This document shows positions 1 to 64,000 of a DNA stretch of 64,000 nt, piece by piece. Origin of the DNA: Lentisphaeria bacterium (lineage in GTDB: Bacteria; Verrucomicrobiota; Lentisphaeria; Victivallales; Victivallaceae); the NCBI GenBank assembly GCA_018265615.1, contig JABLYX010000019.1:13165-77164 (forward strand), read 5' to 3'. The notes beneath the pieces were generated by a model. It saw only the letters and a list, made by a program, of their open reading frames with translations, did no database searches and was not told the DNA's origin. The number at the start of each line of letters is the position of its first letter. Position 1 is the stretch's first letter. The position numbers were made by a program, and so were the translations under genes.

Positions 1-2382
1 CGCTCCGCGGAGCAGTTCACCGGATTGGCGGCCGCGGATGTCCTCGGAAAAACCGATTACGAGCTGAGCTGCTACCGGGAACAGGCGGACGAGTTCCTGC
101 GGAACGACCGGGTCGTCTGCGAGACCGGCGGAATGCGGCTCGATGAAGAATTCACATTCCTGGACGGCACCCGGCACAACATGCACACTTTGCTGACCCG
201 GGTCGACAACGCGGCCAGCGCCCCGCTCGTACTGGTATTGGGCCTCGACGTCACGGAGGAAAAACAGCGCGAGGCGGAGCGTCAGAAGCTGCTGGAAGAC
301 CTCAGCACTCATGCGGAGCAGGACCGCCGGCTGAACTCCTGCCTCGAAACGATCATGCTGCACGAGGATGAAGACACCGCCATCCGCACCGTCCTGCAGA
401 CCGTCTGCACCCACCTGAACTTCAGCCGGGCCTATGTCATGAGGTACGACCACGGGAATCACCTGCAGATCCCGCTGCACGAGTGGTATCAGGCGGGAAA
501 AGATTCGGTTTTCGCAAACCAGGCGCCGAAGCCGCTTTCAGAATCCGACATCTGGTATGACCGGATCCGGCAGAACGGCATCTGGGGCGGCCATCGCTCC
601 GAACGGTTCTTCGAAGAGCTGGGGAGTTGGGAACCCATTGTCCGCGAAACCCGGATCCAGTCGCTGCACTGCGCGGTCATCCGCCTCTCCGGCGAATTCT
701 GGGGCCACATCGGCATCGCCAACGAGGAGAACGCCGAACGGGTATTTTCCGAGCCGGACGAGCAGTTTCTGCGCGCAGCCGCCCATATCGTGGAAATCAT
801 CCTCTCGCGCCAGGCGAGCCGGGCCCGTCTGGAGCGCAGCGAATATGAGAAGCTCCTCATCATGGATTCGATCCGCATTCCGATCATGCTCTTCGACGCG
901 GACCAGAATCTGGTGCGCGTCAACAACGCCGCGCAGGAGCTCTCCTCCGCATCCGAGGAAGAGACGCCCGGCAACCGGTGCAACCGGAAGTTCTGCGGCT
1001 GCCATGAACGCCCCTACGACTGTCCGGTCGGGCAGACGCGGCAGGATCTTCAGGAGCACACCAGCGAACGGCGCATCAAAGGGCACGACTTCCTGCTGAC
1101 CAGTTACCCGATCATGATTGACGGCAAGCTCGCCTATGTGCTGAAAACCATGGTCGACATGACCGATTTCAACGAATCCCAGCGGCAGCTGGCCCGCGCA
1201 CTCACAGAAGCGCAGAATGCGAACAAGGCGAAGAGCCTCTTCCTCGCAACCATGAGCCATGAGCTCAGGACTCCGCTGAATGCGGTCATCGGCTTCAGCG
1301 AGCTGCTGCGCGACAACCCGGTGCCGCCGGAGGAGCTGAATGAATACCTGCAGTCGATCAACCTTGCCGGGAATACGCTGCTAAAGCTGATCAACGACAT
1401 CCTCGACCTCACGAAAATCGACGCCGAGCAGATGAAGCTCACGCCGGAGCCGACCGACATGATGATCCTGACGCGCGAGCTTGAAACGATATTCCGGCCG
1501 CGCATCGGCAGCAGGCGGCTCGAATACCGGGTCGTCCGTAAAAACGATCTGCCCATCCTGATGATGGACGGGCTGCGCCTCCGCCAGATCCTGCTGAACC
1601 TGGTCGGAAACGCCCTGAAATTCACGGAAGAGGGAGTGGTCGAAGTCACCGTGTCGTTCGAGGAACGGCAGGAGAACCGGGGAGACCTCACAATACGTGT
1701 CGCCGACACAGGTTCCGGAATCTCGCAGGAAACGCAGAAGGATATCTTCGAACCGTTCGTGCAGGAGGACAAGACCAGAAACAATCGGATCCTCAAAGGG
1801 ACCGGGCTCGGGCTCGCGATTTCCCGTCGTCTCGCCAGAAACATGGGCGGCGACATCACGCTCGAGAGCACCCCCGGCAAAGGCAGCGTGTTCACGCTCC
1901 GGCTCGACAACATCGGAATCGTCTCCCCGCAATCCGGCGAGGCCGTGCAGGAGCACTCCGCGCCGCAGCAGGAGATGAAGCTCAGCGTATTCCTGGCCGA
2001 CGACGTCCCGATGAACCTGAAGGTGCTCTCCTCCATGCTGAGGAAGCTCGGCGCCGACGTCAAGACGGCCGTCTCCGGCGAAGAGATGCTCCAGCTTCTG
2101 CAAAGCGGCGTTCCGGACATCCTGATGACCGACATGTGGATGCCGGAGATGAACGGAACGGAGCTGGCCGGAACCATCCGCGCGAACCCGGCCTTCCGCA
2201 ACCTCTGGATCGTCGCGGTCACGGCGGACACCGAGAGCGAGACGAATTTCGACCTGTCGGCATTCGACGGCATCCTGCTGAAGCCGATCACGATGGATAA
2301 GCTCAGGAAGGTGCTGTCGCACATCCGGAACAGCAAGGCCGCGGGGGAACGCCCCGGCCGGGGCCCGCAGAACTTCGAGTGA
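1..2382 (+). CDS. Hybrid sensor histidine kinase/response regulator (PAS/GAF - HisKA - HATPase_c - REC); 5' end runs off the window
   Basis: The frame is open from nt 1. HisKA H-box ([19 protein letters not shown]); HATPase N/G-box motifs ([37 protein letters not shown]); C-terminal receiver with phosphoacceptor region (FLADDVPMN...[12 protein letters not shown]). Confidence 0.85.
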
Positions 2383-2415
2383 CCTCCGTGCCGATCCGCC
2401 GAAAGCGCATCAGCG

Positions 2416-3660
2416 TCAGGCGGAGAAACGCCTGTCGCGGAAAGCGAAGGCGGAGAGCGCGACAACCAGTCCGCCCGCCAATACCAGCAGCGCCTGCACA
2501 GGGAAGAAATCAGCCAGCGGCCCGAACAGCACCATACCGAGCGGCAGCGCACAGGAGTTCGAGACCTGGACGAGGCTGAACACCCTGCCATGCATCTCCG
2601 GCTCGACCTTTTCCTGCAGCAGCGCGGTCAGCGGGGCGTTGAAGCACGGCATCGTGACGCCGATCATGAAGTTGGCCGCCAGATAAAGCCAGAACAGCGG
2701 CGCCGCCCCGATGCCGATCATGAAGAGCCCGTACAGCGACCCGGCGAAGACCGTCGTGCGGACCTTGCTGCTGAAACCGCCCCAGGCGGCGATCAGGAGC
2801 CCGCCGGCGGCCGCGCCGGCGCTGAACGTCATCTCGCTGGCCGAGAGCCGCCACACCTCATCCCCGAACGAGCGCCCGACCAGCAGCGGCGTCAGGAACG
2901 CGGCGGGGCTGATCGAAACCATGAGCGCAAAAAGGAACACCAGCAGCCGGCGGATCAGGGCGTGATTGCGCAGATAGCGGAACCCCTCCCGGATATCCTC
3001 CCAATTCGATGTTTTCCGTTTTTCGCCCGTTCCCGGAAGCGCCGGAACCGCCAGAAAGAGCAGGATCCCGATCCCGGCGGCGGCGGTGACGATGTCGATG
3101 AAAAACGTCGCCTCCAGCGCGGCGACCGAGAGGATCGCGGCGCTCGCCGCGGGGGAGAGGAACATCATCAGCGACGAAATGGTGCTGTAGATGCCGTTCA
3201 CGCGCATGAGCTTCTCCGGCGGAACCAACTGCGGAATCAGCGCATTGACCGCCGGAGTCTGGATCCCGGTCCCGGCCGAGCGGACTGCAAGAACCGCGAA
3301 AAGCAGCCAGAGCTCCCGGTATCCGGCCAGGAACAGCAGCGCGACGGTCAGCGTGGAGAGCGCGATCGCGCCGTCCGCCAGAATGATCATCCGTTTGCGG
3401 CTGTGGCGGTCGATCCAAACACCCGCGAAAAGGGAGATCGCGATCTGCGGAAAGAATCCGCAGACCGTGGAAATCGTCATCATGCTCCCGGAAAGCGTGG
3501 AAAGCGTGATGTGCCAGATGATCGCATACTGAACCAGGGACGATCCGAACAGGGAGACGGTCTGGGCGGCGAGGAAGAGCGAAATCCTGCCCTTCCAACC
3601 GCCGGAAGAACCGGGAACGGCATTCATGAAGACCTCCGCTGCGGATTTATTTCCCGGCAA
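2416..3660 (-). CDS. MFS transporter (12-TM, EntS/macrolide-efflux-like)
   Basis: 414 aa, hydrophobic throughout, two 6-TM halves, typical MFS loop motifs. Start may be the internal Met (MNAVPG...). Confidence 0.75.
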   Translation of the reverse strand: MPGNKSAAEVFMNAVPGSSGGWKGRISLFLAAQTVSLFGSSLVQYAIIWHITLSTLSGSMMTISTVCGFFPQIAISLFAGVWIDRHSRKRMIILADGAIALSTLTVALLFLAGYRELWLLFAVLAVRSAGTGIQTPAVNALIPQLVPPEKLMRVNGIYSTISSLMMFLSPAASAAILSVAALEATFFIDIVTAAAGIGILLFLAVPALPGTGEKRKTSNWEDIREGFRYLRNHALIRRLLVFLFALMVSISPAAFLTPLLVGRSFGDEVWRLSASEMTFSAGAAAGGLLIAAWGGFSSKVRTTVFAGSLYGLFMIGIGAAPLFWLYLAANFMIGVTMPCFNAPLTALLQEKVEPEMHGRVFSLVQVSNSCALPLGMVLFGPLADFFPVQALLVLAGGLVVALSAFAFRDRRFSA

Positions 3661-4231
3661 ATTTCACAACCATATAGACCTCCGCGGGCGTATCGGCGGG
3701 ATTCGCGATCCCGTGCGGGACGTCGCTCTCGAAAAAGATGAAATCGCCCGCCCGCAGCTCCGCGCAGTTCTCCCCCGCCTCCACCCGGATCCCGCCCGAA
3801 AGAACGGTCAGGAACTCCTCCGTTCCCGGCGTGTGCGCCTGCGAACGATGCACGCACCCCGGCGCAAGCGCAAGGCGGTAAAGCTCGAGGTTCCCGGCCA
3901 TTGTGACCGGCGAAAGTACCTGAAACACCGCGCCCGACTCCTGCGTCGTGATCGACGTGATGCTCTCCCGCCGGTTCACCTCGAACCGCTTGGAACGCGC
4001 CCCCTCCCCCTTCAGCAGCGTCTCGAAGCTGATGTTCAGCGCATGTGCGATCTTCCACATCGTCGCGATCGTCGGGTTCACCTTGTCGGACTCGATCTGG
4101 GAAAGCATCGCCTTAGAAACCCCGCTCGCGGCGGCCAGCGCGTCAAGCGACAGCTGCTGCCGCCGCCGTTCCCTGTGCAGGTTTGCCCCGACCGCCGGAA
4201 TATCCGGCAGCTTTTTCTGCTTGTTCATCAT
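3647..4231 (-). CDS. XRE-family HTH transcriptional regulator with C-terminal cupin domain
   Basis: N-terminal HTH_3 (LSLDALAAASGVSKAMLSQIESDKVNPT), C-terminal cupin_2 (GTEEFLTVLSGGIRVEAGE...DVPHG). Confidence 0.8.
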   Translation of the reverse strand: MMNKQKKLPDIPAVGANLHRERRRQQLSLDALAAASGVSKAMLSQIESDKVNPTIATMWKIAHALNISFETLLKGEGARSKRFEVNRRESITSITTQESGAVFQVLSPVTMAGNLELYRLALAPGCVHRSQAHTPGTEEFLTVLSGGIRVEAGENCAELRAGDFIFFESDVPHGIANPADTPAEVYMVVKFAGK

Positions 4232-4265
4232 ATCGAATTTTTGTAAAATATATCAAATATCCGGA

Positions 4266-4292
4266 TTGCATCTTTTTAAAACCGGTGTATAA
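4266..4292 (+). promoter_or_regulatory. Candidate sigma70 promoter (TTGCAT - 16 nt - TATAAT) upstream of the marC-family gene, flanked by three direct ATATCAAA repeats
   Basis: AT-rich divergent intergenic region 4232-4346. The TTGCAT/TATAAT hexamers with a 16-nt spacer, and the ATATCAAA copies, were read by eye. Confidence 0.35.
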
Positions 4293-4346
4293 TATATCAA
4301 ACAAAATCCAGGATATCAAACCCCAAACCGAATTTTTCCGGAGAAA

Positions 4347-4958
4347 GTGACGACTATGACCCTCACGCTGATGACCTCGATTCAGATTCTCGTGCTGCTG
4401 AACCCGTTTGCGGTGCTTTCGACCTTCCTTGCGATGACGCCGGAGTGTACGGAGCATGACCGGCGGCAGATCGTGCTCCGCGCGATGGCGGCGGTCGTCG
4501 TCTCCGGGATTCTGCTCTTCTTCGGCGGAAGCGTGATCTTCTCGCTCTTCGGCATCAACATCGACGTGTTCCGCATCGGCGGCGGCGTGATCCTGATGGT
4601 ATGCTCGATCCTGCTGGTATGGGGGAAACCGGAGCCGAAGCGGGAGAACGGGAACGACCCCGGACACGACATCGCCGTGGTTCCGATCGCGATTCCGATG
4701 GCGGTCGGCCCCGGAACCGCGGCCGGACTGATCGTGATCGGCATCGAGAGCCGCGGCGTCTGGGCGACGCTCTCGAACCTCTTCGCACTCTGCCTCGCCG
4801 CCGGACTCCTGACCATGCTGCTCCTGTTCGGAAGCAGGGCCGAACGGCTGCTGCGCAAACAGGGCATTGCGATCATCACGAAGCTGACCGGGCTCTTCCT
4901 CTCCGCCATCGCCGCGAGCATGATCCTCGAAGGGATCCGCAACTTCTTCTCCCTCTGA
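4347..4958 (+). CDS. MarC-family (UPF0056) integral membrane protein
   Basis: 203 aa, ~6 TM helices, characteristic MarC N-terminus (ILVLLNPFAVLSTFLAMT). Confidence 0.8.
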   Translation: MTTMTLTLMTSIQILVLLNPFAVLSTFLAMTPECTEHDRRQIVLRAMAAVVVSGILLFFGGSVIFSLFGINIDVFRIGGGVILMVCSILLVWGKPEPKRENGNDPGHDIAVVPIAIPMAVGPGTAAGLIVIGIESRGVWATLSNLFALCLAAGLLTMLLLFGSRAERLLRKQGIAIITKLTGLFLSAIAASMILEGIRNFFSL

Positions 4959-4975
4959 GCCGTCCCGCCCCGCGC

Positions 4976-5010
4976 ATAAAAAATGACAGCGGAGCAGAGC
5001 TGCCGCCGTC
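4976..5010 (-). terminator. Possible rho-independent terminator for the pilT-like gene (imperfect 8-bp stem + U-run on the minus strand)
   Basis: Minus-strand RNA reads gacggcgg-cagctctgct-ccgctgtc followed by AUUUUUUA. Confidence 0.35.
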
Positions 5011-5037
5011 ATCGGTTGCCCGGTATCTTTCCGGATA

Positions 5038-7248
5038 TCAGTAGGCGTCGTCGGCCTTGTAGTCGAGCATGTAAGTCTGCATCTCCTCAAGGCTGATCTT
5101 GCCTTCGCTGTAGAGCGTTTCGAGGGACTTCTGCATCGTGATCATGCCGTCCTTCGCGCCGGTTTCAAGCAGCGACTGCAGCATTGCGGTCTTGCCTTCA
5201 CGGACCAGCGCCTGAACCGGCGGGGTCCCGACGAGAATTTCGAACGCGGCCACGCGCCCCTTGCCGTCCACGGTCGGCAGCAGCCGCTGCGAAATGATCC
5301 CGAGGATCACGCTCGCGAGCTGCAGCTTGATCTGGTTCTGCTGGTGCGACGGGAACGAGTCGATGATACGGTCGATGGTCTGCGGCGCGCTGTTCGTGTG
5401 CAGCGTGCCGAACACGAGGTGGCCCGTTTCCGCCGCGGTCAGCGCCGCCGCGATGGTTTCGGTATCGCGCATTTCGCCGACGAGGATCACGTCGGGGTCC
5501 TCGCGCAGCGCGTACTTCAGCGCCGCCGAGAACGAGTGCGTGTCGGAGTGGACCTCGCGCTGTTCGATCAGCGACATGATGTTGCGGTGCACGTATTCGA
5601 TCGGGTCCTCGATCGTGATGATGTGCTCCGCCTTGTTGCGGTTGATGAAGTCGATCATACTCGCAAGGGAGGTCGACTTACCGCTGCCGGTCGGACCGGT
5701 GATCAGGATCAGCCCCTGCTGCTTCGACGTGAGCTGCAGGATCTGCGGCGGCAGATTCAGGTCCTCCGGCTTCGGAATCTTGCTGACGATCACGCGGCAG
5801 ACGATGCCGACGGTTCCGCGCTGGTGGAAGCCGTTCACACGGAAACGCCAGTTTTCGCTTTCGCCGGTCTCCTGGTTCATCACCAGCGAGATCGAAAGCG
5901 CAAGGTCGACTTCACGGTTCTCTTCGAATTCAACGCGCTGCACGGGGTTCAGGATGCTGTTCAGCAGCCGGGCGGTATCCGCCCCGGCCAGAACCGGCAG
6001 CTCCAGCGGGCGCAGCTCGCCGTGGATGCGCAGCACCGGACTCGAACCCGCCGAAAGCAGAAGGTCCGATGCACCGGTTTTCACGGCCGTTTTCAGCAGC
6101 CGGCTCATGTCGATGAACTGGATATCCGGATCTTCCGCATCCTCGGCGCTGCCGTACTGGCTCGCAAAGGAGTCGACGCCCGACTCCATGCCCTTGAGCA
6201 TGAGCTGCAGCTCGTCGCGGTTCGAAACCGCCTCGTTCGCCTCTTCCAGTGAAATGAATCCCTCTTTATAAAGGCGGAAGATCGCGCGCGTGAAGGTCAT
6301 CATGCCGCTCGTGCCGCCGCGCTTGATCGCCTCGGAGAGCGAACGCATGTCGCGGTCCCCCACCAGCTTCTTGACCGTCGGCGTGCCGACCATGACCTCG
6401 AGCGCCGGAACCATCCCCTGCCCGTCGGCGCGCGGAATCAGCCGCTGCGCGACGATGCCGACCAGCGAGTTGCCCAGGTCGCTCGCGATCTGGAGCCGCT
6501 GCTCCTCCGGATAGAGGTCGACGATACGCTCGACCGCCTGCACGGTGTCGCCGGTATGCACGGTCGTGATGACGAGATGCCCGGTCATGGCGGCGGCGAT
6601 CGCCACCTGCACGGTATCCATATCGCGCATTTCGCCGATGACGATCACATCGGGGCTCTCGCGCAGGGCCGCGCGCAGGGCGTCGGAGAAGCTTGTGGTG
6701 CTGGAATTGAGCTCACGCTGCGTCACCAGGCAGTTGATGTCGCGGTGCAGGAACTCGATCGGGTCCTCGATCGTGATGATGTGCTTGTTGAAATTGTGGT
6801 TGATGTAGTTGACCATCGCCGCCAGCGTGGTCGATTTGCCGCTGCCGGTGGAGCCGACCACGACGATGATGCCGTTCTTCTGCGCGCACATCTCGGTCAA
6901 TGTCGCGGCGGGGAGCCCGAGCTCCTCGAAAAAGAGCGCTTCACCGGGATAGACCGGACGCGCGACGAAGGCGGGCCCGGCCAGCGTATCGAGAAAGTTC
7001 AACCGGAAGCGTTCCCCGGTCGGCAGCGTGAACGCCGCGTCATAGCTGCCGCGGCTGCGGTAATCCTGCTCGGCCTTCGAAGAGATGCACTGCTTGCGGA
7101 ACGCATCGATTTCCTGCGCGGTCAGGAGCTCCTCGCCCTCCGGCAGCACCAGTCCGGAGCGCCGGAACGCGGGCGGTTTCCCCGCGGAAGCGAAAAGGTC
7201 CGATGCCGCCGATTCCATGGCGTATTGCAGAAGTGCGCTGATGTCCAT
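5038..7248 (-). CDS. Tandem-fused double PilT-type twitching-motility / type IV pilus retraction ATPase (two complete PilT modules in one 736-aa polypeptide)
   Basis: Two full sets of PilT motifs. Walker A: GSTGSGKST and GPTGSGKST. Walker B / Asp box: HIITIEDPIEF and HIITIEDPIEY. His box: GHLVITTVHT and GHLVFGTLHT. PilT C-terminal AIRNLIRE-like segments occur in both halves. Confidence 0.85.
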   Translation of the reverse strand: MDISALLQYAMESAASDLFASAGKPPAFRRSGLVLPEGEELLTAQEIDAFRKQCISSKAEQDYRSRGSYDAAFTLPTGERFRLNFLDTLAGPAFVARPVYPGEALFFEELGLPAATLTEMCAQKNGIIVVVGSTGSGKSTTLAAMVNYINHNFNKHIITIEDPIEFLHRDINCLVTQRELNSSTTSFSDALRAALRESPDVIVIGEMRDMDTVQVAIAAAMTGHLVITTVHTGDTVQAVERIVDLYPEEQRLQIASDLGNSLVGIVAQRLIPRADGQGMVPALEVMVGTPTVKKLVGDRDMRSLSEAIKRGGTSGMMTFTRAIFRLYKEGFISLEEANEAVSNRDELQLMLKGMESGVDSFASQYGSAEDAEDPDIQFIDMSRLLKTAVKTGASDLLLSAGSSPVLRIHGELRPLELPVLAGADTARLLNSILNPVQRVEFEENREVDLALSISLVMNQETGESENWRFRVNGFHQRGTVGIVCRVIVSKIPKPEDLNLPPQILQLTSKQQGLILITGPTGSGKSTSLASMIDFINRNKAEHIITIEDPIEYVHRNIMSLIEQREVHSDTHSFSAALKYALREDPDVILVGEMRDTETIAAALTAAETGHLVFGTLHTNSAPQTIDRIIDSFPSHQQNQIKLQLASVILGIISQRLLPTVDGKGRVAAFEILVGTPPVQALVREGKTAMLQSLLETGAKDGMITMQKSLETLYSEGKISLEEMQTYMLDYKADDAY

Positions 7249-7379
7249 AACTCACGTTTCCTCATTGTTGTATGTAAATATCATTGAAGTAAGTCCATGC
7301 CTCTGCTTGAAAAGCACAAGTATATCTGTTACTTTAAGTGTAATATCGCACGAAAGCAACCCCGGAAGCTCACAAAATC

Positions 7380-7823
7380 ATGAAAAAGTTGCAGATAAAG
7401 ATCAAAATGGCCGAAAACTGCGCCGATCTCACTCCGGCAAAAGCGCATCCCGACGATGCGGCGTTCGATCTCCGCTCCCGCGTGGAAGCGGAGCTGCCTC
7501 CGGGAAAGAGCGTACTGGTCCCGACCGGGCTGTTCATCGAGCTGCCGCCCGGCTATGAGGCGCAGGTGCGCCCCCGCAGCGGGCTCGCGCTCAAACACAA
7601 TCTCATGCTGACGAACTCCCCCGGCACGATCGACGCGGGTTATCGCGGCGAAGTCGGGGTCATCATGTTCAACGCGGGCAAAGAGCCGTTCCCTGTGCGG
7701 CGCGGCGACCGCATCGCGCAGATGGTGATCGCGCAGCTGCCGGAAATCGAGCTCGCCGCCGCGGAGGATCTTTCGGAGACGGGGCGCGGCGCGGGCGGCT
7801 TCGGCAGCACCGGCCGCAGCTGA
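7380..7823 (+). CDS. dut: dUTP diphosphatase
   Basis: 147 aa; conserved dUTPase motifs ([45 protein letters not shown]). Confidence 0.9.
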
Positions 7824-7830
7824 CCCCGAT

Positions 7831-8565
7831 ATGATCGACCTGCATTCGCACATCCTGCCGGGAATCGACGACGGCGCGGCCGACTTCGAAGCCGCCTGCC
7901 GGATGCTGGCGGCGGCGAAGCGCGACGGAGTTATGATGCTCGCCGCGACGAGCCATGCTTCCGCCCCGGCGGCGGACTACGATGCAGCGTTCGCCCGGCT
8001 TGAACCGGAGGCCGCGAAGTTCGGGATCACGCTGCTGCGCGGCCTCGAATACGATTACTGCCGGCTCGAACCGGAGCTCCCTTTCGTGACGCTCGGCGCG
8101 ACGCGGTTCATCCTGCTCGACTTCGCGCAGCCGTCGCTTCCGCCCGGAGCGGAGGCAATGCTCTTCACGCTCGCGCAGAGGGGATTCCGGCCCGTCGTCG
8201 TACATCCCGAGCGGCTGTTCGCGACGGACCCGCTCCGCACGCTCGAGCCGATCGCCGGGCTGGATCCGGTGTTCCAGCTCAACAGCGGCAGCATCCTCGG
8301 GCGATACGGAAAAAAAGTGCGAGAATCGGCCCTCCGGCTGATCGACGGCGGCTGCTGCCACTTCTTCGCGAACGATGCGCACAACGAAAACGGCTTCCGT
8401 TTGACGGAGTGCCGCGCCCTGCTGTCAAAGCGCTATCCGCCGGAAACCGTGACGCTCTGGTTCGAAGAGAATCCTGCCCGGATCCTCGCCGGAGAAGAGC
8501 CGCTGCCCGTGCGCCCTCCCCGCCCCGGAGTGCTCGGGAAACTCCGTGCCCGGCTCGGGCTCTGA
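7831..8565 (+). CDS. PHP-family Mn-dependent protein-tyrosine phosphatase (CpsB/YwqE-like)
   Basis: N-terminal MIDLHSHILPGIDDGA motif typical of CpsB/YwqE; ~244 aa. Confidence 0.75.
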   Translation: MIDLHSHILPGIDDGAADFEAACRMLAAAKRDGVMMLAATSHASAPAADYDAAFARLEPEAAKFGITLLRGLEYDYCRLEPELPFVTLGATRFILLDFAQPSLPPGAEAMLFTLAQRGFRPVVVHPERLFATDPLRTLEPIAGLDPVFQLNSGSILGRYGKKVRESALRLIDGGCCHFFANDAHNENGFRLTECRALLSKRYPPETVTLWFEENPARILAGEEPLPVRPPRPGVLGKLRARLGL

Positions 8566-8582
8566 CACGCCGGAAAAACCGA

Positions 8583-8605
8583 GGAGGAGGTGTCCCCCCT
8601 CCTCC
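8583..8605. terminator. GC-rich perfect hairpin between convergent genes (putative bidirectional terminator)
   Basis: ggaggagg-tgtcccc-cctcctcc, 8-bp perfect stem. No strong U-tract follows. Confidence 0.35.
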
Positions 8606-8620
8606 GGGTGTTCCTGAGGC

Positions 8621-9115
8621 TTACAATGCACCGGTGAGCCGGGCGCACCACCTGTCGATGCGTCCGGCGGTTTCACCGGGTTCGTTGTCGTCGTCGAGGG
8701 CGAGCCCGACAAAGACATCGCCCTCGTCGGCGGTGGAGGCGGAGTGGGTGTAACCCGCATTGCTCCATTTCCCGACGATTTCGGCGCCGGCGGCTTTCGC
8801 TTTTTCCGCGAGGTCGGCCATGCCGTTCACGAAGGTGTCCGCGAAGCCGGCGGAGTCGCCGAGCCCGAAAAGGGCGACCTTGACGCCGGAAAGATCGGCG
8901 GCTTCGAGCATCGGGAGCGCGCTCTGCCAATCGTCCTGAAGCTCGCCGTACCCCCAGGTGGAGGTGCCGAGAATCAGAAGGTCGGCCTTGAAATCGTCCG
9001 GGCCGGCGTCTGCGACGTTGATCGCTTCGCCGCCGAGCTTCGCGGCGACGGCCTCCGCCGCGCGCTTCGTGTTGCCGGTGCTTGAACCGTAAATGACTTT
9101 GACGGATTTGCCCAT
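8621..9115 (-). CDS. Flavodoxin (long-chain)
   Basis: MGKSVKVIYGSSTGNTKRAAE... FMN-binding T/S-x-T-G-x-T motif. Start set at the internal ATG preceded by AAGGAAAC. The tracked ORF has a 33-aa upstream extension that is unlikely to be real. Confidence 0.8.
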   Translation of the reverse strand: MGKSVKVIYGSSTGNTKRAAEAVAAKLGGEAINVADAGPDDFKADLLILGTSTWGYGELQDDWQSALPMLEAADLSGVKVALFGLGDSAGFADTFVNGMADLAEKAKAAGAEIVGKWSNAGYTHSASTADEGDVFVGLALDDDNEPGETAGRIDRWCARLTGAL

Positions 9116-9149
9116 GGGAACAGTTTCCTTTCGTTTCGCCGTCCGCGGC

Positions 9150-9758
9150 TTAAGCGGCGGACGCGGTGTTATGGATTTTACGCAGGGTCGCCGCAAGCGG
9201 CTTCCCGCAGTCAACCAGCTCTTTCACATAATTTTCGGCGCCGCGGTACGCCTCCATGACCGCGAGGGACTCGGCGGGATCACCGGCCACGCGCCAGAGG
9301 CCGCGGGGAACCGCGAGGCAGCCCGCCGGATTTTCGAGGAACCCGCGCACATCCTTCAGCGGGTACCCGAGAAACGCCCCGATCTCATGCGGGAACCCGC
9401 CCTCCCCGCGGCAGCGCCGGACGAGTTCATCGAGCTCGGAGCCGGAACGGTAGCCGCGCTCCCGCAGGAACTCCGCCGTCTCCGGCCGCGCCAGGTGCGC
9501 CCCCAGCACATCGCGGCGGAAGAAAAAAACCACGAGGTTGCCGCCGTTCCGCTTCAAGATCAGGCATTCGAGCTTCAGCGCATCGAGGATCTCCTGCTGA
9601 TGGACGCAGAAAAGGTCGAACTGCCTGCCGCCCGCGAGGTGCCGGCAGTTCGTCAGCCGCAGCAGCCCGGAGGGCTTCACGCCGAGGATCACCGGTGCGA
9701 GCTTCACAAGCAGATGCCGGATCAACCGGTGTGTGTTCGGGCAGTTCGTCAGTTTCAT
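9150..9758 (-). CDS. DUF3793-family hypothetical protein
   Basis: 202 aa with an LGYP motif region; no other recognisable domain. Confidence 0.5.
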   Translation of the reverse strand: MKLTNCPNTHRLIRHLLVKLAPVILGVKPSGLLRLTNCRHLAGGRQFDLFCVHQQEILDALKLECLILKRNGGNLVVFFFRRDVLGAHLARPETAEFLRERGYRSGSELDELVRRCRGEGGFPHEIGAFLGYPLKDVRGFLENPAGCLAVPRGLWRVAGDPAESLAVMEAYRGAENYVKELVDCGKPLAATLRKIHNTASAA

Positions 9759-9870
9759 GTGAGCTCCTCAACCGCAATAATTAGTTACATCTAACTTTCT
9801 GTGCAAATAAAAAATCCGTTCATCCATGCATCAATATATATGCGCGGGGAACGGATTTCAAGCCCCGGAA

Positions 9871-10170
9871 TTAGAAAAGGCTAACTTTTTCCGGTTCGAT
9901 CCTGTGCACGGTGAACGGTTCGGAGGTGTATTCGTTGACGCACCCCGCGAAACCGAGGAAATGGCTGGTCTGGTTGTGCTCTTCGAGCGCCTTGTCGCTC
10001 TCCCAGGTTTCGAGGATGATGTAGAGGTTCGGGTGCAGGACATCGGGATAGATGTCGTAGCTGATGTTGCCTTTCTCCCGGCGGGAGTTCTCGACGAGCG
10101 GCTTCACCATCGCTTCGAAGGCGACGGCTTTTTCAGGACGGACCGGAACGGTGACAATGAGTTTGAACAT
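9871..10170 (-). CDS. Antibiotic-biosynthesis-monooxygenase (ABM) domain protein
   Basis: 99 aa ferredoxin-like ABM fold pattern (MFKLIVTVPVRPEK...ILETWESDKALEEH). Confidence 0.65.
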   Translation of the reverse strand: MFKLIVTVPVRPEKAVAFEAMVKPLVENSRREKGNISYDIYPDVLHPNLYIILETWESDKALEEHNQTSHFLGFAGCVNEYTSEPFTVHRIEPEKVSLF

Positions 10171-10174
10171 GATA

Positions 10175-10717
10175 CTACTCCTCTTTCGGTTCGGAAGCGG
10201 GAGCGGCCGGAGCCCGGGGGCCGGGACCTTCCTGCTTCGGTTGTTCGAGCAATTGCCGCTTCTGCATCTCCTGCTGCATCTGCTGCTGGAAATGCGGCAT
10301 ATTCTCTTCCATTTTCCGCCGCGTGACTTCCGCGACGGCGACGGCGATCCGCGTCCCGGCGGCGGCCTTCCTGCGGCCGATGGGGGATTGGTAGAAACGG
10401 ATCAGCTCGCGGATTTCGTCCGGCGTGTAAATGTCGAGGTAGATCTTCGCAAGCTCCTCCTTCTGCGCCTCATACGAAATGGTCCGGCGCAGATACGATT
10501 CGAACGCCTGCCGGTACGGCTGCAGCTCCGGAGCGCTTTTGAGCTGAGCGTCAAGGCTGGTCTGCAGCGTCTGCTCCATCATGCGCGGCGTGCCTTCGGC
10601 CTCGAGCAGCGCATAGGCGAGCATCATCTCCTCAAGGCGGTAGCTCTTCACCGGTTCGGCGGCCGCGAAAACGCAGGATGCGAACGATAATACGGCAATC
10701 ATCAGGCGGGACTTCAT
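10175..10717 (-). CDS. Secreted DUF2059-domain protein
   Basis: N-terminal signal peptide (MKSRLMIAVLSFASCVFAAA), DUF2059-like core, Gln/Glu-rich low-complexity tail. Confidence 0.55.
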   Translation of the reverse strand: MKSRLMIAVLSFASCVFAAAEPVKSYRLEEMMLAYALLEAEGTPRMMEQTLQTSLDAQLKSAPELQPYRQAFESYLRRTISYEAQKEELAKIYLDIYTPDEIRELIRFYQSPIGRRKAAAGTRIAVAVAEVTRRKMEENMPHFQQQMQQEMQKRQLLEQPKQEGPGPRAPAAPASEPKEE

Positions 10718-11580
10718 GGTTTCTCCTCCGTGGAAGGCGCACCGGCGAGCCGGATTCCGTCGTCCGAAATCACGATTTTACGCTCTTTGTAAAGTATGCC
10801 GATGAGCTGTTTGAATACACGTTTGCTGAAGCTGAAATAGTCGCGGATCTCCTCGAGGCTGCTTTTCGCGTTCAGCGGCAGGAAGCCGCCCGCATCCTCA
10901 AGCGCGTCGAGGATCACCGGCTTGTATGCCGCGACTCCTCCGAAGCCGTCGGGGCGGAGCCGGACGTCGACCCGGTTCTCCTCCTGCCGGACCGCATGGA
11001 CGTACCCGGTCAGGCGGTCGCCGGGGCGGACGGACTGGAAAAGCTCGTTATAATAGATGATTCCGATATATTTATCCTCGACGATCACACGCCAGCCGAG
11101 CCGCGCTTTGTCCCAGACCGTCACGCGGACTTCGCTGTTCGGCGCGAGCTCCGACACATCGCCCTTGTAGAAGCGGCTCAGGCGGCGCGACGCGGCGATG
11201 CGCCCGGTCAGTTGATCGATATAGAGGCGGACGAGGCAGGTTCTGCCCGCTTCGACCCGCTCCGGCTGCTCGCGGAACGGCAGCAGCAGATCCTTGTCGA
11301 GTCCCCAGTCGAGGAAGGCGCCGATCTTCGTAATTTCCTTCACGCGCAGCAGCGCGAGCGTATCCACCTCGGCCTTCGGCTTCTGCGTGGTCGCGACGGG
11401 GCGGTCCTCGGAGTCGAGCGACAGGAATACGTCGATCTCATCCCCCTCCGCGAAACCCGCCGGAACGAATTTTTTCGGCAGCAGGACGGTCTCCCGGTGA
11501 TTGCGCCCGTCGGAGAGGAAGAAGCCGAATTCGGTCTCCTTCTCCGCTGTGAGGCGCTGGTGTTTTCCGATATTGAGCAT
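10714..11580 (-). CDS. S1 RNA-binding domain protein (CvfB/YitL family)
   Basis: 288 aa with multiple S1-like repeats and a C-terminal winged-helix region characteristic of CvfB. Confidence 0.7.
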   Translation of the reverse strand: MLNIGKHQRLTAEKETEFGFFLSDGRNHRETVLLPKKFVPAGFAEGDEIDVFLSLDSEDRPVATTQKPKAEVDTLALLRVKEITKIGAFLDWGLDKDLLLPFREQPERVEAGRTCLVRLYIDQLTGRIAASRRLSRFYKGDVSELAPNSEVRVTVWDKARLGWRVIVEDKYIGIIYYNELFQSVRPGDRLTGYVHAVRQEENRVDVRLRPDGFGGVAAYKPVILDALEDAGGFLPLNAKSSLEEIRDYFSFSKRVFKQLIGILYKERKIVISDDGIRLAGAPSTEEKP

Positions 11581-11583
11581 GTT

Positions 11584-12441
11584 CTAAAGATTCTTTCCGA
11601 TAATTTTGATCGAGCCGAGCGGGCTCGCGACGCGCTGCGAAACAACCTGGCACTTCACGCGCAGCAGGAAAAAAACCGGGCGCTCGGTAAACCCCTCGTC
11701 GAGCGACTCGAAGTTCCCCTGCCCCTTGGAGACAACCACATCCGCGCGGCGCATCGCATCGAGCAGCTCCCGGCTGCTGTTGCGCAGCGAGACGCCGGGC
11801 GCACGGTCGCCGGTGTCGACGACCGGCACCCCCGTGATCCCGGAGAGCGCCGCTTCGCGCCGGGTCACGTCGTTCAGGATCGGCAGCCCGCGAACGCCGA
11901 TCGTGATCTTGTCGCGGTAACGCTCGATCAGCAGCCGGTCGATGACCGCTTCGCCGCAGTTGTCGAGCATGTAAAAGACCGACTGCGCCGCGTCGAGCCG
12001 GCGCTTGAACTCCGCGCACAGCCCGCGGTCGAACGGCAGGTCGAAAACCTCGCGGATCTTCTCCTCCGCCTCGCACAGGTCGAAGTTCGGATTCACGCCG
12101 TAATCGATGATGTTCCCGCCGATCGCCAACCGCACGGCGGCCTCGAACGGATCGGGCGCCTCCTCCGCCATGCGCCGCAGGTCGGGCAGCAGCGCAAGTC
12201 CGAGCTCGGTCGAACGCTCCTTGATCTCGCGCAGCGGATCATCCACGCCGGAGAGCCCGGAGACGATCGAGTGAAACATCGACGCGAATTCAGGCGGAGT
12301 CGTCTCTTCGTCCGCCTCGAGCACAAGCCGCAGCAGCCGTTTCACGAGGGCATGCTGCGCATCGGCGGAGCCGGCCGCTTTTTTCGCAAGCTCCGAGAGC
12401 TGCGAAAGGATGCAGGGGTAACAGTCAACCTGGACACGCAT
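11584..12441 (-). CDS. DUF89 (ARMT1-like damage-control phosphatase) family protein
   Basis: 285 aa; conserved DUF89 features (CYPCILSQ N-terminus, MLDNCGE, VSKGQGNFE). Confidence 0.7.
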   Translation of the reverse strand: MRVQVDCYPCILSQLSELAKKAAGSADAQHALVKRLLRLVLEADEETTPPEFASMFHSIVSGLSGVDDPLREIKERSTELGLALLPDLRRMAEEAPDPFEAAVRLAIGGNIIDYGVNPNFDLCEAEEKIREVFDLPFDRGLCAEFKRRLDAAQSVFYMLDNCGEAVIDRLLIERYRDKITIGVRGLPILNDVTRREAALSGITGVPVVDTGDRAPGVSLRNSSRELLDAMRRADVVVSKGQGNFESLDEGFTERPVFFLLRVKCQVVSQRVASPLGSIKIIGKNL

Positions 12442-12442
12442 G

Positions 12443-12940
12443 CTACACCTCGCTCCAGCCGGCGCGCAGGAGTCCGGCGGTCGCCTCCAGCGCTTCCGGC
12501 ACGCAGCGGATGTCCGCGAGCACCGGCATGAAGTTGGTGTCCCCGTTCCAGCGCGGCACGATATGCATATGCAGATGGTCCGCCACGCCCGCGCCGGCCG
12601 CGGAGCCGATGTTGAAGCCGATGTTGAAGCCGGCCGGCTCCATGGTTCTGCGCAGCGTGAGCTCGGCCCTCATGCAGAGCTCAAAGAGCTCCGTGCGCTC
12701 CTCCGCCGACAGCAGCGGCAGATCGCCGGCATGGCGGTACGGGACTGCGAGCAGATGCCCCATGTTGTACGGGTAGCGGTTCAGCATCACAAAAGCGGTT
12801 TTGCCGCGGTGGATGACAAGCGCATCCTCCGGCTTGCCGGCGGGCGCCTCGTTGCCGCAGAGAAAACACTCCTCAGGCCGCTCGCCGCGGATGAAATCGA
12901 CGCGCCACGGGGCCCAGAGCGGCCGGTTGGATTCCTGCAT
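12443..12940 (-). CDS. HIT-family nucleotide hydrolase/transferase
   Basis: Histidine triad HLHMHIVPR near the C-terminus; 165 aa. Confidence 0.85.
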   Translation of the reverse strand: MQESNRPLWAPWRVDFIRGERPEECFLCGNEAPAGKPEDALVIHRGKTAFVMLNRYPYNMGHLLAVPYRHAGDLPLLSAEERTELFELCMRAELTLRRTMEPAGFNIGFNIGSAAGAGVADHLHMHIVPRWNGDTNFMPVLADIRCVPEALEATAGLLRAGWSEV

Positions 12941-12951
12941 GGTTGAGCTCC

Positions 12952-14700
12952 TCAGTTGGTTTCCGTTTCAAGCCGGCGCCGGAAAAAACGTTTCCGGCAG
13001 ACGAAATTGCGCACGGCGAAGAGCCACCATGCCGCACACCCGAGCGCGAGCAGCAGCACGAACCATTCGCCGAACCGGACGAAAAAAGTGCTCCCGGGCC
13101 GCGTCGGAACGCTGACCGCGACCGTGCGGATCCCGCGCCCGCGCCGCAGCTCAGGCCGCTTCCCGGGCCCGGGAACCTCGAGCACCTGCGTGATCTCCCC
13201 GGTCGGAAGCACGACGAGCGAGCCGCCGTTGTTCCCGCAGCGGACCATGGAGAGGCCCGTCTCAACCGCGCGCATGACGGCGTTCGCGAGATGCTGCTCG
13301 GGTTCGCTGCTGGCCGGATACCACGCATCGTTCGAGATCACCACAAGCACGTTCGCGCCGCGCAGCGCGAACGCGCGGGTCAGGTAGCTGAAGATCCCCT
13401 CGTAGCAGATCGCGACTCCGGCGCGCACCCCGTCCCCGAGCGGAACCGGGTTGAAATTCGTGCCGGGCGCAAGGTCGCGGCTCATATCGATGCGCCGGAT
13501 GACGAACTCCGGCAGGATGCTGCGGAACGGCACATACTCGCCGAACGGCACCCTGTGGATCTTGTCATATTTGTGCAGAAGTTTGCCCGATCCGTCGAAA
13601 TGCAGCGCGCTGTTGGTCACTTTCAGGTTCCTGCCGTCCGGCGGCAGCGGATCCTGAAAATCGATCGCGCCGATCAGCATCGGAACGCGGCAGGAGAGCG
13701 CAAGCGCCTGAACCACTCCGCGGAACTGCGCCGAAACCGGGTGCGCCGCGCGGAACGGAACCGGCACCGCCGACTCCGGCCAGATCACGATATCGGGCTT
13801 CGGCTCGCGCGTCATCGCCTCCCGCGCGAGCGCGGCATAGATGTCGAGCGCCTCCTTCGCCTCGCCGATGTTCGCGCTGCGCCGCTGCGAGATATCGCCC
13901 TGCAGCAGCGTCGGGAACCAGTTCGCCCGCCCGGCCGGAACGCGGCTGAGATAGAGCAGGAGCCCGGCCGCATGCAGCAGTGCGAAGAAGGCCGCCGCGA
14001 GCAGCAGCAGCTTCACGCCCGGCAGCCGGAAGCGCACCGCGGCCGCCGTGCCGAGCGCGGTTCCGGAAAAGGCGACCGTGAACATGATCCCGAAGTGCCC
14101 GGTGAACGACGTGAGCTGGATCAGCGGGATGTCGCGCCACATCGTGATTGAAAGGTCGTTCCACGGGAACAGCCGCGACCGGGTCCACTCGACGAGCGTA
14201 TAAAGCGCCGCGGCGCCCGCCGCAAAAACGAGCAGCCGCCCGAACGCCTTCGCCGTGCCGAGAAATTTCATGCGCGACTCATATCCTTCGAGCTCGACGG
14301 CGGCGGGAAACACCGTGTTGCGCCAGAGGAACGGCAGAAGCGCGGCCCAGGCGGCGGGCCAGAGCGAGATGGCCCACGGCATGAGGAACGGAATCACCGG
14401 ATCGATCTCCCGCAGAAAGCGGAAAGCGAAAAGCGACCAGCCGAAGCCCCAGACGTAGCCGCAGAGCGCCGTGAACTTCCAGCGCGAGCGGCAGGCGACG
14501 GCGACGACCGGGGCGAGCGCGGCGAGCGCGAGGAAACTCCAGTTCAGCGGCGGCAGCGCGGCAGCGAAGCAGCCGCCCCCCGCAAAGCAGCCGAGCAGAT
14601 CGAGCAGGCGGAAGCGAAGCGCCGCGCGGCGGACTTCATTCGGCTCTTTTTTAGCCGTTTCTTTCGGTTCCCGGGAAAAAATCTTGCGTAATTTCAACAT
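12952..14700 (-). CDS. lnt: Apolipoprotein N-acyltransferase
   Basis: N-terminal polytopic membrane region followed by a CN-hydrolase domain (ICYEGIF, VISNDAWY). Start set at the internal ATG (MLKLRKIF...). The tracked ORF extends 23 codons further upstream. Confidence 0.8.
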   Translation of the reverse strand: MLKLRKIFSREPKETAKKEPNEVRRAALRFRLLDLLGCFAGGGCFAAALPPLNWSFLALAALAPVVAVACRSRWKFTALCGYVWGFGWSLFAFRFLREIDPVIPFLMPWAISLWPAAWAALLPFLWRNTVFPAAVELEGYESRMKFLGTAKAFGRLLVFAAGAAALYTLVEWTRSRLFPWNDLSITMWRDIPLIQLTSFTGHFGIMFTVAFSGTALGTAAAVRFRLPGVKLLLLAAAFFALLHAAGLLLYLSRVPAGRANWFPTLLQGDISQRRSANIGEAKEALDIYAALAREAMTREPKPDIVIWPESAVPVPFRAAHPVSAQFRGVVQALALSCRVPMLIGAIDFQDPLPPDGRNLKVTNSALHFDGSGKLLHKYDKIHRVPFGEYVPFRSILPEFVIRRIDMSRDLAPGTNFNPVPLGDGVRAGVAICYEGIFSYLTRAFALRGANVLVVISNDAWYPASSEPEQHLANAVMRAVETGLSMVRCGNNGGSLVVLPTGEITQVLEVPGPGKRPELRRGRGIRTVAVSVPTRPGSTFFVRFGEWFVLLLALGCAAWWLFAVRNFVCRKRFFRRRLETETN

Positions 14701-14865
14701 TTCGGAACGATTCCCATTGACATAAACATGCTTTCGGTGTAATTTACACTGCTTTGCAGATAAATTCAAAAGATCCGCCGGATTTATCGCAGGAAAGAGG
14801 AGTCATATATCGTGCCCGCCTCCGGAAACGAGGCGCCGCCGGTTTATTAATTGCAGAAAAAAATT

Positions 14866-16518
14866 ATGAAAATCGCAGAAATTCAGGAATTCGACCATCT
14901 GGTGATCGGCAGCGGCCTGGCCGGCTTGTCGAGCGCGCTGCACCTGGCGGAGTCGGGCCGCAGCGTGGCGGTCGTGACCAAGCGGGAAATTTACGAGTGC
15001 AACAGCCGGCTCGCCCAGGGCGGCGTCGCCTGTGTGATGGACAGCCTCGACACATTCGAAGAGCATGTCAAGGACACGCTCGAAGCCGGAGCGGGGCTCT
15101 GCGACGCCGGAGCGGTCCGCGCGATCGTCGAGGCCGGTCCGGAGGCGATCCGCGAGCTCATCGACCTCGGCGCGAAGTTCACGACCCGCGGCGACCTCGG
15201 CTACACCGAGGAGCCGGAGGAGTACGACCTCGGGCGCGAGGGCGGCCACCACAAACGCCGCATCCTGCACGCCGGGGACATCACCGGCGCGGAGCTCGAG
15301 CGCGTGATGATTGAGGCGGTCCGCTCGAAGCCGAACATCACGGTCTTCGAGTTCCATGTCGCAGTCGACCTCGTGGTCAGCTCGCGCCTGAGCCTCGGCG
15401 GGACGAACCGCTGCTTCGGCGCATATGTGCTCGACGAGAAGAGCGGGAACATCGTGACGATCCTTTCAGCCTCCACCACGATCGCGTGCGGCGGTGCAGG
15501 CAAGGTCTATCTGTACACGAGCAATCCGGACGTCGCGTGCGGCTCCGGCGTGGCGATGGCCTACCGGGCCGGGGCGAAGATCGCGAACATGGAGTTCATC
15601 CAGTTCCACCCCACGATCCTCTATCACCCGACGATCCGCTCGTTCCTCATCAGCGAAGCGCTGCGCGGCGAAGGAGCCGTGCTGAAGTGCCGCGAGTCCC
15701 GCAATGCCGAGCCGGTCGAATTCATGCAGAAGTACCACCCGATGAAGAGCCTTGCGCCGCGCGACGTCGTGGCGCGCGCGATCGACTCGGAGATGAAGCG
15801 CACCGGCGAAGAGTGCGTCTACCTCGATATCCGCCACCACGATGAAGAGACGCTGCGCCGTCGCTTTCCGAACATCTTCGCGAAGTGCCTCGAAGCGGAA
15901 ATCAACATGGCGAAGGACCTGATTCCGGTGGTCCCGGCCGCGCATTTCGTCTGCGGCGGCATCAAAACCGATGTGAACGGCGAGTCGAGCATCCAGGGGC
16001 TCTACGCAGTCGGGGAGTCCGGCTGCACAGGGCTGCACGGGGCGAACCGCCTCGCGAGCAACAGTTTGCTCGAGGCGCTCGTGGTTTCGAAATTTTCCGC
16101 GCGGGAGATCGACCGCAAGTACCCGATGTTTCTGGCGGGCCGGCCGCCGGCCGAAACAGCGCTGAACTGGACGACCGGGAACGCGATCGATTCCGACGAA
16201 CAGGTGGTCATCACCCACAACTGGGATGAGATCCGCCGTTTCATGTGGGATTACGTCGGCATCTACCGCACAAACAAGCGCCTCGAACGCGCGAAAAACC
16301 GTATTAAGATGATCCGCAAGGAGATCGAGAAATACTACTGGGATTTCCTGGTCACCGCCGAGCTTGTTGAATTGCGCAACATCGCGACGGTCGCGGAGCT
16401 CATCATCGATTGTTCGCTCCTGCGGCACGAGAGCCGCGGGCTACACTATAACGCCGATTATCCATACAAAGACCCCGAACTCGAATGTGTGGATACGGTC
16501 ATTCAACGGAAACTGTGA
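14866..16518 (+). CDS. nadB: L-aspartate oxidase
   Basis: FAD-binding GSGLAGL motif, fumarate reductase/succinate dehydrogenase flavoprotein family signatures (RLAQGGVA, HPT, GGI, GLYAVGE...GANRLASNSLLE). Confidence 0.9.
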   Translation: MKIAEIQEFDHLVIGSGLAGLSSALHLAESGRSVAVVTKREIYECNSRLAQGGVACVMDSLDTFEEHVKDTLEAGAGLCDAGAVRAIVEAGPEAIRELIDLGAKFTTRGDLGYTEEPEEYDLGREGGHHKRRILHAGDITGAELERVMIEAVRSKPNITVFEFHVAVDLVVSSRLSLGGTNRCFGAYVLDEKSGNIVTILSASTTIACGGAGKVYLYTSNPDVACGSGVAMAYRAGAKIANMEFIQFHPTILYHPTIRSFLISEALRGEGAVLKCRESRNAEPVEFMQKYHPMKSLAPRDVVARAIDSEMKRTGEECVYLDIRHHDEETLRRRFPNIFAKCLEAEINMAKDLIPVVPAAHFVCGGIKTDVNGESSIQGLYAVGESGCTGLHGANRLASNSLLEALVVSKFSAREIDRKYPMFLAGRPPAETALNWTTGNAIDSDEQVVITHNWDEIRRFMWDYVGIYRTNKRLERAKNRIKMIRKEIEKYYWDFLVTAELVELRNIATVAELIIDCSLLRHESRGLHYNADYPYKDPELECVDTVIQRKL

Positions 16519-16527
16519 TCTTCAACC

Positions 16528-17787
16528 ATGAAACATGAACTGCCGGTGCCCCGCCACGTCGTCGAGCTGATTTCGGAACTGCAGGAGGCGGGCTATGAAT
16601 CGTACATCGTCGGCGGAGCGATCCGCGACCTGCTGCTGGGGCGGGCCCCCAAGGACTTCGACATTTCAACCTCGGCCACGCCGGAAGAGGTGCGCACCGT
16701 CTTCGGCCGCCGTTCGGCCAGGATCATCGGGAAGCGGTTCCGGCTGGTCCATGTGACCTGGAGCGGCGAGCTCTTCGAGGTGAGCACGTTCCGGCAGGCG
16801 CCGGTACACAACGGAGCGAACGCGAAAAAGGACGTGCCGGAGAATCTGATCCTCTCGGACAACTCGTTCGGTACGGCCGAAGAGGATGCGTGGCGGCGTG
16901 ACTTCACGGTCAACGCGCTCTTCTTCGACCCGGTCAGGAGTGAACTCATCGACTTCACGGGCAAGGGGGTCGAGGATATCCGGAACCGGGTGGTCCGCGC
17001 GATCGGGGACCCCGGGATCCGCTTCGAAGAGGATCCCGTGCGCATGCTGCGCGCGCTGAAGCTCATCGGGCAATATGACTTCACAATGGAGTCGGCGACG
17101 GAAAACGCGCTCTTCGCGCACCTCGAACTGATCCGGGTCGCCGCCACGTCGCGCCTCGCGCTCGAACTGGAGAAGATCCTCGCAAGCGCCTACGGCGACA
17201 AGCATCTTCAGGCGTTCCACGACTACGGGCTGCTGCCGTTCTTCCTGCCGGAGCTGAACGCCGCGTGGGATACGCCGCACGGCGACTACGCGCTGAATCT
17301 GCTGAACGAGCGCAACTGCCGGGTGCGGGAAGGCATCTACCGCAACAGCATCTCTCTGGCGATGGCGGCGCTGGCGCTGCCGTTCGTCGAGAAGGAGTGC
17401 GAACATAATCCCGGCGAGCTGTGGGCGCCGGGGCCGGATTCCACGGCCGCGATCCGCGGGGTGCTGGGCCGGCTCTTCAAACCCCAGACGATGATGAACC
17501 GCATGACGCTTTCGGCGGAGCGGGTGCTGATTCTGCAGCCGCTGTTCCGCGACGAAAAGGCGAAGCCGAAGCTGATCGAAACAAAATCATATCCGCACAG
17601 CCGCGAGCTCCTGCTGATCCGCACCGCTGTCTCGGAGGAAGAGACGGCGGCCGTCGAACAACTGTGGCCGCCTGCGCCGCGCCGCCGTTCCGCTTCGATG
17701 CGAAGCGAAGAGAGCGAGCGCCCCCCGAAACGCCGCAGGCGCAGCGGCCGTTCGCGCCGGGGGAAGGAAAAGGAGAAGGAGGCGTAA
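16528..17787 (+). CDS. Poly(A) polymerase / tRNA nucleotidyltransferase-family protein (PcnB-like) with an Arg/Lys-rich C-terminal tail
   Basis: PolyA_pol head domain (GGAIRDLLLG...DFDIST), RNA-binding region, basic C-terminus (PKRRRRSGRSRRGKEKEKEA). Confidence 0.75.
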   Translation: MKHELPVPRHVVELISELQEAGYESYIVGGAIRDLLLGRAPKDFDISTSATPEEVRTVFGRRSARIIGKRFRLVHVTWSGELFEVSTFRQAPVHNGANAKKDVPENLILSDNSFGTAEEDAWRRDFTVNALFFDPVRSELIDFTGKGVEDIRNRVVRAIGDPGIRFEEDPVRMLRALKLIGQYDFTMESATENALFAHLELIRVAATSRLALELEKILASAYGDKHLQAFHDYGLLPFFLPELNAAWDTPHGDYALNLLNERNCRVREGIYRNSISLAMAALALPFVEKECEHNPGELWAPGPDSTAAIRGVLGRLFKPQTMMNRMTLSAERVLILQPLFRDEKAKPKLIETKSYPHSRELLLIRTAVSEEETAAVEQLWPPAPRRRSASMRSEESERPPKRRRRSGRSRRGKEKEKEA

Positions 17788-17791
17788 CGGA

Positions 17792-19141
17792 ATGACGGTT
17801 CCGGGAATGAGGTTCTTCCGCCTCCTGCCGCTTCTGTTGGCGGGCTGCTGTGCATTCGGAGCGGGGGAAAGTGTCCTCACGCACCCCGTGACGGGCAAGC
17901 CGGTCGCCTATGGCGGAAAATTCTCAAACGCGAAAGTGACCGTTCCGGACGCCTACCGGCCCAGGGCGCGTGAGATGCGCGGCGTCTGGGTCGCGACCGT
18001 CGAGAACATCGACTTCCCGGCGCACAACAGCGCCGCCGCGTTCCAGCGCGATTACATCACGGTCGTGAACAACCTGAAAAAAACGAACTTCAACACGATC
18101 CTCTTCCAGGTACGGCCGATGAACGACGCGTTCTACCCGTCGAAACTGAACCCCTGGTCCCGCTGGATGACGGGGACGGAGGGGAAGTCACTCGGGGGCT
18201 TCGACCCGCTCGCATTCATGGTCTCCGAAACGCATAAGCGCGGCCTCGAATTCCATGCGTGGCTGAATCCGTACCGGATCGTCTCTTCCACAAAGCTGCG
18301 CAAGGCGGCTTACCTGAAAACGCTCGACGACAGGAATTTCGCGAAACGCAATCCGCATCTCGTGCTCGAGGTCAGGCGGAAAGACGGCACCTACTCGCTG
18401 CTGCTGAACCCCGGCGAACCGCGCGTCGTGCGCCACATCCTTGCAACGGTGCAGGAAATCGTGCAGAACTATCCGGTCGATGCGATCCACTTCGACGACT
18501 ACTTCTACCTTTACGGCGGCGTGGGGGACGCGGACCACAACACGTTCCGGCAGTACAACCCGCGCAAACTCACGCTTGAGGAGTGGCGGCGCGCGAACGT
18601 CGATGCCGTGATCCGCGGCGTGAAGCAGGAGCTGACCGCGCACAATCGCCGGACCGGGCGTAAGGTCGCATTCGGCGTGAGTCCCTTCGGCATCTGGGCG
18701 AACCGGAAAAGTATGTCGGCGGGATCACTGACGGGAGGGCTCCAATCGTTCTTCGCCCAGTATGCGGATACGCGCGGCTGGGTCAAAAAAGGTTGGGTCG
18801 ACTATATCGTACCGCAGCTCTACTGGCCGTTTTCGATGGACGTCGCCGCGTATGCGGCGCTGGCCGACTGGTGGGCGGAGGTCGTAAGGGGGACGGATGT
18901 GAATCTGTACATCGGCCACGGCGCCTACCGGCTCGGCGCGGACCGGAACTGGCACCGCGGAGAGCTGGCGGACCAGCTCCGGTACAATACGAAGCTGCGC
19001 GAGGTGGACGGCTCGATCCTCTTCTCCTACCGCAACATCTTCACGCCCTCGAACCAGGTCATGAAGGAGGGCACGGGCAGGATCCTGAACGACTACTGGC
19101 GTACGCCGGCGCAGTGCCCGCCCTGCCGGAATGTCCGCTGA
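17792..19141 (+). CDS. Glycoside-hydrolase-like GHL10 family lipoprotein (YddW/UPF0748)
   Basis: Lipoprotein signal with LAGC lipobox; conserved GHL10 TIM-barrel segments (RGVWVATV, NTILFQVRP, HAWLNPYR, IHFDDYFY). Confidence 0.7.
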   Translation: MTVPGMRFFRLLPLLLAGCCAFGAGESVLTHPVTGKPVAYGGKFSNAKVTVPDAYRPRAREMRGVWVATVENIDFPAHNSAAAFQRDYITVVNNLKKTNFNTILFQVRPMNDAFYPSKLNPWSRWMTGTEGKSLGGFDPLAFMVSETHKRGLEFHAWLNPYRIVSSTKLRKAAYLKTLDDRNFAKRNPHLVLEVRRKDGTYSLLLNPGEPRVVRHILATVQEIVQNYPVDAIHFDDYFYLYGGVGDADHNTFRQYNPRKLTLEEWRRANVDAVIRGVKQELTAHNRRTGRKVAFGVSPFGIWANRKSMSAGSLTGGLQSFFAQYADTRGWVKKGWVDYIVPQLYWPFSMDVAAYAALADWWAEVVRGTDVNLYIGHGAYRLGADRNWHRGELADQLRYNTKLREVDGSILFSYRNIFTPSNQVMKEGTGRILNDYWRTPAQCPPCRNVR

Positions 19142-19235
19142 TTCTCTTGAAATTCCGTTTGCGCCGCCGCGGATAGCGGGATATATTATCCGGAACGGTA
19201 TTCAGTCTTGAAGCAACGGAAAGAGGGTCCGGTCC

Positions 19236-20417
19236 ATGAAAGTCGCGGTCGTCTCGAACCCCCGCCATCGCGCCGGGGACATGATCGAATTCCTGCTCCT
19301 GCGGGCAATCCACACGTTCAACAAATTCGTCCCGGCCGACCTGCTGATCGTCGAAGGCGAGCTCGGTGAAACGGAAACCGGATTCCTGTCGGAGCTGTTC
19401 AGGTCGGTGAAGAGCCGCAAGGTTCCGCTGCCGGTCATCTGGCCGGCCCGGGACGGAGGCGGCCCCCTGCCCCCGGCGCCGGAGCGGATCGCCGTCAACG
19501 GAACGGAGGAGGAGCCGGCGGCGCTCGTCGAGCGGATCCGCGCCGCGGCAGGCGGTTTCCCGGAGTTCCGGCGCGCCCCCTTCGAAGCGATACTGGCCGA
19601 GCTCGCCGCCGACGGCTCGATCCGGACCGAACGCTGCGCGATGGCCGTGCCGGAGGTTCCCGGAGTCGGCGACTTCCACGTGCATACCCGCATGGCCTAC
19701 TGCAGCGAAAACATGGACATCCCGAAGGCGCTCGAAATGGCGAAGCTTTCGAATGTCGGGACGGTCGCGTTCACCGAACACTCCGGCCAGCTCTATTTTG
19801 AAGCTCCCGACTACTGGAGCGGCCGCTACGTCTGGCGCACGCGCGGCATGACCGGCGGCTGCCCCGTCATCCGCCGCATGGAGGGATATGAGGAGACGCT
19901 CCGGCAGGGGGCGCGCTCCGGGCGCTTTCTGCACGGCTTCGAGCTCGACGTCGACCGCAACGGCGACGTGGCGCTCGACGGGGCGGACCGCCGTCTCGCG
20001 CAGGTGCGGCTCGGCGCCGTGCATCACATGGCGGAAAAGTACGACCCGCACATCGCCTCCCGGCAATTCCTGTACTGCACGGAGTCGCTGCTGAAATACG
20101 GCGTCCACATTCTCGCGCACCCGTTCCGCATCTTCGCGTGGTCCGGCCTGCCGAAGGCGCCGGAGCTCTTCGAGCCGGTCGCGGAGCTGCTGAGGCGGTA
20201 CGGCGCGGCGGCGGAGATCAACTTCCATCAGAACGACCCCGAGCCGGAATTCTTCGAGCTCTGCCTGAAGAAAGGCGTGAAGCTTTCGCTCGGCAGCGAT
20301 TCGCACAACCTCTACGAGGTCGGATTCTTCCTGCCGCACTTCCGTTTCCTCAAAAAACTCGGAGTCGCGGGGCGGCTCGACGAGGTATTGTTCCAGTTCA
20401 AAGAAAACATAAAATAA
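19236..20417 (+). CDS. PHP-domain metal-dependent phosphoesterase with an N-terminal domain of unknown function
   Basis: DFHVHT...FTEH...HILAHP...SLGSDSH. These are the PHP (polymerase/histidinol-phosphatase) His/Asp metal ligands. Confidence 0.65.
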   Translation: MKVAVVSNPRHRAGDMIEFLLLRAIHTFNKFVPADLLIVEGELGETETGFLSELFRSVKSRKVPLPVIWPARDGGGPLPPAPERIAVNGTEEEPAALVERIRAAAGGFPEFRRAPFEAILAELAADGSIRTERCAMAVPEVPGVGDFHVHTRMAYCSENMDIPKALEMAKLSNVGTVAFTEHSGQLYFEAPDYWSGRYVWRTRGMTGGCPVIRRMEGYEETLRQGARSGRFLHGFELDVDRNGDVALDGADRRLAQVRLGAVHHMAEKYDPHIASRQFLYCTESLLKYGVHILAHPFRIFAWSGLPKAPELFEPVAELLRRYGAAAEINFHQNDPEPEFFELCLKKGVKLSLGSDSHNLYEVGFFLPHFRFLKKLGVAGRLDEVLFQFKENIK

Positions 20418-20423
20418 GGAAGA

Positions 20424-21422
20424 ATGAACATGTTTTATAAACCGGATGAAAGCCGCTATTCGGCCATGAGCTTCCGCCGCTGCGGAAAAAGCGGACTGAA
20501 GCTCCCGGCCGTCTCTCTCGGGCTCTGGCACAACTTCGGCAGCGCCGACGTCTACGACAACGCCCGCGCGATGGCGCAGACCGCCTTCGACCTCGGCATC
20601 ACGCACTTCGACCTCGCGAACAACTACGGGCCGGAACCGGGCTCGGCGGAGATCACCTTCGGCCGCATCCTGAAACAGGACCTCGCGCCGTTCCGCGACG
20701 AGCTCGTGATTTCGAGCAAGGCCGGCTATACGATGTGGCCCGGACCGTACGGCGACTGGGGTTCGCGCAAATACCTCGTCGCAAGCTGCGAACAGAGCTT
20801 GAAGCGCATGAACCTGGAATATGTGGACATCTTCTACCACCACCGCTACGATCCCGAGACCCCGATCGAGGAGTCGATGGGGGCGCTCGACCATCTTGTG
20901 CGCTCCGGCAAGGCGCTCTACGCCGGGATATCGAACTATCCGCCGGAAAAAGCCGCCGAAGCGTTCCGGATCCTGCGCGAGCTCGGCACGCCGTGCGTGC
21001 TGCACCAGATCCCGTACAACATGCTGAACCGCTCGCACGAGCAGCAGGGCTCGTTCCGGCTCCTCGAAAAGGAGGGCGTCGGCGGCATCGTCTTTTCGCC
21101 GCTCGCGCAGGGACTCCTGACGAACCGCTATCTCGAGGGAATTCCGAAGGATTCGCGGGTCATGCGCAACGGGTTCCTCAAGAAGGAGGCGCTGACCCCC
21201 GCCGTGCTTGCGAAGATCGGCAAGCTCAACGCGGTCGCGTCCGGCCGCGGCCAGACACTGGCCGAAATGGCGATCGCCTGGCTGCTGAACCGCCCCGGCG
21301 TAACCTCGGCCCTGATCGGCGCGAGCCGGCCGGAGCAGATCCGCGACGTCGTCGCGGGGCTCGGGAAGCTCGACTTCCCGACGAACGAGCTCGTGCACAT
21401 CGACGCGATCCTCGCGGAGTAG
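20424..21422 (+). CDS. Aldo/keto reductase (L-glyceraldehyde-3-phosphate reductase YghZ/Gpr-like)
   Basis: AKR motifs (GITHFDLANNYG, ISSKAG, NYPPEKAAEAFRIL, IVFSPLAQGLLT). Confidence 0.85.
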   Translation: MNMFYKPDESRYSAMSFRRCGKSGLKLPAVSLGLWHNFGSADVYDNARAMAQTAFDLGITHFDLANNYGPEPGSAEITFGRILKQDLAPFRDELVISSKAGYTMWPGPYGDWGSRKYLVASCEQSLKRMNLEYVDIFYHHRYDPETPIEESMGALDHLVRSGKALYAGISNYPPEKAAEAFRILRELGTPCVLHQIPYNMLNRSHEQQGSFRLLEKEGVGGIVFSPLAQGLLTNRYLEGIPKDSRVMRNGFLKKEALTPAVLAKIGKLNAVASGRGQTLAEMAIAWLLNRPGVTSALIGASRPEQIRDVVAGLGKLDFPTNELVHIDAILAE

Positions 21423-21429
21423 CGTTCTC

Positions 21430-22293
21430 ATGCGCGGCATATTCGCACTCATCCTGTGCCTGCTGCCGGTCATCGCGCAGGCGCTCTCCTGCGCCGTGTG
21501 CGGCCGGGAGATCAAAGGGCAGTACCTGCGCTCCGGCGGCAGGGTCCTCTGCTCCGGGGAGTGCTGGGAGAAGCTCCTGCCGCACTGCTCCCTCTGCGAC
21601 GCGCCGCTGGCCGGACGGTACCTGATGTTCAAATCCGGCGGGGAGAAGCATCTGTACTGCCTGAAGTGCTCGGAGCTGCCGCGCTGCTTCTCCTGCGATC
21701 TGCCGACAGACGGCAGAGCGCTCCCCGACGGCCGCGTCTTCTGCCGCGCCTGTTCGAAGGACGCGGTCACGGATCAGGGGGAAGCTGAAACGCTCTACCG
21801 GCAGGCGGAGGCCGATGCGTTCCGGATCATCGGCTCCTCCGGGTGCGGCCGCACCCGGTTCGTCCTCTGCGACCTCGAAACCCTGAATCACGGGCGCAAA
21901 GTCGAAAAGGGGGAGAAATTCGAGCTCGGGCGCTGCCAGTATGAGTACCGGACCCGGGGCCTCCCCGGCCGCCCCCCGAAAACCGTTTCGGAGAAATGCA
22001 CGGTCTACATCCTCGACTCGCTCCCGAAGGCCCAGTTCATCGAGGTCGCCGCGCACGAGGCCGCGCACGACTGGCTGAACCACCATACAAAGGATGTTCC
22101 CCCGCTCTGGAACGAGGGGTTTGCGGAATATATCGCAAGCCTTGTGAACAAACAACACGGGAACAGCTCACGGAACCTGCGCATGGAGGAGAATGAAGAC
22201 CCCGTCTATGGCGCCGGCTACCGCACGGTCCGCGACTACGCCGAAAAGCACGGCTTTGCCGCCCTGCTCGCCCGGCTGAAAGGGAAGTGGTGA
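21430..22293 (+). CDS. Secreted protein with two LIM-like double zinc fingers fused to a DA1-like HExxH metallopeptidase domain
   Basis: Signal peptide; four C-x2-C...C/H-x2-C units (CAVC...CSGEC, CSLC...CLKC, CFSC...CRAC); C-terminal HEAAHDWL...EGFAEY resembling the DA1-like peptidase HEMMHAWL motif. Confidence 0.55.
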   Translation: MRGIFALILCLLPVIAQALSCAVCGREIKGQYLRSGGRVLCSGECWEKLLPHCSLCDAPLAGRYLMFKSGGEKHLYCLKCSELPRCFSCDLPTDGRALPDGRVFCRACSKDAVTDQGEAETLYRQAEADAFRIIGSSGCGRTRFVLCDLETLNHGRKVEKGEKFELGRCQYEYRTRGLPGRPPKTVSEKCTVYILDSLPKAQFIEVAAHEAAHDWLNHHTKDVPPLWNEGFAEYIASLVNKQHGNSSRNLRMEENEDPVYGAGYRTVRDYAEKHGFAALLARLKGKW

Positions 22294-22299
22294 AAAGCA

Positions 22300-22330
22300 G
22301 GTGACGGCGGCCGCAACGGCCGCCGTCACC
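22300..22330. terminator. Perfect 13-bp GC-rich hairpin between convergent genes (bidirectional terminator)
   Basis: ggtgacggcggccg-caac-cggccgccgtcacc; on the minus strand it is followed by UGCUUUUCA. Confidence 0.55.
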
Positions 22331-22359
22331 TGTAATCGCAGCTGTCCCGGCCGGACCGG

Positions 22360-22458
22360 TTACTCTCCGCGTTTCGCGCGCTTCTCGGCGCGCTTTTCCT
22401 TCAGAGTTTTGGCAGGGGCCTTCTTGACATCTTTCTTCACATCGTGACTTTTGCTCAT
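22360..22458 (-). CDS. Small (32-aa) highly basic lysine-rich protein, unknown function
   Basis: Found by manual translation: MSKSHDVKKDVKKAPAKTLKEKRAEKRAKRGE*. A consensus AGGAGG RBS sits 6 nt upstream of the ATG. It is below the ORF-track length cut-off. Confidence 0.45.
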   Translation of the reverse strand: MSKSHDVKKDVKKAPAKTLKEKRAEKRAKRGE

Positions 22459-22512
22459 GGAACACCTCCTTCTGGTTTCTGAACGAACATTACTAAGATA
22501 CCACCGTCTCCG

Positions 22513-22625
22513 GCAATGTCAAGCGTTCATCGCCTGAAATGCGCCGCAACAGCCGCAAACCGGATGAATATCACATCAACCCTCCCGGCAATGTCGCGTT
22601 CACCGTCAGAAATGCGATGTAACAG
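22513..22625. repeat. Imperfect ~50-bp direct repeat: the 3' end of the antiporter gene is duplicated just downstream of its stop codon
   Basis: ccggcaatgtcaagcgttcatcgcctgaaatgcgccgcaacagccgcaaa versus cccggcaatgtcgcgttcaccgtcagaaatgcgatgtaacagccgtaaa. The second copy encodes the antiporter C-terminus ...FLTVNATLPGGLM*. Confidence 0.45.
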
Positions 22626-23533
22626 CCGTAAAGCAGCAGCAGCAGCGCGCCCTCCCGGCGAACCACCCTTCTGCCGGTCATCATGAACGGCAGCAGCAAA
22701 ACCGTCGAAAACAGCAGGACGCCCCAGTCGACCGCCGAGATTCCGGCGGCGGAAACCGGCCGGATCAGCGGCGCAACGCCCATGATCCCGAGCGTATTGA
22801 ACATGTTCGAACCGACCACGTTGCCGACCGCGATATCCTGCTCCCCGCGGCAGGCGGCGACGATGCTTGTCGCAAGCTCCGGCAGGCTGGTTCCGACCGC
22901 GACGATCGTAAGGCCGATCACAGCTTCGGAGAGACCGGCCATGCGGCCGAGCCCGACCGCGCCGTCCACCATGAGTTTCCCGCCGAGCACCAGCGCGGCG
23001 AGCCCGCCGAGCACAAGGAGGATGCTGAGCCAGAACGGCCGCGCCTTCGTCTGCGTGGCTTCCTCCGGCGGCGGCGCGTTCATGCGCTTCTCCATGCGGA
23101 TGTTCACAAGGAGGTACGCGATGAGCCCGGCGAAGAAAATCCCCCCGGTGATCCGGCTGAAGCCGCCGAGGAGACACCCGGCCGCCGCCATGGCCACGGT
23201 CGCGCCGATCAGGATCGGCATATCGAACCTTATGACCTTGCGGTGCACGGCAAGCGGCGTAATCACCGCCGAAAGGCCGAGAATCAGCGCAATGTTGCAG
23301 ATATTCGAACCGACCACGTTGCCGATGCTGATGTCCCCGGAGCCGGCAAGCGCGGCCTGCACGCTGACCACAAGCTCCGGCGCACTTGTGGCAAACGCGA
23401 CCAGCGTAAGCCCGATGATGAGCGGGGAAACACCGAAGCCGGCCGCGATCGACACGCCGCCCCTGACCAGGAATTCCGCTCCGAAATAGAGCAATACAAC
23501 GCCGGCGGCAAGCAGGAGAATGATGGTAAGCAT
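22571..23533 (-). CDS. Ca2+/cation antiporter (CaCA / YrbG family)
   Basis: Two alpha-repeat regions (GNVVGSNICNIALILG and GNVVGSNMFNTLGIMG), ~10 TM helices. The tracked ORF begins with a non-ATG start 9 codons upstream; the ATG at MLTIILLLAAG is preferred here. Confidence 0.8.
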   Translation of the reverse strand: MLTIILLLAAGVVLLYFGAEFLVRGGVSIAAGFGVSPLIIGLTLVAFATSAPELVVSVQAALAGSGDISIGNVVGSNICNIALILGLSAVITPLAVHRKVIRFDMPILIGATVAMAAAGCLLGGFSRITGGIFFAGLIAYLLVNIRMEKRMNAPPPEEATQTKARPFWLSILLVLGGLAALVLGGKLMVDGAVGLGRMAGLSEAVIGLTIVAVGTSLPELATSIVAACRGEQDIAVGNVVGSNMFNTLGIMGVAPLIRPVSAAGISAVDWGVLLFSTVLLLPFMMTGRRVVRREGALLLLLYGCYIAFLTVNATLPGGLM

Positions 23534-23534
23534 A

Positions 23535-24158
23535 TCAGAACTCCGCCGCGAGCGCCGCAATCTCCGCGCGGGCGGCCGCTTCGTTCTTTGCGAGAAGCTC
23601 TCTGCCGAGGTTCGTCCCCTCGAGCGAAATGAACTCCGCGTCGAGCCCGTTGAATTCCGCCCAGAAGCGGAGATAGGGCCGCAGATGATCGAGCTTCTGC
23701 GCCTCCGGCGTGTCGTAAACGCTCCCTGCCGCGCAGAGAAAGAGCGCCTTTTTCCCGCCGAGCAGCGGAAGATACCCCTTCTCCGGATCGACGCCGAAGC
23801 TCCAGCCCGCCTGCGTGACCCGGTCGATCCACTGCTTCAGGAAACAGGGCATGGAGAAGTTCCACATCGGCGTGCTCAGCACGAGGCGGTCGGCCCTCTT
23901 CAGCTGTTCGAACGAGACGCGCGCGGCGTTCCACTCGCCCGCCTCGGCGCCGTCGAGCGCGATGCCGCGTCCGGACTTGAACTTCGCCGCCGCGCCGGCC
24001 TCCCCGAAGCGCGGCTGCCGGACCGCGCCGATGTCGATCTCCTCGATGGTGTAATCCGGATTCCGTTTCAGGAACGCGGCGATGAACTCTTTCGCGAGCC
24101 GCCGCGAATGCGAACGTTCGAGCCGCGGGGAAACCGCGACATGCAACAGGGTCTTCAT
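23535..24158 (-). CDS. FMN-dependent NAD(P)H azoreductase/quinone reductase (flavodoxin-like fold)
   Basis: MKTLLHVAVSPR...STPMWNFSMP. This is the AzoR/ACP-phosphodiesterase-like family pattern. Start set at the internal ATG with an AGGAGA RBS. Confidence 0.7.
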   Translation of the reverse strand: MKTLLHVAVSPRLERSHSRRLAKEFIAAFLKRNPDYTIEEIDIGAVRQPRFGEAGAAAKFKSGRGIALDGAEAGEWNAARVSFEQLKRADRLVLSTPMWNFSMPCFLKQWIDRVTQAGWSFGVDPEKGYLPLLGGKKALFLCAAGSVYDTPEAQKLDHLRPYLRFWAEFNGLDAEFISLEGTNLGRELLAKNEAAARAEIAALAAEF

Positions 24159-24281
24159 GATTCGATTGCCTCTCCTTGTTGAATGGGAACCAACCAAGTA
24201 TACCACAAATCCGGGAAAATTCAATCGCCGGGGATGGCAATTTCGGAAGATCGAAGTATATTATGCATCACACCGGAGAGC

Positions 24282-25784
24282 ATGAGGCTCCCCGGTTCGA
24301 AGACGCTCTTCATGCCGAACCGTATTTTTTCTAAAATTCCCGGCTATTTCAGCCGCCGCCAGTTCTTTGAACCGGGCGGGTACCGTGAAATCTGGAAGAT
24401 CGCGTGGCCGCTCGTCGTCCTGAACGCGAGCAACACGGTCATGATGATCACGAACCGCGTGTTCATCGCGCAGAGCTCCTCCGAGGAGATCGCCGCGGCG
24501 ATGCCGGCCGGGCAGATGTTCTTCACGCTGATGGCGTTCTTCCTCATCACCACAAGCTTCACGGCGACAATCGTGGCGCAGTACCACGGCTCGCGCGACA
24601 GCGCGGGGTGCGTCCGCGCGGCGTGGAACGGCTTCTACTTCGGCACGGCGGTCGCGGCGCTGCTCGCGTTCCTGCTCCCGGCGGGCGGTTTCTGGATCAT
24701 CATGCACAACGGCCACTCCCCGCTCATCGCGATGCACGAGGCGGATTACTTCGTCGCGATGGCGCCGTGCGCGGGCTTCACCTGCATGGAGACCGCGCTG
24801 CTCTCGTTCTTCACGGGGCGCGGCAAAACCGCGCTCGTGGCGGGGATCAAAGTCACGGGGTGCATCGTCAGCATTCCCCTGAACTACATCCTGATCTTCG
24901 GTAAATTCGGGCTGCCCGCGCTCGGCATCCTCGGCGCGGGGCTGGCGAACTCGTTCGCGAACCTGTGCACGCTGCTCATCGCGATGGCGTTCTTCCTTTC
25001 GGTACGGCAGTCGGAGTATCCGACCCGGAGCAATAAGAAGCTCGAATGGAAGTTCATCTCCAAGCTCCTGCGGTTCGGAATGCCCGCCGGATTCCAGACC
25101 TTCCTGCGCAACGCGGCCTTCGCGGTCGTGGTCATGATGATCGGCAAGCTCGGCGACGAAGAGCTTGCCGCGACCAGCATCGCACTTTCGATCAACATGA
25201 TCGGCAACATGCCGATGATCGGGCTCATGGATGCGACCAGCGTGATCACCGGGCAGTACATCGGCCGGCGGAGGCTGCTGGTCGTCGAACACATCTCCGG
25301 GCGCTCGTGGCGGATGCTGATGTGCTGGACGCTGACGATGGGGATCCTCTACGTGCTCGCGCCGGAACTCCTGATCAGGCTCTTCGGCTCGCGCAATTCA
25401 AGCTCGGCGACGATGAACATGCCGGAGGTTATCGATTATGCGGTCACGGTCCTGCGCTACGCGGCGGTCTTCAACATCCTCGACGCGACCCGGTTCATCG
25501 CGATGGGCAGCCTGCGCGGAGCGGGCGACACGACCGTGCCGCTCTGGATCGGCATGGCGACCTCGTGGCTGATCCAGATTCCGGGAACCGTGCTGCTGGT
25601 CTATGTGTTCCATGCGAGCATCGGCGCGGTCTGGGCGCTCATCACGTTCTATATCGCGGTCGACGCCGCGCTGATGGTCTGGCGCCGGCGCTCCGGCGCG
25701 TGGAAGAAAATCAAGCTCATCGACCTGCCGCCCGCCTCGCCCGAAAAAGAGCTGCGCGAATATCCGGAGGACGCTCTGACATGA
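24282..25784 (+). CDS. MATE-family efflux transporter
   Basis: 12-TM MATE topology with duplicated halves. The start is uncertain among several in-frame Met codons at 24282-24312. Confidence 0.8.
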   Translation: MRLPGSKTLFMPNRIFSKIPGYFSRRQFFEPGGYREIWKIAWPLVVLNASNTVMMITNRVFIAQSSSEEIAAAMPAGQMFFTLMAFFLITTSFTATIVAQYHGSRDSAGCVRAAWNGFYFGTAVAALLAFLLPAGGFWIIMHNGHSPLIAMHEADYFVAMAPCAGFTCMETALLSFFTGRGKTALVAGIKVTGCIVSIPLNYILIFGKFGLPALGILGAGLANSFANLCTLLIAMAFFLSVRQSEYPTRSNKKLEWKFISKLLRFGMPAGFQTFLRNAAFAVVVMMIGKLGDEELAATSIALSINMIGNMPMIGLMDATSVITGQYIGRRRLLVVEHISGRSWRMLMCWTLTMGILYVLAPELLIRLFGSRNSSSATMNMPEVIDYAVTVLRYAAVFNILDATRFIAMGSLRGAGDTTVPLWIGMATSWLIQIPGTVLLVYVFHASIGAVWALITFYIAVDAALMVWRRRSGAWKKIKLIDLPPASPEKELREYPEDALT

Positions 25785-27088
25785 TCCGCAAACAGCCCCT
25801 GACCGCCGCGCAGCGCGAAGCGTCGCAGCATAATTACAACATCTTCAGCCTCATCAACGGGCTCTCCTACATGTGCCTCGGAGAGACGGTGCTGATCCTG
25901 CTCGCGGTGCGGCTCGGCTGCCCGGACTACATCGTTTCGACGCTCGGGGCGATGATCTATTTCGGCTTCCTGCTGCTGCCGCTCGGAAAAATCGTCACGG
26001 CCCGGACCGGGGCCGCCCGCAGCCAGTCGATCTTCTGGGTCGCGCGGAACGCGGCGGCGCTGCTGGTCGCCGGAGCCGCGCTCGTGAGCCTTGCCGGCTT
26101 CCGCGAAACGGCGATGGGGCTGCTGCTGATCGGGGCGTTCTTCTTCTACGGCTTCCGCGCGGCGGGCGTCGTGATGTCGCAGCCGCTGGTCGGAAACATC
26201 ACAACCGACGCCGACCGCGGCAGGGTCATCGGCATCAGCACAGGACTCTTCTACGTCTCCTGCCTCGTGGCGCTCGTGACGATCAGCCTGCTGCTGAAGC
26301 TCAGCGACAGCCTCGGGATGCTGACCGGGATCATCGTCACCGGCGCGCTGTGCGGCTTCACCTCGTCGCGCTTCATCAACCGCATCGACGAGACCGAAAG
26401 CATCCGCGACTCGGCCCGGAAGCCGATCGGCGGGGAGTTCCGCAAGGTGCTGCGCGACAAATCGCTGCTGCGGCTGCTCGCGGCCGGCTTCTCGATCAAC
26501 CTCGCGGTCATCATGCTGATCCCGATTTCGATGCTCGCGCTGAAGCGCGGCTGCGGAGTCAGCGACACGGAGGCATTGCTTTACGCGCTCGTCCAGTTCG
26601 GCGCAAGCGCGGTCGCGTCGTTCCTGTCGGGGAAGGTCGCCAATACGATCGGCCCGCGCAAAACGATGCTCTACGCCTACACGCTGCTGCTCGCGGCCGG
26701 CGCGGTCTGGCTCGTTGCCCCGGCGCAGTTCAACCCGTACTATATGATCCTGCCGTTCCTGATCGCGGGGAGCACGTACATCGGAACCACGAACTCGGTC
26801 ACGCACTATTTCCTGCAGACCGTCCCGGAGGAACGCCGCGTGGCAAGCTCGATGTTCATCGCCGTCATCAACGGCGCGGGCGCGGGCATCATCGGCATGC
26901 TGCTGGCCGGGACGCTGCTCGACTTCAGCGCCGGGTTCGCGCCGGAGGGGAACGCGCTTTACGGCTACCGGATCTACTTCGCGGTTTCGACGCTCCTGCT
27001 CTCCGCCGGGGTGTGGGTCATCGGCCGCCTTGCGCCGCTCCCGCTCGAAAAGCGGAAGATCAAAAAGAGCTGGAACGAAACCGTCTGA
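25781..27088 (+). CDS. MFS transporter
   Basis: 436 aa, 12 TM helices. Its ATG overlaps the MATE stop in an ATGA arrangement, which implies translational coupling. Confidence 0.75.
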   Translation: MIRKQPLTAAQREASQHNYNIFSLINGLSYMCLGETVLILLAVRLGCPDYIVSTLGAMIYFGFLLLPLGKIVTARTGAARSQSIFWVARNAAALLVAGAALVSLAGFRETAMGLLLIGAFFFYGFRAAGVVMSQPLVGNITTDADRGRVIGISTGLFYVSCLVALVTISLLLKLSDSLGMLTGIIVTGALCGFTSSRFINRIDETESIRDSARKPIGGEFRKVLRDKSLLRLLAAGFSINLAVIMLIPISMLALKRGCGVSDTEALLYALVQFGASAVASFLSGKVANTIGPRKTMLYAYTLLLAAGAVWLVAPAQFNPYYMILPFLIAGSTYIGTTNSVTHYFLQTVPEERRVASSMFIAVINGAGAGIIGMLLAGTLLDFSAGFAPEGNALYGYRIYFAVSTLLLSAGVWVIGRLAPLPLEKRKIKKSWNETV

Positions 27089-27091
27089 GCC

Positions 27092-27556
27092 TCACCGGCG
27101 GCCGGGAGCCGCAGGGAGGCCCTTCTCGAACGCCTCCTGGTATTTGACCGAGGTTTCGACCAGCGCCTCGAGCTCGGCGGCGGAGAGCGCCTCCATCGCT
27201 GCGATTTCAAACGAAGTCACCTCGTCGAGCACCTCCGAAGCGAACGCCCGCCCTTCCCCGGTCAGGGTCACGATCTTGCGGCGGCGGTCGGTTTCATGCG
27301 GCGTGCGGCAGAGATATCCGCGCTTCTCGAGCTGGTCGAGCGTGACGGTCATGGTCTGCCGCAGCATGTTCACCTGGTCCGCGAGGACCGCCGGCTCATC
27401 GCCCTCCGGATTGCGCAGCAGGTGCTCAAGCACCCAGAGCGTATTGATGGAAATATCCCACTTCTTCAGCAGCCGGCAGTAGTTCCGGTCGAGCTTGTAC
27501 CAACTGTCCATGAACCGCCTGTGCTGGCGGATCGCATATGCCCTGTCAACATCCAT
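27092..27556 (-). CDS. MarR-family transcriptional regulator
   Basis: Winged-helix MarR core (INTLWVLEHL...LADQVNMLRQTMTVTLDQLEKRGYLCRTPHETDRRRKIVTLT). Confidence 0.8.
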   Translation of the reverse strand: MDVDRAYAIRQHRRFMDSWYKLDRNYCRLLKKWDISINTLWVLEHLLRNPEGDEPAVLADQVNMLRQTMTVTLDQLEKRGYLCRTPHETDRRRKIVTLTGEGRAFASEVLDEVTSFEIAAMEALSAAELEALVETSVKYQEAFEKGLPAAPGRR

Positions 27557-28868
27557 TCAGAACCCTCACGCTGCCCGCTTCGTACCGTCGCCGCAGGAAA
27601 AGCAGCAGCAGTCCGAAGAGGAAAACCCTTGAAACCGGCATCGCCGCCCAGACTCCGTCGAGCCCGAAGAACAGCGGCAGCACCAGCAGACACAACGGCA
27701 ATATACAGAAAGAATCGCCGTAAATCAAGACCGAAGCCGGAATAATCCGCCCCGAAGCCTGAAAATAAACGCTTCCGACCCGGACCACGCCGAGCAGCAG
27801 GAACGCCGAGGAGCCGATCAGGAGCCCGCGCGCGGCCTCCGCCGCCGCCTCCCCTTCGAGCCCCATGCTCCACGGCACGAAGCGGCAGGCGACCATGGAG
27901 CCGGCCATCATCACGATGCCGAGCAGAAATGCCGCCACCATGCCGTAGCTGCCGATCCGGTGCCCGCGCCTGCGGCGGCCGCCGCCGAAAAAATAGCTCA
28001 CGAGCGGCTGGATGCCGGCTCCCATGCCGGTCATGAGCATGGAACCCATCGATTCGACCGTGCTGATGACCGTGTACGCCGCCAGCGCCGCGACGCCGCC
28101 GTAGGCGAGGCTCTGCCAGTTGTGGAAGAACAGCATCGCGCCGATCGAGAGCTGATTGCCGAAGGTCGGGACTCCGAGCGTCAGAACCCGCAGGCAGCTT
28201 CGCGAAAAGCGCATCTCGGAGAACCGGACCCGCAGCCCCGCGTTTTTCGTGAAGAAGTAGCCGAGCGAACACGCCATCGCCATCCCCTGCGCCAGCACCG
28301 TCGCGACAGCCGCGCCGGTCACTCCCCAGCCGAGCACCATCATGAAGAAAGCGTCAAGCACAATGTTCGCAACCAGCCCGACCACGACGAGCCACATCGC
28401 CAGCACAGGCCGCCCGTCATTGCGGATCGCGGTCATGAGCCCCATCGCAACCATCTGCATGACGCCCGCGGCAAGCAGGATCGCCGTGTATGCGTATGCG
28501 TCCGGCAGCAGCTCCGCCGTCGCGCCGGAACCGGTCAGCAGCGGCCCGAGCACCGGGATGACGAGAAGCGGGAGCAGCCCCCCCGCCGCAAGCTCCATCA
28601 GCAGCATCCGGTTGAAGAAGCGGTTCGCTCCGGCGAGGTTCCCGCAGCCCCGCTCCTGCGAAATCATGATCCCCGCGCCGGTGCCGATCAGGTCGCCGAT
28701 GCCGTAGACCAGCATCACGACCGGAAACGCCAGCGTAATCGCCGCCAGCCCCTTCTCACCCGTCGTGATCCCGACGAAAAAGATGTCCACGATGCTGTAG
28801 ACCCCCGCAATCAGCATCCCCAGCATCGACGGGGTGATGTAACGGAAAAACAGCTTCAGGTCGCTCAT
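27546..28868 (-). CDS. MATE-family multidrug efflux transporter
   Basis: 440 aa, 12 TM helices, MATE N-terminal pattern (FFRYITPSMLGMLIAGVYSIVDIFFVG). Confidence 0.85.
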   Translation of the reverse strand: MSDLKLFFRYITPSMLGMLIAGVYSIVDIFFVGITTGEKGLAAITLAFPVVMLVYGIGDLIGTGAGIMISQERGCGNLAGANRFFNRMLLMELAAGGLLPLLVIPVLGPLLTGSGATAELLPDAYAYTAILLAAGVMQMVAMGLMTAIRNDGRPVLAMWLVVVGLVANIVLDAFFMMVLGWGVTGAAVATVLAQGMAMACSLGYFFTKNAGLRVRFSEMRFSRSCLRVLTLGVPTFGNQLSIGAMLFFHNWQSLAYGGVAALAAYTVISTVESMGSMLMTGMGAGIQPLVSYFFGGGRRRRGHRIGSYGMVAAFLLGIVMMAGSMVACRFVPWSMGLEGEAAAEAARGLLIGSSAFLLLGVVRVGSVYFQASGRIIPASVLIYGDSFCILPLCLLVLPLFFGLDGVWAAMPVSRVFLFGLLLLFLRRRYEAGSVRVLNGC

Positions 28869-29071
28869 ACGGTCCTCACGGCTCCTTTAAACAAGTCAAA
28901 TTATTGATTATATCGGTTTGTAATATAATCTGATTGATCATAAATTCAAGTATTATCAGGATGAAAATGCGGGAATTATTTTTTTTCGAAAATAAATTAT
29001 TCCGCTCTTGCTTTTTCATCGGTTCTGCATCATAATTAATTTACGAAAATAAATCACCGAAGGAGCCGAAA

Positions 29072-30109
29072 ATGGCAAGACATAAAAAAGAGATCAACAT
29101 CAAGCTGGTGGCGGAGGAAGCGGGGGTCTCCCTCGCGACGGTGTCGCGCGTGATCAACAACCGGACCGACGTGAGCGAGGCGATGCGCCGCAAGGTTTCC
29201 GCCGTGGTGGAAAAGTTCAATTTCGCGCCGACCAAGGGCAGCGAGCGCCGGTTCAACATCGGCGTCATCGTGGTGATGGACACGTCGCTCGTGAACGAGT
29301 ACATCTCGCAGGTGCTCGACGGCGTGGCCGATTACAGCGACGGGGGCCTGCTCGACGTGACGGTGATCTTCTACCGCATCGCGCCGGACGCGAAGCCGCT
29401 GCTGCAATTGATCCGTGAACGGCGCTGCGACGCGGTCGTGCTGTTCCCGCCGGAACGGGTCACGGAACAGATTCCGCAGCTTATCGAAGCCGAAATACCG
29501 GTCATGCTGGTCAACGGCAACACGAGCGCCCCGAAGATGGGGTTCCTGAACAACGAATCCTACACCGGGGCGGTCAAGGCGATGGAGCATCTCGCGAAGT
29601 GCGGCCACCGGAACATCGGCTTCCTCTGCAACGCGCTCGAAAACAGCGAGAACCACCAGCAGCGGCTGCAGGGCTACCTCGACGTGATGGCGCGGATCAA
29701 CCCGGACCGCAGAACGCAGTGGATCGTCCCGCATCAGCCTACTCCCGAGACGACCGAAGCCGGCTACAACCAGTGCATGCAGCTGCTGCTGACCTGCCCG
29801 GAAGTGACCGCGATCTTCTGCACGAACGACGAAATGGCGGTCGGCGCGGTCAAGGCGTGCTGGGATTCGAAGCTGCGGGTTCCGGAGGATATCTCCATCG
29901 TCGGCTTCGACGACATCCCGTACGGCCGCTATCTGCACCCGGCGCTGACCACGGTCAAACAGCCGCTGACCGAATTCGGCTACCGCGCCGTAAAGTACCT
30001 CGACGAGCTGCTGAAAAACCGGCGGGACGACCTGCCGTGCGAGACGATGGGGACCAGCCTGGTCATCCGCGATTCCGTCATGAACATAACCGGGGAGAAA
30101 CAACCATGA
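29072..30109 (+). CDS. LacI-family transcriptional regulator
   Basis: N-terminal HTH (IKLVAEEAGVSLATVSRVINN) plus a periplasmic-binding-protein-like sugar-binding domain. Confidence 0.85.
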   Translation: MARHKKEINIKLVAEEAGVSLATVSRVINNRTDVSEAMRRKVSAVVEKFNFAPTKGSERRFNIGVIVVMDTSLVNEYISQVLDGVADYSDGGLLDVTVIFYRIAPDAKPLLQLIRERRCDAVVLFPPERVTEQIPQLIEAEIPVMLVNGNTSAPKMGFLNNESYTGAVKAMEHLAKCGHRNIGFLCNALENSENHQQRLQGYLDVMARINPDRRTQWIVPHQPTPETTEAGYNQCMQLLLTCPEVTAIFCTNDEMAVGAVKACWDSKLRVPEDISIVGFDDIPYGRYLHPALTTVKQPLTEFGYRAVKYLDELLKNRRDDLPCETMGTSLVIRDSVMNITGEKQP

Positions 30110-33100
30110 AACGATCCGCCATACTGATTTCAGGAGCGCTGCTGCTCGGAAGCGCGCTCGGCGCGGCCGACTTCCTGCTGACCGGCAATGCGCGCCCGGG
30201 CTGGAGCTCGAATACCTTCGCCGCGGACGAACCGCGCCTCGAAACCGGCGCGACGCTGTCGCCCGTCACGGAGGGGGAGTTCGCATGCAGCCCCGAATTC
30301 ATCAAGACCGCCGCCGCTCCCGACGGAACGTTCCGCGCGCTGCTGGACGGACGGCGCGGGCCGGAGGGCGACTGCCAGGGCTTCGGCTCATGGCAGCCGA
30401 AAACCCGCTGTGAAAGCTTCATCATCGACCTCAGGAAGCCGTATGACCTGACCCGCGCCGCCGTCTGGGCGCAGTTCAATCAAAACCAGAAATCGGGCGA
30501 CGTGGAGATCCTGGCCGGCCCGGACGGCAAGACGTTCACCCCGGCCGCCAAGGGGGCGTTCCCCGACGGGCTCTCAACGGAAGAAACCCGGCTCGGCGTT
30601 CCGCTCGAACTCAAATTCGAAAAGCCGGTCACGGCGCGGTTCGTCCAGTTCCGGGTCAAGGTGCGCGACGGCTCGCGGCAGCAGGTCATCTCTGAAGCCG
30701 CAGTCTGGGGCAACGAGGCGGAAAACGCCGAAGGTGCCGGGGCGATCGCGCTCCCGGCCGCGCCCGATCTGAAGATCGAAGAGAAGCTCCTGAGCGGGAA
30801 TCCCCCCGGGAACACCTTTCCCGCCGACGGCAGAAGCATCGCGACGGGAGCGACGCTCCGCTGGATCACCGACGGACCGTATGCCACGAAATCCGAAGAG
30901 ATGCTGAAAACCGGCTCGCGCCCGGACGGCACGAACCGCGTGCTGCTCGACGGGCGGCGCGGCACGGACGGCAGCTGCCAGGCGTTCGGCAACTGGGGCG
31001 GCCAGTACTTCGCGACCTTCACACTCGATCTGCAGGAGCCACGCCTCGTCACGCGCGCCGCAATCTGGTCGCAGCAGACAAAAACGCAGGGCTTCGAAAC
31101 CTTCGAGCTGCTTCTCTCGACGGACGGCGAAAAGTTCGTCTCGGTCGGCAGCGTAAAGTGTCCGGAGGGGCTGCTGAACAAGGCCGAAAAACTCGGGGAG
31201 CCGGTCGAACTCAAGCTCGAAAAGCCGGCGGCGGCGCGCTATGTGCAGTTCCGCGTGAAGAAGCATCCGGCGCGCATGCAGATGATCCTCTCGGAGGTCG
31301 CGGTCTGGGGGGACAACCTGCCGCAGGGAGCGGACCGGAGCGCTCTTCTGCCCGAAAACCAGCGGCCCGAAGTCGCCGTGCGCGGTACCGGAATCGGCTC
31401 CGGGGCGCTGAAGCTCGACTGGAGCGGCTTCGGCTCCGCCTCGCAGGTGAAGAAGTTCCGGCTCTACCGCGCCGCGAAACCGTTCGGAAACATCACCGAC
31501 GAAGGCGTCGGGCGGATCGGGGAGTTCCCCGCCGGCGCAACGCAGTTCACCGTCTACCCGCTGATCCCCGGCGTGGAGAGCTCCTACGGCGTCACCGCCG
31601 TCTATGAGGACGGAGAGTACCCGGCCGTGAAGCCGTTCACCTTTGCGCCGCCAGGCCCGGTCGACGTGAAGACATTCGGGGACATGCTCGCGATCAACCA
31701 CTTCTGGGGCGGCGGCGGCGCGCGCCACGCGAAGCGCACCCGGGAGTGGGAGACCGTCGCACTCGACCTGCTTGCCGAAACCCCGTTCAAAACGATCCGC
31801 TGGTGGGAGAGCCATCCCGAGATCGTCAGGAAATTCTATGACCGCGGCATCGCGGCGACCACTTTCTCCGGCCGGCGCAACTACAATAACGGCAAGCAGA
31901 TGGGGATCCACCTCTACGGAGCCGGCAACGAACCGCACCTGCACGGCATCCAGGGGGCCGACTATGCCGGGCGCGTCGCGGCAATCAACAAAGAGCTCAA
32001 GGCGGCCGTGCCGCATGCGCTGCTCTACGCGCCGACCGTCTGCCTCGACGGCCGTTCACTCGACTTCCTCGAAAAATTCTACGCGGCGGGCGCAAAGGAG
32101 CACTTCGACGTGCTCGACATCCACAACTATCTCGGCAACACGACAGAGTTCGTCTATCCGCCCGGCTACCCCTCCGGCAGCCCCGAGGGGCTGTTCGAAC
32201 GCATCGCGAAGATCCGGGCGATCATGGCAAAACACGGCGACGCCGGCAAGCCGATGATCACGACCGAGTTCGGCTACACCGACTGCAACGTCGCGAATCC
32301 GGTCGGGGAGATGACGCCGGAGCGCAAGGCGGCGTTCCTCGTGCGCGGCCTCGTCATCCAGCACGTGCTCGGCTTCCGCCGCGTCTTCGTCTACAGCTTC
32401 TGGGACGAGGGGCAGGATGAGAACTACACCGAACACTACTTCGGCATGCTCGATTACGACGGCCAGAAGAAGCCCGCCTACTTTGCGTGCCAGGTGCTCG
32501 GGCGCGAGCTCGGGCCGTGCGTGTTCGACGCGAAGATGAAAGGCTCCGACGAGGTGAACTTCGGCTATGTCTACCGGAATCCGGAGACGGGCCGGTACAT
32601 CACGGTCGTCTGGAACGGCGCTTCCGAGATGGCCGGGAACTTCCGCACGAAGCCCGGAACCGTCACAGTGACCTCGATGGCGGGAGAGAAGAAAGAGATC
32701 CGGACCGCGGCGGACGGAACGTTCCGCACGGTTTACGGCCCCGCCCCGGTCTATCTCGAAAGCGCCGCGCCGGCCGAACTCGTCAAAACAATCAAAGTCG
32801 AAGCGAAAGCCGCCTCCGACCGCGTCATCCTCACTCCGGACGCCCCCGTCGTCGTAACCGGAGCCGGACATCAGGCGGAGATCGGCGCGACGCTCGCGAA
32901 CCCGACCGCCGATCCGCTCGAGGTGCACCTTTCGCTCGAAACGCCCGAAGGCAGAACGCTCGCCTCGAAAACCGTGAAGCTCGCACCGGGCAAAAGTGAA
33001 CGCGCCGCGCTTGCAATTCCGGCCCCCGCCGGATTGATTCTCGACCGTTATGAGCTCGCAATCAATTACGAAGGCAGATACGAAAGCAGCTCCGGCAAGG

Positions 33101-33873
33101 CCACGGTCTTCGTCCGCCGCCTCGCGGAGAAGCCCGGCGTCGCCGCAGCGAAGATGCACGGCTGTAAAAACAGCGTCTACGTGCTCTCGGACGACGCGCT
33201 CGAAGTGACCGTCGATCCGCAGCGCGGCGGGCGCATTCTCGAAATCTACGACCGCCGCACCGGGAAAAACCAGATCACGGTTCCGTACGACCGGCTCGCC
33301 GGGCTGCACAACATCGCATTCTACTACTGTATCTGGGACGAGGTCAGAGCTCCGCGCGGATACGGGATCGGCCGCAACACGCCGTACCGGGTGAAGGTGC
33401 TTCCGGACGGACTCGAGCTGTCCGCCGAAAATCCCGGCAAACTCGCGGTGGCGAAGCGGCTGACGCTCGGCGGAAAGGGTGTGCTGAAACTCGATGTGAC
33501 GGTGAAGAACCTCAGCGGCGAAACGGTCGGCTGCTCGTGGTACATGCACCCGGAGTACACGGTCGGCGGGGAAGCGGTCAGCCATTCGGACCTGCTGAAG
33601 CTGCCGATCGGCGGGAAGGAGCTTGAGATTCCGTACTGGACGGGACTCGGCGACCGTTCCACGCCGGAGTTCTCCGCCGGCTACTGGGAGCTTGCGAGCC
33701 CGTCGAAGAAATACGGCATCCGGCAGGAATTTTCGCAGGATAAGTTCCGCAAGCCGCGCCTCTGGTTCGGAATCGGCTGCTGCAACCTCGAAATGGAGAG
33801 CAGCAAGGATCTGAAGCTCGCCCCCGGACAAAGCTGGAACGGCGAACTCAAGTGGATCTTTTCCGTAAAATAG
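30106..33873 (+). CDS. Secreted multidomain glycoside hydrolase: two discoidin (F5/8 type C / CBM32-like) domains, an FN3-like domain, a clan GH-A catalytic domain and C-terminal beta-sandwich domains
   Basis: The ATG overlaps the lacI-family stop (ATGA). Signal peptide MKRSAILISGALLLGSALG. Two ~180-aa internal repeats with conserved DG(T/S)xRxLLDGRRG...CQxFG...RAA(V/I)W...RxVQFRVK. Catalytic NEP (GAGNEPHLHG) and nucleophile ITTEFGY, typical of GH5/GH39-like enzymes. Confidence 0.75.
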   Translation: MKRSAILISGALLLGSALGAADFLLTGNARPGWSSNTFAADEPRLETGATLSPVTEGEFACSPEFIKTAAAPDGTFRALLDGRRGPEGDCQGFGSWQPKTRCESFIIDLRKPYDLTRAAVWAQFNQNQKSGDVEILAGPDGKTFTPAAKGAFPDGLSTEETRLGVPLELKFEKPVTARFVQFRVKVRDGSRQQVISEAAVWGNEAENAEGAGAIALPAAPDLKIEEKLLSGNPPGNTFPADGRSIATGATLRWITDGPYATKSEEMLKTGSRPDGTNRVLLDGRRGTDGSCQAFGNWGGQYFATFTLDLQEPRLVTRAAIWSQQTKTQGFETFELLLSTDGEKFVSVGSVKCPEGLLNKAEKLGEPVELKLEKPAAARYVQFRVKKHPARMQMILSEVAVWGDNLPQGADRSALLPENQRPEVAVRGTGIGSGALKLDWSGFGSASQVKKFRLYRAAKPFGNITDEGVGRIGEFPAGATQFTVYPLIPGVESSYGVTAVYEDGEYPAVKPFTFAPPGPVDVKTFGDMLAINHFWGGGGARHAKRTREWETVALDLLAETPFKTIRWWESHPEIVRKFYDRGIAATTFSGRRNYNNGKQMGIHLYGAGNEPHLHGIQGADYAGRVAAINKELKAAVPHALLYAPTVCLDGRSLDFLEKFYAAGAKEHFDVLDIHNYLGNTTEFVYPPGYPSGSPEGLFERIAKIRAIMAKHGDAGKPMITTEFGYTDCNVANPVGEMTPERKAAFLVRGLVIQHVLGFRRVFVYSFWDEGQDENYTEHYFGMLDYDGQKKPAYFACQVLGRELGPCVFDAKMKGSDEVNFGYVYRNPETGRYITVVWNGASEMAGNFRTKPGTVTVTSMAGEKKEIRTAADGTFRTVYGPAPVYLESAAPAELVKTIKVEAKAASDRVILTPDAPVVVTGAGHQAEIGATLANPTADPLEVHLSLETPEGRTLASKTVKLAPGKSERAALAIPAPAGLILDRYELAINYEGRYESSSGKATVFVRRLAEKPGVAAAKMHGCKNSVYVLSDDALEVTVDPQRGGRILEIYDRRTGKNQITVPYDRLAGLHNIAFYYCIWDEVRAPRGYGIGRNTPYRVKVLPDGLELSAENPGKLAVAKRLTLGGKGVLKLDVTVKNLSGETVGCSWYMHPEYTVGGEAVSHSDLLKLPIGGKELEIPYWTGLGDRSTPEFSAGYWELASPSKKYGIRQEFSQDKFRKPRLWFGIGCCNLEMESSKDLKLAPGQSWNGELKWIFSVK

Positions 33874-34151
33874 CGCCGCTGCGCCGAATGCGCAGTATGT
33901 AATGCAGCATAATTGCCGCCCGGCGGGAAAGCGCGGCAGGCGCCGCGGAGCGGATGTGAACGGACAACACGGTTCGGCGCAGCCGAAGCGCGTTGCAGGG
34001 AGTGAATACGACGCAGGTGAACGCAGCGCAGCGAAGGCCCCCTGCCGCAGCCCGCGAAGCCCGCGACAAATTAACGTACATAACGCAGAAAAAACAAATA
34101 AAGCAGTTTAACCGCCAGAGTCCGAAAGCTCAATTCAACCAAAGGAGTTGC

Positions 34152-34910
34152 ATGATGAAAAATCCGAACCGCTCCCATCGCATACTGCGCATGATGCGCC
34201 TGTGCCCGTTCACATTGATCGAGCTCCTCGTCGTGATCGCGATCATCGCAATCCTCGCGGCGATGCTGCTGCCCGCGCTGCAGCAGGCGCGGGAACGCGG
34301 ACGCAGCTCCAACTGTCAGGGAAACCTCAAACAGCAAGGGATGCTCGGGCAGATGTACAGCAGCGACTTCAAAGACTACATCATGCCGGCACGCGGTGGA
34401 AACTGGTCGCGCAATCATGGATACATGCTGAAAAACAGGGCAGGATATCAGTTCGACGCCAAAATTTTCCAGTGTCCCAGCCAGACCGCCAAAAATTTCG
34501 CCGAAGATCCGGAAAAATTCCGGGGCAGCTACGGGATGAATGCCTGCAACCAGAAAGCAGTCGACGGAGAGAATCCCGCCGGCCTGATGGCCAGCCTCAC
34601 CGACCTGCCGGATAAGACTCTCCCCAGCCGCAAGTTGACACAGATTAAAAGCGCTTCATCCGTACTGATGATTCTGGAACTCTCCGCCAATTCAGTCGCC
34701 TATTATGCCAGCGGAGACATCAGAACCGTTTATCCGTCAACCGGTCAGACCGGCGTCCGCCATGCCGGATCGGCGAATTTCTGCTTTGTCGACGGCCACG
34801 TCTCCAGCTACAGACAGGCGGTCGTTTTCAGCGAAATCGCCTATGACGCCAGCAATTACAATGGACCGCTCTGGTACAAATATACCGGACACATGAAAGC
34901 AAACAAGTGA
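34152..34910 (+). CDS. DUF1559 protein with a prepilin-type N-terminal cleavage/methylation domain (H-X9-DG family)
   Basis: [28 protein letters not shown] class-III signal, followed by a DUF1559-like body. AAGGAG RBS before the ATG. Confidence 0.75.
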
Positions 34911-34923
34911 AAGAACCAAGTTC

Positions 34924-35898
34924 ATGAGCATTGAAATCACGGGGAGCCCCCTCCCCTCGATCCCGTGGCAGGAGCGCCCCGCCGGATCGGACGAAACGGT
35001 CTGGCGCTACAGCGGCAACCCCGTCATCGGGCGCGACGCGACCCCGACCTCGAACAGCGTATTCAACAGCGCGGTCGTGCCGTTCGGCGACGGCTTCGCC
35101 GGCGTGTTCCGCGCCGACGACCGCCGCCGCCATATGCAGCTTCACACAGGTTTCAGCAGAGACGGGATCAACTGGGAACTCACGCCGGAACCGATCCGGT
35201 TCATCCCGGAGTGCCCCTCCGCCGGAAGCTTCACGCAGGGCTACGATCCGCGTGTCGTATGGCTCGAGGACCGCTGGTACATCATCTGGTGCAACTGCGT
35301 GAACGGCCCGACCATCGGACTTGGTTACACATTTGACTTCAAGGAGTTCCACCAGCTTCCGAACGCGTTCCCGCCGTTCAACCGCAACGGCGTGCTCTTT
35401 CCGCGCAGGATCGGCGGAAAGTACGCCATGCTGAACCGCCCGAGCGACAACGGGCACACTCCGTTCGGGGACATCTTCTACTGCGAAAGCCCCGACCTGC
35501 GTTACTGGGGATATCACCGTCACGTCATGGCGGGCACCGACGGGTGGCAGCAGACCAAGATCGGCGCTGGCCCCATCCCCATCGAAACCTCCGAAGGGTG
35601 GCTGCTCTTCTATCACGGCGTGCTCACAAGCTGCAACGGCTTCGTCTACAGCTTCGGGGCCGCGCTGCTCGACCTCGAGGAGCCGTGGAGGGTGATCGCC
35701 CGGTCGAAGAGCTACCTGCTCGCCCCGCGCGAGCTCTACGAGTGCGTCGGAGACGTCCCGAACGTCGCCTTCCCGTGCGCCGCCCTGTGCGACGCCCCCA
35801 CCGGACGCATCGCCCTCTATTACGGATGCGCCGACTCCGTGACGGGGCTCGCGTTCTGCCGCGCCTCCGAAGTCATCTCCCGCATTCTTTCGGAATAG
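34924..35898 (+). CDS. GH130-family glycoside hydrolase / mannoside phosphorylase-like protein
   Basis: Conserved GH130 beta-propeller segments ([56 protein letters not shown]). Confidence 0.8.
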
Positions 35899-35949
35899 AT
35901 CCTGAGGGCCGGGCCGCCGTCTCCATACAGGGGAGCCCGGCCCGGCAGA

Positions 35950-36633
35950 TCACGCCCAGAAGCCCTTTCCCCGGGCGTCATTGCGCTGGATATGGTGCTT
36001 GATGAAATTCATGATGAACTCCTGCTTTTCGCGGTCGAGGTTCCGGGCGATGAAACGTTTCCGGCCATTTCCCGGCCGGATCGCGACTCCGTATACGGGA
36101 GTGTCGTTCTGCCGGATTCCTGTGGCCTCCACCGCGACCTTGCCGATTTCGGAGAGTTCGCAGACACGGGTGACGCCGAAGCGGCCGATGCCGGAAAAGA
36201 CCTCCAGTCTGCCGCCGTTGATCCGCAGTTCACCTTTTCCGAAGAGCATCATCACGGTTCCGCCCAGGATGCCGAGTCCGACCAGCTGGAACGGGATGAG
36301 GAACAATTTCATCGGCCATGGAGCGCCGCTCCCGAACCATACGGCCGACGTGAAACCAGCGACCGCACCGCACCAGAACAGGCAGAAGAAGCAGAGCACC
36401 CACACCGTGTGCGAATAATAGCGGAAGCACAGGACCTCTTCATACGGGGGAACCGCTTCCACCCGGATCCCATGCGGCGGCAGGTCGGCCCGGAACAGCC
36501 GCTCTTCCCCCGCCGCCCGGGCCAGCTCCGCATAGCTGTGATTGGTTTTGCAGCCGCGGCAGTAGGCGAGGTCCGAGGAAACATTGAAATCCTCCTCCGG
36601 AATCTCCCGCCCGCATTCGGGACAATGAATCAT
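35950..36633 (-). CDS. Zinc-ribbon / 2-TM / PH-like domain membrane protein, paralog 1
   Basis: N-terminal CPECGREIP...CRGC zinc ribbon, two hydrophobic helices, C-terminal ~90-aa domain. It shares architecture with the two genes upstream. Confidence 0.5.
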   Translation of the reverse strand: MIHCPECGREIPEEDFNVSSDLAYCRGCKTNHSYAELARAAGEERLFRADLPPHGIRVEAVPPYEEVLCFRYYSHTVWVLCFFCLFWCGAVAGFTSAVWFGSGAPWPMKLFLIPFQLVGLGILGGTVMMLFGKGELRINGGRLEVFSGIGRFGVTRVCELSEIGKVAVEATGIRQNDTPVYGVAIRPGNGRKRFIARNLDREKQEFIMNFIKHHIQRNDARGKGFWA

Positions 36634-36738
36634 ATGCGTCCGTATCCTTTCATCCGTTTCGGGGAAGAACATAGCGTGTCTTCCGTAAAAATGCAAATCG
36701 GAACCCGGAAATTCAGCATCGGCACTCCGGGCTGCGGA

Positions 36739-37380
36739 TCACACGTCCTCCCGCTTCCGGGAGGCAACACGGGGAAACGGCGCGGAATCCGGATTTTCCC
36801 CGCCCGGTTCCAGGATCCGGCTTTCCAGCCATCGGACGGCGGCGGCAAGGCGGACCGGAGGCAGGCCAGTCCCGAACCGCTCCACGGTTCCGCTCCTCAA
36901 CAGGCAGTCGATCCGGTACACATAGCCGTTCCGGGAGCAGCTGCGCCCCAACTTGAAGAGCCGCACCTCATCCACCGGAATCTTCCGGAGGAAAACTCCG
37001 CGGGAAACGAGAAAGAAGCCGGGTACACGCCGGATCACCAGATGTCCGAAGAGCGACTGCAGCATAATCAGCAGCAGTATTACCCAGAAAATCAGCTGCA
37101 CCCACCACAGCGCCGGATCGTGCCGCACACTTCCCGAAACACAGACCGCTGTATACGCAGTCAGCACCAGCGGCATGAGGCAGCTCTCCGGCGTGATGCA
37201 TCCGACCCGCAGCGTCCGGCTCTCATCCAGCTCGCGTACCTGCGGCACCGTCCGCCGACCGGACAGCGCCGCAAGCCCGGCGGACGGACAGCGGCAGCCG
37301 CAGAAGGAACACCTGACCCAGGAACCCATTTTCGCCTTCCGGGGAATTTCTTTCGCACAGAACGGACATTTCAGCATCAT
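36739..37380 (-). CDS. Zinc-ribbon / 2-TM / PH-like domain membrane protein, paralog 2
   Basis: CPFCAKEIP...CSFCGC zinc ribbon, two TM helices, C-terminal domain (RLFKLGRSCSRNGYVYRI...). Confidence 0.5.
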   Translation of the reverse strand: MMLKCPFCAKEIPRKAKMGSWVRCSFCGCRCPSAGLAALSGRRTVPQVRELDESRTLRVGCITPESCLMPLVLTAYTAVCVSGSVRHDPALWWVQLIFWVILLLIMLQSLFGHLVIRRVPGFFLVSRGVFLRKIPVDEVRLFKLGRSCSRNGYVYRIDCLLRSGTVERFGTGLPPVRLAAAVRWLESRILEPGGENPDSAPFPRVASRKREDV

Positions 37381-37445
37381 GCATCCTCCCCTGTCATCTC
37401 CGCACCCCCGGCAACCCTCCGTAACCCGGCAACGGAAAATGCGGA

Positions 37446-38088
37446 TCATGCGTCTTTGTCCTTCCAGCCCGTAACCTTCGCCAAATCCGGCGGCGCCTCG
37501 TCCATGCGCCGGTTCATCCAGTCAATCGCGGCGGCGAAGCGGTACGGGGAGCGCTCGCCGCCGACCGAAAATGAACTGCTGTCCCAAAGTGTAAACCCGA
37601 TCCGGAAATGCCGGCCGAACCGGCCATACTCGAAATATTCAAGCGCGATCTGTCTGATCCCGTCAAACGGGATGCGTCTCTCCCGGAATCCCGCTTTCAG
37701 CACAAACATCCGCCCTTCGCACGTGATCCGCATCGGCCCGGCCCCCCCCGGAGCAAAGCGAATAAAGCCGGAAAGCGCCGCATCCCGCCAGCATGAGCAG
37801 AACGGCAAACAGCGCCGGGATGAAAAACATCCCCGCAAAGCATGCCGCGCAACCGGCGGCCAGCCCTCCGAGGAGAATCTTCTCCGCGCCGGTCTCCGCC
37901 GAAAGCACCAGGTCCCCCGACGAATTTCCGGCGATGTCGGCCACCCGCACCATCCCGCCGGAACAATACTCTGCAAGCTCGTCCTCGTCGAACTCACAGC
38001 CGCAATCGGCGCACCGCAAAGGAGTGTCCTGAAGAAGCAGCCTCCTTTGAACCAGTTCACCGCAGCAGCAGAGACATTTCAAAGACAT
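37446..38088 (-). pseudogene. Paralog 3 of the zinc-ribbon/2-TM/PH-like family, split by a frameshift at a G8 homopolymer (coding-strand Gs = Cs at 37742-37749)
   Basis: N-terminal part (MSLKCLCCCGELV...CADCGC + TM helices) is in the frame of ORF 37663..38118. C-terminal part (PMRITCEGRMFVLKAGF...) is in the frame of ORF 37446..38060. Both frames read through the C8/G8 run. A 1-nt contraction (G7) or 2-nt expansion (G10) would fuse them. Confidence 0.45.
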
Positions 38089-38308
38089 ACTCTCACTCCC
38101 GCTGAGAATTCGCAGCAAACCGCGTCCGAATCATCCGGAACCTCACAACAGAAAGTACCGTTTTTTTCTGCGAATGCAAGCTCAGGGGAAAAAAAGTCGT
38201 TTTTTTTGTTTGCAGGGGGGAATTGCACTTTGATTTTAGCGGAAAATGTGATAACATAAAAACAGGGCTGATCCCCGTCGAACAACCCCGAACGAAAGGA
38301 GGCGAATC

Positions 38309-38884
38309 ATGTGGCAGGAGATCAATGAATTTCTGGCCGGCGGACGCAATATTTATCTGTTTATCGCCGTGACCGGCAGCGTGATTCTCGCTCTGCAGTT
38401 CATCCTCAGCATGACCGGGCTTCATGCGGATGTCGATGCGGACGCCTCCGGAGCCGATTTCGACGTGAACGCGAACGACGCCGCCGATGTGGCGGGTTTG
38501 AACTTCTTCTCGCTGAAGGCGATCATGGCGTTCATCACGTTCTTCGGCTGGGGCGGCTTCTTCTACGGCCACCTCGGCATCGGGGGGCTCGGCGTCGCCG
38601 TCATCAGCGGAACGGTCATGATGATCCTCACGGCGCTCCTCGTCTCGCTCATGCTGAAGCTCCAGCAGTCGGGCAACATCACGCCGCAGGAGCTCATCGG
38701 CAAACACGGAACCGTCTACCTGACGATTCCGGCCGGGCGCGCGCCGGGCGGAATGGTGACGGTCAGCCTGCCGGGCTGCACCCGGCAGATCAGCGCGCGC
38801 GCCGATATCGAATTCACGACCGGCAGCTCCGTCGTAATCACCAGAGACCTCGGCGACGGCAGTTACCTCGTCGGCCGAAGCTGA
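38309..38884 (+). CDS. NfeD-like (YqiJ-type) membrane protein with a C-terminal OB-fold; partner of the downstream flotillin
   Basis: Membrane helices followed by an NfeD beta-barrel segment (GKHGTVYLTIPAGRAPGGMVTVSLPG...). Position upstream of an SPFH gene matches the yqiJ-yqiK arrangement. Confidence 0.65.
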   Translation: MWQEINEFLAGGRNIYLFIAVTGSVILALQFILSMTGLHADVDADASGADFDVNANDAADVAGLNFFSLKAIMAFITFFGWGGFFYGHLGIGGLGVAVISGTVMMILTALLVSLMLKLQQSGNITPQELIGKHGTVYLTIPAGRAPGGMVTVSLPGCTRQISARADIEFTTGSSVVITRDLGDGSYLVGRS

Positions 38885-38930
38885 ACCGGAGAATACCGCA
38901 TTGAAAATCTTTCTCAATTATCTGCCGATC

Positions 38931-39062
38931 ATGGTCGGCGTCGCCGCGGGCGTTTCCGCAGCGTTTCTGTTCACCTTCTACCTGAACCGGAAAAAGAAAA
39001 AGAAGCTCAGGCGGAAGAACAAGTACGCAGTCAATCCGAATCCATATAATTTTCACCCTTAA
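38931..39062 (+). CDS. Possible small single-TM protein with a poly-Lys tail between the nfeD-like gene and flotillin
   Basis: Manual translation: MVGVAAGVSAAFLFTFYLNRKKKKKLRRKNKYAVNPNPYNFHP*. An in-frame TTG at 38901 would add 10 aa. No clear RBS. Confidence 0.3.
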   Translation: MVGVAAGVSAAFLFTFYLNRKKKKKLRRKNKYAVNPNPYNFHP

Positions 39063-39084
39063 CGAATCAAGGAGTTTGTCAAGC

Positions 39085-40668
39085 ATGGGAGTCGTCATCA
39101 TCGCAACCATCGCCGGGTTCGTCATCCTGATGTTCTTCATCTCGCTGGTGACCTGGTACCGCAAGTGCCCTTCCGACCGGATCATGATCATCTACGGCAA
39201 GACCGGCGGGAACCAGGCTGCGAAGTGCATCCACGGCGGTGCGAAATTCGTCTGGCCCGTCGTGCAGGACTACGGATACATCTCACTGCGTCCGCTGCAG
39301 ATCGCCGTGAATCTCGACAACGCGCTGTGCAAACAGAATATCCGCATCAACGTGCCGTCGGTCTTCACAGTCGGCGTGTCGACAAGCCCCGAGATCATGG
39401 GCAACGCAGCCGAGCGCCTGTTCGGCCAGAGCCCCGAAGCGATCGCCGAGCTCGCAAAGGACATCATCTTCGGCCAGCTGCGTCTCGTCATCGCCTCGAT
39501 GATGATCGAGGAGATCAACGCCGACCGCGAAACCTTCCTGCGCGCCGTCGAAGCGAACGTGGCCGAAGAGCTCAAAAAGATCGGCCTTGAACTCCTGAAC
39601 GTGAACATCACCGACATCACCGACGAATCCGGCTACATCTCGGCCATCGGGCAGCGCGCCGCCGCGGGCGCGATCAACAAAGCGAAGGTCGACGTGGCCG
39701 AAGAACAGCGCAAGGGCAGCATCGGTGCGGCCGAGGCGAACAAGCTCGAACGCGTCGCCGTGGCGAAAGCGGAGGCCGAAGCCGCCTCCGGCGAGGCCGA
39801 TGCAGACCGCGAACGGCGCATCGCCGTCAAGCAGGCCGAAGCTGCCGCAATCGCGGGCGAGGCCGACGCCGACCGCGCCCAGCGCATCGCCGTCAAACAG
39901 GCCGAAGCCGCCGCGGCGGCGGGCGAAGCCGACGCCGACCGCGACCGCCGTATCGCCGTCAAACAGGCGGATTCGACCGCGACCCAGGGCGAGAACGTCT
40001 CGGCGATCGAAATCGCGCAATCCAACGCCACGCGCTCCGAACAGGAAGCCGAGGCGTACCGCCGCGCCGAAGCGGCCCGCCAGGTGGCGGCCGCCCAGAT
40101 CGAAAAGGCGAAGTACGAGGCCGAAGCCGACGCCCAGATCTCCCGCGCGAAGATGGAGATGGAGCGCCAGCGCGCCGAAGTCATCGTCCCGGCGGAAATC
40201 CAGAAGAGCCAGATCGAAATCGCGGCCGACGCCGAGGCCGAAAAGCTGCGCCGCGAGGCGAAAGGCGAAGCCGATGCGATTTTCGCGAAGCTCGAAGCCG
40301 AGGCGCGCGGCAATTACGAGATCCTGAAAGCGAAGGGCGAGGGCTATCGCGCCATTATCGAAGCGTGCGAGAACGACTCGAACTCCGCCTCGAAGATGCT
40401 GCTCATCGAAAAGCTCCAGGAGATCGTCGCACTGCAGACCGAAGCGATCAAGGGCATCAAGATCGACAAGGTCACAGTCTGGGACGGCGGCAGCAAGACC
40501 GCCGACGGCAAGACCACCACGGCGAACTTCCTCTCCGGCATGCTGCAGAGCCTGCCGCCGCTGCACGATGTCGCCGGCATGGCCGGGCTCGACCTGCCGG
40601 ATTACCTCGGCAAGGTCAAGAGCGACAAACGCGACACGGTCGAGGCGGAAGCGACTCCCGCCGAATAA
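39085..40668 (+). CDS. Flotillin-family SPFH/band-7 protein (YqiK/FloT-like)
   Basis: N-terminal TM anchor, SPFH domain, long Ala/Glu-rich coiled-coil with EA repeats, conserved C-terminal region. AAGGAG RBS before the ATG at 39085. Confidence 0.85.
   Translation: MGVVIIATIAGFVILMFFISLVTWYRKCPSDRIMIIYGKTGGNQAAKCIHGGAKFVWPVVQDYGYISLRPLQIAVNLDNALCKQNIRINVPSVFTVGVSTSPEIMGNAAERLFGQSPEAIAELAKDIIFGQLRLVIASMMIEEINADRETFLRAVEANVAEELKKIGLELLNVNITDITDESGYISAIGQRAAAGAINKAKVDVAEEQRKGSIGAAEANKLERVAVAKAEAEAASGEADADRERRIAVKQAEAAAIAGEADADRAQRIAVKQAEAAAAAGEADADRDRRIAVKQADSTATQGENVSAIEIAQSNATRSEQEAEAYRRAEAARQVAAAQIEKAKYEAEADAQISRAKMEMERQRAEVIVPAEIQKSQIEIAADAEAEKLRREAKGEADAIFAKLEAEARGNYEILKAKGEGYRAIIEACENDSNSASKMLLIEKLQEIVALQTEAIKGIKIDKVTVWDGGSKTADGKTTTANFLSGMLQSLPPLHDVAGMAGLDLPDYLGKVKSDKRDTVEAEATPAE
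39791..39988 (+). repeat. 3 x 66-bp in-frame tandem repeat inside the flotillin gene, encoding GEADADRxRRIAVKQAEAAAxA
   Basis: Units at 39791-39856, 39857-39922 and 39923-39988 are ~85% identical at the DNA level. Confidence 0.7.
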
Positions 40669-40682
40669 AACTGTTCCCCATA

Positions 40683-40709
40683 CGCCCGGCGCAATCCGGG
40701 CGTTTTTTC
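40683..40709 (+). terminator. Rho-independent terminator after the flotillin gene
   Basis: cgcccgg-cgcaat-ccgggcg followed by TTTTTTC. Confidence 0.65.
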
Positions 40710-40732
40710 TTTCAGCCTGAGGAGAGAACCGT

Positions 40733-41542
40733 ATGAGAACCCGCATGATTTCCGCTTTTTTCGCTGCCGCGCTTCTCGGAGGCGGCTGCAGCACCGTTCC
40801 GTCGGCGCCGGAGGGAGTAATCCCATTCACAGAAATGACGGTCAGCCCCGGAGTTCAGGCTCCGGACACCCGGCTTCAGGCGGCGGCGGCTTCCGGTGAC
40901 GCGGATGCCGCATTCCGCTACGGCCTGCGGCTGCTTTTTTCCGGCGACAGCGGCCGGCCGGAGCTCCTGCCGGAATTTCCGGGGGGGGCGCCGTACGGAC
41001 TGGATTCTGCCAACCGGAGCTATCTGTGGATCGCAAAAGCCGCCGGACTCGGCAACCCCGCGGCCAAATACTGCATGAGCGTTTTCCTGCTGCAGAACGG
41101 AGAACGGCCCGGGGAGGCGATCCGGCTGCTGCAGGAAGCGGCGGAAGCCGGGGAACCCCATGCCCGGAACAGCCTGGGCGCCTGTCATTATTTCGGATAC
41201 GGTGTCGAACCCGATGAAACCAGAGCCGTGATGCTTTTCGCCTCGGCGGCGGAACAGGGACATCCGGCGGCGCTGTATAATCTCGGCGTCTGCCTGTTGA
41301 ACGGCCGCGGCGTGCGGCCGGATCCGGAAGCCGCGGCCGGACTGTTCCGGAAAGCCGCTTTCCGCGGAGTGAAACCCGCCCGGACAAACCTGGCGTGGTG
41401 TTACCGGAACGGAGTCGGTGTCGAAGCTTCCGCCGACAAGGCGAAATTCTGGGAGGAAACCGAACTTCCGGGACCGGACGGCACGGAGGAAAGGTTTCCG
41501 GAACCGGAGGGGCGGCTTGACATTCCGGGCAAACAGCAGTAA
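40733..41542 (+). CDS. Sel1-repeat (SLR/TPR-like) lipoprotein
   Basis: Lipoprotein signal (LLGGGCS) plus ~5 Sel1-like repeats (AxxxYxLGxCYxxGxGVxxDxxxAxxWFxKAAEQG pattern). Confidence 0.7.
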   Translation: MRTRMISAFFAAALLGGGCSTVPSAPEGVIPFTEMTVSPGVQAPDTRLQAAAASGDADAAFRYGLRLLFSGDSGRPELLPEFPGGAPYGLDSANRSYLWIAKAAGLGNPAAKYCMSVFLLQNGERPGEAIRLLQEAAEAGEPHARNSLGACHYFGYGVEPDETRAVMLFASAAEQGHPAALYNLGVCLLNGRGVRPDPEAAAGLFRKAAFRGVKPARTNLAWCYRNGVGVEASADKAKFWEETELPGPDGTEERFPEPEGRLDIPGKQQ

Positions 41543-41572
41543 ATTATTCTGTTCAAGTCTGGAGAAAAACAA

Positions 41573-43411
41573 ATGATGATGCGATTCCTGTTCATTGCCG
41601 CCTTATCCGCCGCCGCGCTGTTCCTCGCGGCGGGAGAGCTCAAAATCACTGTGCTGTCGGATATCCACGTCTCGCCGGGAAACGGGAACGACAAGCTCAT
41701 GCCGCAGTTGATCGACGAAATCAACGCGAATGATTCCGATCTCGTCGTCGTGACCGGCGATCTCACGAACCGCGGCGCGGACGCCGAGCTCAAACACATT
41801 CACAACGTGCTCTCCGGAATCAGAAAACCGGTTTACGCCATCACCGGCAACCACGAGACGAACTGGTCCGAGAGCGCGGGGCAGACTTTCGCAAAGCTGT
41901 GGGGCAGCGAAAACTTCGCCTTCAGGCACGACGGCGTCGTATTGATCGGATTCTCGACCGGCCCCTACCTGAAAATGGGAGACGGCTATGTGCGCAGCGA
42001 AGACGTCGCTTTCCTGAAGGAGTCCCTCAAGCGCCTCGCCGGAGCGGGGGAGCCGGTGCTGATCTTCTGTCACTATCCGTTGGCCGACGAGCTCGGCAAC
42101 GGAGCCGCCATCGCAAAGATCCTGCGGAAATACAATGTCATCGCCGTCGTCTCCGGGCACACGCACCGGCAGTTCCGGCAGCGCATCTACGGGCTCGACA
42201 GCGTCGTCTGCCGCACCATCACGGACAGCCGCAAAACTCACGGCTACAACCTGCTCCGCTTCGACGGCGAAAAAACGCTTGAAGCATTCGAAAAACGCCT
42301 CGGCGGCGAAATCCTGCCGATCGAACAGCTCAAGCCGTATGAAGAGAGGCCGTTCCCGGCGGAGGCGCCACTCCCCGACCATGTGGAACTGACCCTGCTG
42401 CACGCCGACCCGGCTTCGGTTTTCACCGGGGCAGCGGTCACGGAAAACGGCATCTATTACGGAACCAGCGACGGCCGGTTCGTCGCCCTCTCCCCCGACG
42501 GGAAAAATGTCCTGTGGGAGAAGAAATTCGGCACGCCGCTCCACTCCACCCCCGCCGCCTTCGACGGTACGGTCGCAATCGGTACAACCGCCGCTCCGGA
42601 CGGCCAGGAGGGAGGCGGCGGCATCGCCCTCTTCTCGGAGCGCGCCCGAACGCTGCTGAACTGGCTCGCGACGCCGGCCCCGGTCATCGGCGGCGGCACA
42701 ACGGCCAATGGTGAACTCTACATCGGCGGCGGAAGCAAACTCTTCTGCCGCATCGACAGAAACGGCGGCTGCGTCACAGCCTCCGGCGAGGATTTCGGCC
42801 CGATGCAGGGGCGTCCGGCCGTCGGGAACGGAGTCGTGGTGTTCGGCGCGTGGGATACGAACCTCTACGCCCTCGACGCCGAAACGCTCGAGCCGCTCTG
42901 GAAGTGGAACAACGGGAAAAAGCAGATCCTCTACTCCCCCGGCAACGTGAACCCGGTCATCGCGAACGGCCAGGCGATCATCGTCGCTCCGGACCGGTTC
43001 ATGACCGCAATCGACCTCAAAAGCGGCAAACAGGTCTGGCGCAGCAACGCATATAAATTCCGCGAATCGCTCGGCGGCAGCGAGGACGGCGGAACCGTCT
43101 ATGCGAAAACCATGGACGGCGAACTTGTCGCGGTCGAAACCGGCAGGCCGGAATTCACCCTGAAGTGGCGGTGCGACCTGAAGTTCGGCTACGACCACTC
43201 CCCCTGCCCCGTCCTCGAAGCGGACGGAGTCATTTACGCGGGCAGCCGCAACGGCGTCATCGCCGCGGTGGACGCCGTGAACGGAACGCTGCTCTGGAGG
43301 TTCCGCGGCGGCGACTCCGCCGTGAACGGCTTCACCCGGGGCCCCGACGGCAGTGTCTACGCAACACTGATCGAGGGAAAGCTCTACCGGATCAGCGGAA
43401 GAACTCCCTGA
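41573..43411 (+). CDS. Secreted calcineurin-like metallophosphoesterase fused to a PQQ-like beta-propeller repeat domain
   Basis: Signal peptide; MPP motifs (ITVLSDIHV, VVTGDLTNRG, ITGNHE, SGHTHR); C-terminal repeated YxGxxDGxLxAxDxxxGxxxW blocks typical of PQQ/BamB-like propellers. Confidence 0.7.
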   Translation: MMMRFLFIAALSAAALFLAAGELKITVLSDIHVSPGNGNDKLMPQLIDEINANDSDLVVVTGDLTNRGADAELKHIHNVLSGIRKPVYAITGNHETNWSESAGQTFAKLWGSENFAFRHDGVVLIGFSTGPYLKMGDGYVRSEDVAFLKESLKRLAGAGEPVLIFCHYPLADELGNGAAIAKILRKYNVIAVVSGHTHRQFRQRIYGLDSVVCRTITDSRKTHGYNLLRFDGEKTLEAFEKRLGGEILPIEQLKPYEERPFPAEAPLPDHVELTLLHADPASVFTGAAVTENGIYYGTSDGRFVALSPDGKNVLWEKKFGTPLHSTPAAFDGTVAIGTTAAPDGQEGGGGIALFSERARTLLNWLATPAPVIGGGTTANGELYIGGGSKLFCRIDRNGGCVTASGEDFGPMQGRPAVGNGVVVFGAWDTNLYALDAETLEPLWKWNNGKKQILYSPGNVNPVIANGQAIIVAPDRFMTAIDLKSGKQVWRSNAYKFRESLGGSEDGGTVYAKTMDGELVAVETGRPEFTLKWRCDLKFGYDHSPCPVLEADGVIYAGSRNGVIAAVDAVNGTLLWRFRGGDSAVNGFTRGPDGSVYATLIEGKLYRISGRTP

Positions 43412-44489
43412 CCGCCGCAATCACGCAATCGGCCTCCTCCGGCTTCAGATGGGGGCCGATCGGCAGGCTCAGAACCGTCTCCGCCATCCGTTCCGACAAC
43501 GGGAAATCCCCGCGTTTGAAATTCATATCCGCATACGCCTGCGACAGATGCGGGGGGATCGGGTAGTGGATCATCGTCTGGATTTCACGCTCCGTCAGGA
43601 ACCGCTGAAGCTCATCCCGCCGGTCGCACCGGACGATGAACTGATGCCAGACGCTCTCCTCCAACGCGGCGCCGGGCAGCTCAAGCTCCCCGATTCCGCG
43701 GAGGCCTTCGAAATAACGTGCGGCGATTTTCCGGCGGCGTTCGTTCCACTCATCGAGATACCTGAGCTTCACGCCGAGGAAGGCGGCCTGCATCGAATCG
43801 ATGCGCCGGTTGTACCCTTTCATCTCATTGTGGTACTTCTTCTTCGAACCGTAATTGCGCAGCATGCGCACCTTGTCCGCAATGGCGGGGTCGTCGGTCG
43901 TGACGGCCCCGGCCTCCCCGAACGCGCCGATGTTCTTGCCCGGATAGAAGCTGAGCGCCCCGGCATGCCCGAGCGCACCGGTCCGTTTGCCGCGGTAGAG
44001 CGCCCCCTGGGACTGCGCGTTGTCCTCGAGGACAAACAGCCCGTGCTTCTCCGCAATCTCCATGACGGGAGCCATATCGACCGGGACTCCGTAAAGATGG
44101 ACGACCGCAATCGCACTCGTCCGCGGCGTAATCGCCTCCTCGATCCGGGCGGGATCGATGTCGAAGGTTCCCGGAGCCGGCTCGACCGGAACCGGCACCG
44201 CGCCGACCTGAGAAACCGCCAGCCACGTGGCGATGTAGGTGTTGGCCGGAACGATCACCTCGTCCCCTTCCTTCACCCCGCCGGCCTCAAGGCCGAGGCA
44301 GAGCGCATCGAGCCCGTTCGAAACGCCGACGCAGAACTTCGTCCCGCAGTATTCCGCAAACGCCTTCTCAAACGCCTCGGTCTCCGGCCCGAGTACATAC
44401 CAGCCGGAGTTCATGAACCGGAAATATGCCTCATCCAGCTCACCCTTCAGCTCCAGATAGGGAGCCTTCATATCCAGAAATTGAATCAT
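43392..44489 (-). CDS. DegT/DnrJ/EryC1/StrS-family PLP-dependent sugar aminotransferase (FdtB/WecE-like)
   Basis: 365 aa; conserved N-terminus ([38 protein letters not shown]) and the Lys-containing [17 protein letters not shown] motif. Confidence 0.85.
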
Positions 44490-45334
44490 TTGTCTTCGCT
44501 CTTGTATTTCAAGAATTCATTGTAGTCCCGAATATAATCATCCGGCTCATAACCGCGCGAGGCCAGCACCAGCAGCACGCAGTCGGCCGAGTGCTTGTAC
44601 TGGATTCCCCAGCAGCCGGAGGGCAGATGCAAACCGCGTGTCGGCGTATCGAGCACATATTCCCCGCGTTTCCTGCCGTCATCGACAATCACATGCAGAG
44701 AGCCGTGAAGCGCAATCAGGAACTGTTCGCAAACTTTGTGCGCATGCTCGCCGCGAACCTCCGAAGAACCGACGCCATACGTGTAAAAAATCCGCTTCAC
44801 CGGAAACGGGAGCAGTTTTTCGAATTCCAGAACGCTCAGATCCCCGCGGATATCGGAAAAGCTCGGGATCGAATACAGAAGCTTCGATTCGCCGGCGGAC
44901 GCACGATCCCCCTGCCCCTGCCCTCCGGTCAATTCAGCGCCGACATACCCGACGATGCGCGCCGGATTCCCGACCACAATCGCATAAGGCGGAACATTTT
45001 TCGTGACGACCGCCCCGGCCCCGACCATCGCATGAGCGCCGATCGTCACAGGCAGGATCGTCGCATTCGCCCCGATCACAGCTCCGTTGCCGATCCGCAC
45101 AAATTTCGCGGTATCCGGATCAGCCATAAGAACGGCAGAATCCCCGATCCGAACCGAATCCTCCAGAATCGCCCCGCCCGGGATCACACACAGTGAACCG
45201 ATTTTCACATCGCTGCCGATCTCCGCCCGGGGACCGATGCAAACCCACTCGCCAAGCTGAACCCGTTCCCCGATCCTGGCTGAGTCATCAACAACAGCCG
45301 CTGTTTTCCTTAAATTCATGACGATTCCCCGCAT
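44486..45334 (-). CDS. Bifunctional protein: N-terminal hexapeptide-repeat (LbH) N-acetyl/acyltransferase fused to a C-terminal FdtA/QdtA-like dTDP-4-keto-6-deoxyhexose 3,4-ketoisomerase (cupin)
   Basis: N-terminal half is [LIV]G-x4 hexapeptide repeats ([26 protein letters not shown]...). C-terminal half has the FdtA-type RGEHAHK active-site histidines and a WxcM-like cupin. The module order is reversed relative to Xanthomonas WxcM. Confidence 0.7.
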
Positions 45335-45840
45335 CTGACAAGAAACTGTTGAAATATGGACTTTTCAAACATATCCCGAGTAAATTCGAAATAAATGAAT
45401 TTATCGTCCCGCGCAATTTCCTTCGCATAACAACGATGAAAACGAATCACCTTCCGGTTCTCCAGCATTACCTCAAAGCGGCAAATATCCAGATCCAGCT
45501 GACGGAAACCGTATTCATATCCCTGAGCAACAGACTCCTGGGCAGCCATGAGCGGCGCGCCCGGCATCAGCAGCCAGCTGCCGATGGTGAACGATCTGCG
45601 TCCGCGGTCAATATGGTAAAGGCGAATCATTCCCCATGGAGTCGCCCGGTAATCCTCGATGATGAAATAATACTCTTCGCCGGCTTCAAACCGCCGCAGA
45701 TATCCTTTCAGCCAATCCCGCTGATCTTCCACTGTGCCATTCACCGGGGACAGGAACTGATTGCGGCTGCCTTCCCGGCGGGCCTGAAAAATGAACTCCG
45801 CATCTGACAGTTCCACAGGCCGCAGCCGGATTTCCATCAT
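45316..45840 (-). CDS. GNAT-family N-acyltransferase
   Basis: ~175 aa acyl-CoA N-acyltransferase fold. Confidence 0.65.
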
Positions 45841-45876
45841 CAATTCCCCATGTACACTCGATTTCATTGCAACCCC

Positions 45877-46653
45877 TCAACGCCTCAGCCGGTAACCGCC
45901 GTCGACACACAGGTCGGTTCCGGTAATCCATCCCGCGGCATCCGACAACAGGAAAACGGCCGGCCCGGCGACATCGTCCGGCTCTCCCATCCCCAGCGGA
46001 TGGTCCTCTTCTATTCGCCGCCGTCCCTCCAAGGTCAGCCTGTCCAGATCGTCCCGGGTGATTCCGGTATTGGCAACATAACCGGGCGAAACCGTATTGA
46101 CGCGGATTTTCCGTCCGGCAAGTTCCGCGGCCAACGCACGGGCGCCGCTCAGCAGAGCTCCCTTTGTGGCCGAATAACTGCATTTTCCCGCTGTGCCGAC
46201 GCCGGCCGTCACCGAACTGATGAAAACAAAAGAGCCGCCGGACGGGATCGAATATTTTTTCTTCGCAACAATACCGGCCAAACCGAATCCGGCCGCAACG
46301 TTAAGCTGGTAAGCCGCCAGGAAATCAGTCAATGCTGTCACCTTCAGGGGACAGGAGAAAGCTGTTCCCGCCGCATGCACCAACCCATCGATTTTTCCCA
46401 ATTCAGCAACGGCCTCGGCGATGGCCGGCTCCATTTCCGCAAAATCATGGAGTGCAGTAAAATCAATGCTGATCATATGCGAACGGACACCGGCCGGAAA
46501 CGCCGCGACGCACTCTTCCAGCCGCTCACAGCACCGCCCCATCACAATCACATCGGCGCCGGCATCGGCGCATCTCCGCGCAATGGCACGACCAATTCCG
46601 GAAGAGGCGCCGGTCACGATGATTTTCTTCCCGGTCAAAGTAAAATCAATCAA
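45877..46653 (-). CDS. SDR-family oxidoreductase (FabG-like 3-oxoacyl-ACP reductase)
   Basis: TGASSGIGRAIA Rossmann motif; catalytic YSATK. Confidence 0.85.
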   Translation of the reverse strand: MIDFTLTGKKIIVTGASSGIGRAIARRCADAGADVIVMGRCCERLEECVAAFPAGVRSHMISIDFTALHDFAEMEPAIAEAVAELGKIDGLVHAAGTAFSCPLKVTALTDFLAAYQLNVAAGFGLAGIVAKKKYSIPSGGSFVFISSVTAGVGTAGKCSYSATKGALLSGARALAAELAGRKIRVNTVSPGYVANTGITRDDLDRLTLEGRRRIEEDHPLGMGEPDDVAGPAVFLLSDAAGWITGTDLCVDGGYRLRR

Positions 46654-46882
46654 AATTCTCCCTCCCGATCACATCCATCAGGGAGCCGACAGTATCAACT
46701 TCACTCAACTGCGCACCGGAAAGCTTCCGAGAAAAATTCCGGTCTGCAAACGCGACGATCGACATGATCGCAAGGGAATCGAACTCTTCGAAATCCTTCA
46801 GATCCGTCGTTTCCGACAACGTCACATCATCATCCAGTTCAAGAAGTTCCACAAGTTTTTCAAAAAATTCATTCTTTTTCAT
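46646..46882 (-). CDS. Acyl carrier protein
   Basis: 78 aa; phosphopantetheine-attachment DSL motif (EFDSLAIMSIV). Confidence 0.8.
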   Translation of the reverse strand: MKKNEFFEKLVELLELDDDVTLSETTDLKDFEEFDSLAIMSIVAFADRNFSRKLSGAQLSEVDTVGSLMDVIGRENFD

Positions 46883-46896
46883 AACAACTCTCCATG

Positions 46897-47868
46897 TTAT
46901 TTCTGTCTCTGCCGGCAGGTCAAAACGGTTGCTCCATATGAATAACCGACGCCAAAACCGGCAATCAAGATACGCTCTCCACTCCGAAACACATTTTCCG
47001 CCTGAAGCTTGTGCAGCAGAATCGGAATGCTCGACGATACCGTATTACCCGTTTCTGCAAGGTCGATATGAAAACGGGAATCTTCCACCCCCAACTTTTC
47101 CTGCAGATACCGCAACATATACTTGTTCGCCTGATGAAAGACATAATGATCGATGTCGTCAGGAACAAGCCTGTTCCGCTCCAACGTCTTTTCAACCAGC
47201 GCAGGAACCGTCTCAATTGTAAAGCTGAAGATCTCAGGACCATTCATATAAAGGAAAGGCGAACCGGATTCCCCATCCGCCCGGGCTCTTCCGCCTCCTC
47301 CTCTGACAATCAGATTCTCCGCCCCCCGGCCATCGGTTCCCAGGACGAATTCACCAACATCAAATAACGAATCCGCCTCCAGGATAACCGCTGCGGCCGC
47401 ATCTCCGAAAATGGAGCGGTTCCCCTTATCGGACGGATCAAGATAGCGGGAATAGGTTTCCGCCGTAATCAGCAGGATATGCTCCGCGACGCCTCCGGCA
47501 AGCAGGCCTTTGGCGACAGCAAGCCCGTAAACAAAACCGGAGCAACCCAGGTTGAAGTCAAAAGCCCCGACCCCGGTTGAAAGCCCGAGACGACTCTGAA
47601 GCAGCGACGAGGTCCCCGGCAGCGGATAATCGGGGCTCTGCGTACACAGCAGCAGAAAATCGATCTTCGAGCGTTCGAAGCCATCCAGAACTTTTTCTCC
47701 GGCCCTGACCGCCATATCGAGAACAGTCTCGCCCGGAGCAGCCAGATGCCGGTTCCGGATGCCGACCTTCTTCTCGATTTTCTTCGCGGAAAAATCGGAA
47801 AACTCCTCTTCCAGCATCCCGTTGGACAGCAGGCCTTCCGGCAAATAATAGGCAGATTTCCCAATCAT
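46897..47868 (-). CDS. 3-oxoacyl-ACP synthase III-like (FabH/KAS III-family) enzyme
   Basis: Active-site Cys region (NLGCSGFVYGLAVA), His (HYVFHQANKYM) and Asn (GNTVSSSIPILL) triad positions conserved. Confidence 0.85.
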   Translation of the reverse strand: MIGKSAYYLPEGLLSNGMLEEEFSDFSAKKIEKKVGIRNRHLAAPGETVLDMAVRAGEKVLDGFERSKIDFLLLCTQSPDYPLPGTSSLLQSRLGLSTGVGAFDFNLGCSGFVYGLAVAKGLLAGGVAEHILLITAETYSRYLDPSDKGNRSIFGDAAAAVILEADSLFDVGEFVLGTDGRGAENLIVRGGGGRARADGESGSPFLYMNGPEIFSFTIETVPALVEKTLERNRLVPDDIDHYVFHQANKYMLRYLQEKLGVEDSRFHIDLAETGNTVSSSIPILLHKLQAENVFRSGERILIAGFGVGYSYGATVLTCRQRQK

Positions 47869-48296
47869 ACTTCACCAGCCTTTCGATGTCTTGTCAAAAT
47901 ACGGTCAATCAGGATAAAGTTCCACAGCATCGTAACCGGAATGACCGCACAGCTCAGCAATGTCCGGTTTCCCCCGGGCAGGCCGGCGATCAGAATCGCC
48001 AGTATACCGGTTCCAAGCAGCATTCCACTCAGGTACGATACGAAATAACCCGCCAGCTTCCGCAATGACATTGCGGACTGAAACACAAAACGGGAATTCA
48101 GCCAGTACGACAGCAGCAGTGTCAGGAGATAGGATGTGCAATAAGAGAGATATGCATTCCATCCGCACACGTCATTCAGGAGAAACAGCAGCACAATGGA
48201 TACCAGCGTCACAGATGCACCGACCAGAGAGAAGCCGCTGAACTTCAGAATCAGCACACGCCAGTAAGATGGTATCTGCACTTTATTCATTTTCAT
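47865..48296 (-). CDS. GtrA-family polyprenyl-phosphate-sugar flippase
   Basis: 143 aa, 4 TM helices; GtrA-like N-terminus (KFSGFSLVGASVTLVSIVLLFLL). Confidence 0.8.
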   Translation of the reverse strand: MKMNKVQIPSYWRVLILKFSGFSLVGASVTLVSIVLLFLLNDVCGWNAYLSYCTSYLLTLLLSYWLNSRFVFQSAMSLRKLAGYFVSYLSGMLLGTGILAILIAGLPGGNRTLLSCAVIPVTMLWNFILIDRILTRHRKAGEV

Positions 48297-49281
48297 CTTT
48301 TCGCTTGATGATATAGCCGGGACGCCCCTTCACCTCTTCATAGATTCTCCAGATATACTCGGCAATCACGCCGAGCGACAGAAGGATCAGGCCGCTGAAA
48401 AAGGAGATGAAGAGAATAATGGAGGTCCAGCCAGGGACGGTAAGCCCCCAGAACCGGCTGTCTCCCCAGATCGCGATATACAGATAAAAAATAATGATGA
48501 TCAGGGAAAAGCCGGAAAACAGCAGCCCCATGCGGTTGATCATCATAATCGGGAAGGAGGAGGACGAAAAAAACGTATCCTTGGCCAATCGCAATTTCTT
48601 GCGGAACGACCAGCGGGAACTCTTCCTGTTGAGCCCCAACGGGCGCGAATACTGATAATAATACGGTTCGAATCCCAACCGCAGCACTTCGGAAATCGTC
48701 GCTGTGTTGATCGGGTGGATTTTCCGGTTGATGATATCAATCACCTCACGGTCAATAAAAAAGGTATCGGCTCCTCCGACCGGATACCTGACCTCCGAGC
48801 ACCAGTTCATCACAGTATAGAAGCATTCTGAAAAAATGCGGCTGAAGAGAGGGTCTTCCCGGTTGATGCGGTGCGGAATAATGATCTTATGCCCGTTCTC
48901 CCACAGGCGATACATGTCAACGATCGTCTCGTAAGGCTGCTGCTCATCATCCGGAATCGGCATGGCGCAGGCGCCGCGCACGACGGAAAGCCCGGCGAAG
49001 ATCGAGTAGTGGCTCGTGTAATTCCTGCTCAACTGGTAGGCGCGGACATTCGGAAACTTCTTTTCCAGTTCCAGCGCCATGCGGTATGATTCATCTTTCG
49101 AGCCGTCGTCCATCACGATGAACTCAAACGGAATCTTCTCCCGTTCCAGAAGTTCCTTCAACTTCAAATACGCTTTCCGAATCCGTTCTTTGCTGTAATA
49201 GGACAACAATATCACAGAAAGCGTCTTATCATCTTTCTTGCCGCCAACTGCTATATTCAACATGGTTTGACCTTTCGTCAA
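48283..49281 (-). CDS. GT2-family polyprenyl-phosphate glycosyltransferase (GtrB/CsbB/DPM1-like)
   Basis: GT-A motifs (LSVILLSYYS...DDGSKD) and two C-terminal TM helices, typical of GtrB-type UndP-sugar synthases. Confidence 0.85.
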   Translation of the reverse strand: MTKGQTMLNIAVGGKKDDKTLSVILLSYYSKERIRKAYLKLKELLEREKIPFEFIVMDDGSKDESYRMALELEKKFPNVRAYQLSRNYTSHYSIFAGLSVVRGACAMPIPDDEQQPYETIVDMYRLWENGHKIIIPHRINREDPLFSRIFSECFYTVMNWCSEVRYPVGGADTFFIDREVIDIINRKIHPINTATISEVLRLGFEPYYYQYSRPLGLNRKSSRWSFRKKLRLAKDTFFSSSSFPIMMINRMGLLFSGFSLIIIIFYLYIAIWGDSRFWGLTVPGWTSIILFISFFSGLILLSLGVIAEYIWRIYEEVKGRPGYIIKRKDENE

Positions 49282-49347
49282 TCATACTTCCGACTCAGAG
49301 CCATGCCCCGGATAAAAGGGCGTTCCCGTTTCTTTTCAACTGATTTA

Positions 49348-52300
49348 CTATTTTTCCATTATTTTGCAGAGTTCATAATTCTTTCTTCGCATGAACACAA
49401 AGCAGAGTCCACCTGTAATCAAAATCCCAAAAACCGATAAAATGTTTCCAACATGAGCTCCCGGAGCAGACCAGCGAACAGTAACCTCATGCTCGCCGGG
49501 AGGAACGGGGATTCCCAACAGACCATTGTTGATTCCGTAAACCTTTTCCGCCCTGCCGGAAACAGTCGCCTGCCAACCATCCTGGAAAGTTATGGGAATG
49601 CAAAGCATTCCGAACCTCCCCGAACGGTTATCCACTTTCCCCCGCCATGTCGAATGTGCATAACTGATGTTTGTCACGGGAGAAGATTTAAATGCGGCTG
49701 CTGCAGCATCAATTACCTTGTCAAAATCTTTTTGACGAATCAGAGAAAGTGACATCAACCTTGAGTTGTGATTAATACTTCTATTATTTACCATAAAACA
49801 AATCTCGGAAACAGTTTCCGACGGTAACGCCATTCGGTAAACCCTGCGTCCGGGCTCAGTCCGGAACACTCGCATATGCCCATCACAAATTGTTAAAAAT
49901 TCACAGGGGTATCTTCCGTCGTATTCAAGCTCAAGCATATGGAACCCCGATTGCGGATCTGCAATTGATACAGTTCCGGAATAAGACAATTTTCCTGAAA
50001 CATTTTGAGGTAAGGAAACTCTATTCTTTGTCGTTATGGGTGAACCGTTTCTGATGAGAGGAATACTTTCCTGAGGTAATGCTTCCTGTTTAGGGAATGA
50101 TTCAGGGAATAAGCTCGCAACAGCCGCTGCGTCAGAGCCGTCAACAAAATTAAAATGAGAAAGCCGCACACGAGAAAGCTCTTCATTCGTAAAACACTTA
50201 AGTTGATCGATGCTGATCCGATGCGTGTACAAATAGCCGAAGGGTAACTCCGTTTGCCGTGTTGATTTCCAAACCCCATTCAGGTTTTCCGGTTCCCCGT
50301 AACCAAATAATTTTGCTCCGGAATCAATGGAAATATGTGTGGAAATTCCCAGCAAAAGCTCTGTCGCGGGGTCAAGAAGAAATGAAAATTTGTTAGAATT
50401 GAAAACATCAACGGCTTCCGGCGCATATTTTTTTATCGTCGCGGGAAAAAGTGAATTATATGTGCTGACCCCCGAATAATTGTAAATCAACGGCCAGCCG
50501 TAGTGTTGAATCTTATCCCTCGAAGGCAAAAACAAGATCCTGCCGTCCGCACTCGATTCATCTACCACAGGTTTGACTTTGTGATAGATATCCCCTTGAA
50601 AAGCTCGAAAATTAAAAAAAGTCTTCTGCAAAGGGTGTCGTTGATTAATGGTCGGATTGTGCACTAAAAAAAGTTCGATTGCAACAACGCCCATCAATAA
50701 AAACGGTAAAAAACGGCAAATTCGACTTGCGGCCAGCCAGGAGAAAAATAAAAGATATATTCCAGACAAAATGGTAACATAAAGCAATACAGAAGAGCAT
50801 ACAGAAAAATATGCATATAATATAACCAAAACAAAAAACAAAAACATTAATGCAAATACATTAACTTGCCGATTTCTTTTCGGTTCCTTTATGTAATCTT
50901 CCAGAAAATTTACAATAATGACAATAGAAGAAAAAACAAAAATAAATGTCCAGCGATAAGCAAAGACATGTCGAAAGAAAAGCACAGCCAGTGGCAGAAC
51001 CATCATACCGGCAATGAACCAATATCGCCATTGGGGCCGAATGAAAAGATAATAGGCTGCGGCCCAAAAAACCAAAAGGCTGCTTGCCAAAACGGTCGCT
51101 TCATAATAATTATGTTGCACAAAATGAGATAAGACGCCAAAGTAATTGTTCGATATAAGCCGCCCCAGATAAATCATTACATCTTCAAAAGATGTGACTG
51201 CAAGAAAATTAGCTGCAGCCTTGGCGCCAACATCACTACGTCCCGATTTGCCGAAAAGCACCAGCCACGGTACGCTGATCCAGGCACTGATCATAAATCC
51301 AAGCATTCCGTTCAGAAACAATTGCAACTCATCCGTCAACCATTTTTTCAAGCGAAATCCGCGGAGTAACGAACGCGCCAGAAGATAAAATGCGGAAAAT
51401 ATTCCAATCATACTGAAGAAGTAAACAGAAAACATGCTCAATAACGCATAATTGAGCACACAGAAGAAAAAACTTTTCCTTTTATCAGATAATAGGAGTT
51501 CCAGCAAATACATGTTGATTGTAAAGAAAACCATCGCAGTCAAAAACTGGTAATGCTGCCCCCATAAAACATTGTAACTGGAAAAAGTCCACAGCATCAC
51601 CCCAATCCAAATAAAATAAGGATTACGGGCAATACGTTTAAAATAAAGCCAGGAGAAACATGCAATAACCAGATATTTCACCAATGCAATCCAAATCATA
51701 GCCTCCATAAACCGGTCAAGAGGCACAAAGAACAGAAGCAGTGAAAAGGGGTCCAGCAACTGCATCGTCAAAGTTACTGCTGAAACCCCTAAGCCCATTT
51801 GCCACAGCATCATTTGAAATGAGCCGCTTTTTAAATTCTCAATCAGGAATCGATAATATGGCAGATAACTTCGGATTGTATCGGATCCGATATCCTGAAA
51901 GCAGTAATAATACGGTCCCCAAATGTAATTCCGATAAAGCAGAAAGAAAATAATCAAGACGGATAGAATGATTCCATGAAAGGGATGGCGGGAAAAATAG
52001 TCCTCACTCTTTTTCAAAGCCCATTTCCCGGCAGAAAATATCTCTTCCAACCATCGTCCGACACAGATCGACAGCAGTAAAATCACAAACTCCGCCAGAG
52101 AGACCAGCAAAAGATTGATCCACAATATTGATTCGCACGGATACTGCTGAAAAAATTTCGAATTTGAAACCAGATAACAATCATTTCCGGAGGAACTCCA
52201 TTCACTTCCACGAGCAGTTTGCTTCCAATCCGCAACATGATTCCGACTGACAAAAACATCGGAAATTTTTTCACCGGAAATAAAATATGAAAAAATGAAA

Positions 52301-52665
52301 TTACGCTGGATGCGAATCGCACGAAGAGAAAATTGTTCTCCACTCCGGCTTCCGAAGTCAAACCGGAGCCGACGATATTCAACACTGGCGGGCAAACGGA
52401 AATGAAGAGCAGCAAATCTTCCGGGCGAATTGTACTCTTTCGTTTCACTCGCCTTTTGAGAATAAGTATCGGGAGAAAAAAAGGGATCGAGATAAAAAAC
52501 CTGGACAGCAGTGTCTCTCGTGGAAGACATCTCTACAAACACATCTGTTTTCAGGATGAACTGCAAAAGAATCGCATTTAAAACAACGAAGCAGAGAATG
52601 CCGATGCCAACACCCTTCGCATGCAATAGCCGCGATACAATACTCGGAGTAAACGCTTTTGCCAT
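49348..52665 (-). CDS. YfhO-family GT-C-type membrane glycosyltransferase (1105 aa; extra ~180-aa N-terminal domain; C-terminal TM anchor)
   Basis: ~13 TM helices, a large extracytoplasmic C-terminal domain, and a final TM helix (VGNILSVFGILITGGLCFVFMRRK), which matches YfhO topology. The coding DNA is conspicuously AT-rich (~35-40% GC). Confidence 0.7.
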   Translation of the reverse strand: MAKAFTPSIVSRLLHAKGVGIGILCFVVLNAILLQFILKTDVFVEMSSTRDTAVQVFYLDPFFSPDTYSQKASETKEYNSPGRFAALHFRLPASVEYRRLRFDFGSRSGEQFSLRAIRIQRNFIFSYFISGEKISDVFVSRNHVADWKQTARGSEWSSSGNDCYLVSNSKFFQQYPCESILWINLLLVSLAEFVILLLSICVGRWLEEIFSAGKWALKKSEDYFSRHPFHGIILSVLIIFFLLYRNYIWGPYYYCFQDIGSDTIRSYLPYYRFLIENLKSGSFQMMLWQMGLGVSAVTLTMQLLDPFSLLLFFVPLDRFMEAMIWIALVKYLVIACFSWLYFKRIARNPYFIWIGVMLWTFSSYNVLWGQHYQFLTAMVFFTINMYLLELLLSDKRKSFFFCVLNYALLSMFSVYFFSMIGIFSAFYLLARSLLRGFRLKKWLTDELQLFLNGMLGFMISAWISVPWLVLFGKSGRSDVGAKAAANFLAVTSFEDVMIYLGRLISNNYFGVLSHFVQHNYYEATVLASSLLVFWAAAYYLFIRPQWRYWFIAGMMVLPLAVLFFRHVFAYRWTFIFVFSSIVIIVNFLEDYIKEPKRNRQVNVFALMFLFFVLVILYAYFSVCSSVLLYVTILSGIYLLFFSWLAASRICRFLPFLLMGVVAIELFLVHNPTINQRHPLQKTFFNFRAFQGDIYHKVKPVVDESSADGRILFLPSRDKIQHYGWPLIYNYSGVSTYNSLFPATIKKYAPEAVDVFNSNKFSFLLDPATELLLGISTHISIDSGAKLFGYGEPENLNGVWKSTRQTELPFGYLYTHRISIDQLKCFTNEELSRVRLSHFNFVDGSDAAAVASLFPESFPKQEALPQESIPLIRNGSPITTKNRVSLPQNVSGKLSYSGTVSIADPQSGFHMLELEYDGRYPCEFLTICDGHMRVFRTEPGRRVYRMALPSETVSEICFMVNNRSINHNSRLMSLSLIRQKDFDKVIDAAAAAFKSSPVTNISYAHSTWRGKVDNRSGRFGMLCIPITFQDGWQATVSGRAEKVYGINNGLLGIPVPPGEHEVTVRWSAPGAHVGNILSVFGILITGGLCFVFMRRKNYELCKIMEK

Positions 52666-53019
52666 AATTATTCGAACCAGTCATTCACTCCGGCTGTTCA
52701 AGTTCTTTCAATTGCTCTATTGACGACGAGATCCGACATCACACTTTCCGCAGAATGTAATATACTTCATAAAATAAGTTTTACAACTTCAGCAATCCAT
52801 TTTGTCCGTTAAACGGCAAAGAATGCCGATGAGTTTCCCGAATCAAATATACCGTCAGCGCTGAAGTCGGTGCGGAAAGCGCAACAGCAGCAATTCCATC
52901 AACCCAAGCCGCCAGACCGGAAGCGGAAAAATTGTGGAAGAAGCATTGCTTTTTTATAATCCTCTAATTATGGATTGTCATCCATATTGATTTCCCTGCA
53001 AAAGCCACTATATTGAATC

Positions 53020-53850
53020 ATGGGACAAATGATAAAACTATTGTTTTGGATTGCCATGTTCGCCGCGCTTTTTCCGGCAGCTGCCGAGAGGGTGGTTTCT
53101 CTCAGCCCCAATCTGACCGAAACCATCGTCCGTCTCGGCGCGGAAGAACAGCTGGCCGGGCGCTCGGAATTCTGCGATTATCCGGAGAGCGTGAAGAAGG
53201 TCCCGGTTGCCGGGCGGTTCGGCGTTCCCGCGCTCGAGCCGCTGCTCGCGGTGCGGCCGACGCTGGTCGTTTCGGAAACGCTGCGCGACCGTAATGCGGC
53301 GGAACGGCTCCGGGAGCTCGGCATCCGCTGCGAGGAGTTTCCCGCCCGGAGTTTCGAAGACTATTTCACAAACCTCGAACGGCTCGGAAAACTGCTGGAA
53401 AAAGAAGAGGAATCCCGCCGGGAGATCGAACACGGGCGCGCGCTCATCGCGCGATGGGAGGCGGCAAACAGCGCCGTCCCGGCGGCAAAGCGGCCGGCGG
53501 TGCTCGTCGTCATCGGAACCTCCCCGGTCATCACGGCGGGGAAGCAGAGCTTCCTCACCCGGCTGCTGGAACTCGCCGGGGGCCGCAACCCCGCCGCCGG
53601 GGTTGACCGGAACTATTTCAGCTGTTCGTTCGAACAGATCCTGCTCTGGCGGCCGGAGGTGATCCTCGCGCCCGGCCTGCCGGCGGAACAGTTCCGCGAA
53701 CTCGAAAAAACTCCGGGGTGGTCGTCACTTCCAGCGGTGAAAAACAAGCGTGTCATCACCGGCTTCGACGCGGATCTGCTCTACCGGCTCGGACCGCGCA
53801 GCTTCGACGGAGTCGAAAAGCTGCGCACGCTTCTCAGACCTCAAGAGTGA
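53020..53850 (+). CDS. Periplasmic substrate-binding protein of the TroA/BtuF class (cobalamin/Fe-siderophore-type ABC transporter SBP); no cognate permease or ATPase nearby
   Basis: Signal peptide; class III SBP pattern (ERVVSLSPNLTE, RPTLVV). Confidence 0.7.
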   Translation: MGQMIKLLFWIAMFAALFPAAAERVVSLSPNLTETIVRLGAEEQLAGRSEFCDYPESVKKVPVAGRFGVPALEPLLAVRPTLVVSETLRDRNAAERLRELGIRCEEFPARSFEDYFTNLERLGKLLEKEEESRREIEHGRALIARWEAANSAVPAAKRPAVLVVIGTSPVITAGKQSFLTRLLELAGGRNPAAGVDRNYFSCSFEQILLWRPEVILAPGLPAEQFRELEKTPGWSSLPAVKNKRVITGFDADLLYRLGPRSFDGVEKLRTLLRPQE

Positions 53851-54670
53851 AGCCGTCGCAGGCGACTTCGATTCCGTGCGGGGTAAAGAATTTCACAAGG
53901 TCGTCGTGGTTCGCGCCGCAATTGTGCGTAAAGTGATTCACGACAGCCGGAGCATCCGGCGCAAGGCAGCCCATCTCGACGAGCCTCTTCCGGAATGCGA
54001 CGCTGGTGTTCGCCCCCATGTGCCCGTCGCGCCAGTCCGCCCCCTTCAGCCCGCCCGTGCTTTCGATCACGGCCGCATCGAGCTTCACGCCCTCGAGCAG
54101 CTTCCAGGACTCCTCGGAGAGCCAGCCGGTATCGTTCGCGACGAAGATGCTCTTCCCGCCGCGCGTGAACACATAGACCAGGGGATCGGAATGCCGGTCA
54201 TGGTTCGCACGGAGCGGCAGCAGCTCGAGATCGCCGTCCTTCAGCCGCTCGCCGGAACGCGCATGGACCGGCCGGATGAAGAGCTCGGCAAGGTCGCTGA
54301 CCGCTCCGCCTTTCGCCGCATGTTCAATGATCGTGCTGAAAATCCGGCGGTCGCCGATCACGGTCAGCGGCTTCGTCACCTGCGAAAAGTACGGGGAGCG
54401 CCGCCAGTAGACATCCGCCGGATTCAGGTGGTCGCTGTGCGAATGGGTGAAGACGATCCGGTCGATCGCCGTGAGGTCAATCCCGAATGCGATGCTCTGC
54501 CAGTAAGCGTCCGGACCGAAATCGATCAGCGTGTCGCCGTCGAGCAGATAGCTGCAGCGCCGCCGGATCTCCTTTCCGCCGAGCGTCTTCGCTTTCCTGC
54601 AAACCTCGCACTCACACCACAGCGCCGGAATCCCCTCCGCCGCCGCCGTCCCCAGAAACGTCAGTTTCAT
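53834..54670 (-). CDS. MBL-fold metallo-hydrolase (PhnP-like)
   Basis: HSHSDH metal-binding motif; beta-lactamase-fold segments. Confidence 0.8.
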   Translation of the reverse strand: MKLTFLGTAAAEGIPALWCECEVCRKAKTLGGKEIRRRCSYLLDGDTLIDFGPDAYWQSIAFGIDLTAIDRIVFTHSHSDHLNPADVYWRRSPYFSQVTKPLTVIGDRRIFSTIIEHAAKGGAVSDLAELFIRPVHARSGERLKDGDLELLPLRANHDRHSDPLVYVFTRGGKSIFVANDTGWLSEESWKLLEGVKLDAAVIESTGGLKGADWRDGHMGANTSVAFRKRLVEMGCLAPDAPAVVNHFTHNCGANHDDLVKFFTPHGIEVACDGFTLEV

Positions 54671-54808
54671 CGAACCATGCTCCCGATTTCAGTTGGTTGT
54701 TCCTGCAATGTAGCCCAACTCCACATCGAAATCAAGCCCGGAACTCACGTTTTTCTCATTTGCATTCCGGCGGCGGCGACCGTATATTACCTGAACAGGA
54801 GAAAATGA

Positions 54809-56488
54809 ATGAAACCAAGTGAAGAACCGAAATGCATTTTCGTCTCCGGGCACCGGAACCCGGACATCGACAGCATCGCCGGGGCTTATGCGCTCGCCGA
54901 ACTGCGCCGCCGTCAGAGCAGCATCCCGGTCACCGCGCTCTGCCCCGGCATCCTTCCGGACCGTGCGGCATATCTCTTCAAACGCTTCCGGCAGAAGCCG
55001 CCCGCGAGCCGCAACGACATCTATCTCCGGATCCGCGACATCCTCGAACCCTGTACCGTCGTCGAAGCCGGAACCACGCTGTTCGAAGCCGTCAACCTGC
55101 TGCGCGACTCCGGCATGCTGCGGCTGCCCGTCGTCGGGCATGACGGCAGGTTCCTCGGCATGCTGAGCTCGCTCTCGCTGCTCTCGCAGCTGCTGAACAT
55201 CGGCAGCTCCGACGGCAGCGACCTCGCCGGGCGGCGCATCCACAGCTCGATCGATCTGATCCGCGGCGTGCTTGAAGCGGAGGTGCTGACCGGCGCCGAC
55301 ACCGCGGACGAACAGGATTTCGACGTCTATGTCGCCGCAATGGGGCTCGACAGCTTCGAGGAGCACATTCCTGCGGGCAACCGCAACCTCGCGCTCATCG
55401 TCGGCGACCGCCCCGAGATCCACCTGCGCGCGCTGCACCGCGAGCTGCGGCTGCTGATCGTGACCGGCAACCGTCCGGTCGACCCGCTGATCCTCAAGGA
55501 GGCCGCCGCGCACCGGGTTTCGATCCTGAAAACCGGCCTCGACTCGGCCACCGTCATCCGCCGGCTGAAGTTCAGCACACCGGTCGAATTCACGCAGTTC
55601 CCGGACAACGACCTCACGCTCTCGCCGGACGACCGGCTGCGCGACCTGCGAAGCCGCATCCTCGCGTCTCCCGCCGACATCCTGCCGGTGCTCGACGCGC
55701 AGGGGCGCCTGGCCGGCGTCGTATTGAAGAAACAGCTCTCGGAGCAGCCGCCGTACCGCATGATTCTCGTCGACCACAACGAGCCGGAGCAGAGCCTCCC
55801 CGGCGTCGAGGAGATTCCGGTCGTCGAAGTCGTCGATCACCACCGCATCGGAATGATGCCGACCGCCGCGCCGATCCGCTTCACCGCGGACACCGTCGGC
55901 AGCAGCTGCACACTGATCGCGATGATGTACCGCAGCTGCGGCGAAAGCCTCACGCCGGAGCTGGCCGGGCTGCTGCTCGGGGGGATCGTCTCGGATACGC
56001 TGCTCCTCAGGTCCCCGACCACCGCGCCGCTCGACCGGCGCATGTGCGAGTGGCTCGAAAAGCTCTCCGGCGTCACCGGCGAAGAGCTCATGACCGAGCT
56101 CATGCAGATCGACTCCCCGCTCGCGGTCAAACCGGCCGGGGAGGTAATCGGCGGCGATTGCAAGACCTACACCGACGGCGACTACAAATTCGCGCTGTCG
56201 CAGGTGGAGGAGACGAATCTCGAGCTGCTGCACCAGCGCCGCGACGAACTCGCGGAAGAGATCCGCCGCCGCATCGAAGAGGAGAAGCTCGACTTCTTCG
56301 GGCTGCTCGTGACCGACGCGGTCCGCGAGAATTCCGAGCTGCTCGCGCTCGGCAGCGGCGACATCGTGCGCAGCCTGCCCTATGCGCCGGCCGGACCGGA
56401 CCTCTTCGCGCTGCCCGGAGTGCTCTCGCGCAAAAAGCAGCTGCTGCCGCAGATGCTCGCGATCACGGCGGCGCTCCGCCAGGAGTGA
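54809..56488 (+). CDS. CBS-domain-containing family II (Mn-dependent, DHH-DHHA2) inorganic pyrophosphatase
   Basis: DHH motif (FVSGHRNPDIDSIAGA), CBS pair and DRTGG insert, DHHA2 C-terminal domain (VDHHRIG, GGIVSDTLLL). Confidence 0.85.
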   Translation: MKPSEEPKCIFVSGHRNPDIDSIAGAYALAELRRRQSSIPVTALCPGILPDRAAYLFKRFRQKPPASRNDIYLRIRDILEPCTVVEAGTTLFEAVNLLRDSGMLRLPVVGHDGRFLGMLSSLSLLSQLLNIGSSDGSDLAGRRIHSSIDLIRGVLEAEVLTGADTADEQDFDVYVAAMGLDSFEEHIPAGNRNLALIVGDRPEIHLRALHRELRLLIVTGNRPVDPLILKEAAAHRVSILKTGLDSATVIRRLKFSTPVEFTQFPDNDLTLSPDDRLRDLRSRILASPADILPVLDAQGRLAGVVLKKQLSEQPPYRMILVDHNEPEQSLPGVEEIPVVEVVDHHRIGMMPTAAPIRFTADTVGSSCTLIAMMYRSCGESLTPELAGLLLGGIVSDTLLLRSPTTAPLDRRMCEWLEKLSGVTGEELMTELMQIDSPLAVKPAGEVIGGDCKTYTDGDYKFALSQVEETNLELLHQRRDELAEEIRRRIEEEKLDFFGLLVTDAVRENSELLALGSGDIVRSLPYAPAGPDLFALPGVLSRKKQLLPQMLAITAALRQE

Positions 56489-56493
56489 TCCGG

Positions 56494-57273
56494 ATGGCGT
56501 TCACGTTCGAACCGGTCGGCTTTGTGAAGTCCGGCGGCGGGAATTATCCGCAGGAGGCGCCGCGCCAGGCCGTATTCGCCCGGAACGAGGGCGTCATCGA
56601 GCTCCTGCCGGGCCGCTGTTTCGAACAGGCGCTCGAGGACCTCGCGGGATTCGAGCGTATCTGGCTCGTCTTCGTCTTCGACCGGAACAGCCGCTGGAAG
56701 CCGAAGGTGCTCCCGCCGGACGGCAGCAGCCGCAAGCGCGGGCTCTTCGCGACCCGTTCGCCGCACCGCCCGAATCCGATCGGAATCTCGGCGGTCGAGC
56801 TGGCCGGAGTCGAAGGCAGGAGGCTCTTCATCCGCAATTTCGACCTGCTCGACGGCACGCCGATCCTCGATATCAAGCCGTACGTTCCGGCAGCGGACGC
56901 ATTCCCCCTGGCGAAAGCCGGGTGGCGCGAAGAAGCGGGCCAGACCGTGCGCGCCGTCACCCTTTCCCCGGAAGCGGCGGCGGCGGCGGCATGGATTCTC
57001 GCCCGCGGCGGGCCGGATCTGGAAAACACCGCGCGCGTCCAGCTCGGCACCCGGGAGCCGGACGCCAGGCGCCAGCGCCTCGAACAGCTCCCGCAGCCGG
57101 GCCGCCGTCTCCTTGCGTTCCGCACCTGGCGCTTCGAATTCGAAGAAAAGGATGAGGCGGTGCATATCCATGCCATCATCTCCGGCTACACGGAGCCTGA
57201 GCTCGCGCCGGACGCGCCGGATCCATACGCCGACAAAGAGCTGCACCGGGCTTTCCGGCTGCGGTTCCCATAA
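56494..57273 (+). CDS. trmO: TsaA/YaeB-family tRNA (adenine37-N6)-methyltransferase
   Basis: Conserved TsaA core (FERIWLVFVFDRN, RSPHRPNPIGISAVEL, GTPILDIKPY). Confidence 0.8.
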   Translation: MAFTFEPVGFVKSGGGNYPQEAPRQAVFARNEGVIELLPGRCFEQALEDLAGFERIWLVFVFDRNSRWKPKVLPPDGSSRKRGLFATRSPHRPNPIGISAVELAGVEGRRLFIRNFDLLDGTPILDIKPYVPAADAFPLAKAGWREEAGQTVRAVTLSPEAAAAAAWILARGGPDLENTARVQLGTREPDARRQRLEQLPQPGRRLLAFRTWRFEFEEKDEAVHIHAIISGYTEPELAPDAPDPYADKELHRAFRLRFP

Positions 57274-57330
57274 AAAACGCCCCGCGAAGCAGACGCTCGG
57301 CGAGGCATTTACGTTCAAAAAGCGGAAAGC

Positions 57331-57906
57331 TTACCAGTTCTCGGCGAGAACCTCGAAGTGAGCCTGCGGATGCGCGCAGGCCGGGCAGACGTTCGGAGCC
57401 TCGAAGCCGACATGCAGATAACCGCAGTTCAGGCAGCGCCAGACGATCTCCTTCGGTTTCTTGAAGACGGTCGAGTTCTTCACATTCTCAAGAAGCGCGC
57501 GGTAACGGCGCTCATGCTGCTTCTCCGCGACGCAGACATGGTCCCACACCGCCGCGATCTCGGGGAAGCCCTCTTTGCGGGCGACTTCCGCGAACGCGGG
57601 ATAGAGGTTGTGCCACTCGTCATATTCGCCGCCGGCGGCTTCGGTCAGGTTCGTCGCCGTGTCGGAGATGATTCCGGCCGGGAAGCTCGCGGTGATTTCG
57701 AGTTCTCCGCCCTCGAGGAACTTGAAGAAGCGCTTCGCGTGCTCCTTCTCCTGGTTCGCGGTCTCTTCGAAGATATTCGCAATCTGGACGAAGCCCTCCT
57801 TGCGGGCGACGCCGGCGAAATAGGTGTAGCGGTTCCGCGCCTGGGATTCCCCGGAAAAGGACTTCAGAAGATTCTTTTCGGTTTCAGTGCCTTTGACGGA
57901 TTTCAT
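57331..57906 (-). CDS. Rubrerythrin
   Basis: Ferritin-like di-iron ExxH motifs (EKEHAKRF, EKQHERRY) plus a C-terminal rubredoxin-like CLNCGY...CPAC. Start set at the internal ATG with a GGAGGA RBS. Confidence 0.85.
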   Translation of the reverse strand: MKSVKGTETEKNLLKSFSGESQARNRYTYFAGVARKEGFVQIANIFEETANQEKEHAKRFFKFLEGGELEITASFPAGIISDTATNLTEAAGGEYDEWHNLYPAFAEVARKEGFPEIAAVWDHVCVAEKQHERRYRALLENVKNSTVFKKPKEIVWRCLNCGYLHVGFEAPNVCPACAHPQAHFEVLAENW

Positions 57907-58043
57907 AATGCATTTTCCTCCATATTGGTGTGCAATCTCATCACCGTGCGGGTCACGGTGCTCCAGCATGCTATACAGTAGCAGGCCTTTCGGAAAAAGT
58001 CAAGCCAACCGCCCCCGAAACTCCGGACGAATGGCGGCATTCC

Positions 58044-58577
58044 TCACTTCCACGCCTCGGAGAACTCGCGTTCACTGAACGCCTCGGCCAGCCCCCCGAT
58101 CTGGGAGAGGCGCAGCACCTCGTCCGGCTCCATGCCGAGGCTGCGGCCGATCTTCGCGTCGTTCCAGTTGCGCCGCTTCAGGTCGAGGATGATTTTACTC
58201 ATCTCCATGATCTGGTGTTTACCGCGGGCGCGGTTGTGCCGGACGGTTGCGGCCATCCGTTCGTTCCGGTCGTCCTCGCCGCGGTTCAGCACGACGCAGG
58301 GCAGATGGGTGAGCCCGAGCTTCCGGCCGACCTTGCTGCGGTGGAAGCCGTCCACGACTTCGAAGCGGCCGTCCTCACGCAGCCAGACCACGATCGGCTG
58401 CGTGAAGCCGTCCTCGCGGATCGAGAGCTCCAGCAGTTCCATTTCAGGAGGCGCCACGACATTCGGATTGTAGTCATTGGCCTCGATCTGCCCGACCGGG
58501 ATCCAGTAGATCCGGATGACCGGGTGCTCGTACGCCCACTCCGGAACCTTTTCGTAGCAACTCAGATCAACTGCCAT
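58044..58577 (-). CDS. ParB/sulfiredoxin-like nuclease-domain protein (IbrB / YbdM-like)
   Basis: 177 aa; ParB N-terminal-domain pattern (...DGFHR...RNRARGKHQI). It overlaps the upstream PAPS-reductase-like gene by 16 nt. Confidence 0.65.
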   Translation of the reverse strand: MAVDLSCYEKVPEWAYEHPVIRIYWIPVGQIEANDYNPNVVAPPEMELLELSIREDGFTQPIVVWLREDGRFEVVDGFHRSKVGRKLGLTHLPCVVLNRGEDDRNERMAATVRHNRARGKHQIMEMSKIILDLKRRNWNDAKIGRSLGMEPDEVLRLSQIGGLAEAFSEREFSEAWK

Positions 58578-59773
58578 AACTTCCTCCTTTGCGCCATGAG
58601 TTCACAATATCGCCGGTACGCCGCGGTCCTGGTCGGGGAGAAACAGAGCGTCCGGCACCAGTAATCGTTTTTGAGCAGGCACTTGCAGATGCGCCGCCAA
58701 CTGGGGACATCCTTCGACCCGGTGTCGCCCTGCTGCTCGTCCGGAATGCCCTCCGGGAACCCTCCTTTCGTGGTCCACCAGCGCAGGTATACTGCGATCT
58801 TGTTGCGGTAATGCTCGGCGGTGTTCCGGGGCATCGATTCAAGCAGCAGCATCGCAAAGCTTTTCCAGGTGTGGTTGTCCGGTTTGGAGATGCGGTAGTT
58901 GCCGAGCACGATCCCCCGCTCACGCGCATAGACCGAACCGAAATTCGCGCCGTTGACCCGGGCGACCATGCGTCCCCAGGTCTCCGGCTCGATGATCTGC
59001 CAGTAGTCGAGGGACTGGCGCTGCTCGTTCCCGAACGGCTCGCAGATCCGCATGCGGCTCAGCGGGACCCCCGCCTGGTAGAAGCGGTCGTAAAGCTTGT
59101 TGTAGATTTTACCGAACTTGCCGCAGTAGGTCCAGATGTCCTCGGTCGTCCAGTCGTAAAGCGGATACGCGTTGCAGAGCACATAGTTGAACAGCGTAGT
59201 CCAGCGCCTCCCCTTGCAGGTCCGTTTGACGCGGCCCGGCGCGACAGTCGCCCAGCGGTTCAGGGATTCGGCGGCGCGGATCCCGACGAAGCAGGCGGCC
59301 TTGCGCTTCCCGGCGTACCAGAAGCCGAATTCGACCACGAACTCCTCGAAAGTCATGCCGGGGACATAGAACGGAAAGTAGCGGCCATCCTTGATCGCGA
59401 TGTCCGGCTTTTTGCGGATCCACTCCTTGCCCTCCTCCCACGAGGTCCACTCCGGCTCGAAGACACTGACCGCATTCACGGTCCGCAGCGGAATGCAGCA
59501 CCAATAGGGCTCGACGACGTCGGAATATTCCTCGAACATCTCCGCGACATGGTCGATGGTCAGCTTATACTGACACTCCCAGTCGATGAAAAGCACTCCG
59601 AACTTCCGGCCGAGCTTCCGCGCGGCTTCCGCGCAAAGGTGGAACATGACGGTGCTGTCTTTCCCGCCGGAAAATGAAAGATAGACCTGAGAAAACTCTT
59701 CAAAAATCCATGCGATCCGGCTGCGGGCACCGACAAGCACATCATAACCGAGATAAGTCTTACCTCTGCCCAT
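58562..59773 (-). CDS. PAPS-reductase-like ATP-pyrophosphatase-family protein with a C-terminal DUF3440-like extension (IbrA / YbdN-like)
   Basis: PP-loop SFSGGKDSTVM near the N-terminus; PAPS reductase fold; ~160-aa C-terminal extension. Confidence 0.7.
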   Translation of the reverse strand: MGRGKTYLGYDVLVGARSRIAWIFEEFSQVYLSFSGGKDSTVMFHLCAEAARKLGRKFGVLFIDWECQYKLTIDHVAEMFEEYSDVVEPYWCCIPLRTVNAVSVFEPEWTSWEEGKEWIRKKPDIAIKDGRYFPFYVPGMTFEEFVVEFGFWYAGKRKAACFVGIRAAESLNRWATVAPGRVKRTCKGRRWTTLFNYVLCNAYPLYDWTTEDIWTYCGKFGKIYNKLYDRFYQAGVPLSRMRICEPFGNEQRQSLDYWQIIEPETWGRMVARVNGANFGSVYARERGIVLGNYRISKPDNHTWKSFAMLLLESMPRNTAEHYRNKIAVYLRWWTTKGGFPEGIPDEQQGDTGSKDVPSWRRICKCLLKNDYWCRTLCFSPTRTAAYRRYCELMAQRRKLWQLI

Positions 59774-59996
59774 TACGGCTCAGTCCCCTCTGTTCACCGA
59801 ATACTGAATACCCCACTCTTCAGTTTCTGCATTTTATTACTTTACCATGAAAAACTTTCCTTTTCAATAATTGCAACGAGTAAATTCATGAAAAAAACAA
59901 CCGGTTCCGCGTAACCATATTCTTTCTCCGCGGTCTTGCATTCCGCCGCAGCGCCCTTATATTAACGCATAACAACATTGACGAACGGAGTTTATC

Positions 59997-61484
59997 ATGT
60001 CGAAAGAATTCAAGAAACTGCTTACGCTGATCTACGAAATCCGCGATCTCGCCGCGGCGCTCGCGCTGCTGGAATGGGACATGCAGACTTACCTCCCATC
60101 CGGCGCCGCCGAGGGGCGCGGCAGGCAGATGGAGGCCCTCGCCGGGGTCATGCACGAAAAGCTCACAAGCCGCGCGTTCGCCGGAGCGCTCGCGGCGCTC
60201 GGCAAAACCGAATTCGAACCGGGCTCGTTCGAAGCGGCGCTGCTGCGCAAGGTCCGGCACGACTATGAGAAGGAACGGAAAATGCCGCCCCGGCTGGTCC
60301 GCGAGCTCGGAGCGGCGAGCTCCGCCGCCTACGGCGCATGGCTTCAGGCGCGCGAGGAGCAGAATTTCGCCCGGTTCGCGCCGAACCTCGAACGTCTGCT
60401 TGAGCTGCGCCGGGAACAGGCCGCCCTGCACGCGCCCGCCGGGCACCCGCTCGATCCGCTGCTGGACGATTACGAGGAGGGGCTGACCGTCGCGGAGATC
60501 GACCCGGTTTTCGCCGTCCTGCGGCGCGAGCAGACCACGCTGGTCCGCGAGGCGGTGAAGCGGGGACAGCCGGACGCGGCGTTCCTCCATGCCGCTTTTC
60601 CGCCGCAGAAGCAGTTGAAGCTCGCAGAGCAGGTCGCACGGAAGATCGGGTACGATTTCACACGCGGACGCATCGACCTGACCGAGCACCCGTTCACGAC
60701 GAGCTTCGGGCTCACGGATGTGCGGATCACGACAAAGGTGTTCCCGCAGCTGCCGCTGTCGTGCCTCTTCAGCACGATCCATGAGGCGGGACATGCGATC
60801 TACGAGCAGGGGATCGACCGGAAATTCGACCGCACGCCGCTGGCGGACGGCGCGTCGCTCGCGTTCCACGAGTCGCAGTCGCGGCTGTGGGAGAACCAGC
60901 TCGGCCGCAGCCTGCCGTTCTGGCGCTGGCTCTACCCCGTCATGCAGAAGAAATTCGCGGGGGAGCTCGGCGGAATCCCGCTTGAAACGTTCTATCGCGC
61001 GATGAACCGGGTCGAGCCGTCGCTGATCCGCATCGAGGCGGATGAAGCGACCTACAATCTGCACATCCTGCTGCGCTATGACCTCGAAAAATCGCTGTTC
61101 GACGGAACACTCTCCGTCGCGGAGCTGCCCGGGGCATGGAACGCGAAGATGAAGGAGTATCTCGGAATCACACCGCCGAACGACCGGCTCGGCGTCCTGC
61201 AGGATGTCCACTGGACCAGCGGCGGCTTCGGCTATTTCCCGACCTACGCGCTCGGAAACCTCATCGCCGCGCAGGTGTGGCAGCTCGCGCACGAAGCGAT
61301 CCCGGGGTTGGACGAGGAGTTCGCGGCAGGAAAATTCGATGCATTCCGCACCTTCCTGCGCGAAAATATTCACAGCTACGGTGCTTCGCTGCCGCCGAAG
61401 GAGCTGCTGCGCCGCCTCACAGGTTCGGACCGGATCAACCCCGCCCCGTTCCTCGCATACCTGCGGAGCAAATACCTCGCCTGA
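59997..61484 (+). CDS. M32-family carboxypeptidase (carboxypeptidase Taq-like)
   Basis: HEAGHAIYE zinc motif; conserved M32 segments (DYEKERKMP, HESQSRLWEN, IRIEADEATYNLHI). Confidence 0.9.
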   Translation: MSKEFKKLLTLIYEIRDLAAALALLEWDMQTYLPSGAAEGRGRQMEALAGVMHEKLTSRAFAGALAALGKTEFEPGSFEAALLRKVRHDYEKERKMPPRLVRELGAASSAAYGAWLQAREEQNFARFAPNLERLLELRREQAALHAPAGHPLDPLLDDYEEGLTVAEIDPVFAVLRREQTTLVREAVKRGQPDAAFLHAAFPPQKQLKLAEQVARKIGYDFTRGRIDLTEHPFTTSFGLTDVRITTKVFPQLPLSCLFSTIHEAGHAIYEQGIDRKFDRTPLADGASLAFHESQSRLWENQLGRSLPFWRWLYPVMQKKFAGELGGIPLETFYRAMNRVEPSLIRIEADEATYNLHILLRYDLEKSLFDGTLSVAELPGAWNAKMKEYLGITPPNDRLGVLQDVHWTSGGFGYFPTYALGNLIAAQVWQLAHEAIPGLDEEFAAGKFDAFRTFLRENIHSYGASLPPKELLRRLTGSDRINPAPFLAYLRSKYLA

Positions 61485-61520
61485 CGCCACTGCAATCTCG
61501 CTGAAACCGCCGCGGGACTC

Positions 61521-61544
61521 GGAGGGGGTACTTCGTCCCCCTCC
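61521..61544. terminator. Perfect 8-bp GC hairpin in the convergent intergenic region
   Basis: ggaggggg-tacttcgt-ccccctcc. Confidence 0.3.
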
Positions 61545-61581
61545 GAACCTCCCCCTGACCGGCAAGGTGCCGGTGCCGACG

Positions 61582-61606
61582 CCTCAAAAAGCTGCGCTTT
61601 TTGAGG
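61582..61606. terminator. Perfect 11-bp palindromic hairpin in the convergent intergenic region
   Basis: cctcaaaaagc-tgc-gctttttgagg. Confidence 0.35.
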
Positions 61607-61692
61607 CTGACTTTTACTTGGCTGAGTCATGCCGGGTCGTGTCTGCGCCAAATAACGCGAGAAGGCACAATTTTCTTATTCAGCGATAAGCC

Positions 61693-62259
61693 CTAAGCCT
61701 GACGCAGCAGGGCGAGCAGCTGCCGGAGCCATTCCGGGTGCGCGGGCCAGGCGGGGGCGGTCACGAAGTGGCCGTCCGTCACGGCGCCGGTCATCGGCAG
61801 TTCGACATAGGTTGCCCCGGCCATTTCGACTTCGGGTTTCACGGCCGGATACGCGCTGATTTTCCGCCCGGCGATGATTCCGGCGGCGGTCAGCAGCTGC
61901 GGACCGTGGCAGACCGCGGCGATCGGCTTCTTCTGCTGGTCGAACATCCGGATCATCTCAAGCACGCGGACATCGAGCCGCAGGTATTCCGGCGAACGCC
62001 CGCCCGGCAGCACGAGCGCGTCGAACTTCTTCACATCGACGAGGTTGAAGTCGCCGTTCAAAGTGAAGTTGTGCCCGCGCTTCTCGGAGTAGGTCATGTC
62101 GCCCTCGAAATCGTGAACCGCCGTGCGGATCACCTCCCCCGGCTTTTTGTCCGGCGCGACCGCGACGACCTCGCAGCCGGCCACCTGCAGCGCCTGGAAC
62201 GGCACCATCATTTCGTAATCCTCGACGAAATCACCGGCGATCATCAGAATTTTTTTCAT
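61693..62259 (-). CDS. DJ-1/PfpI-family protein (PfpI-type intracellular protease / glyoxalase III-like)
   Basis: MKKILMIAGDFVEDYE..., nucleophile elbow AAVCHGPQLL. Start set at the internal ATG; the tracked ORF adds 16 upstream codons. Confidence 0.85.
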   Translation of the reverse strand: MKKILMIAGDFVEDYEMMVPFQALQVAGCEVVAVAPDKKPGEVIRTAVHDFEGDMTYSEKRGHNFTLNGDFNLVDVKKFDALVLPGGRSPEYLRLDVRVLEMIRMFDQQKKPIAAVCHGPQLLTAAGIIAGRKISAYPAVKPEVEMAGATYVELPMTGAVTDGHFVTAPAWPAHPEWLRQLLALLRQA

Positions 62260-62285
62260 TGCGCTTTCCTCTTCGTTTTCGTATT

Positions 62286-63818
62286 TTACTCTCCGTCGGC
62301 ATACCACTCCGGGGTAATGCCGAGTTTTCCGATTTTGTAATGAATCACGCGCGGCGAGAGCCCGAGGCCCCGGGCGGCGGCCGACATGTTGCCGGAGTTC
62401 CGCTTCAGCGCCTCGACGATGAGCTCGCGCTCATAGGAATCCACCAGCGTGTTGAACGACGCCCTGCCGTCCGGCAGCAGCTCCGTGCCGGACTCCCCGC
62501 CGGTCTGCAGCGACGGCGGCAGGTTGTAGCCGTGGATGCACTCGTCCTGCGCGGTCAGCACCGCGCGTTCGACGCAGTTCTCAAGCTCGCGCACGTTGCC
62601 GGGCCAGTGGTAGGCCATAAGCATATTGATCGCGGGCGTCGAGAGCCGCGAAACCTTTTTGCCGTACTTCACGTTCATCTTTTCGATGAAGTGTTCGGCA
62701 AGCAGGATGATGTCGCTCTTTCGCTTCGCCAGATCCGGCATCACGATCGGAAAGATGTTCAGCCGGTAGTAAAGGTCCTCCCGGAACAGTTTTCTGCTCA
62801 TAAGCTCCTCGAGGTTCCGGCTCGTCGCGGCGAGGAAGCGCACGTCAGAACGCAGCTCGGCGTTGCTGCCGACCCGCGAAAATGTGCGCTCCTGGATGAA
62901 ACGCAGCAGCTTGACCTGCGTCTGCAGCGAAAGGTCGCCGATCTCATCGAGAAAGAGCGTGCCGCCGTCGGCCGCCTCGGCGCGCCCGATCCGGCGGCCC
63001 GTCGCACCCGTAAAGGCCCCCTTTTCGTGGCCGAAGAGTTCGCTCTCGACGAGGTTCTCCGGCAGCGCCGCGCAGTTCAGGCAGATGAACGGCTTCTCAC
63101 GCCGCCCCGAAAGGTTGACGATCGCGCGGGCGACCAGCTCCTTGCCGGTGCCGGAGCTGCCGCGGATCAGCACGGTCGCATCCGACGGCGCGACCTGCCG
63201 GACGAGCTCGTAGACCTGCTGCATCGCGCGGCAGTTGCCGACCATCTCGCCGGGATTCTCCGAGAGCATCTCGCGCAGCCTGCGGTTCTCTTCGAGCAGG
63301 CTTTCGCGCTCCTCGTGCTCCTTCCGCACGACGGCGACGGCTTCGGCCGTGATGTTGCCGATGATTTCGAGCAGCGCCATGTCGTTTTCCAGATCCGTAT
63401 CCGGCTCGATGAGCCGGTCGATGCTCAGGGTGCCGATCACCTGCTCGAGATGGATGATCGGTACGCAGATGAAGGCGACGGGCTGTTTGCGGTCGCGCGA
63501 CCTCGTGCGGTTCAGGAAACGGCTGTCGCGGCGGATGTCCGGAATCAGGTGCGGGCGGCCGGTTTCGGCCACGTGCCCGGTGATCCCCTCCCCGATATGG
63601 TATCGGCCGAGCTGCTTCTCCGCCTCGTCGAGCCCCTGCGAGGCTTCGATGGCCAGCGTGTCGCCCTGCAGCAGCGTAAAGGTTCCGCGCAGCATGCCCA
63701 TGCGGCGGTTCAACACGTCGAGGACCTTGTTGAGGAGCGCATCGACGTTGCGCTCGTGCACGATCGCCGAGCTGATCTCCTGCAAAACGGTGATTTCGGA
63801 CTTCAGTTGTTCATCCAT
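62286..63818 (-). CDS. Sigma-54-dependent Fis-family transcriptional activator with an N-terminal GAF domain
   Basis: GAF sensor, AAA+ sigma54-interaction domain ([29 protein letters not shown]), C-terminal Fis-type HTH ([18 protein letters not shown]). Confidence 0.85.
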
Positions 63819-63828
63819 TGTCGCTCCT

Positions 63829-64000
63829 CAGGCGAAAAGCTCCGTGCTCCGGATGCGTTCCACCGCTTCAGCCGTGCGCTCCCGTCCGCCGAAAGCGGTC
63901 AGCCGGAAATATCCCTCGCCGCCCGGGCCGAACCCGACGCCGGGGGTTCCGACCACCCGGCACCGTTCCAGTAATGTATCAGAAAAACGCATGGAGTCAA
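63829..64000 (-). CDS. 3' end of a class I/II PLP-dependent aminotransferase gene; 5' end lies outside the window
   Basis: Reverse-strand translation ends ...[41 protein letters not shown], a typical aminotransferase C-terminus. Confidence 0.55.

Follow-up and report, generated by a model that had tools for sequence, protein, structure and literature searches.

The question raised by this locus is whether a stretch of low GC content, encoding a three-component surface-glycosylation system within a GC-rich genome, was recently imported or belongs to its host. The window (the whole 64,000-nucleotide stretch of DNA analyzed) comes from a gut bacterium, represented by a Lentisphaeria metagenome-assembled genome (MAG) close to Victivallis, in agreement with the PVC-like host suggested by the original prediction. 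That prediction assigned a GtrA/GT2/YfhO trio to positions 47865-53019 and interpreted it as a cassette gained by horizontal transfer, possibly from a donor of low GC content such as a Firmicute.

The drop in GC is real. The GC content of 47865-53019 is 0.441, compared with 0.629 in the remaining window, and lies outside the range of 441 same-length windows outside the island (0.598 to about 0.65; standard deviation 0.0098). The yfhO gene has a GC content of 0.418, with 400-nt minima of 0.33–0.36 at 50.6–51.2 kb; the value originally given was 35–40%. The gtrA gene (0.495) matches the claimed value of about 50%. The GT2 gene (0.496) is lower than the background as stated, but not as low as the 45% given, and the intergenic region at 52666-53019 has a GC content of 0.412. 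An AT-rich run quoted in support corresponds to a 31-mer at 50696-50726. The atypicality extends to codon usage: GC3, which was used to separate composition from amino acid content, is 0.42 for yfhO, 0.59 for gtrA, and 0.68 for GT2, compared with 0.70–0.88 in 13 flanking genes. On the right side, an abrupt return at the PBP2/btuF-like gene (GC 0.633) was correctly predicted, with a step of about 20 points at 53.0 kb. On the left side, however, 47865 is not the edge of the island. Rather than dropping sharply there, GC falls stepwise from about 44.2–44.5 kb, and the low GC found in the trio continues to about 44.5 kb (KASIII, 0.535; ACP, 0.447; SDR, 0.586; GNAT, 0.509; LbH-FdtA, 0.574; DegT, 0.621 with a GC3 of 0.80). 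The compositional island is therefore about 8.5–9.6 kb in size and matches a nine-gene operon rather than the trio.

For a MAG, a 20-point GC step may point to a faulty join between a high-GC contig and a low-GC fragment of foreign origin, or to misbinning. However, 40539-56068 is reproduced at 100% identity in an independent Logan assembly that spans both junctions, which excludes the assembly chimera that the original prediction had asked to be checked. Moreover, contigs of two further samples match the left part (34269-48120) at 99.7–99.9% identity, and the same arrangement is found in the cultured isolate V. lenta and in a third Victivallis-like species (L098). The probability of an artifact is negligible.

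The operon is on the minus strand at 43392-52665, and the trio forms its upstream third. The features are as follows, in the order of transcription:

52666-53019, no strand: AT-rich spacer separating the operon from the divergently oriented PBP2/btuF-like gene, presumed to hold the promoter (GC 0.41)
49348-52665, minus strand: YfhO-family GT-C glycosyltransferase, 1105 aa (PF09586, 1.3e-37, 130 bits against a cut-off of 28.5)
48283-49281, minus strand: polyprenyl-phosphate glycosyltransferase, GT2 of the GtrB/ArnC/PgfS type, 332 aa (PF00535)
47865-48296, minus strand: GtrA-family small membrane protein, putative lipid-linked-sugar flippase, 143 aa (PF04138, 1.8e-15)
46897-47868, minus strand: KASIII (FabH-like) condensing enzyme (PF08545/PF08541; NCBIfam PRK09352, 270 bits against a cut-off of 249)
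46646-46882, minus strand: acyl carrier protein (ACP), 78 aa (open reading frame with a DSL phosphopantetheine-site motif; weak NCBIfam ACP match, 2e-4)
45877-46653, minus strand: SDR ketoreductase, FabG-like (PF13561, 9e-47, plus KR domain; TGxxxGxG and YxxxK motifs)
45316-45867, minus strand: GNAT N-acyltransferase, FdhC-like (PF13302; PDB FdhC 5kta)
44486-45334, minus strand: LbH acyltransferase plus FdtA-type 3,4-ketoisomerase cupin, WxcM/FdtD-like (PF05523, 1e-47, plus Hexapep)
43392-44489, minus strand: DegT-family PLP aminotransferase of the C-3 type, FdtB/QdtB/DesV-like (PF01041, 1e-117)

The original prediction correctly recognized in the trio the parts of a three-component extracytoplasmic glycosylation system (a GT2 acting on polyprenyl phosphate, GtrA as the flippase, and a GT-C). 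It missed the six genes that follow and determine the sugar (KASIII, ACP, ketoreductase, FdhC-like GNAT, LbH+FdtA, and FdtB-like aminotransferase). At six gene junctions, the stop and start codons overlap or nearly abut; for example, gtrA overlaps both the GT2 stop and the KASIII start. No terminator-like site was found in the 66-nt gap between yfhO and GT2. The intergenic region 52666-53019 is not conserved in V. lenta except for one short patch; it contains only weak matches to promoter consensus sequences and has no match among Rfam families. At the other end, the DegT gene is the last of the operon, and its 3' end overlaps a convergent MPE-PQQ gene. The overlapping C-terminal residues FFR are retained in V. 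lenta, where the enzyme is WecE.

The GT-C is of the YfhO type and not of the GtrC type, as originally proposed. It has a clade-specific N-terminal extension (residues ~1–225) consisting of a transmembrane (TM) helix, a beta-rich periplasmic domain, and another TM helix, followed by a GT-C membrane core (~230–700). The C-terminal part is again periplasmic and beta-rich and closes with one more TM helix. The AF2 model (pLDDT 74) has a GT-C fold with a well-predicted core, and its best PDB matches are AftD, EmbC, AftA, and PglB. Residues D258, G260, and D262 are invariant among 22 homologs; located just past the third TM helix, they should be periplasmic by a positive-inside reading. The GT2 has a C-terminal TM hairpin and matches the PDB structure of GtrB sll0501 (5ekp; 4.7e-39 over residues 21–325) as well as ArnC (2e-20); in the matching public contig, the gene is annotated from a start six codons further in (~49263). 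Its homologs at 65–78% identity always adjoin FdtA/LbH/DegT genes.

For the sugar-synthesis genes, the best PDB matches of the aminotransferase are C-3 enzymes (DesV 2oga, 5e-124; QdtB 3frk, 9e-115). The LbH-FdtA protein matches 4mzu (WxcM-like/FdtD; 8e-63), and its isomerase domain is closer to FdtA (2pa7, 1e-28) than to QdtA (1e-17). About 75 N-terminal residues of this protein are remodeled, and the LbH part is 26 residues shorter than in relatives. The sole strong PDB match of the GNAT is FdhC 5kta (7.5e-28 over residues 15–173); the public contig places its start at ~45837. Finally, the Cys/His/Asn triad motifs of KASIII are readable in its sequence, and the ACP position is conserved in three related loci (L090, L093, and L096).

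Taken together, these genes probably constitute an extracytoplasmic three-component glycosylation system with its own donor-sugar synthesis, in which a resident YfhO is combined with an exchangeable donor module. From homology, we infer each step of the following pathway. RmlA/RmlB, which are absent from the window and encoded elsewhere, would supply dTDP-4-keto-6-deoxyglucose. The FdtA domain would isomerize this compound, and the DegT/FdtB-like enzyme would aminate C-3 to produce dTDP-Fuc3N. The assignment to Fuc3N over Qui3N is provisional, as the galacto configuration is derived solely from relative E-values. The likely next step is N-acylation by the FdhC-like GNAT with a 3-hydroxyacyl group, most simply 3-hydroxybutanoyl, that would be made by KASIII, ACP, and the ketoreductase. 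Alternatively or additionally, the remodeled LbH domain may acetylate the amine. The operon product is thus predicted to be N-acylated dTDP-Fuc3N, probably with 3-hydroxybutanoyl, although the acyl group is uncertain because two acyltransferases compete for one amine; in addition, the real acyl donor may differ, since FdhC uses acyl-CoA and the operon encodes an ACP. The GtrB/ArnC-type GT2 would then load the sugar onto undecaprenyl phosphate, GtrA would flip the lipid-linked sugar to the periplasmic face, and the YfhO-type GT-C would probably pass it to a cell-surface molecule, which could be LPS/O-antigen, capsule/EPS, or protein.

With regard to the acceptor, the same machinery may perform Pgf-like O-glycosylation of periplasmic or surface proteins. 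Among NCBIfam models, the GT2 scores best against PgfS (3e-39), and the C-terminal part of YfhO has weak similarity to PgfM1/PgfM2, which are YfhO-like enzymes of Streptococcus mutans protein glycosylation. Polysaccharide assembly genes, whether for O-antigen, capsule, or core, are absent from the flanks of the operon. However, the PgfS, PgfM1, and PgfM2 scores are far below the equivalog cut-offs, homologous donor modules occur in loci of the O-antigen/EPS type that also hold many glycosyltransferases, rml genes, Wzx, and Wzm/Wzt, and the precedent in Xanthomonas concerns O-antigen side branches. A protein acceptor is therefore considered unlikely. Another hypothesis is an Arn-like modification of lipid A/core, in which an amino sugar on LPS phosphates lowers surface charge and confers resistance to cationic peptides. 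The DegT, GT2, and GT-C genes parallel ArnB, ArnC, and ArnT, and the GT2 matches ArnC (NCBIfam, 1e-21, again far below the equivalog cut-off), as does that of V. lenta (1.7e-56). Yet the GT-C is not of the ArnT/PMT_2 type, and the donor would be a dTDP-6-deoxyhexose rather than UDP-Ara4N. Furthermore, the operon has N-acyltransferases and lacks an ArnD-type deacylase, so the transferred sugar should be neutral. This hypothesis is improbable.

Comparisons among relatives bear on the origin of the locus. Orthologs of YfhO are found at the same site in V. lenta (L002; 58% identity) and L098 (64%), directly adjoining PBP2-MBL-DHH-TrmO, and the flanking genes share 67–89% identity with these species. 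The NG86 dS values are 0.5–1.6 for the flanks and 1.3–2.3 for yfhO, which are crude estimates affected by strong codon bias. Judged from these sequences, YfhO has long resided at this position in the chromosome, with a divergence that broadly tracks that of the flanking genes, although repeated allele replacement by recombination in the conserved flanks could mimic residency. In contrast, the eight downstream genes are a swappable donor module. In the V. lenta cassette, GT2 is accompanied by a WecD-like gene and by WecE, which passes its cut-off with 616 bits; this set points to Fuc4NAc. The cassette of L098 is of the Fuc3NAc type, with DegT and a membrane protein of 670 aa in addition to GT2, GtrA, and an LbH/FdtA of full length. 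Moreover, the eight-gene module of the window is found collinear at 71–85% identity in L093–95 (in L093, GtrA 71% and KASIII 85%) beside a PF14264 GtrII-type GT-C, and in L096 within an rml-containing polysaccharide locus. A YfhO that stays in place combined with a module that can be exchanged is the behavior of a serotype-type variable glycan locus.

These patterns conflict with the hypothesis that GtrA, GT2, and YfhO entered the genome recently and together, the donor being low in GC and probably a Firmicute. The atypical GC3 is consistent with such an import. In addition, about 70 of the 80 best YfhO loci among GTDB species genomes belong to Lachnospiraceae, Paenibacillus, Bacillus, or similar taxa, and YfhO in Paenibacillus, Bacillus, and Lysinibacillus is adjoined by FdtA/LbH, DegT, and GT2. 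However, in addition to the shared site in three species, the genes with which GT2 and GtrA move are the Fdt/acyl genes and not yfhO, and the closest named GT2 relatives are from Victivallis/Lentisphaeria (70–78%), followed by Bacteroidota (65–69%), and not from Firmicutes. YfhO shares at most 32% identity with any homolog outside its own small clade and at most 28% with the nearest Bacillota across most of its length (short segments reach 35%). The one further Lentisphaeria homolog (L005) is itself closer to Bacillota than to the Victivallis clade, such that no donor can be named. A search of the locus for a tRNA, an integrase, flanking repeats, and phage homologs found none. A recent import is thus very improbable; the low GC is persistent rather than a trace of such an event, and the YfhO family may have entered the lineage by an ancient transfer.

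The system has known counterparts. In three-component systems, C55-P-sugar is made by a membrane-anchored GT-A/GT2, moved across the membrane by a GtrA-type flippase, and used on the outside by a polytopic GT-C (PMC8035078). The same three parts are found in CsbB/GtcA/YfhO of Bacillus, Staphylococcus, and Listeria (with a GT-C of the same Pfam family), GtrA/GtrB/GtrC of Shigella and Salmonella phages, and ArnC/ArnEF/ArnT. Compared with these systems, the host here is a diderm PVC bacterium that should lack teichoic acids, the donor is predicted to be a dTDP-derived N-acyl 3-amino-3,6-dideoxyhexose rather than UDP-GlcNAc/UDP-Glc, the sugar-synthesis genes are joined into the operon, and YfhO has the additional ~225-residue extension. 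The phage context of GtrA/GtrB/GtrC is also absent. Among other PVC bacteria, a Pontiella EPS cluster contains vioA, yfhO, GT2, and gtrA together (PMC7356697).

For the sugar, a precedent is wxcK-L-M-N-O of Xanthomonas, for which a role in both the synthesis and the transfer of Fuc3NAc side branches on the O-antigen has been predicted (PMC12573098). By class, the genes of this LPS3 cluster (X. campestris/hortorum; rhamnan O-antigen) correspond to those of the window: wxcK encodes a C-3 aminotransferase, wxcL a GT2, and wxcM a bifunctional acetyltransferase/isomerase, and two membrane proteins complete the set, one of them small and of the translocase type. The window differs by the added KASIII/ACP/KR/FdhC acyl module and a YfhO-family GT-C. 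FdhC is a Fuc3N 3-hydroxybutanoyl transferase that acts on dTDP-Fuc3N, and the FdtA/FdtB/FdhC route to dTDP-Fuc3N(R3Hb), known in E. coli O103, Salmonella O55, Hafnia alvei PCM1211, and Acinetobacter (PMC4869667), has the same isomerase, aminotransferase, and GNAT types. In those organisms, cytoplasmic glycosyltransferases build the dTDP-sugar into the repeat unit, whereas the operon apparently uses Und-P and a GT-C, and its GNAT is accompanied by a dedicated KASIII, ACP, and KR.

The arrangement of the locus also has parallels. In Enterobacteria and Pseudomonas, low-GC O-antigen/capsule loci are located at fixed chromosomal sites. The locus described here similarly occupies a fixed site between conserved housekeeping genes, varies in content among relatives, and has a persistently low GC that is lowest in polytopic membrane-protein genes. 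In contrast to those loci, this site holds a decoration system only and not a whole repeat-unit assembly locus, and the YfhO membrane enzyme is the conserved anchor while the soluble sugar genes vary. The locus is a resident, cassette-swapping surface-sugar locus of a known kind and not a recent Gram-positive import; systems of this sort are ordinary, and the phylum has received little study.

The GtrA, GT2 and YfhO genes that the original prediction described as a three-gene surface glycosylation cassette have the identities, and probably the function, proposed for them. However, they account for just the first three genes of a longer operon, the rest of which determines the donor sugar. Nine genes run on the minus strand from 52665 down to 43392, with stop and start codons mostly overlapping or nearly abutting. 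By exact-sequence look-up, the proteins of the window belong to a Lentisphaeria MAG (accessions MBS1370051-70). The operon genes are listed below.

Genes of the operon, in order of transcription
49348-52665, minus strand: YfhO-family protein, 1105 aa (PF09586)
48283-49281, minus strand: GT2 (PF00535; full-length match to the GtrB structure 5ekp, 4.7e-39; ArnC, 2e-20)
47865-48296, minus strand: GtrA (PF04138, 1.8e-15), overlapping both neighbouring genes
46897-47868, minus strand: KASIII (exceeds the NCBIfam PRK09352 cut-off)
46646-46882, minus strand: ACP, 78 aa (open reading frame with a weak ACP match)
45877-46653, minus strand: SDR ketoreductase (PF13561)
45316-45867, minus strand: GNAT (sole strong PDB match FdhC 5kta, 7.5e-28)
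44486-45334, minus strand: fusion of an LbH acyltransferase domain and an FdtA 3,4-ketoisomerase domain (PF05523, 1e-47; WxcM-like/FdtD structure 4mzu, 8e-63)
43392-44489, minus strand: DegT aminotransferase (best PDB matches the C-3 enzymes DesV, 5e-124, and QdtB, 9e-115)

On the right, the operon is flanked by genes for PBP2, an MBL protein, a DHH-family phosphatase and TrmO; on the left, by genes for a metallophosphoesterase/PQQ-propeller (MPE-PQQ) protein, a Sel1 protein and a Band7 protein. The divergent intergenic region upstream of yfhO (52666-53019, 354 nt) is AT-rich and has only a short patch (GCAATGCTT.TT) in common with its Victivallis lenta equivalent. Promoter and terminator scans returned weak consensus matches only. 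No Rfam family was matched anywhere in the window, and therefore no B12 (cobalamin) riboswitch precedes the btuF-like gene.

The drop in GC content reported for this region is real. Between 47865 and 53019 the GC content is 0.441, compared with 0.629 in the remaining window, and all 441 same-length windows outside the island are at or above 0.598 (sd 0.0098). The AT-rich string quoted in the original prediction maps to 50696-50726. Third-position GC (GC3), which separates the compositional effect from amino acid content, is 0.70–0.88 in thirteen flanking genes, 0.42 in yfhO, 0.59 in gtrA and 0.68 in the GT2 gene. The atypical composition expected of an island is thus present (GC 0.44–0.50 vs. 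0.63). The right edge is as sharp as described, with a GC content of 0.633 in the PBP2/btuF-like gene from 53020. The left boundary, however, had been misplaced. GC is still low to the left of 47865, in the genes for KASIII (0.535), ACP (0.447), SDR (0.586), GNAT (0.509) and LbH-FdtA (0.574), and the background value is regained only at the DegT gene (0.621; GC3 0.80). Because the depression runs on through the LbH-FdtA gene, the compositional island spans about 9 kb. An artefact of assembly can be dismissed as the cause, for a separately assembled Logan contig is 100% identical over 40539-56068, and contigs from two further samples are 99.7–99.9% identical over 34269-48120.

Low GC had been taken as a sign of horizontal acquisition, possibly from a low-GC donor. 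Comparisons with related genomes argue against a recent event. The order TrmO-DHH-MBL-PBP2 followed directly by YfhO is common to three Victivallis-like species: that of the window, V. lenta (a cultured isolate; YfhO is WP_154419236.1) and a third species represented by loci L003 and L098. Between the window and L098, the flanks are 73–86% identical and YfhO is 64% identical; between the window and V. lenta, the corresponding values are 67–89% and 58%. The synonymous divergence (NG86 dS) is 0.5–1.6 for the flanks and 1.3–2.3 for yfhO. Orthologues at the same site with these identities and dS values indicate a resident, somewhat fast-evolving YfhO gene. A recent foreign donor is likewise not borne out, as the nearest named relatives of the GT2 are from Victivallis and Lentisphaeria and foreign YfhO homologues are at most 32% identical. 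No mobility marks (integrase, tRNA target, direct repeats or IS elements) were seen, the 64-kb window contains no tRNA, and a repeat search found short chance matches only. A phage origin was rejected, since searching viral contigs with the alignment of YfhO gave no relative.

Among its homologues (P0184-P0303), the GT2 is 70–78% identical to those of Victivallis/Lentisphaeria and 65–69% identical to those of Bacteroidota, including Parabacteroides and Chryseobacterium. Although the latter values could suggest recent transfer from Bacteroidota to Lentisphaeria, this explanation was rejected because the adjacent DegT and FdtA proteins at the Bacteroidota loci are only 38–46% identical. The high GT2 identity is better explained by constraint in a slow-evolving WxcL-like family. 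The GT2 homologues always adjoin FdtA, LbH and DegT genes, and usually also a gene for a large membrane protein.

The depressed composition of yfhO extends to its orthologues: GC3 is 0.42 for the window gene, 0.39 for that of the L003/L098 species and 0.57 for that of V. lenta, against about 0.80 in neighbouring genes. By our own rough relaxation argument, synonymous turnover of this size should wipe out any foreign signature. Being therefore either maintained or repeatedly re-imported, the low GC is no evidence of recent transfer.

In contrast to the constant YfhO, the genes downstream of it vary among the three species. In V. lenta they encode an ArnC/PgfS-like GT2, a WecD-like acetyltransferase and WecE, the last of which exceeds the cut-off with 616 bits; this set is predicted to be a Fuc4NAc-type cassette. 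At L098/L003 they encode a GT2, GtrA, a full-length LbH/FdtA protein, a 670-aa membrane protein and a DegT protein 91% identical to that of the window; this cassette is of a predicted Fuc3NAc type. The eight genes of the window from GT2 to DegT are collinear in three gut-metagenome contigs (L093-95; 71–85% protein identity; flank GC 0.63–0.66), where they adjoin a PF14264 (GtrII-type) GT-C in place of YfhO. On another contig (L096), the same module lies within a large rml-containing polysaccharide locus. These patterns indicate that the operon consists of a resident GT-C and an exchangeable donor module. The joint between the two is a gap of 66–84 nt, located at 49282-49347 in the window. At the other end, the DegT gene runs 20 nt into the convergent MPE-PQQ gene (43392-43411). 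The aminotransferase ends in FFR, as does its V. lenta counterpart, even though that WecE has only 30% identity to it. This places the left recombination boundary of the variable stretch within the 3' terminus of the gene for the aminotransferase.

Large polytopic membrane proteins adjoin GT2/FdtA/DegT genes at several of the loci compared: L003 (5092-7104) and L098 (10686-12698; 670 aa), and two further GT2 neighbourhoods, L085 (6884-9004; 706 aa) and L086 (9946-11823; 625 aa). Neither Pfam nor NCBIfam gave a significant match for these proteins, and BLASTP found them significantly similar neither to one another nor to YfhO. The gene for the 670-aa protein has a GC content of 0.375. All of these proteins are candidate GT-C-like partners, as yet undescribed, for the Fuc3NAc module.

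The donor sugar may be read from homology, as may every step of the mechanism proposed here. The FdtA domain would isomerise dTDP-4-keto-6-deoxyglucose, C-3 amination of the product would yield dTDP-Fuc3N, and the amine would then be N-acylated. The GT2 would move the acylated sugar onto undecaprenyl phosphate, GtrA would flip the Und-P-linked sugar across the membrane, and the YfhO GT-C would pass it to a surface acceptor. In the PDB search, the C-4 enzymes ArnB and perosamine synthase scored far below DesV and QdtB for the DegT protein. The isomerase domain matched FdtA (2pa7, 1e-28) better than QdtA (1e-17), and by this score ranking its product would be galacto rather than gluco. The operon shares this FdtA-type 3,4-ketoisomerase and C-3 aminotransferase with the Fdt/Fdh pathway for dTDP-Fuc3N(acyl), but the window encodes neither RmlA nor RmlB: tblastn with the sequences of L088 gave no match in the 64 kb. 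These enzymes may be encoded elsewhere in the genome. The formation of an Und-P-monosaccharide and its transfer outside the membrane are likewise predicted functions.

There are two candidate N-acyltransferases, the FdhC-like GNAT and the LbH domain, which has a remodelled N-terminus of about 75 residues. FdhC makes Fuc3N(R3Hb) in Escherichia coli O103 and Hafnia (PMC4869667). An FdhC-like GNAT together with private KASIII, ACP and ketoreductase genes points to a 3-hydroxyacyl group, with 3-hydroxybutanoyl as the simplest product (one condensation and one reduction). Alternatively, the LbH domain could acetylate the amine. The LbH part of the fusion protein has a mosaic structure: from about residue 76 onward the protein hardly differs from its L003 homologue, whereas residues 1–75 (about 45110-45334) do not resemble the relatives in detail. 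This N-terminal part is 26 residues shorter than in relatives (gaps of 18 and 8 residues) and lacks the FTNDxFPRS segment that L003, L085 and 4mzu share. The mosaic may be a recombination scar left by insertion of the KASIII-ACP-SDR-GNAT module, and the LbH acetyltransferase may be inactive.

Assignment of the GT-C to the YfhO type rather than the GtrC type held up. The protein scores 130 bits against PF09586 (gathering threshold 28.5), over residues 232–823 plus a second stretch, and has no match to PF14264 or other GtrC models. In the AlphaFold model (pLDDT 74) the core at 230–1095 is well predicted, and the best PDB folds found by Foldseek are the GT-C enzymes AftD, EmbC, AftA and PglB; a sequence search found no solved YfhO structure. 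Residues D258, G260 and D262 do not vary among 22 homologues. They follow the third TM helix and, judging from helix pattern and charge distribution, probably sit in a periplasmic loop. The polytopic fold is that of a GT-C, as are, given this predicted placement, the invariant D258 and D262 in the first loop outside the membrane. Residues 1–225 form an N-terminal extension (a TM helix, a beta-rich segment of about 130 residues and a TM helix; pLDDT about 45–55), which is kept in the V. lenta and L098 orthologues and is absent or unalignable in most YfhO homologues. This extension may recognise the acceptor. Characterised YfhO members are from Bacillota only, where they act with CsbB in teichoic acid glycosylation (PMC8035078). 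As the host belongs to Lentisphaeria, an acceptor other than teichoic acid is expected. The flanking genes have no link to the synthesis of the envelope and so give no clue to the acceptor.

An exhaustive HMMER search found 3009 YfhO homologues at E<1e-3. Only a handful, all of its own clade, are more than 45% identical to the window protein; the remainder are at most 32% identical, most lacking the N-terminal ~225 residues. Among GTDB species genomes, a scan that returned neither the source genome nor V. lenta, the best match is a Lentisphaeria MAG (L005, 27%), followed by about 70 Bacillota (mainly Lachnospiraceae, Paenibacillus and Bacillus) and a few other phyla. L005 was rejected as a sister of the Victivallis YfhO clade because its protein is nearer to Bacillota sequences than to that clade, and therefore no donor can be named. 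Given a Bacillota-rich family, an ancient transfer is possible but not datable. A DegT gene lies within 6 kb of the YfhO homologue in 51 of 80 GTDB loci (L006-L084, mainly Lachnospiraceae) and within 1.5 kb in 31; 10 of the 80 also have FdtA/LbH. Loci of Paenibacillus, Bacillus, Lysinibacillus and Anaerolineaceae combine YfhO, FdtA/LbH, DegT and GT2. This proximity suggests that the YfhO subfamily may generally handle amino sugars.

The mechanism is that of three-component extracytoplasmic glycosylation systems (PMC8035078), as the operon has a GT2 with a C-terminal membrane hairpin, GtrA and a GT-C. It is unlike a phage-type GtrABC serotype-conversion cassette in its large protein, and no tRNA, viral relatives or flanking repeats give it a phage-type context. 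In function, the nearest precedent is the wxcK-O region of Xanthomonas, which is predicted to synthesise Fuc3NAc and attach it to the O-antigen as side branches (PMC12573098). Within the PVC group, an EPS cluster of Pontiella (Kiritimatiellae) has already been drawn with vioA, yfhO, GT2 and gtrA (PMC7356697).

Other genes in the window include an overlapping minus-strand pair at 58044-59773, of native GC (0.59–0.63), encoding a 177-aa protein with a ParB_N domain and a 403-aa protein with PAPS_reduct and DUF3440 domains, which we take to resemble the IbrB/IbrA arrangement. On the same strand, 35950-38118 holds three tandem ORFs (204–248 aa) and a 151-aa ORF overlapping the third. These ORFs start with Cys-rich, zinc-ribbon-like CxxC motifs followed by hydrophobic segments, and a Pfam scan of the three longer ones gave no match. 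They look like a small paralogous family, although some may be spurious given the high GC.

A broader reading, which as a whole we consider rather unlikely, combines a Victivallaceae serotype site, maintained AT-richness and an amino-sugar-specialised YfhO subfamily. The PBP2/MPE-PQQ site would be a serotype-determining locus of gut Victivallaceae, at which a vertically inherited YfhO, with its clade-specific N-terminal domain in the periplasm, would take Und-P-linked Fuc3N-hydroxybutanoyl, Fuc3NAc or Fuc4NAc depending on the downstream cassette. The persistence of a yfhO of about 40% GC in genomes of 63% GC across dS>1 would reflect actively maintained AT-richness rather than foreign origin, serving, for example, to silence the gene of so large a membrane enzyme or to slow its translation. 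The nearest YfhO subfamily, with its DegT-associated loci, would be specialised for amino sugars.

Victivallis and related Lentisphaerota are common in the human gut but have received little study, and to our knowledge no surface glycan of the phylum has been characterised. With this locus, a known mechanism gains a new phylum and another donor sugar, and current concepts are left unchanged. The interest of the locus is modest and lies in the pairing of a YfhO GT-C with an acyl-Fuc3N module, cassette swaps at a fixed site and low GC persisting in a resident gene. Since the 20-point GC deficit seen here belongs to a gene of long residence, base composition by itself is an unreliable guide to recent transfer. 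The donor cassette is modular, as the GT-C beside its eight genes comes from no fewer than two unrelated families (YfhO and GtrII). For the organisms themselves, the locus predicts an N-acyl Fuc3N or Fuc4N decoration that differs by species, and phage and immune recognition are likely to be affected.
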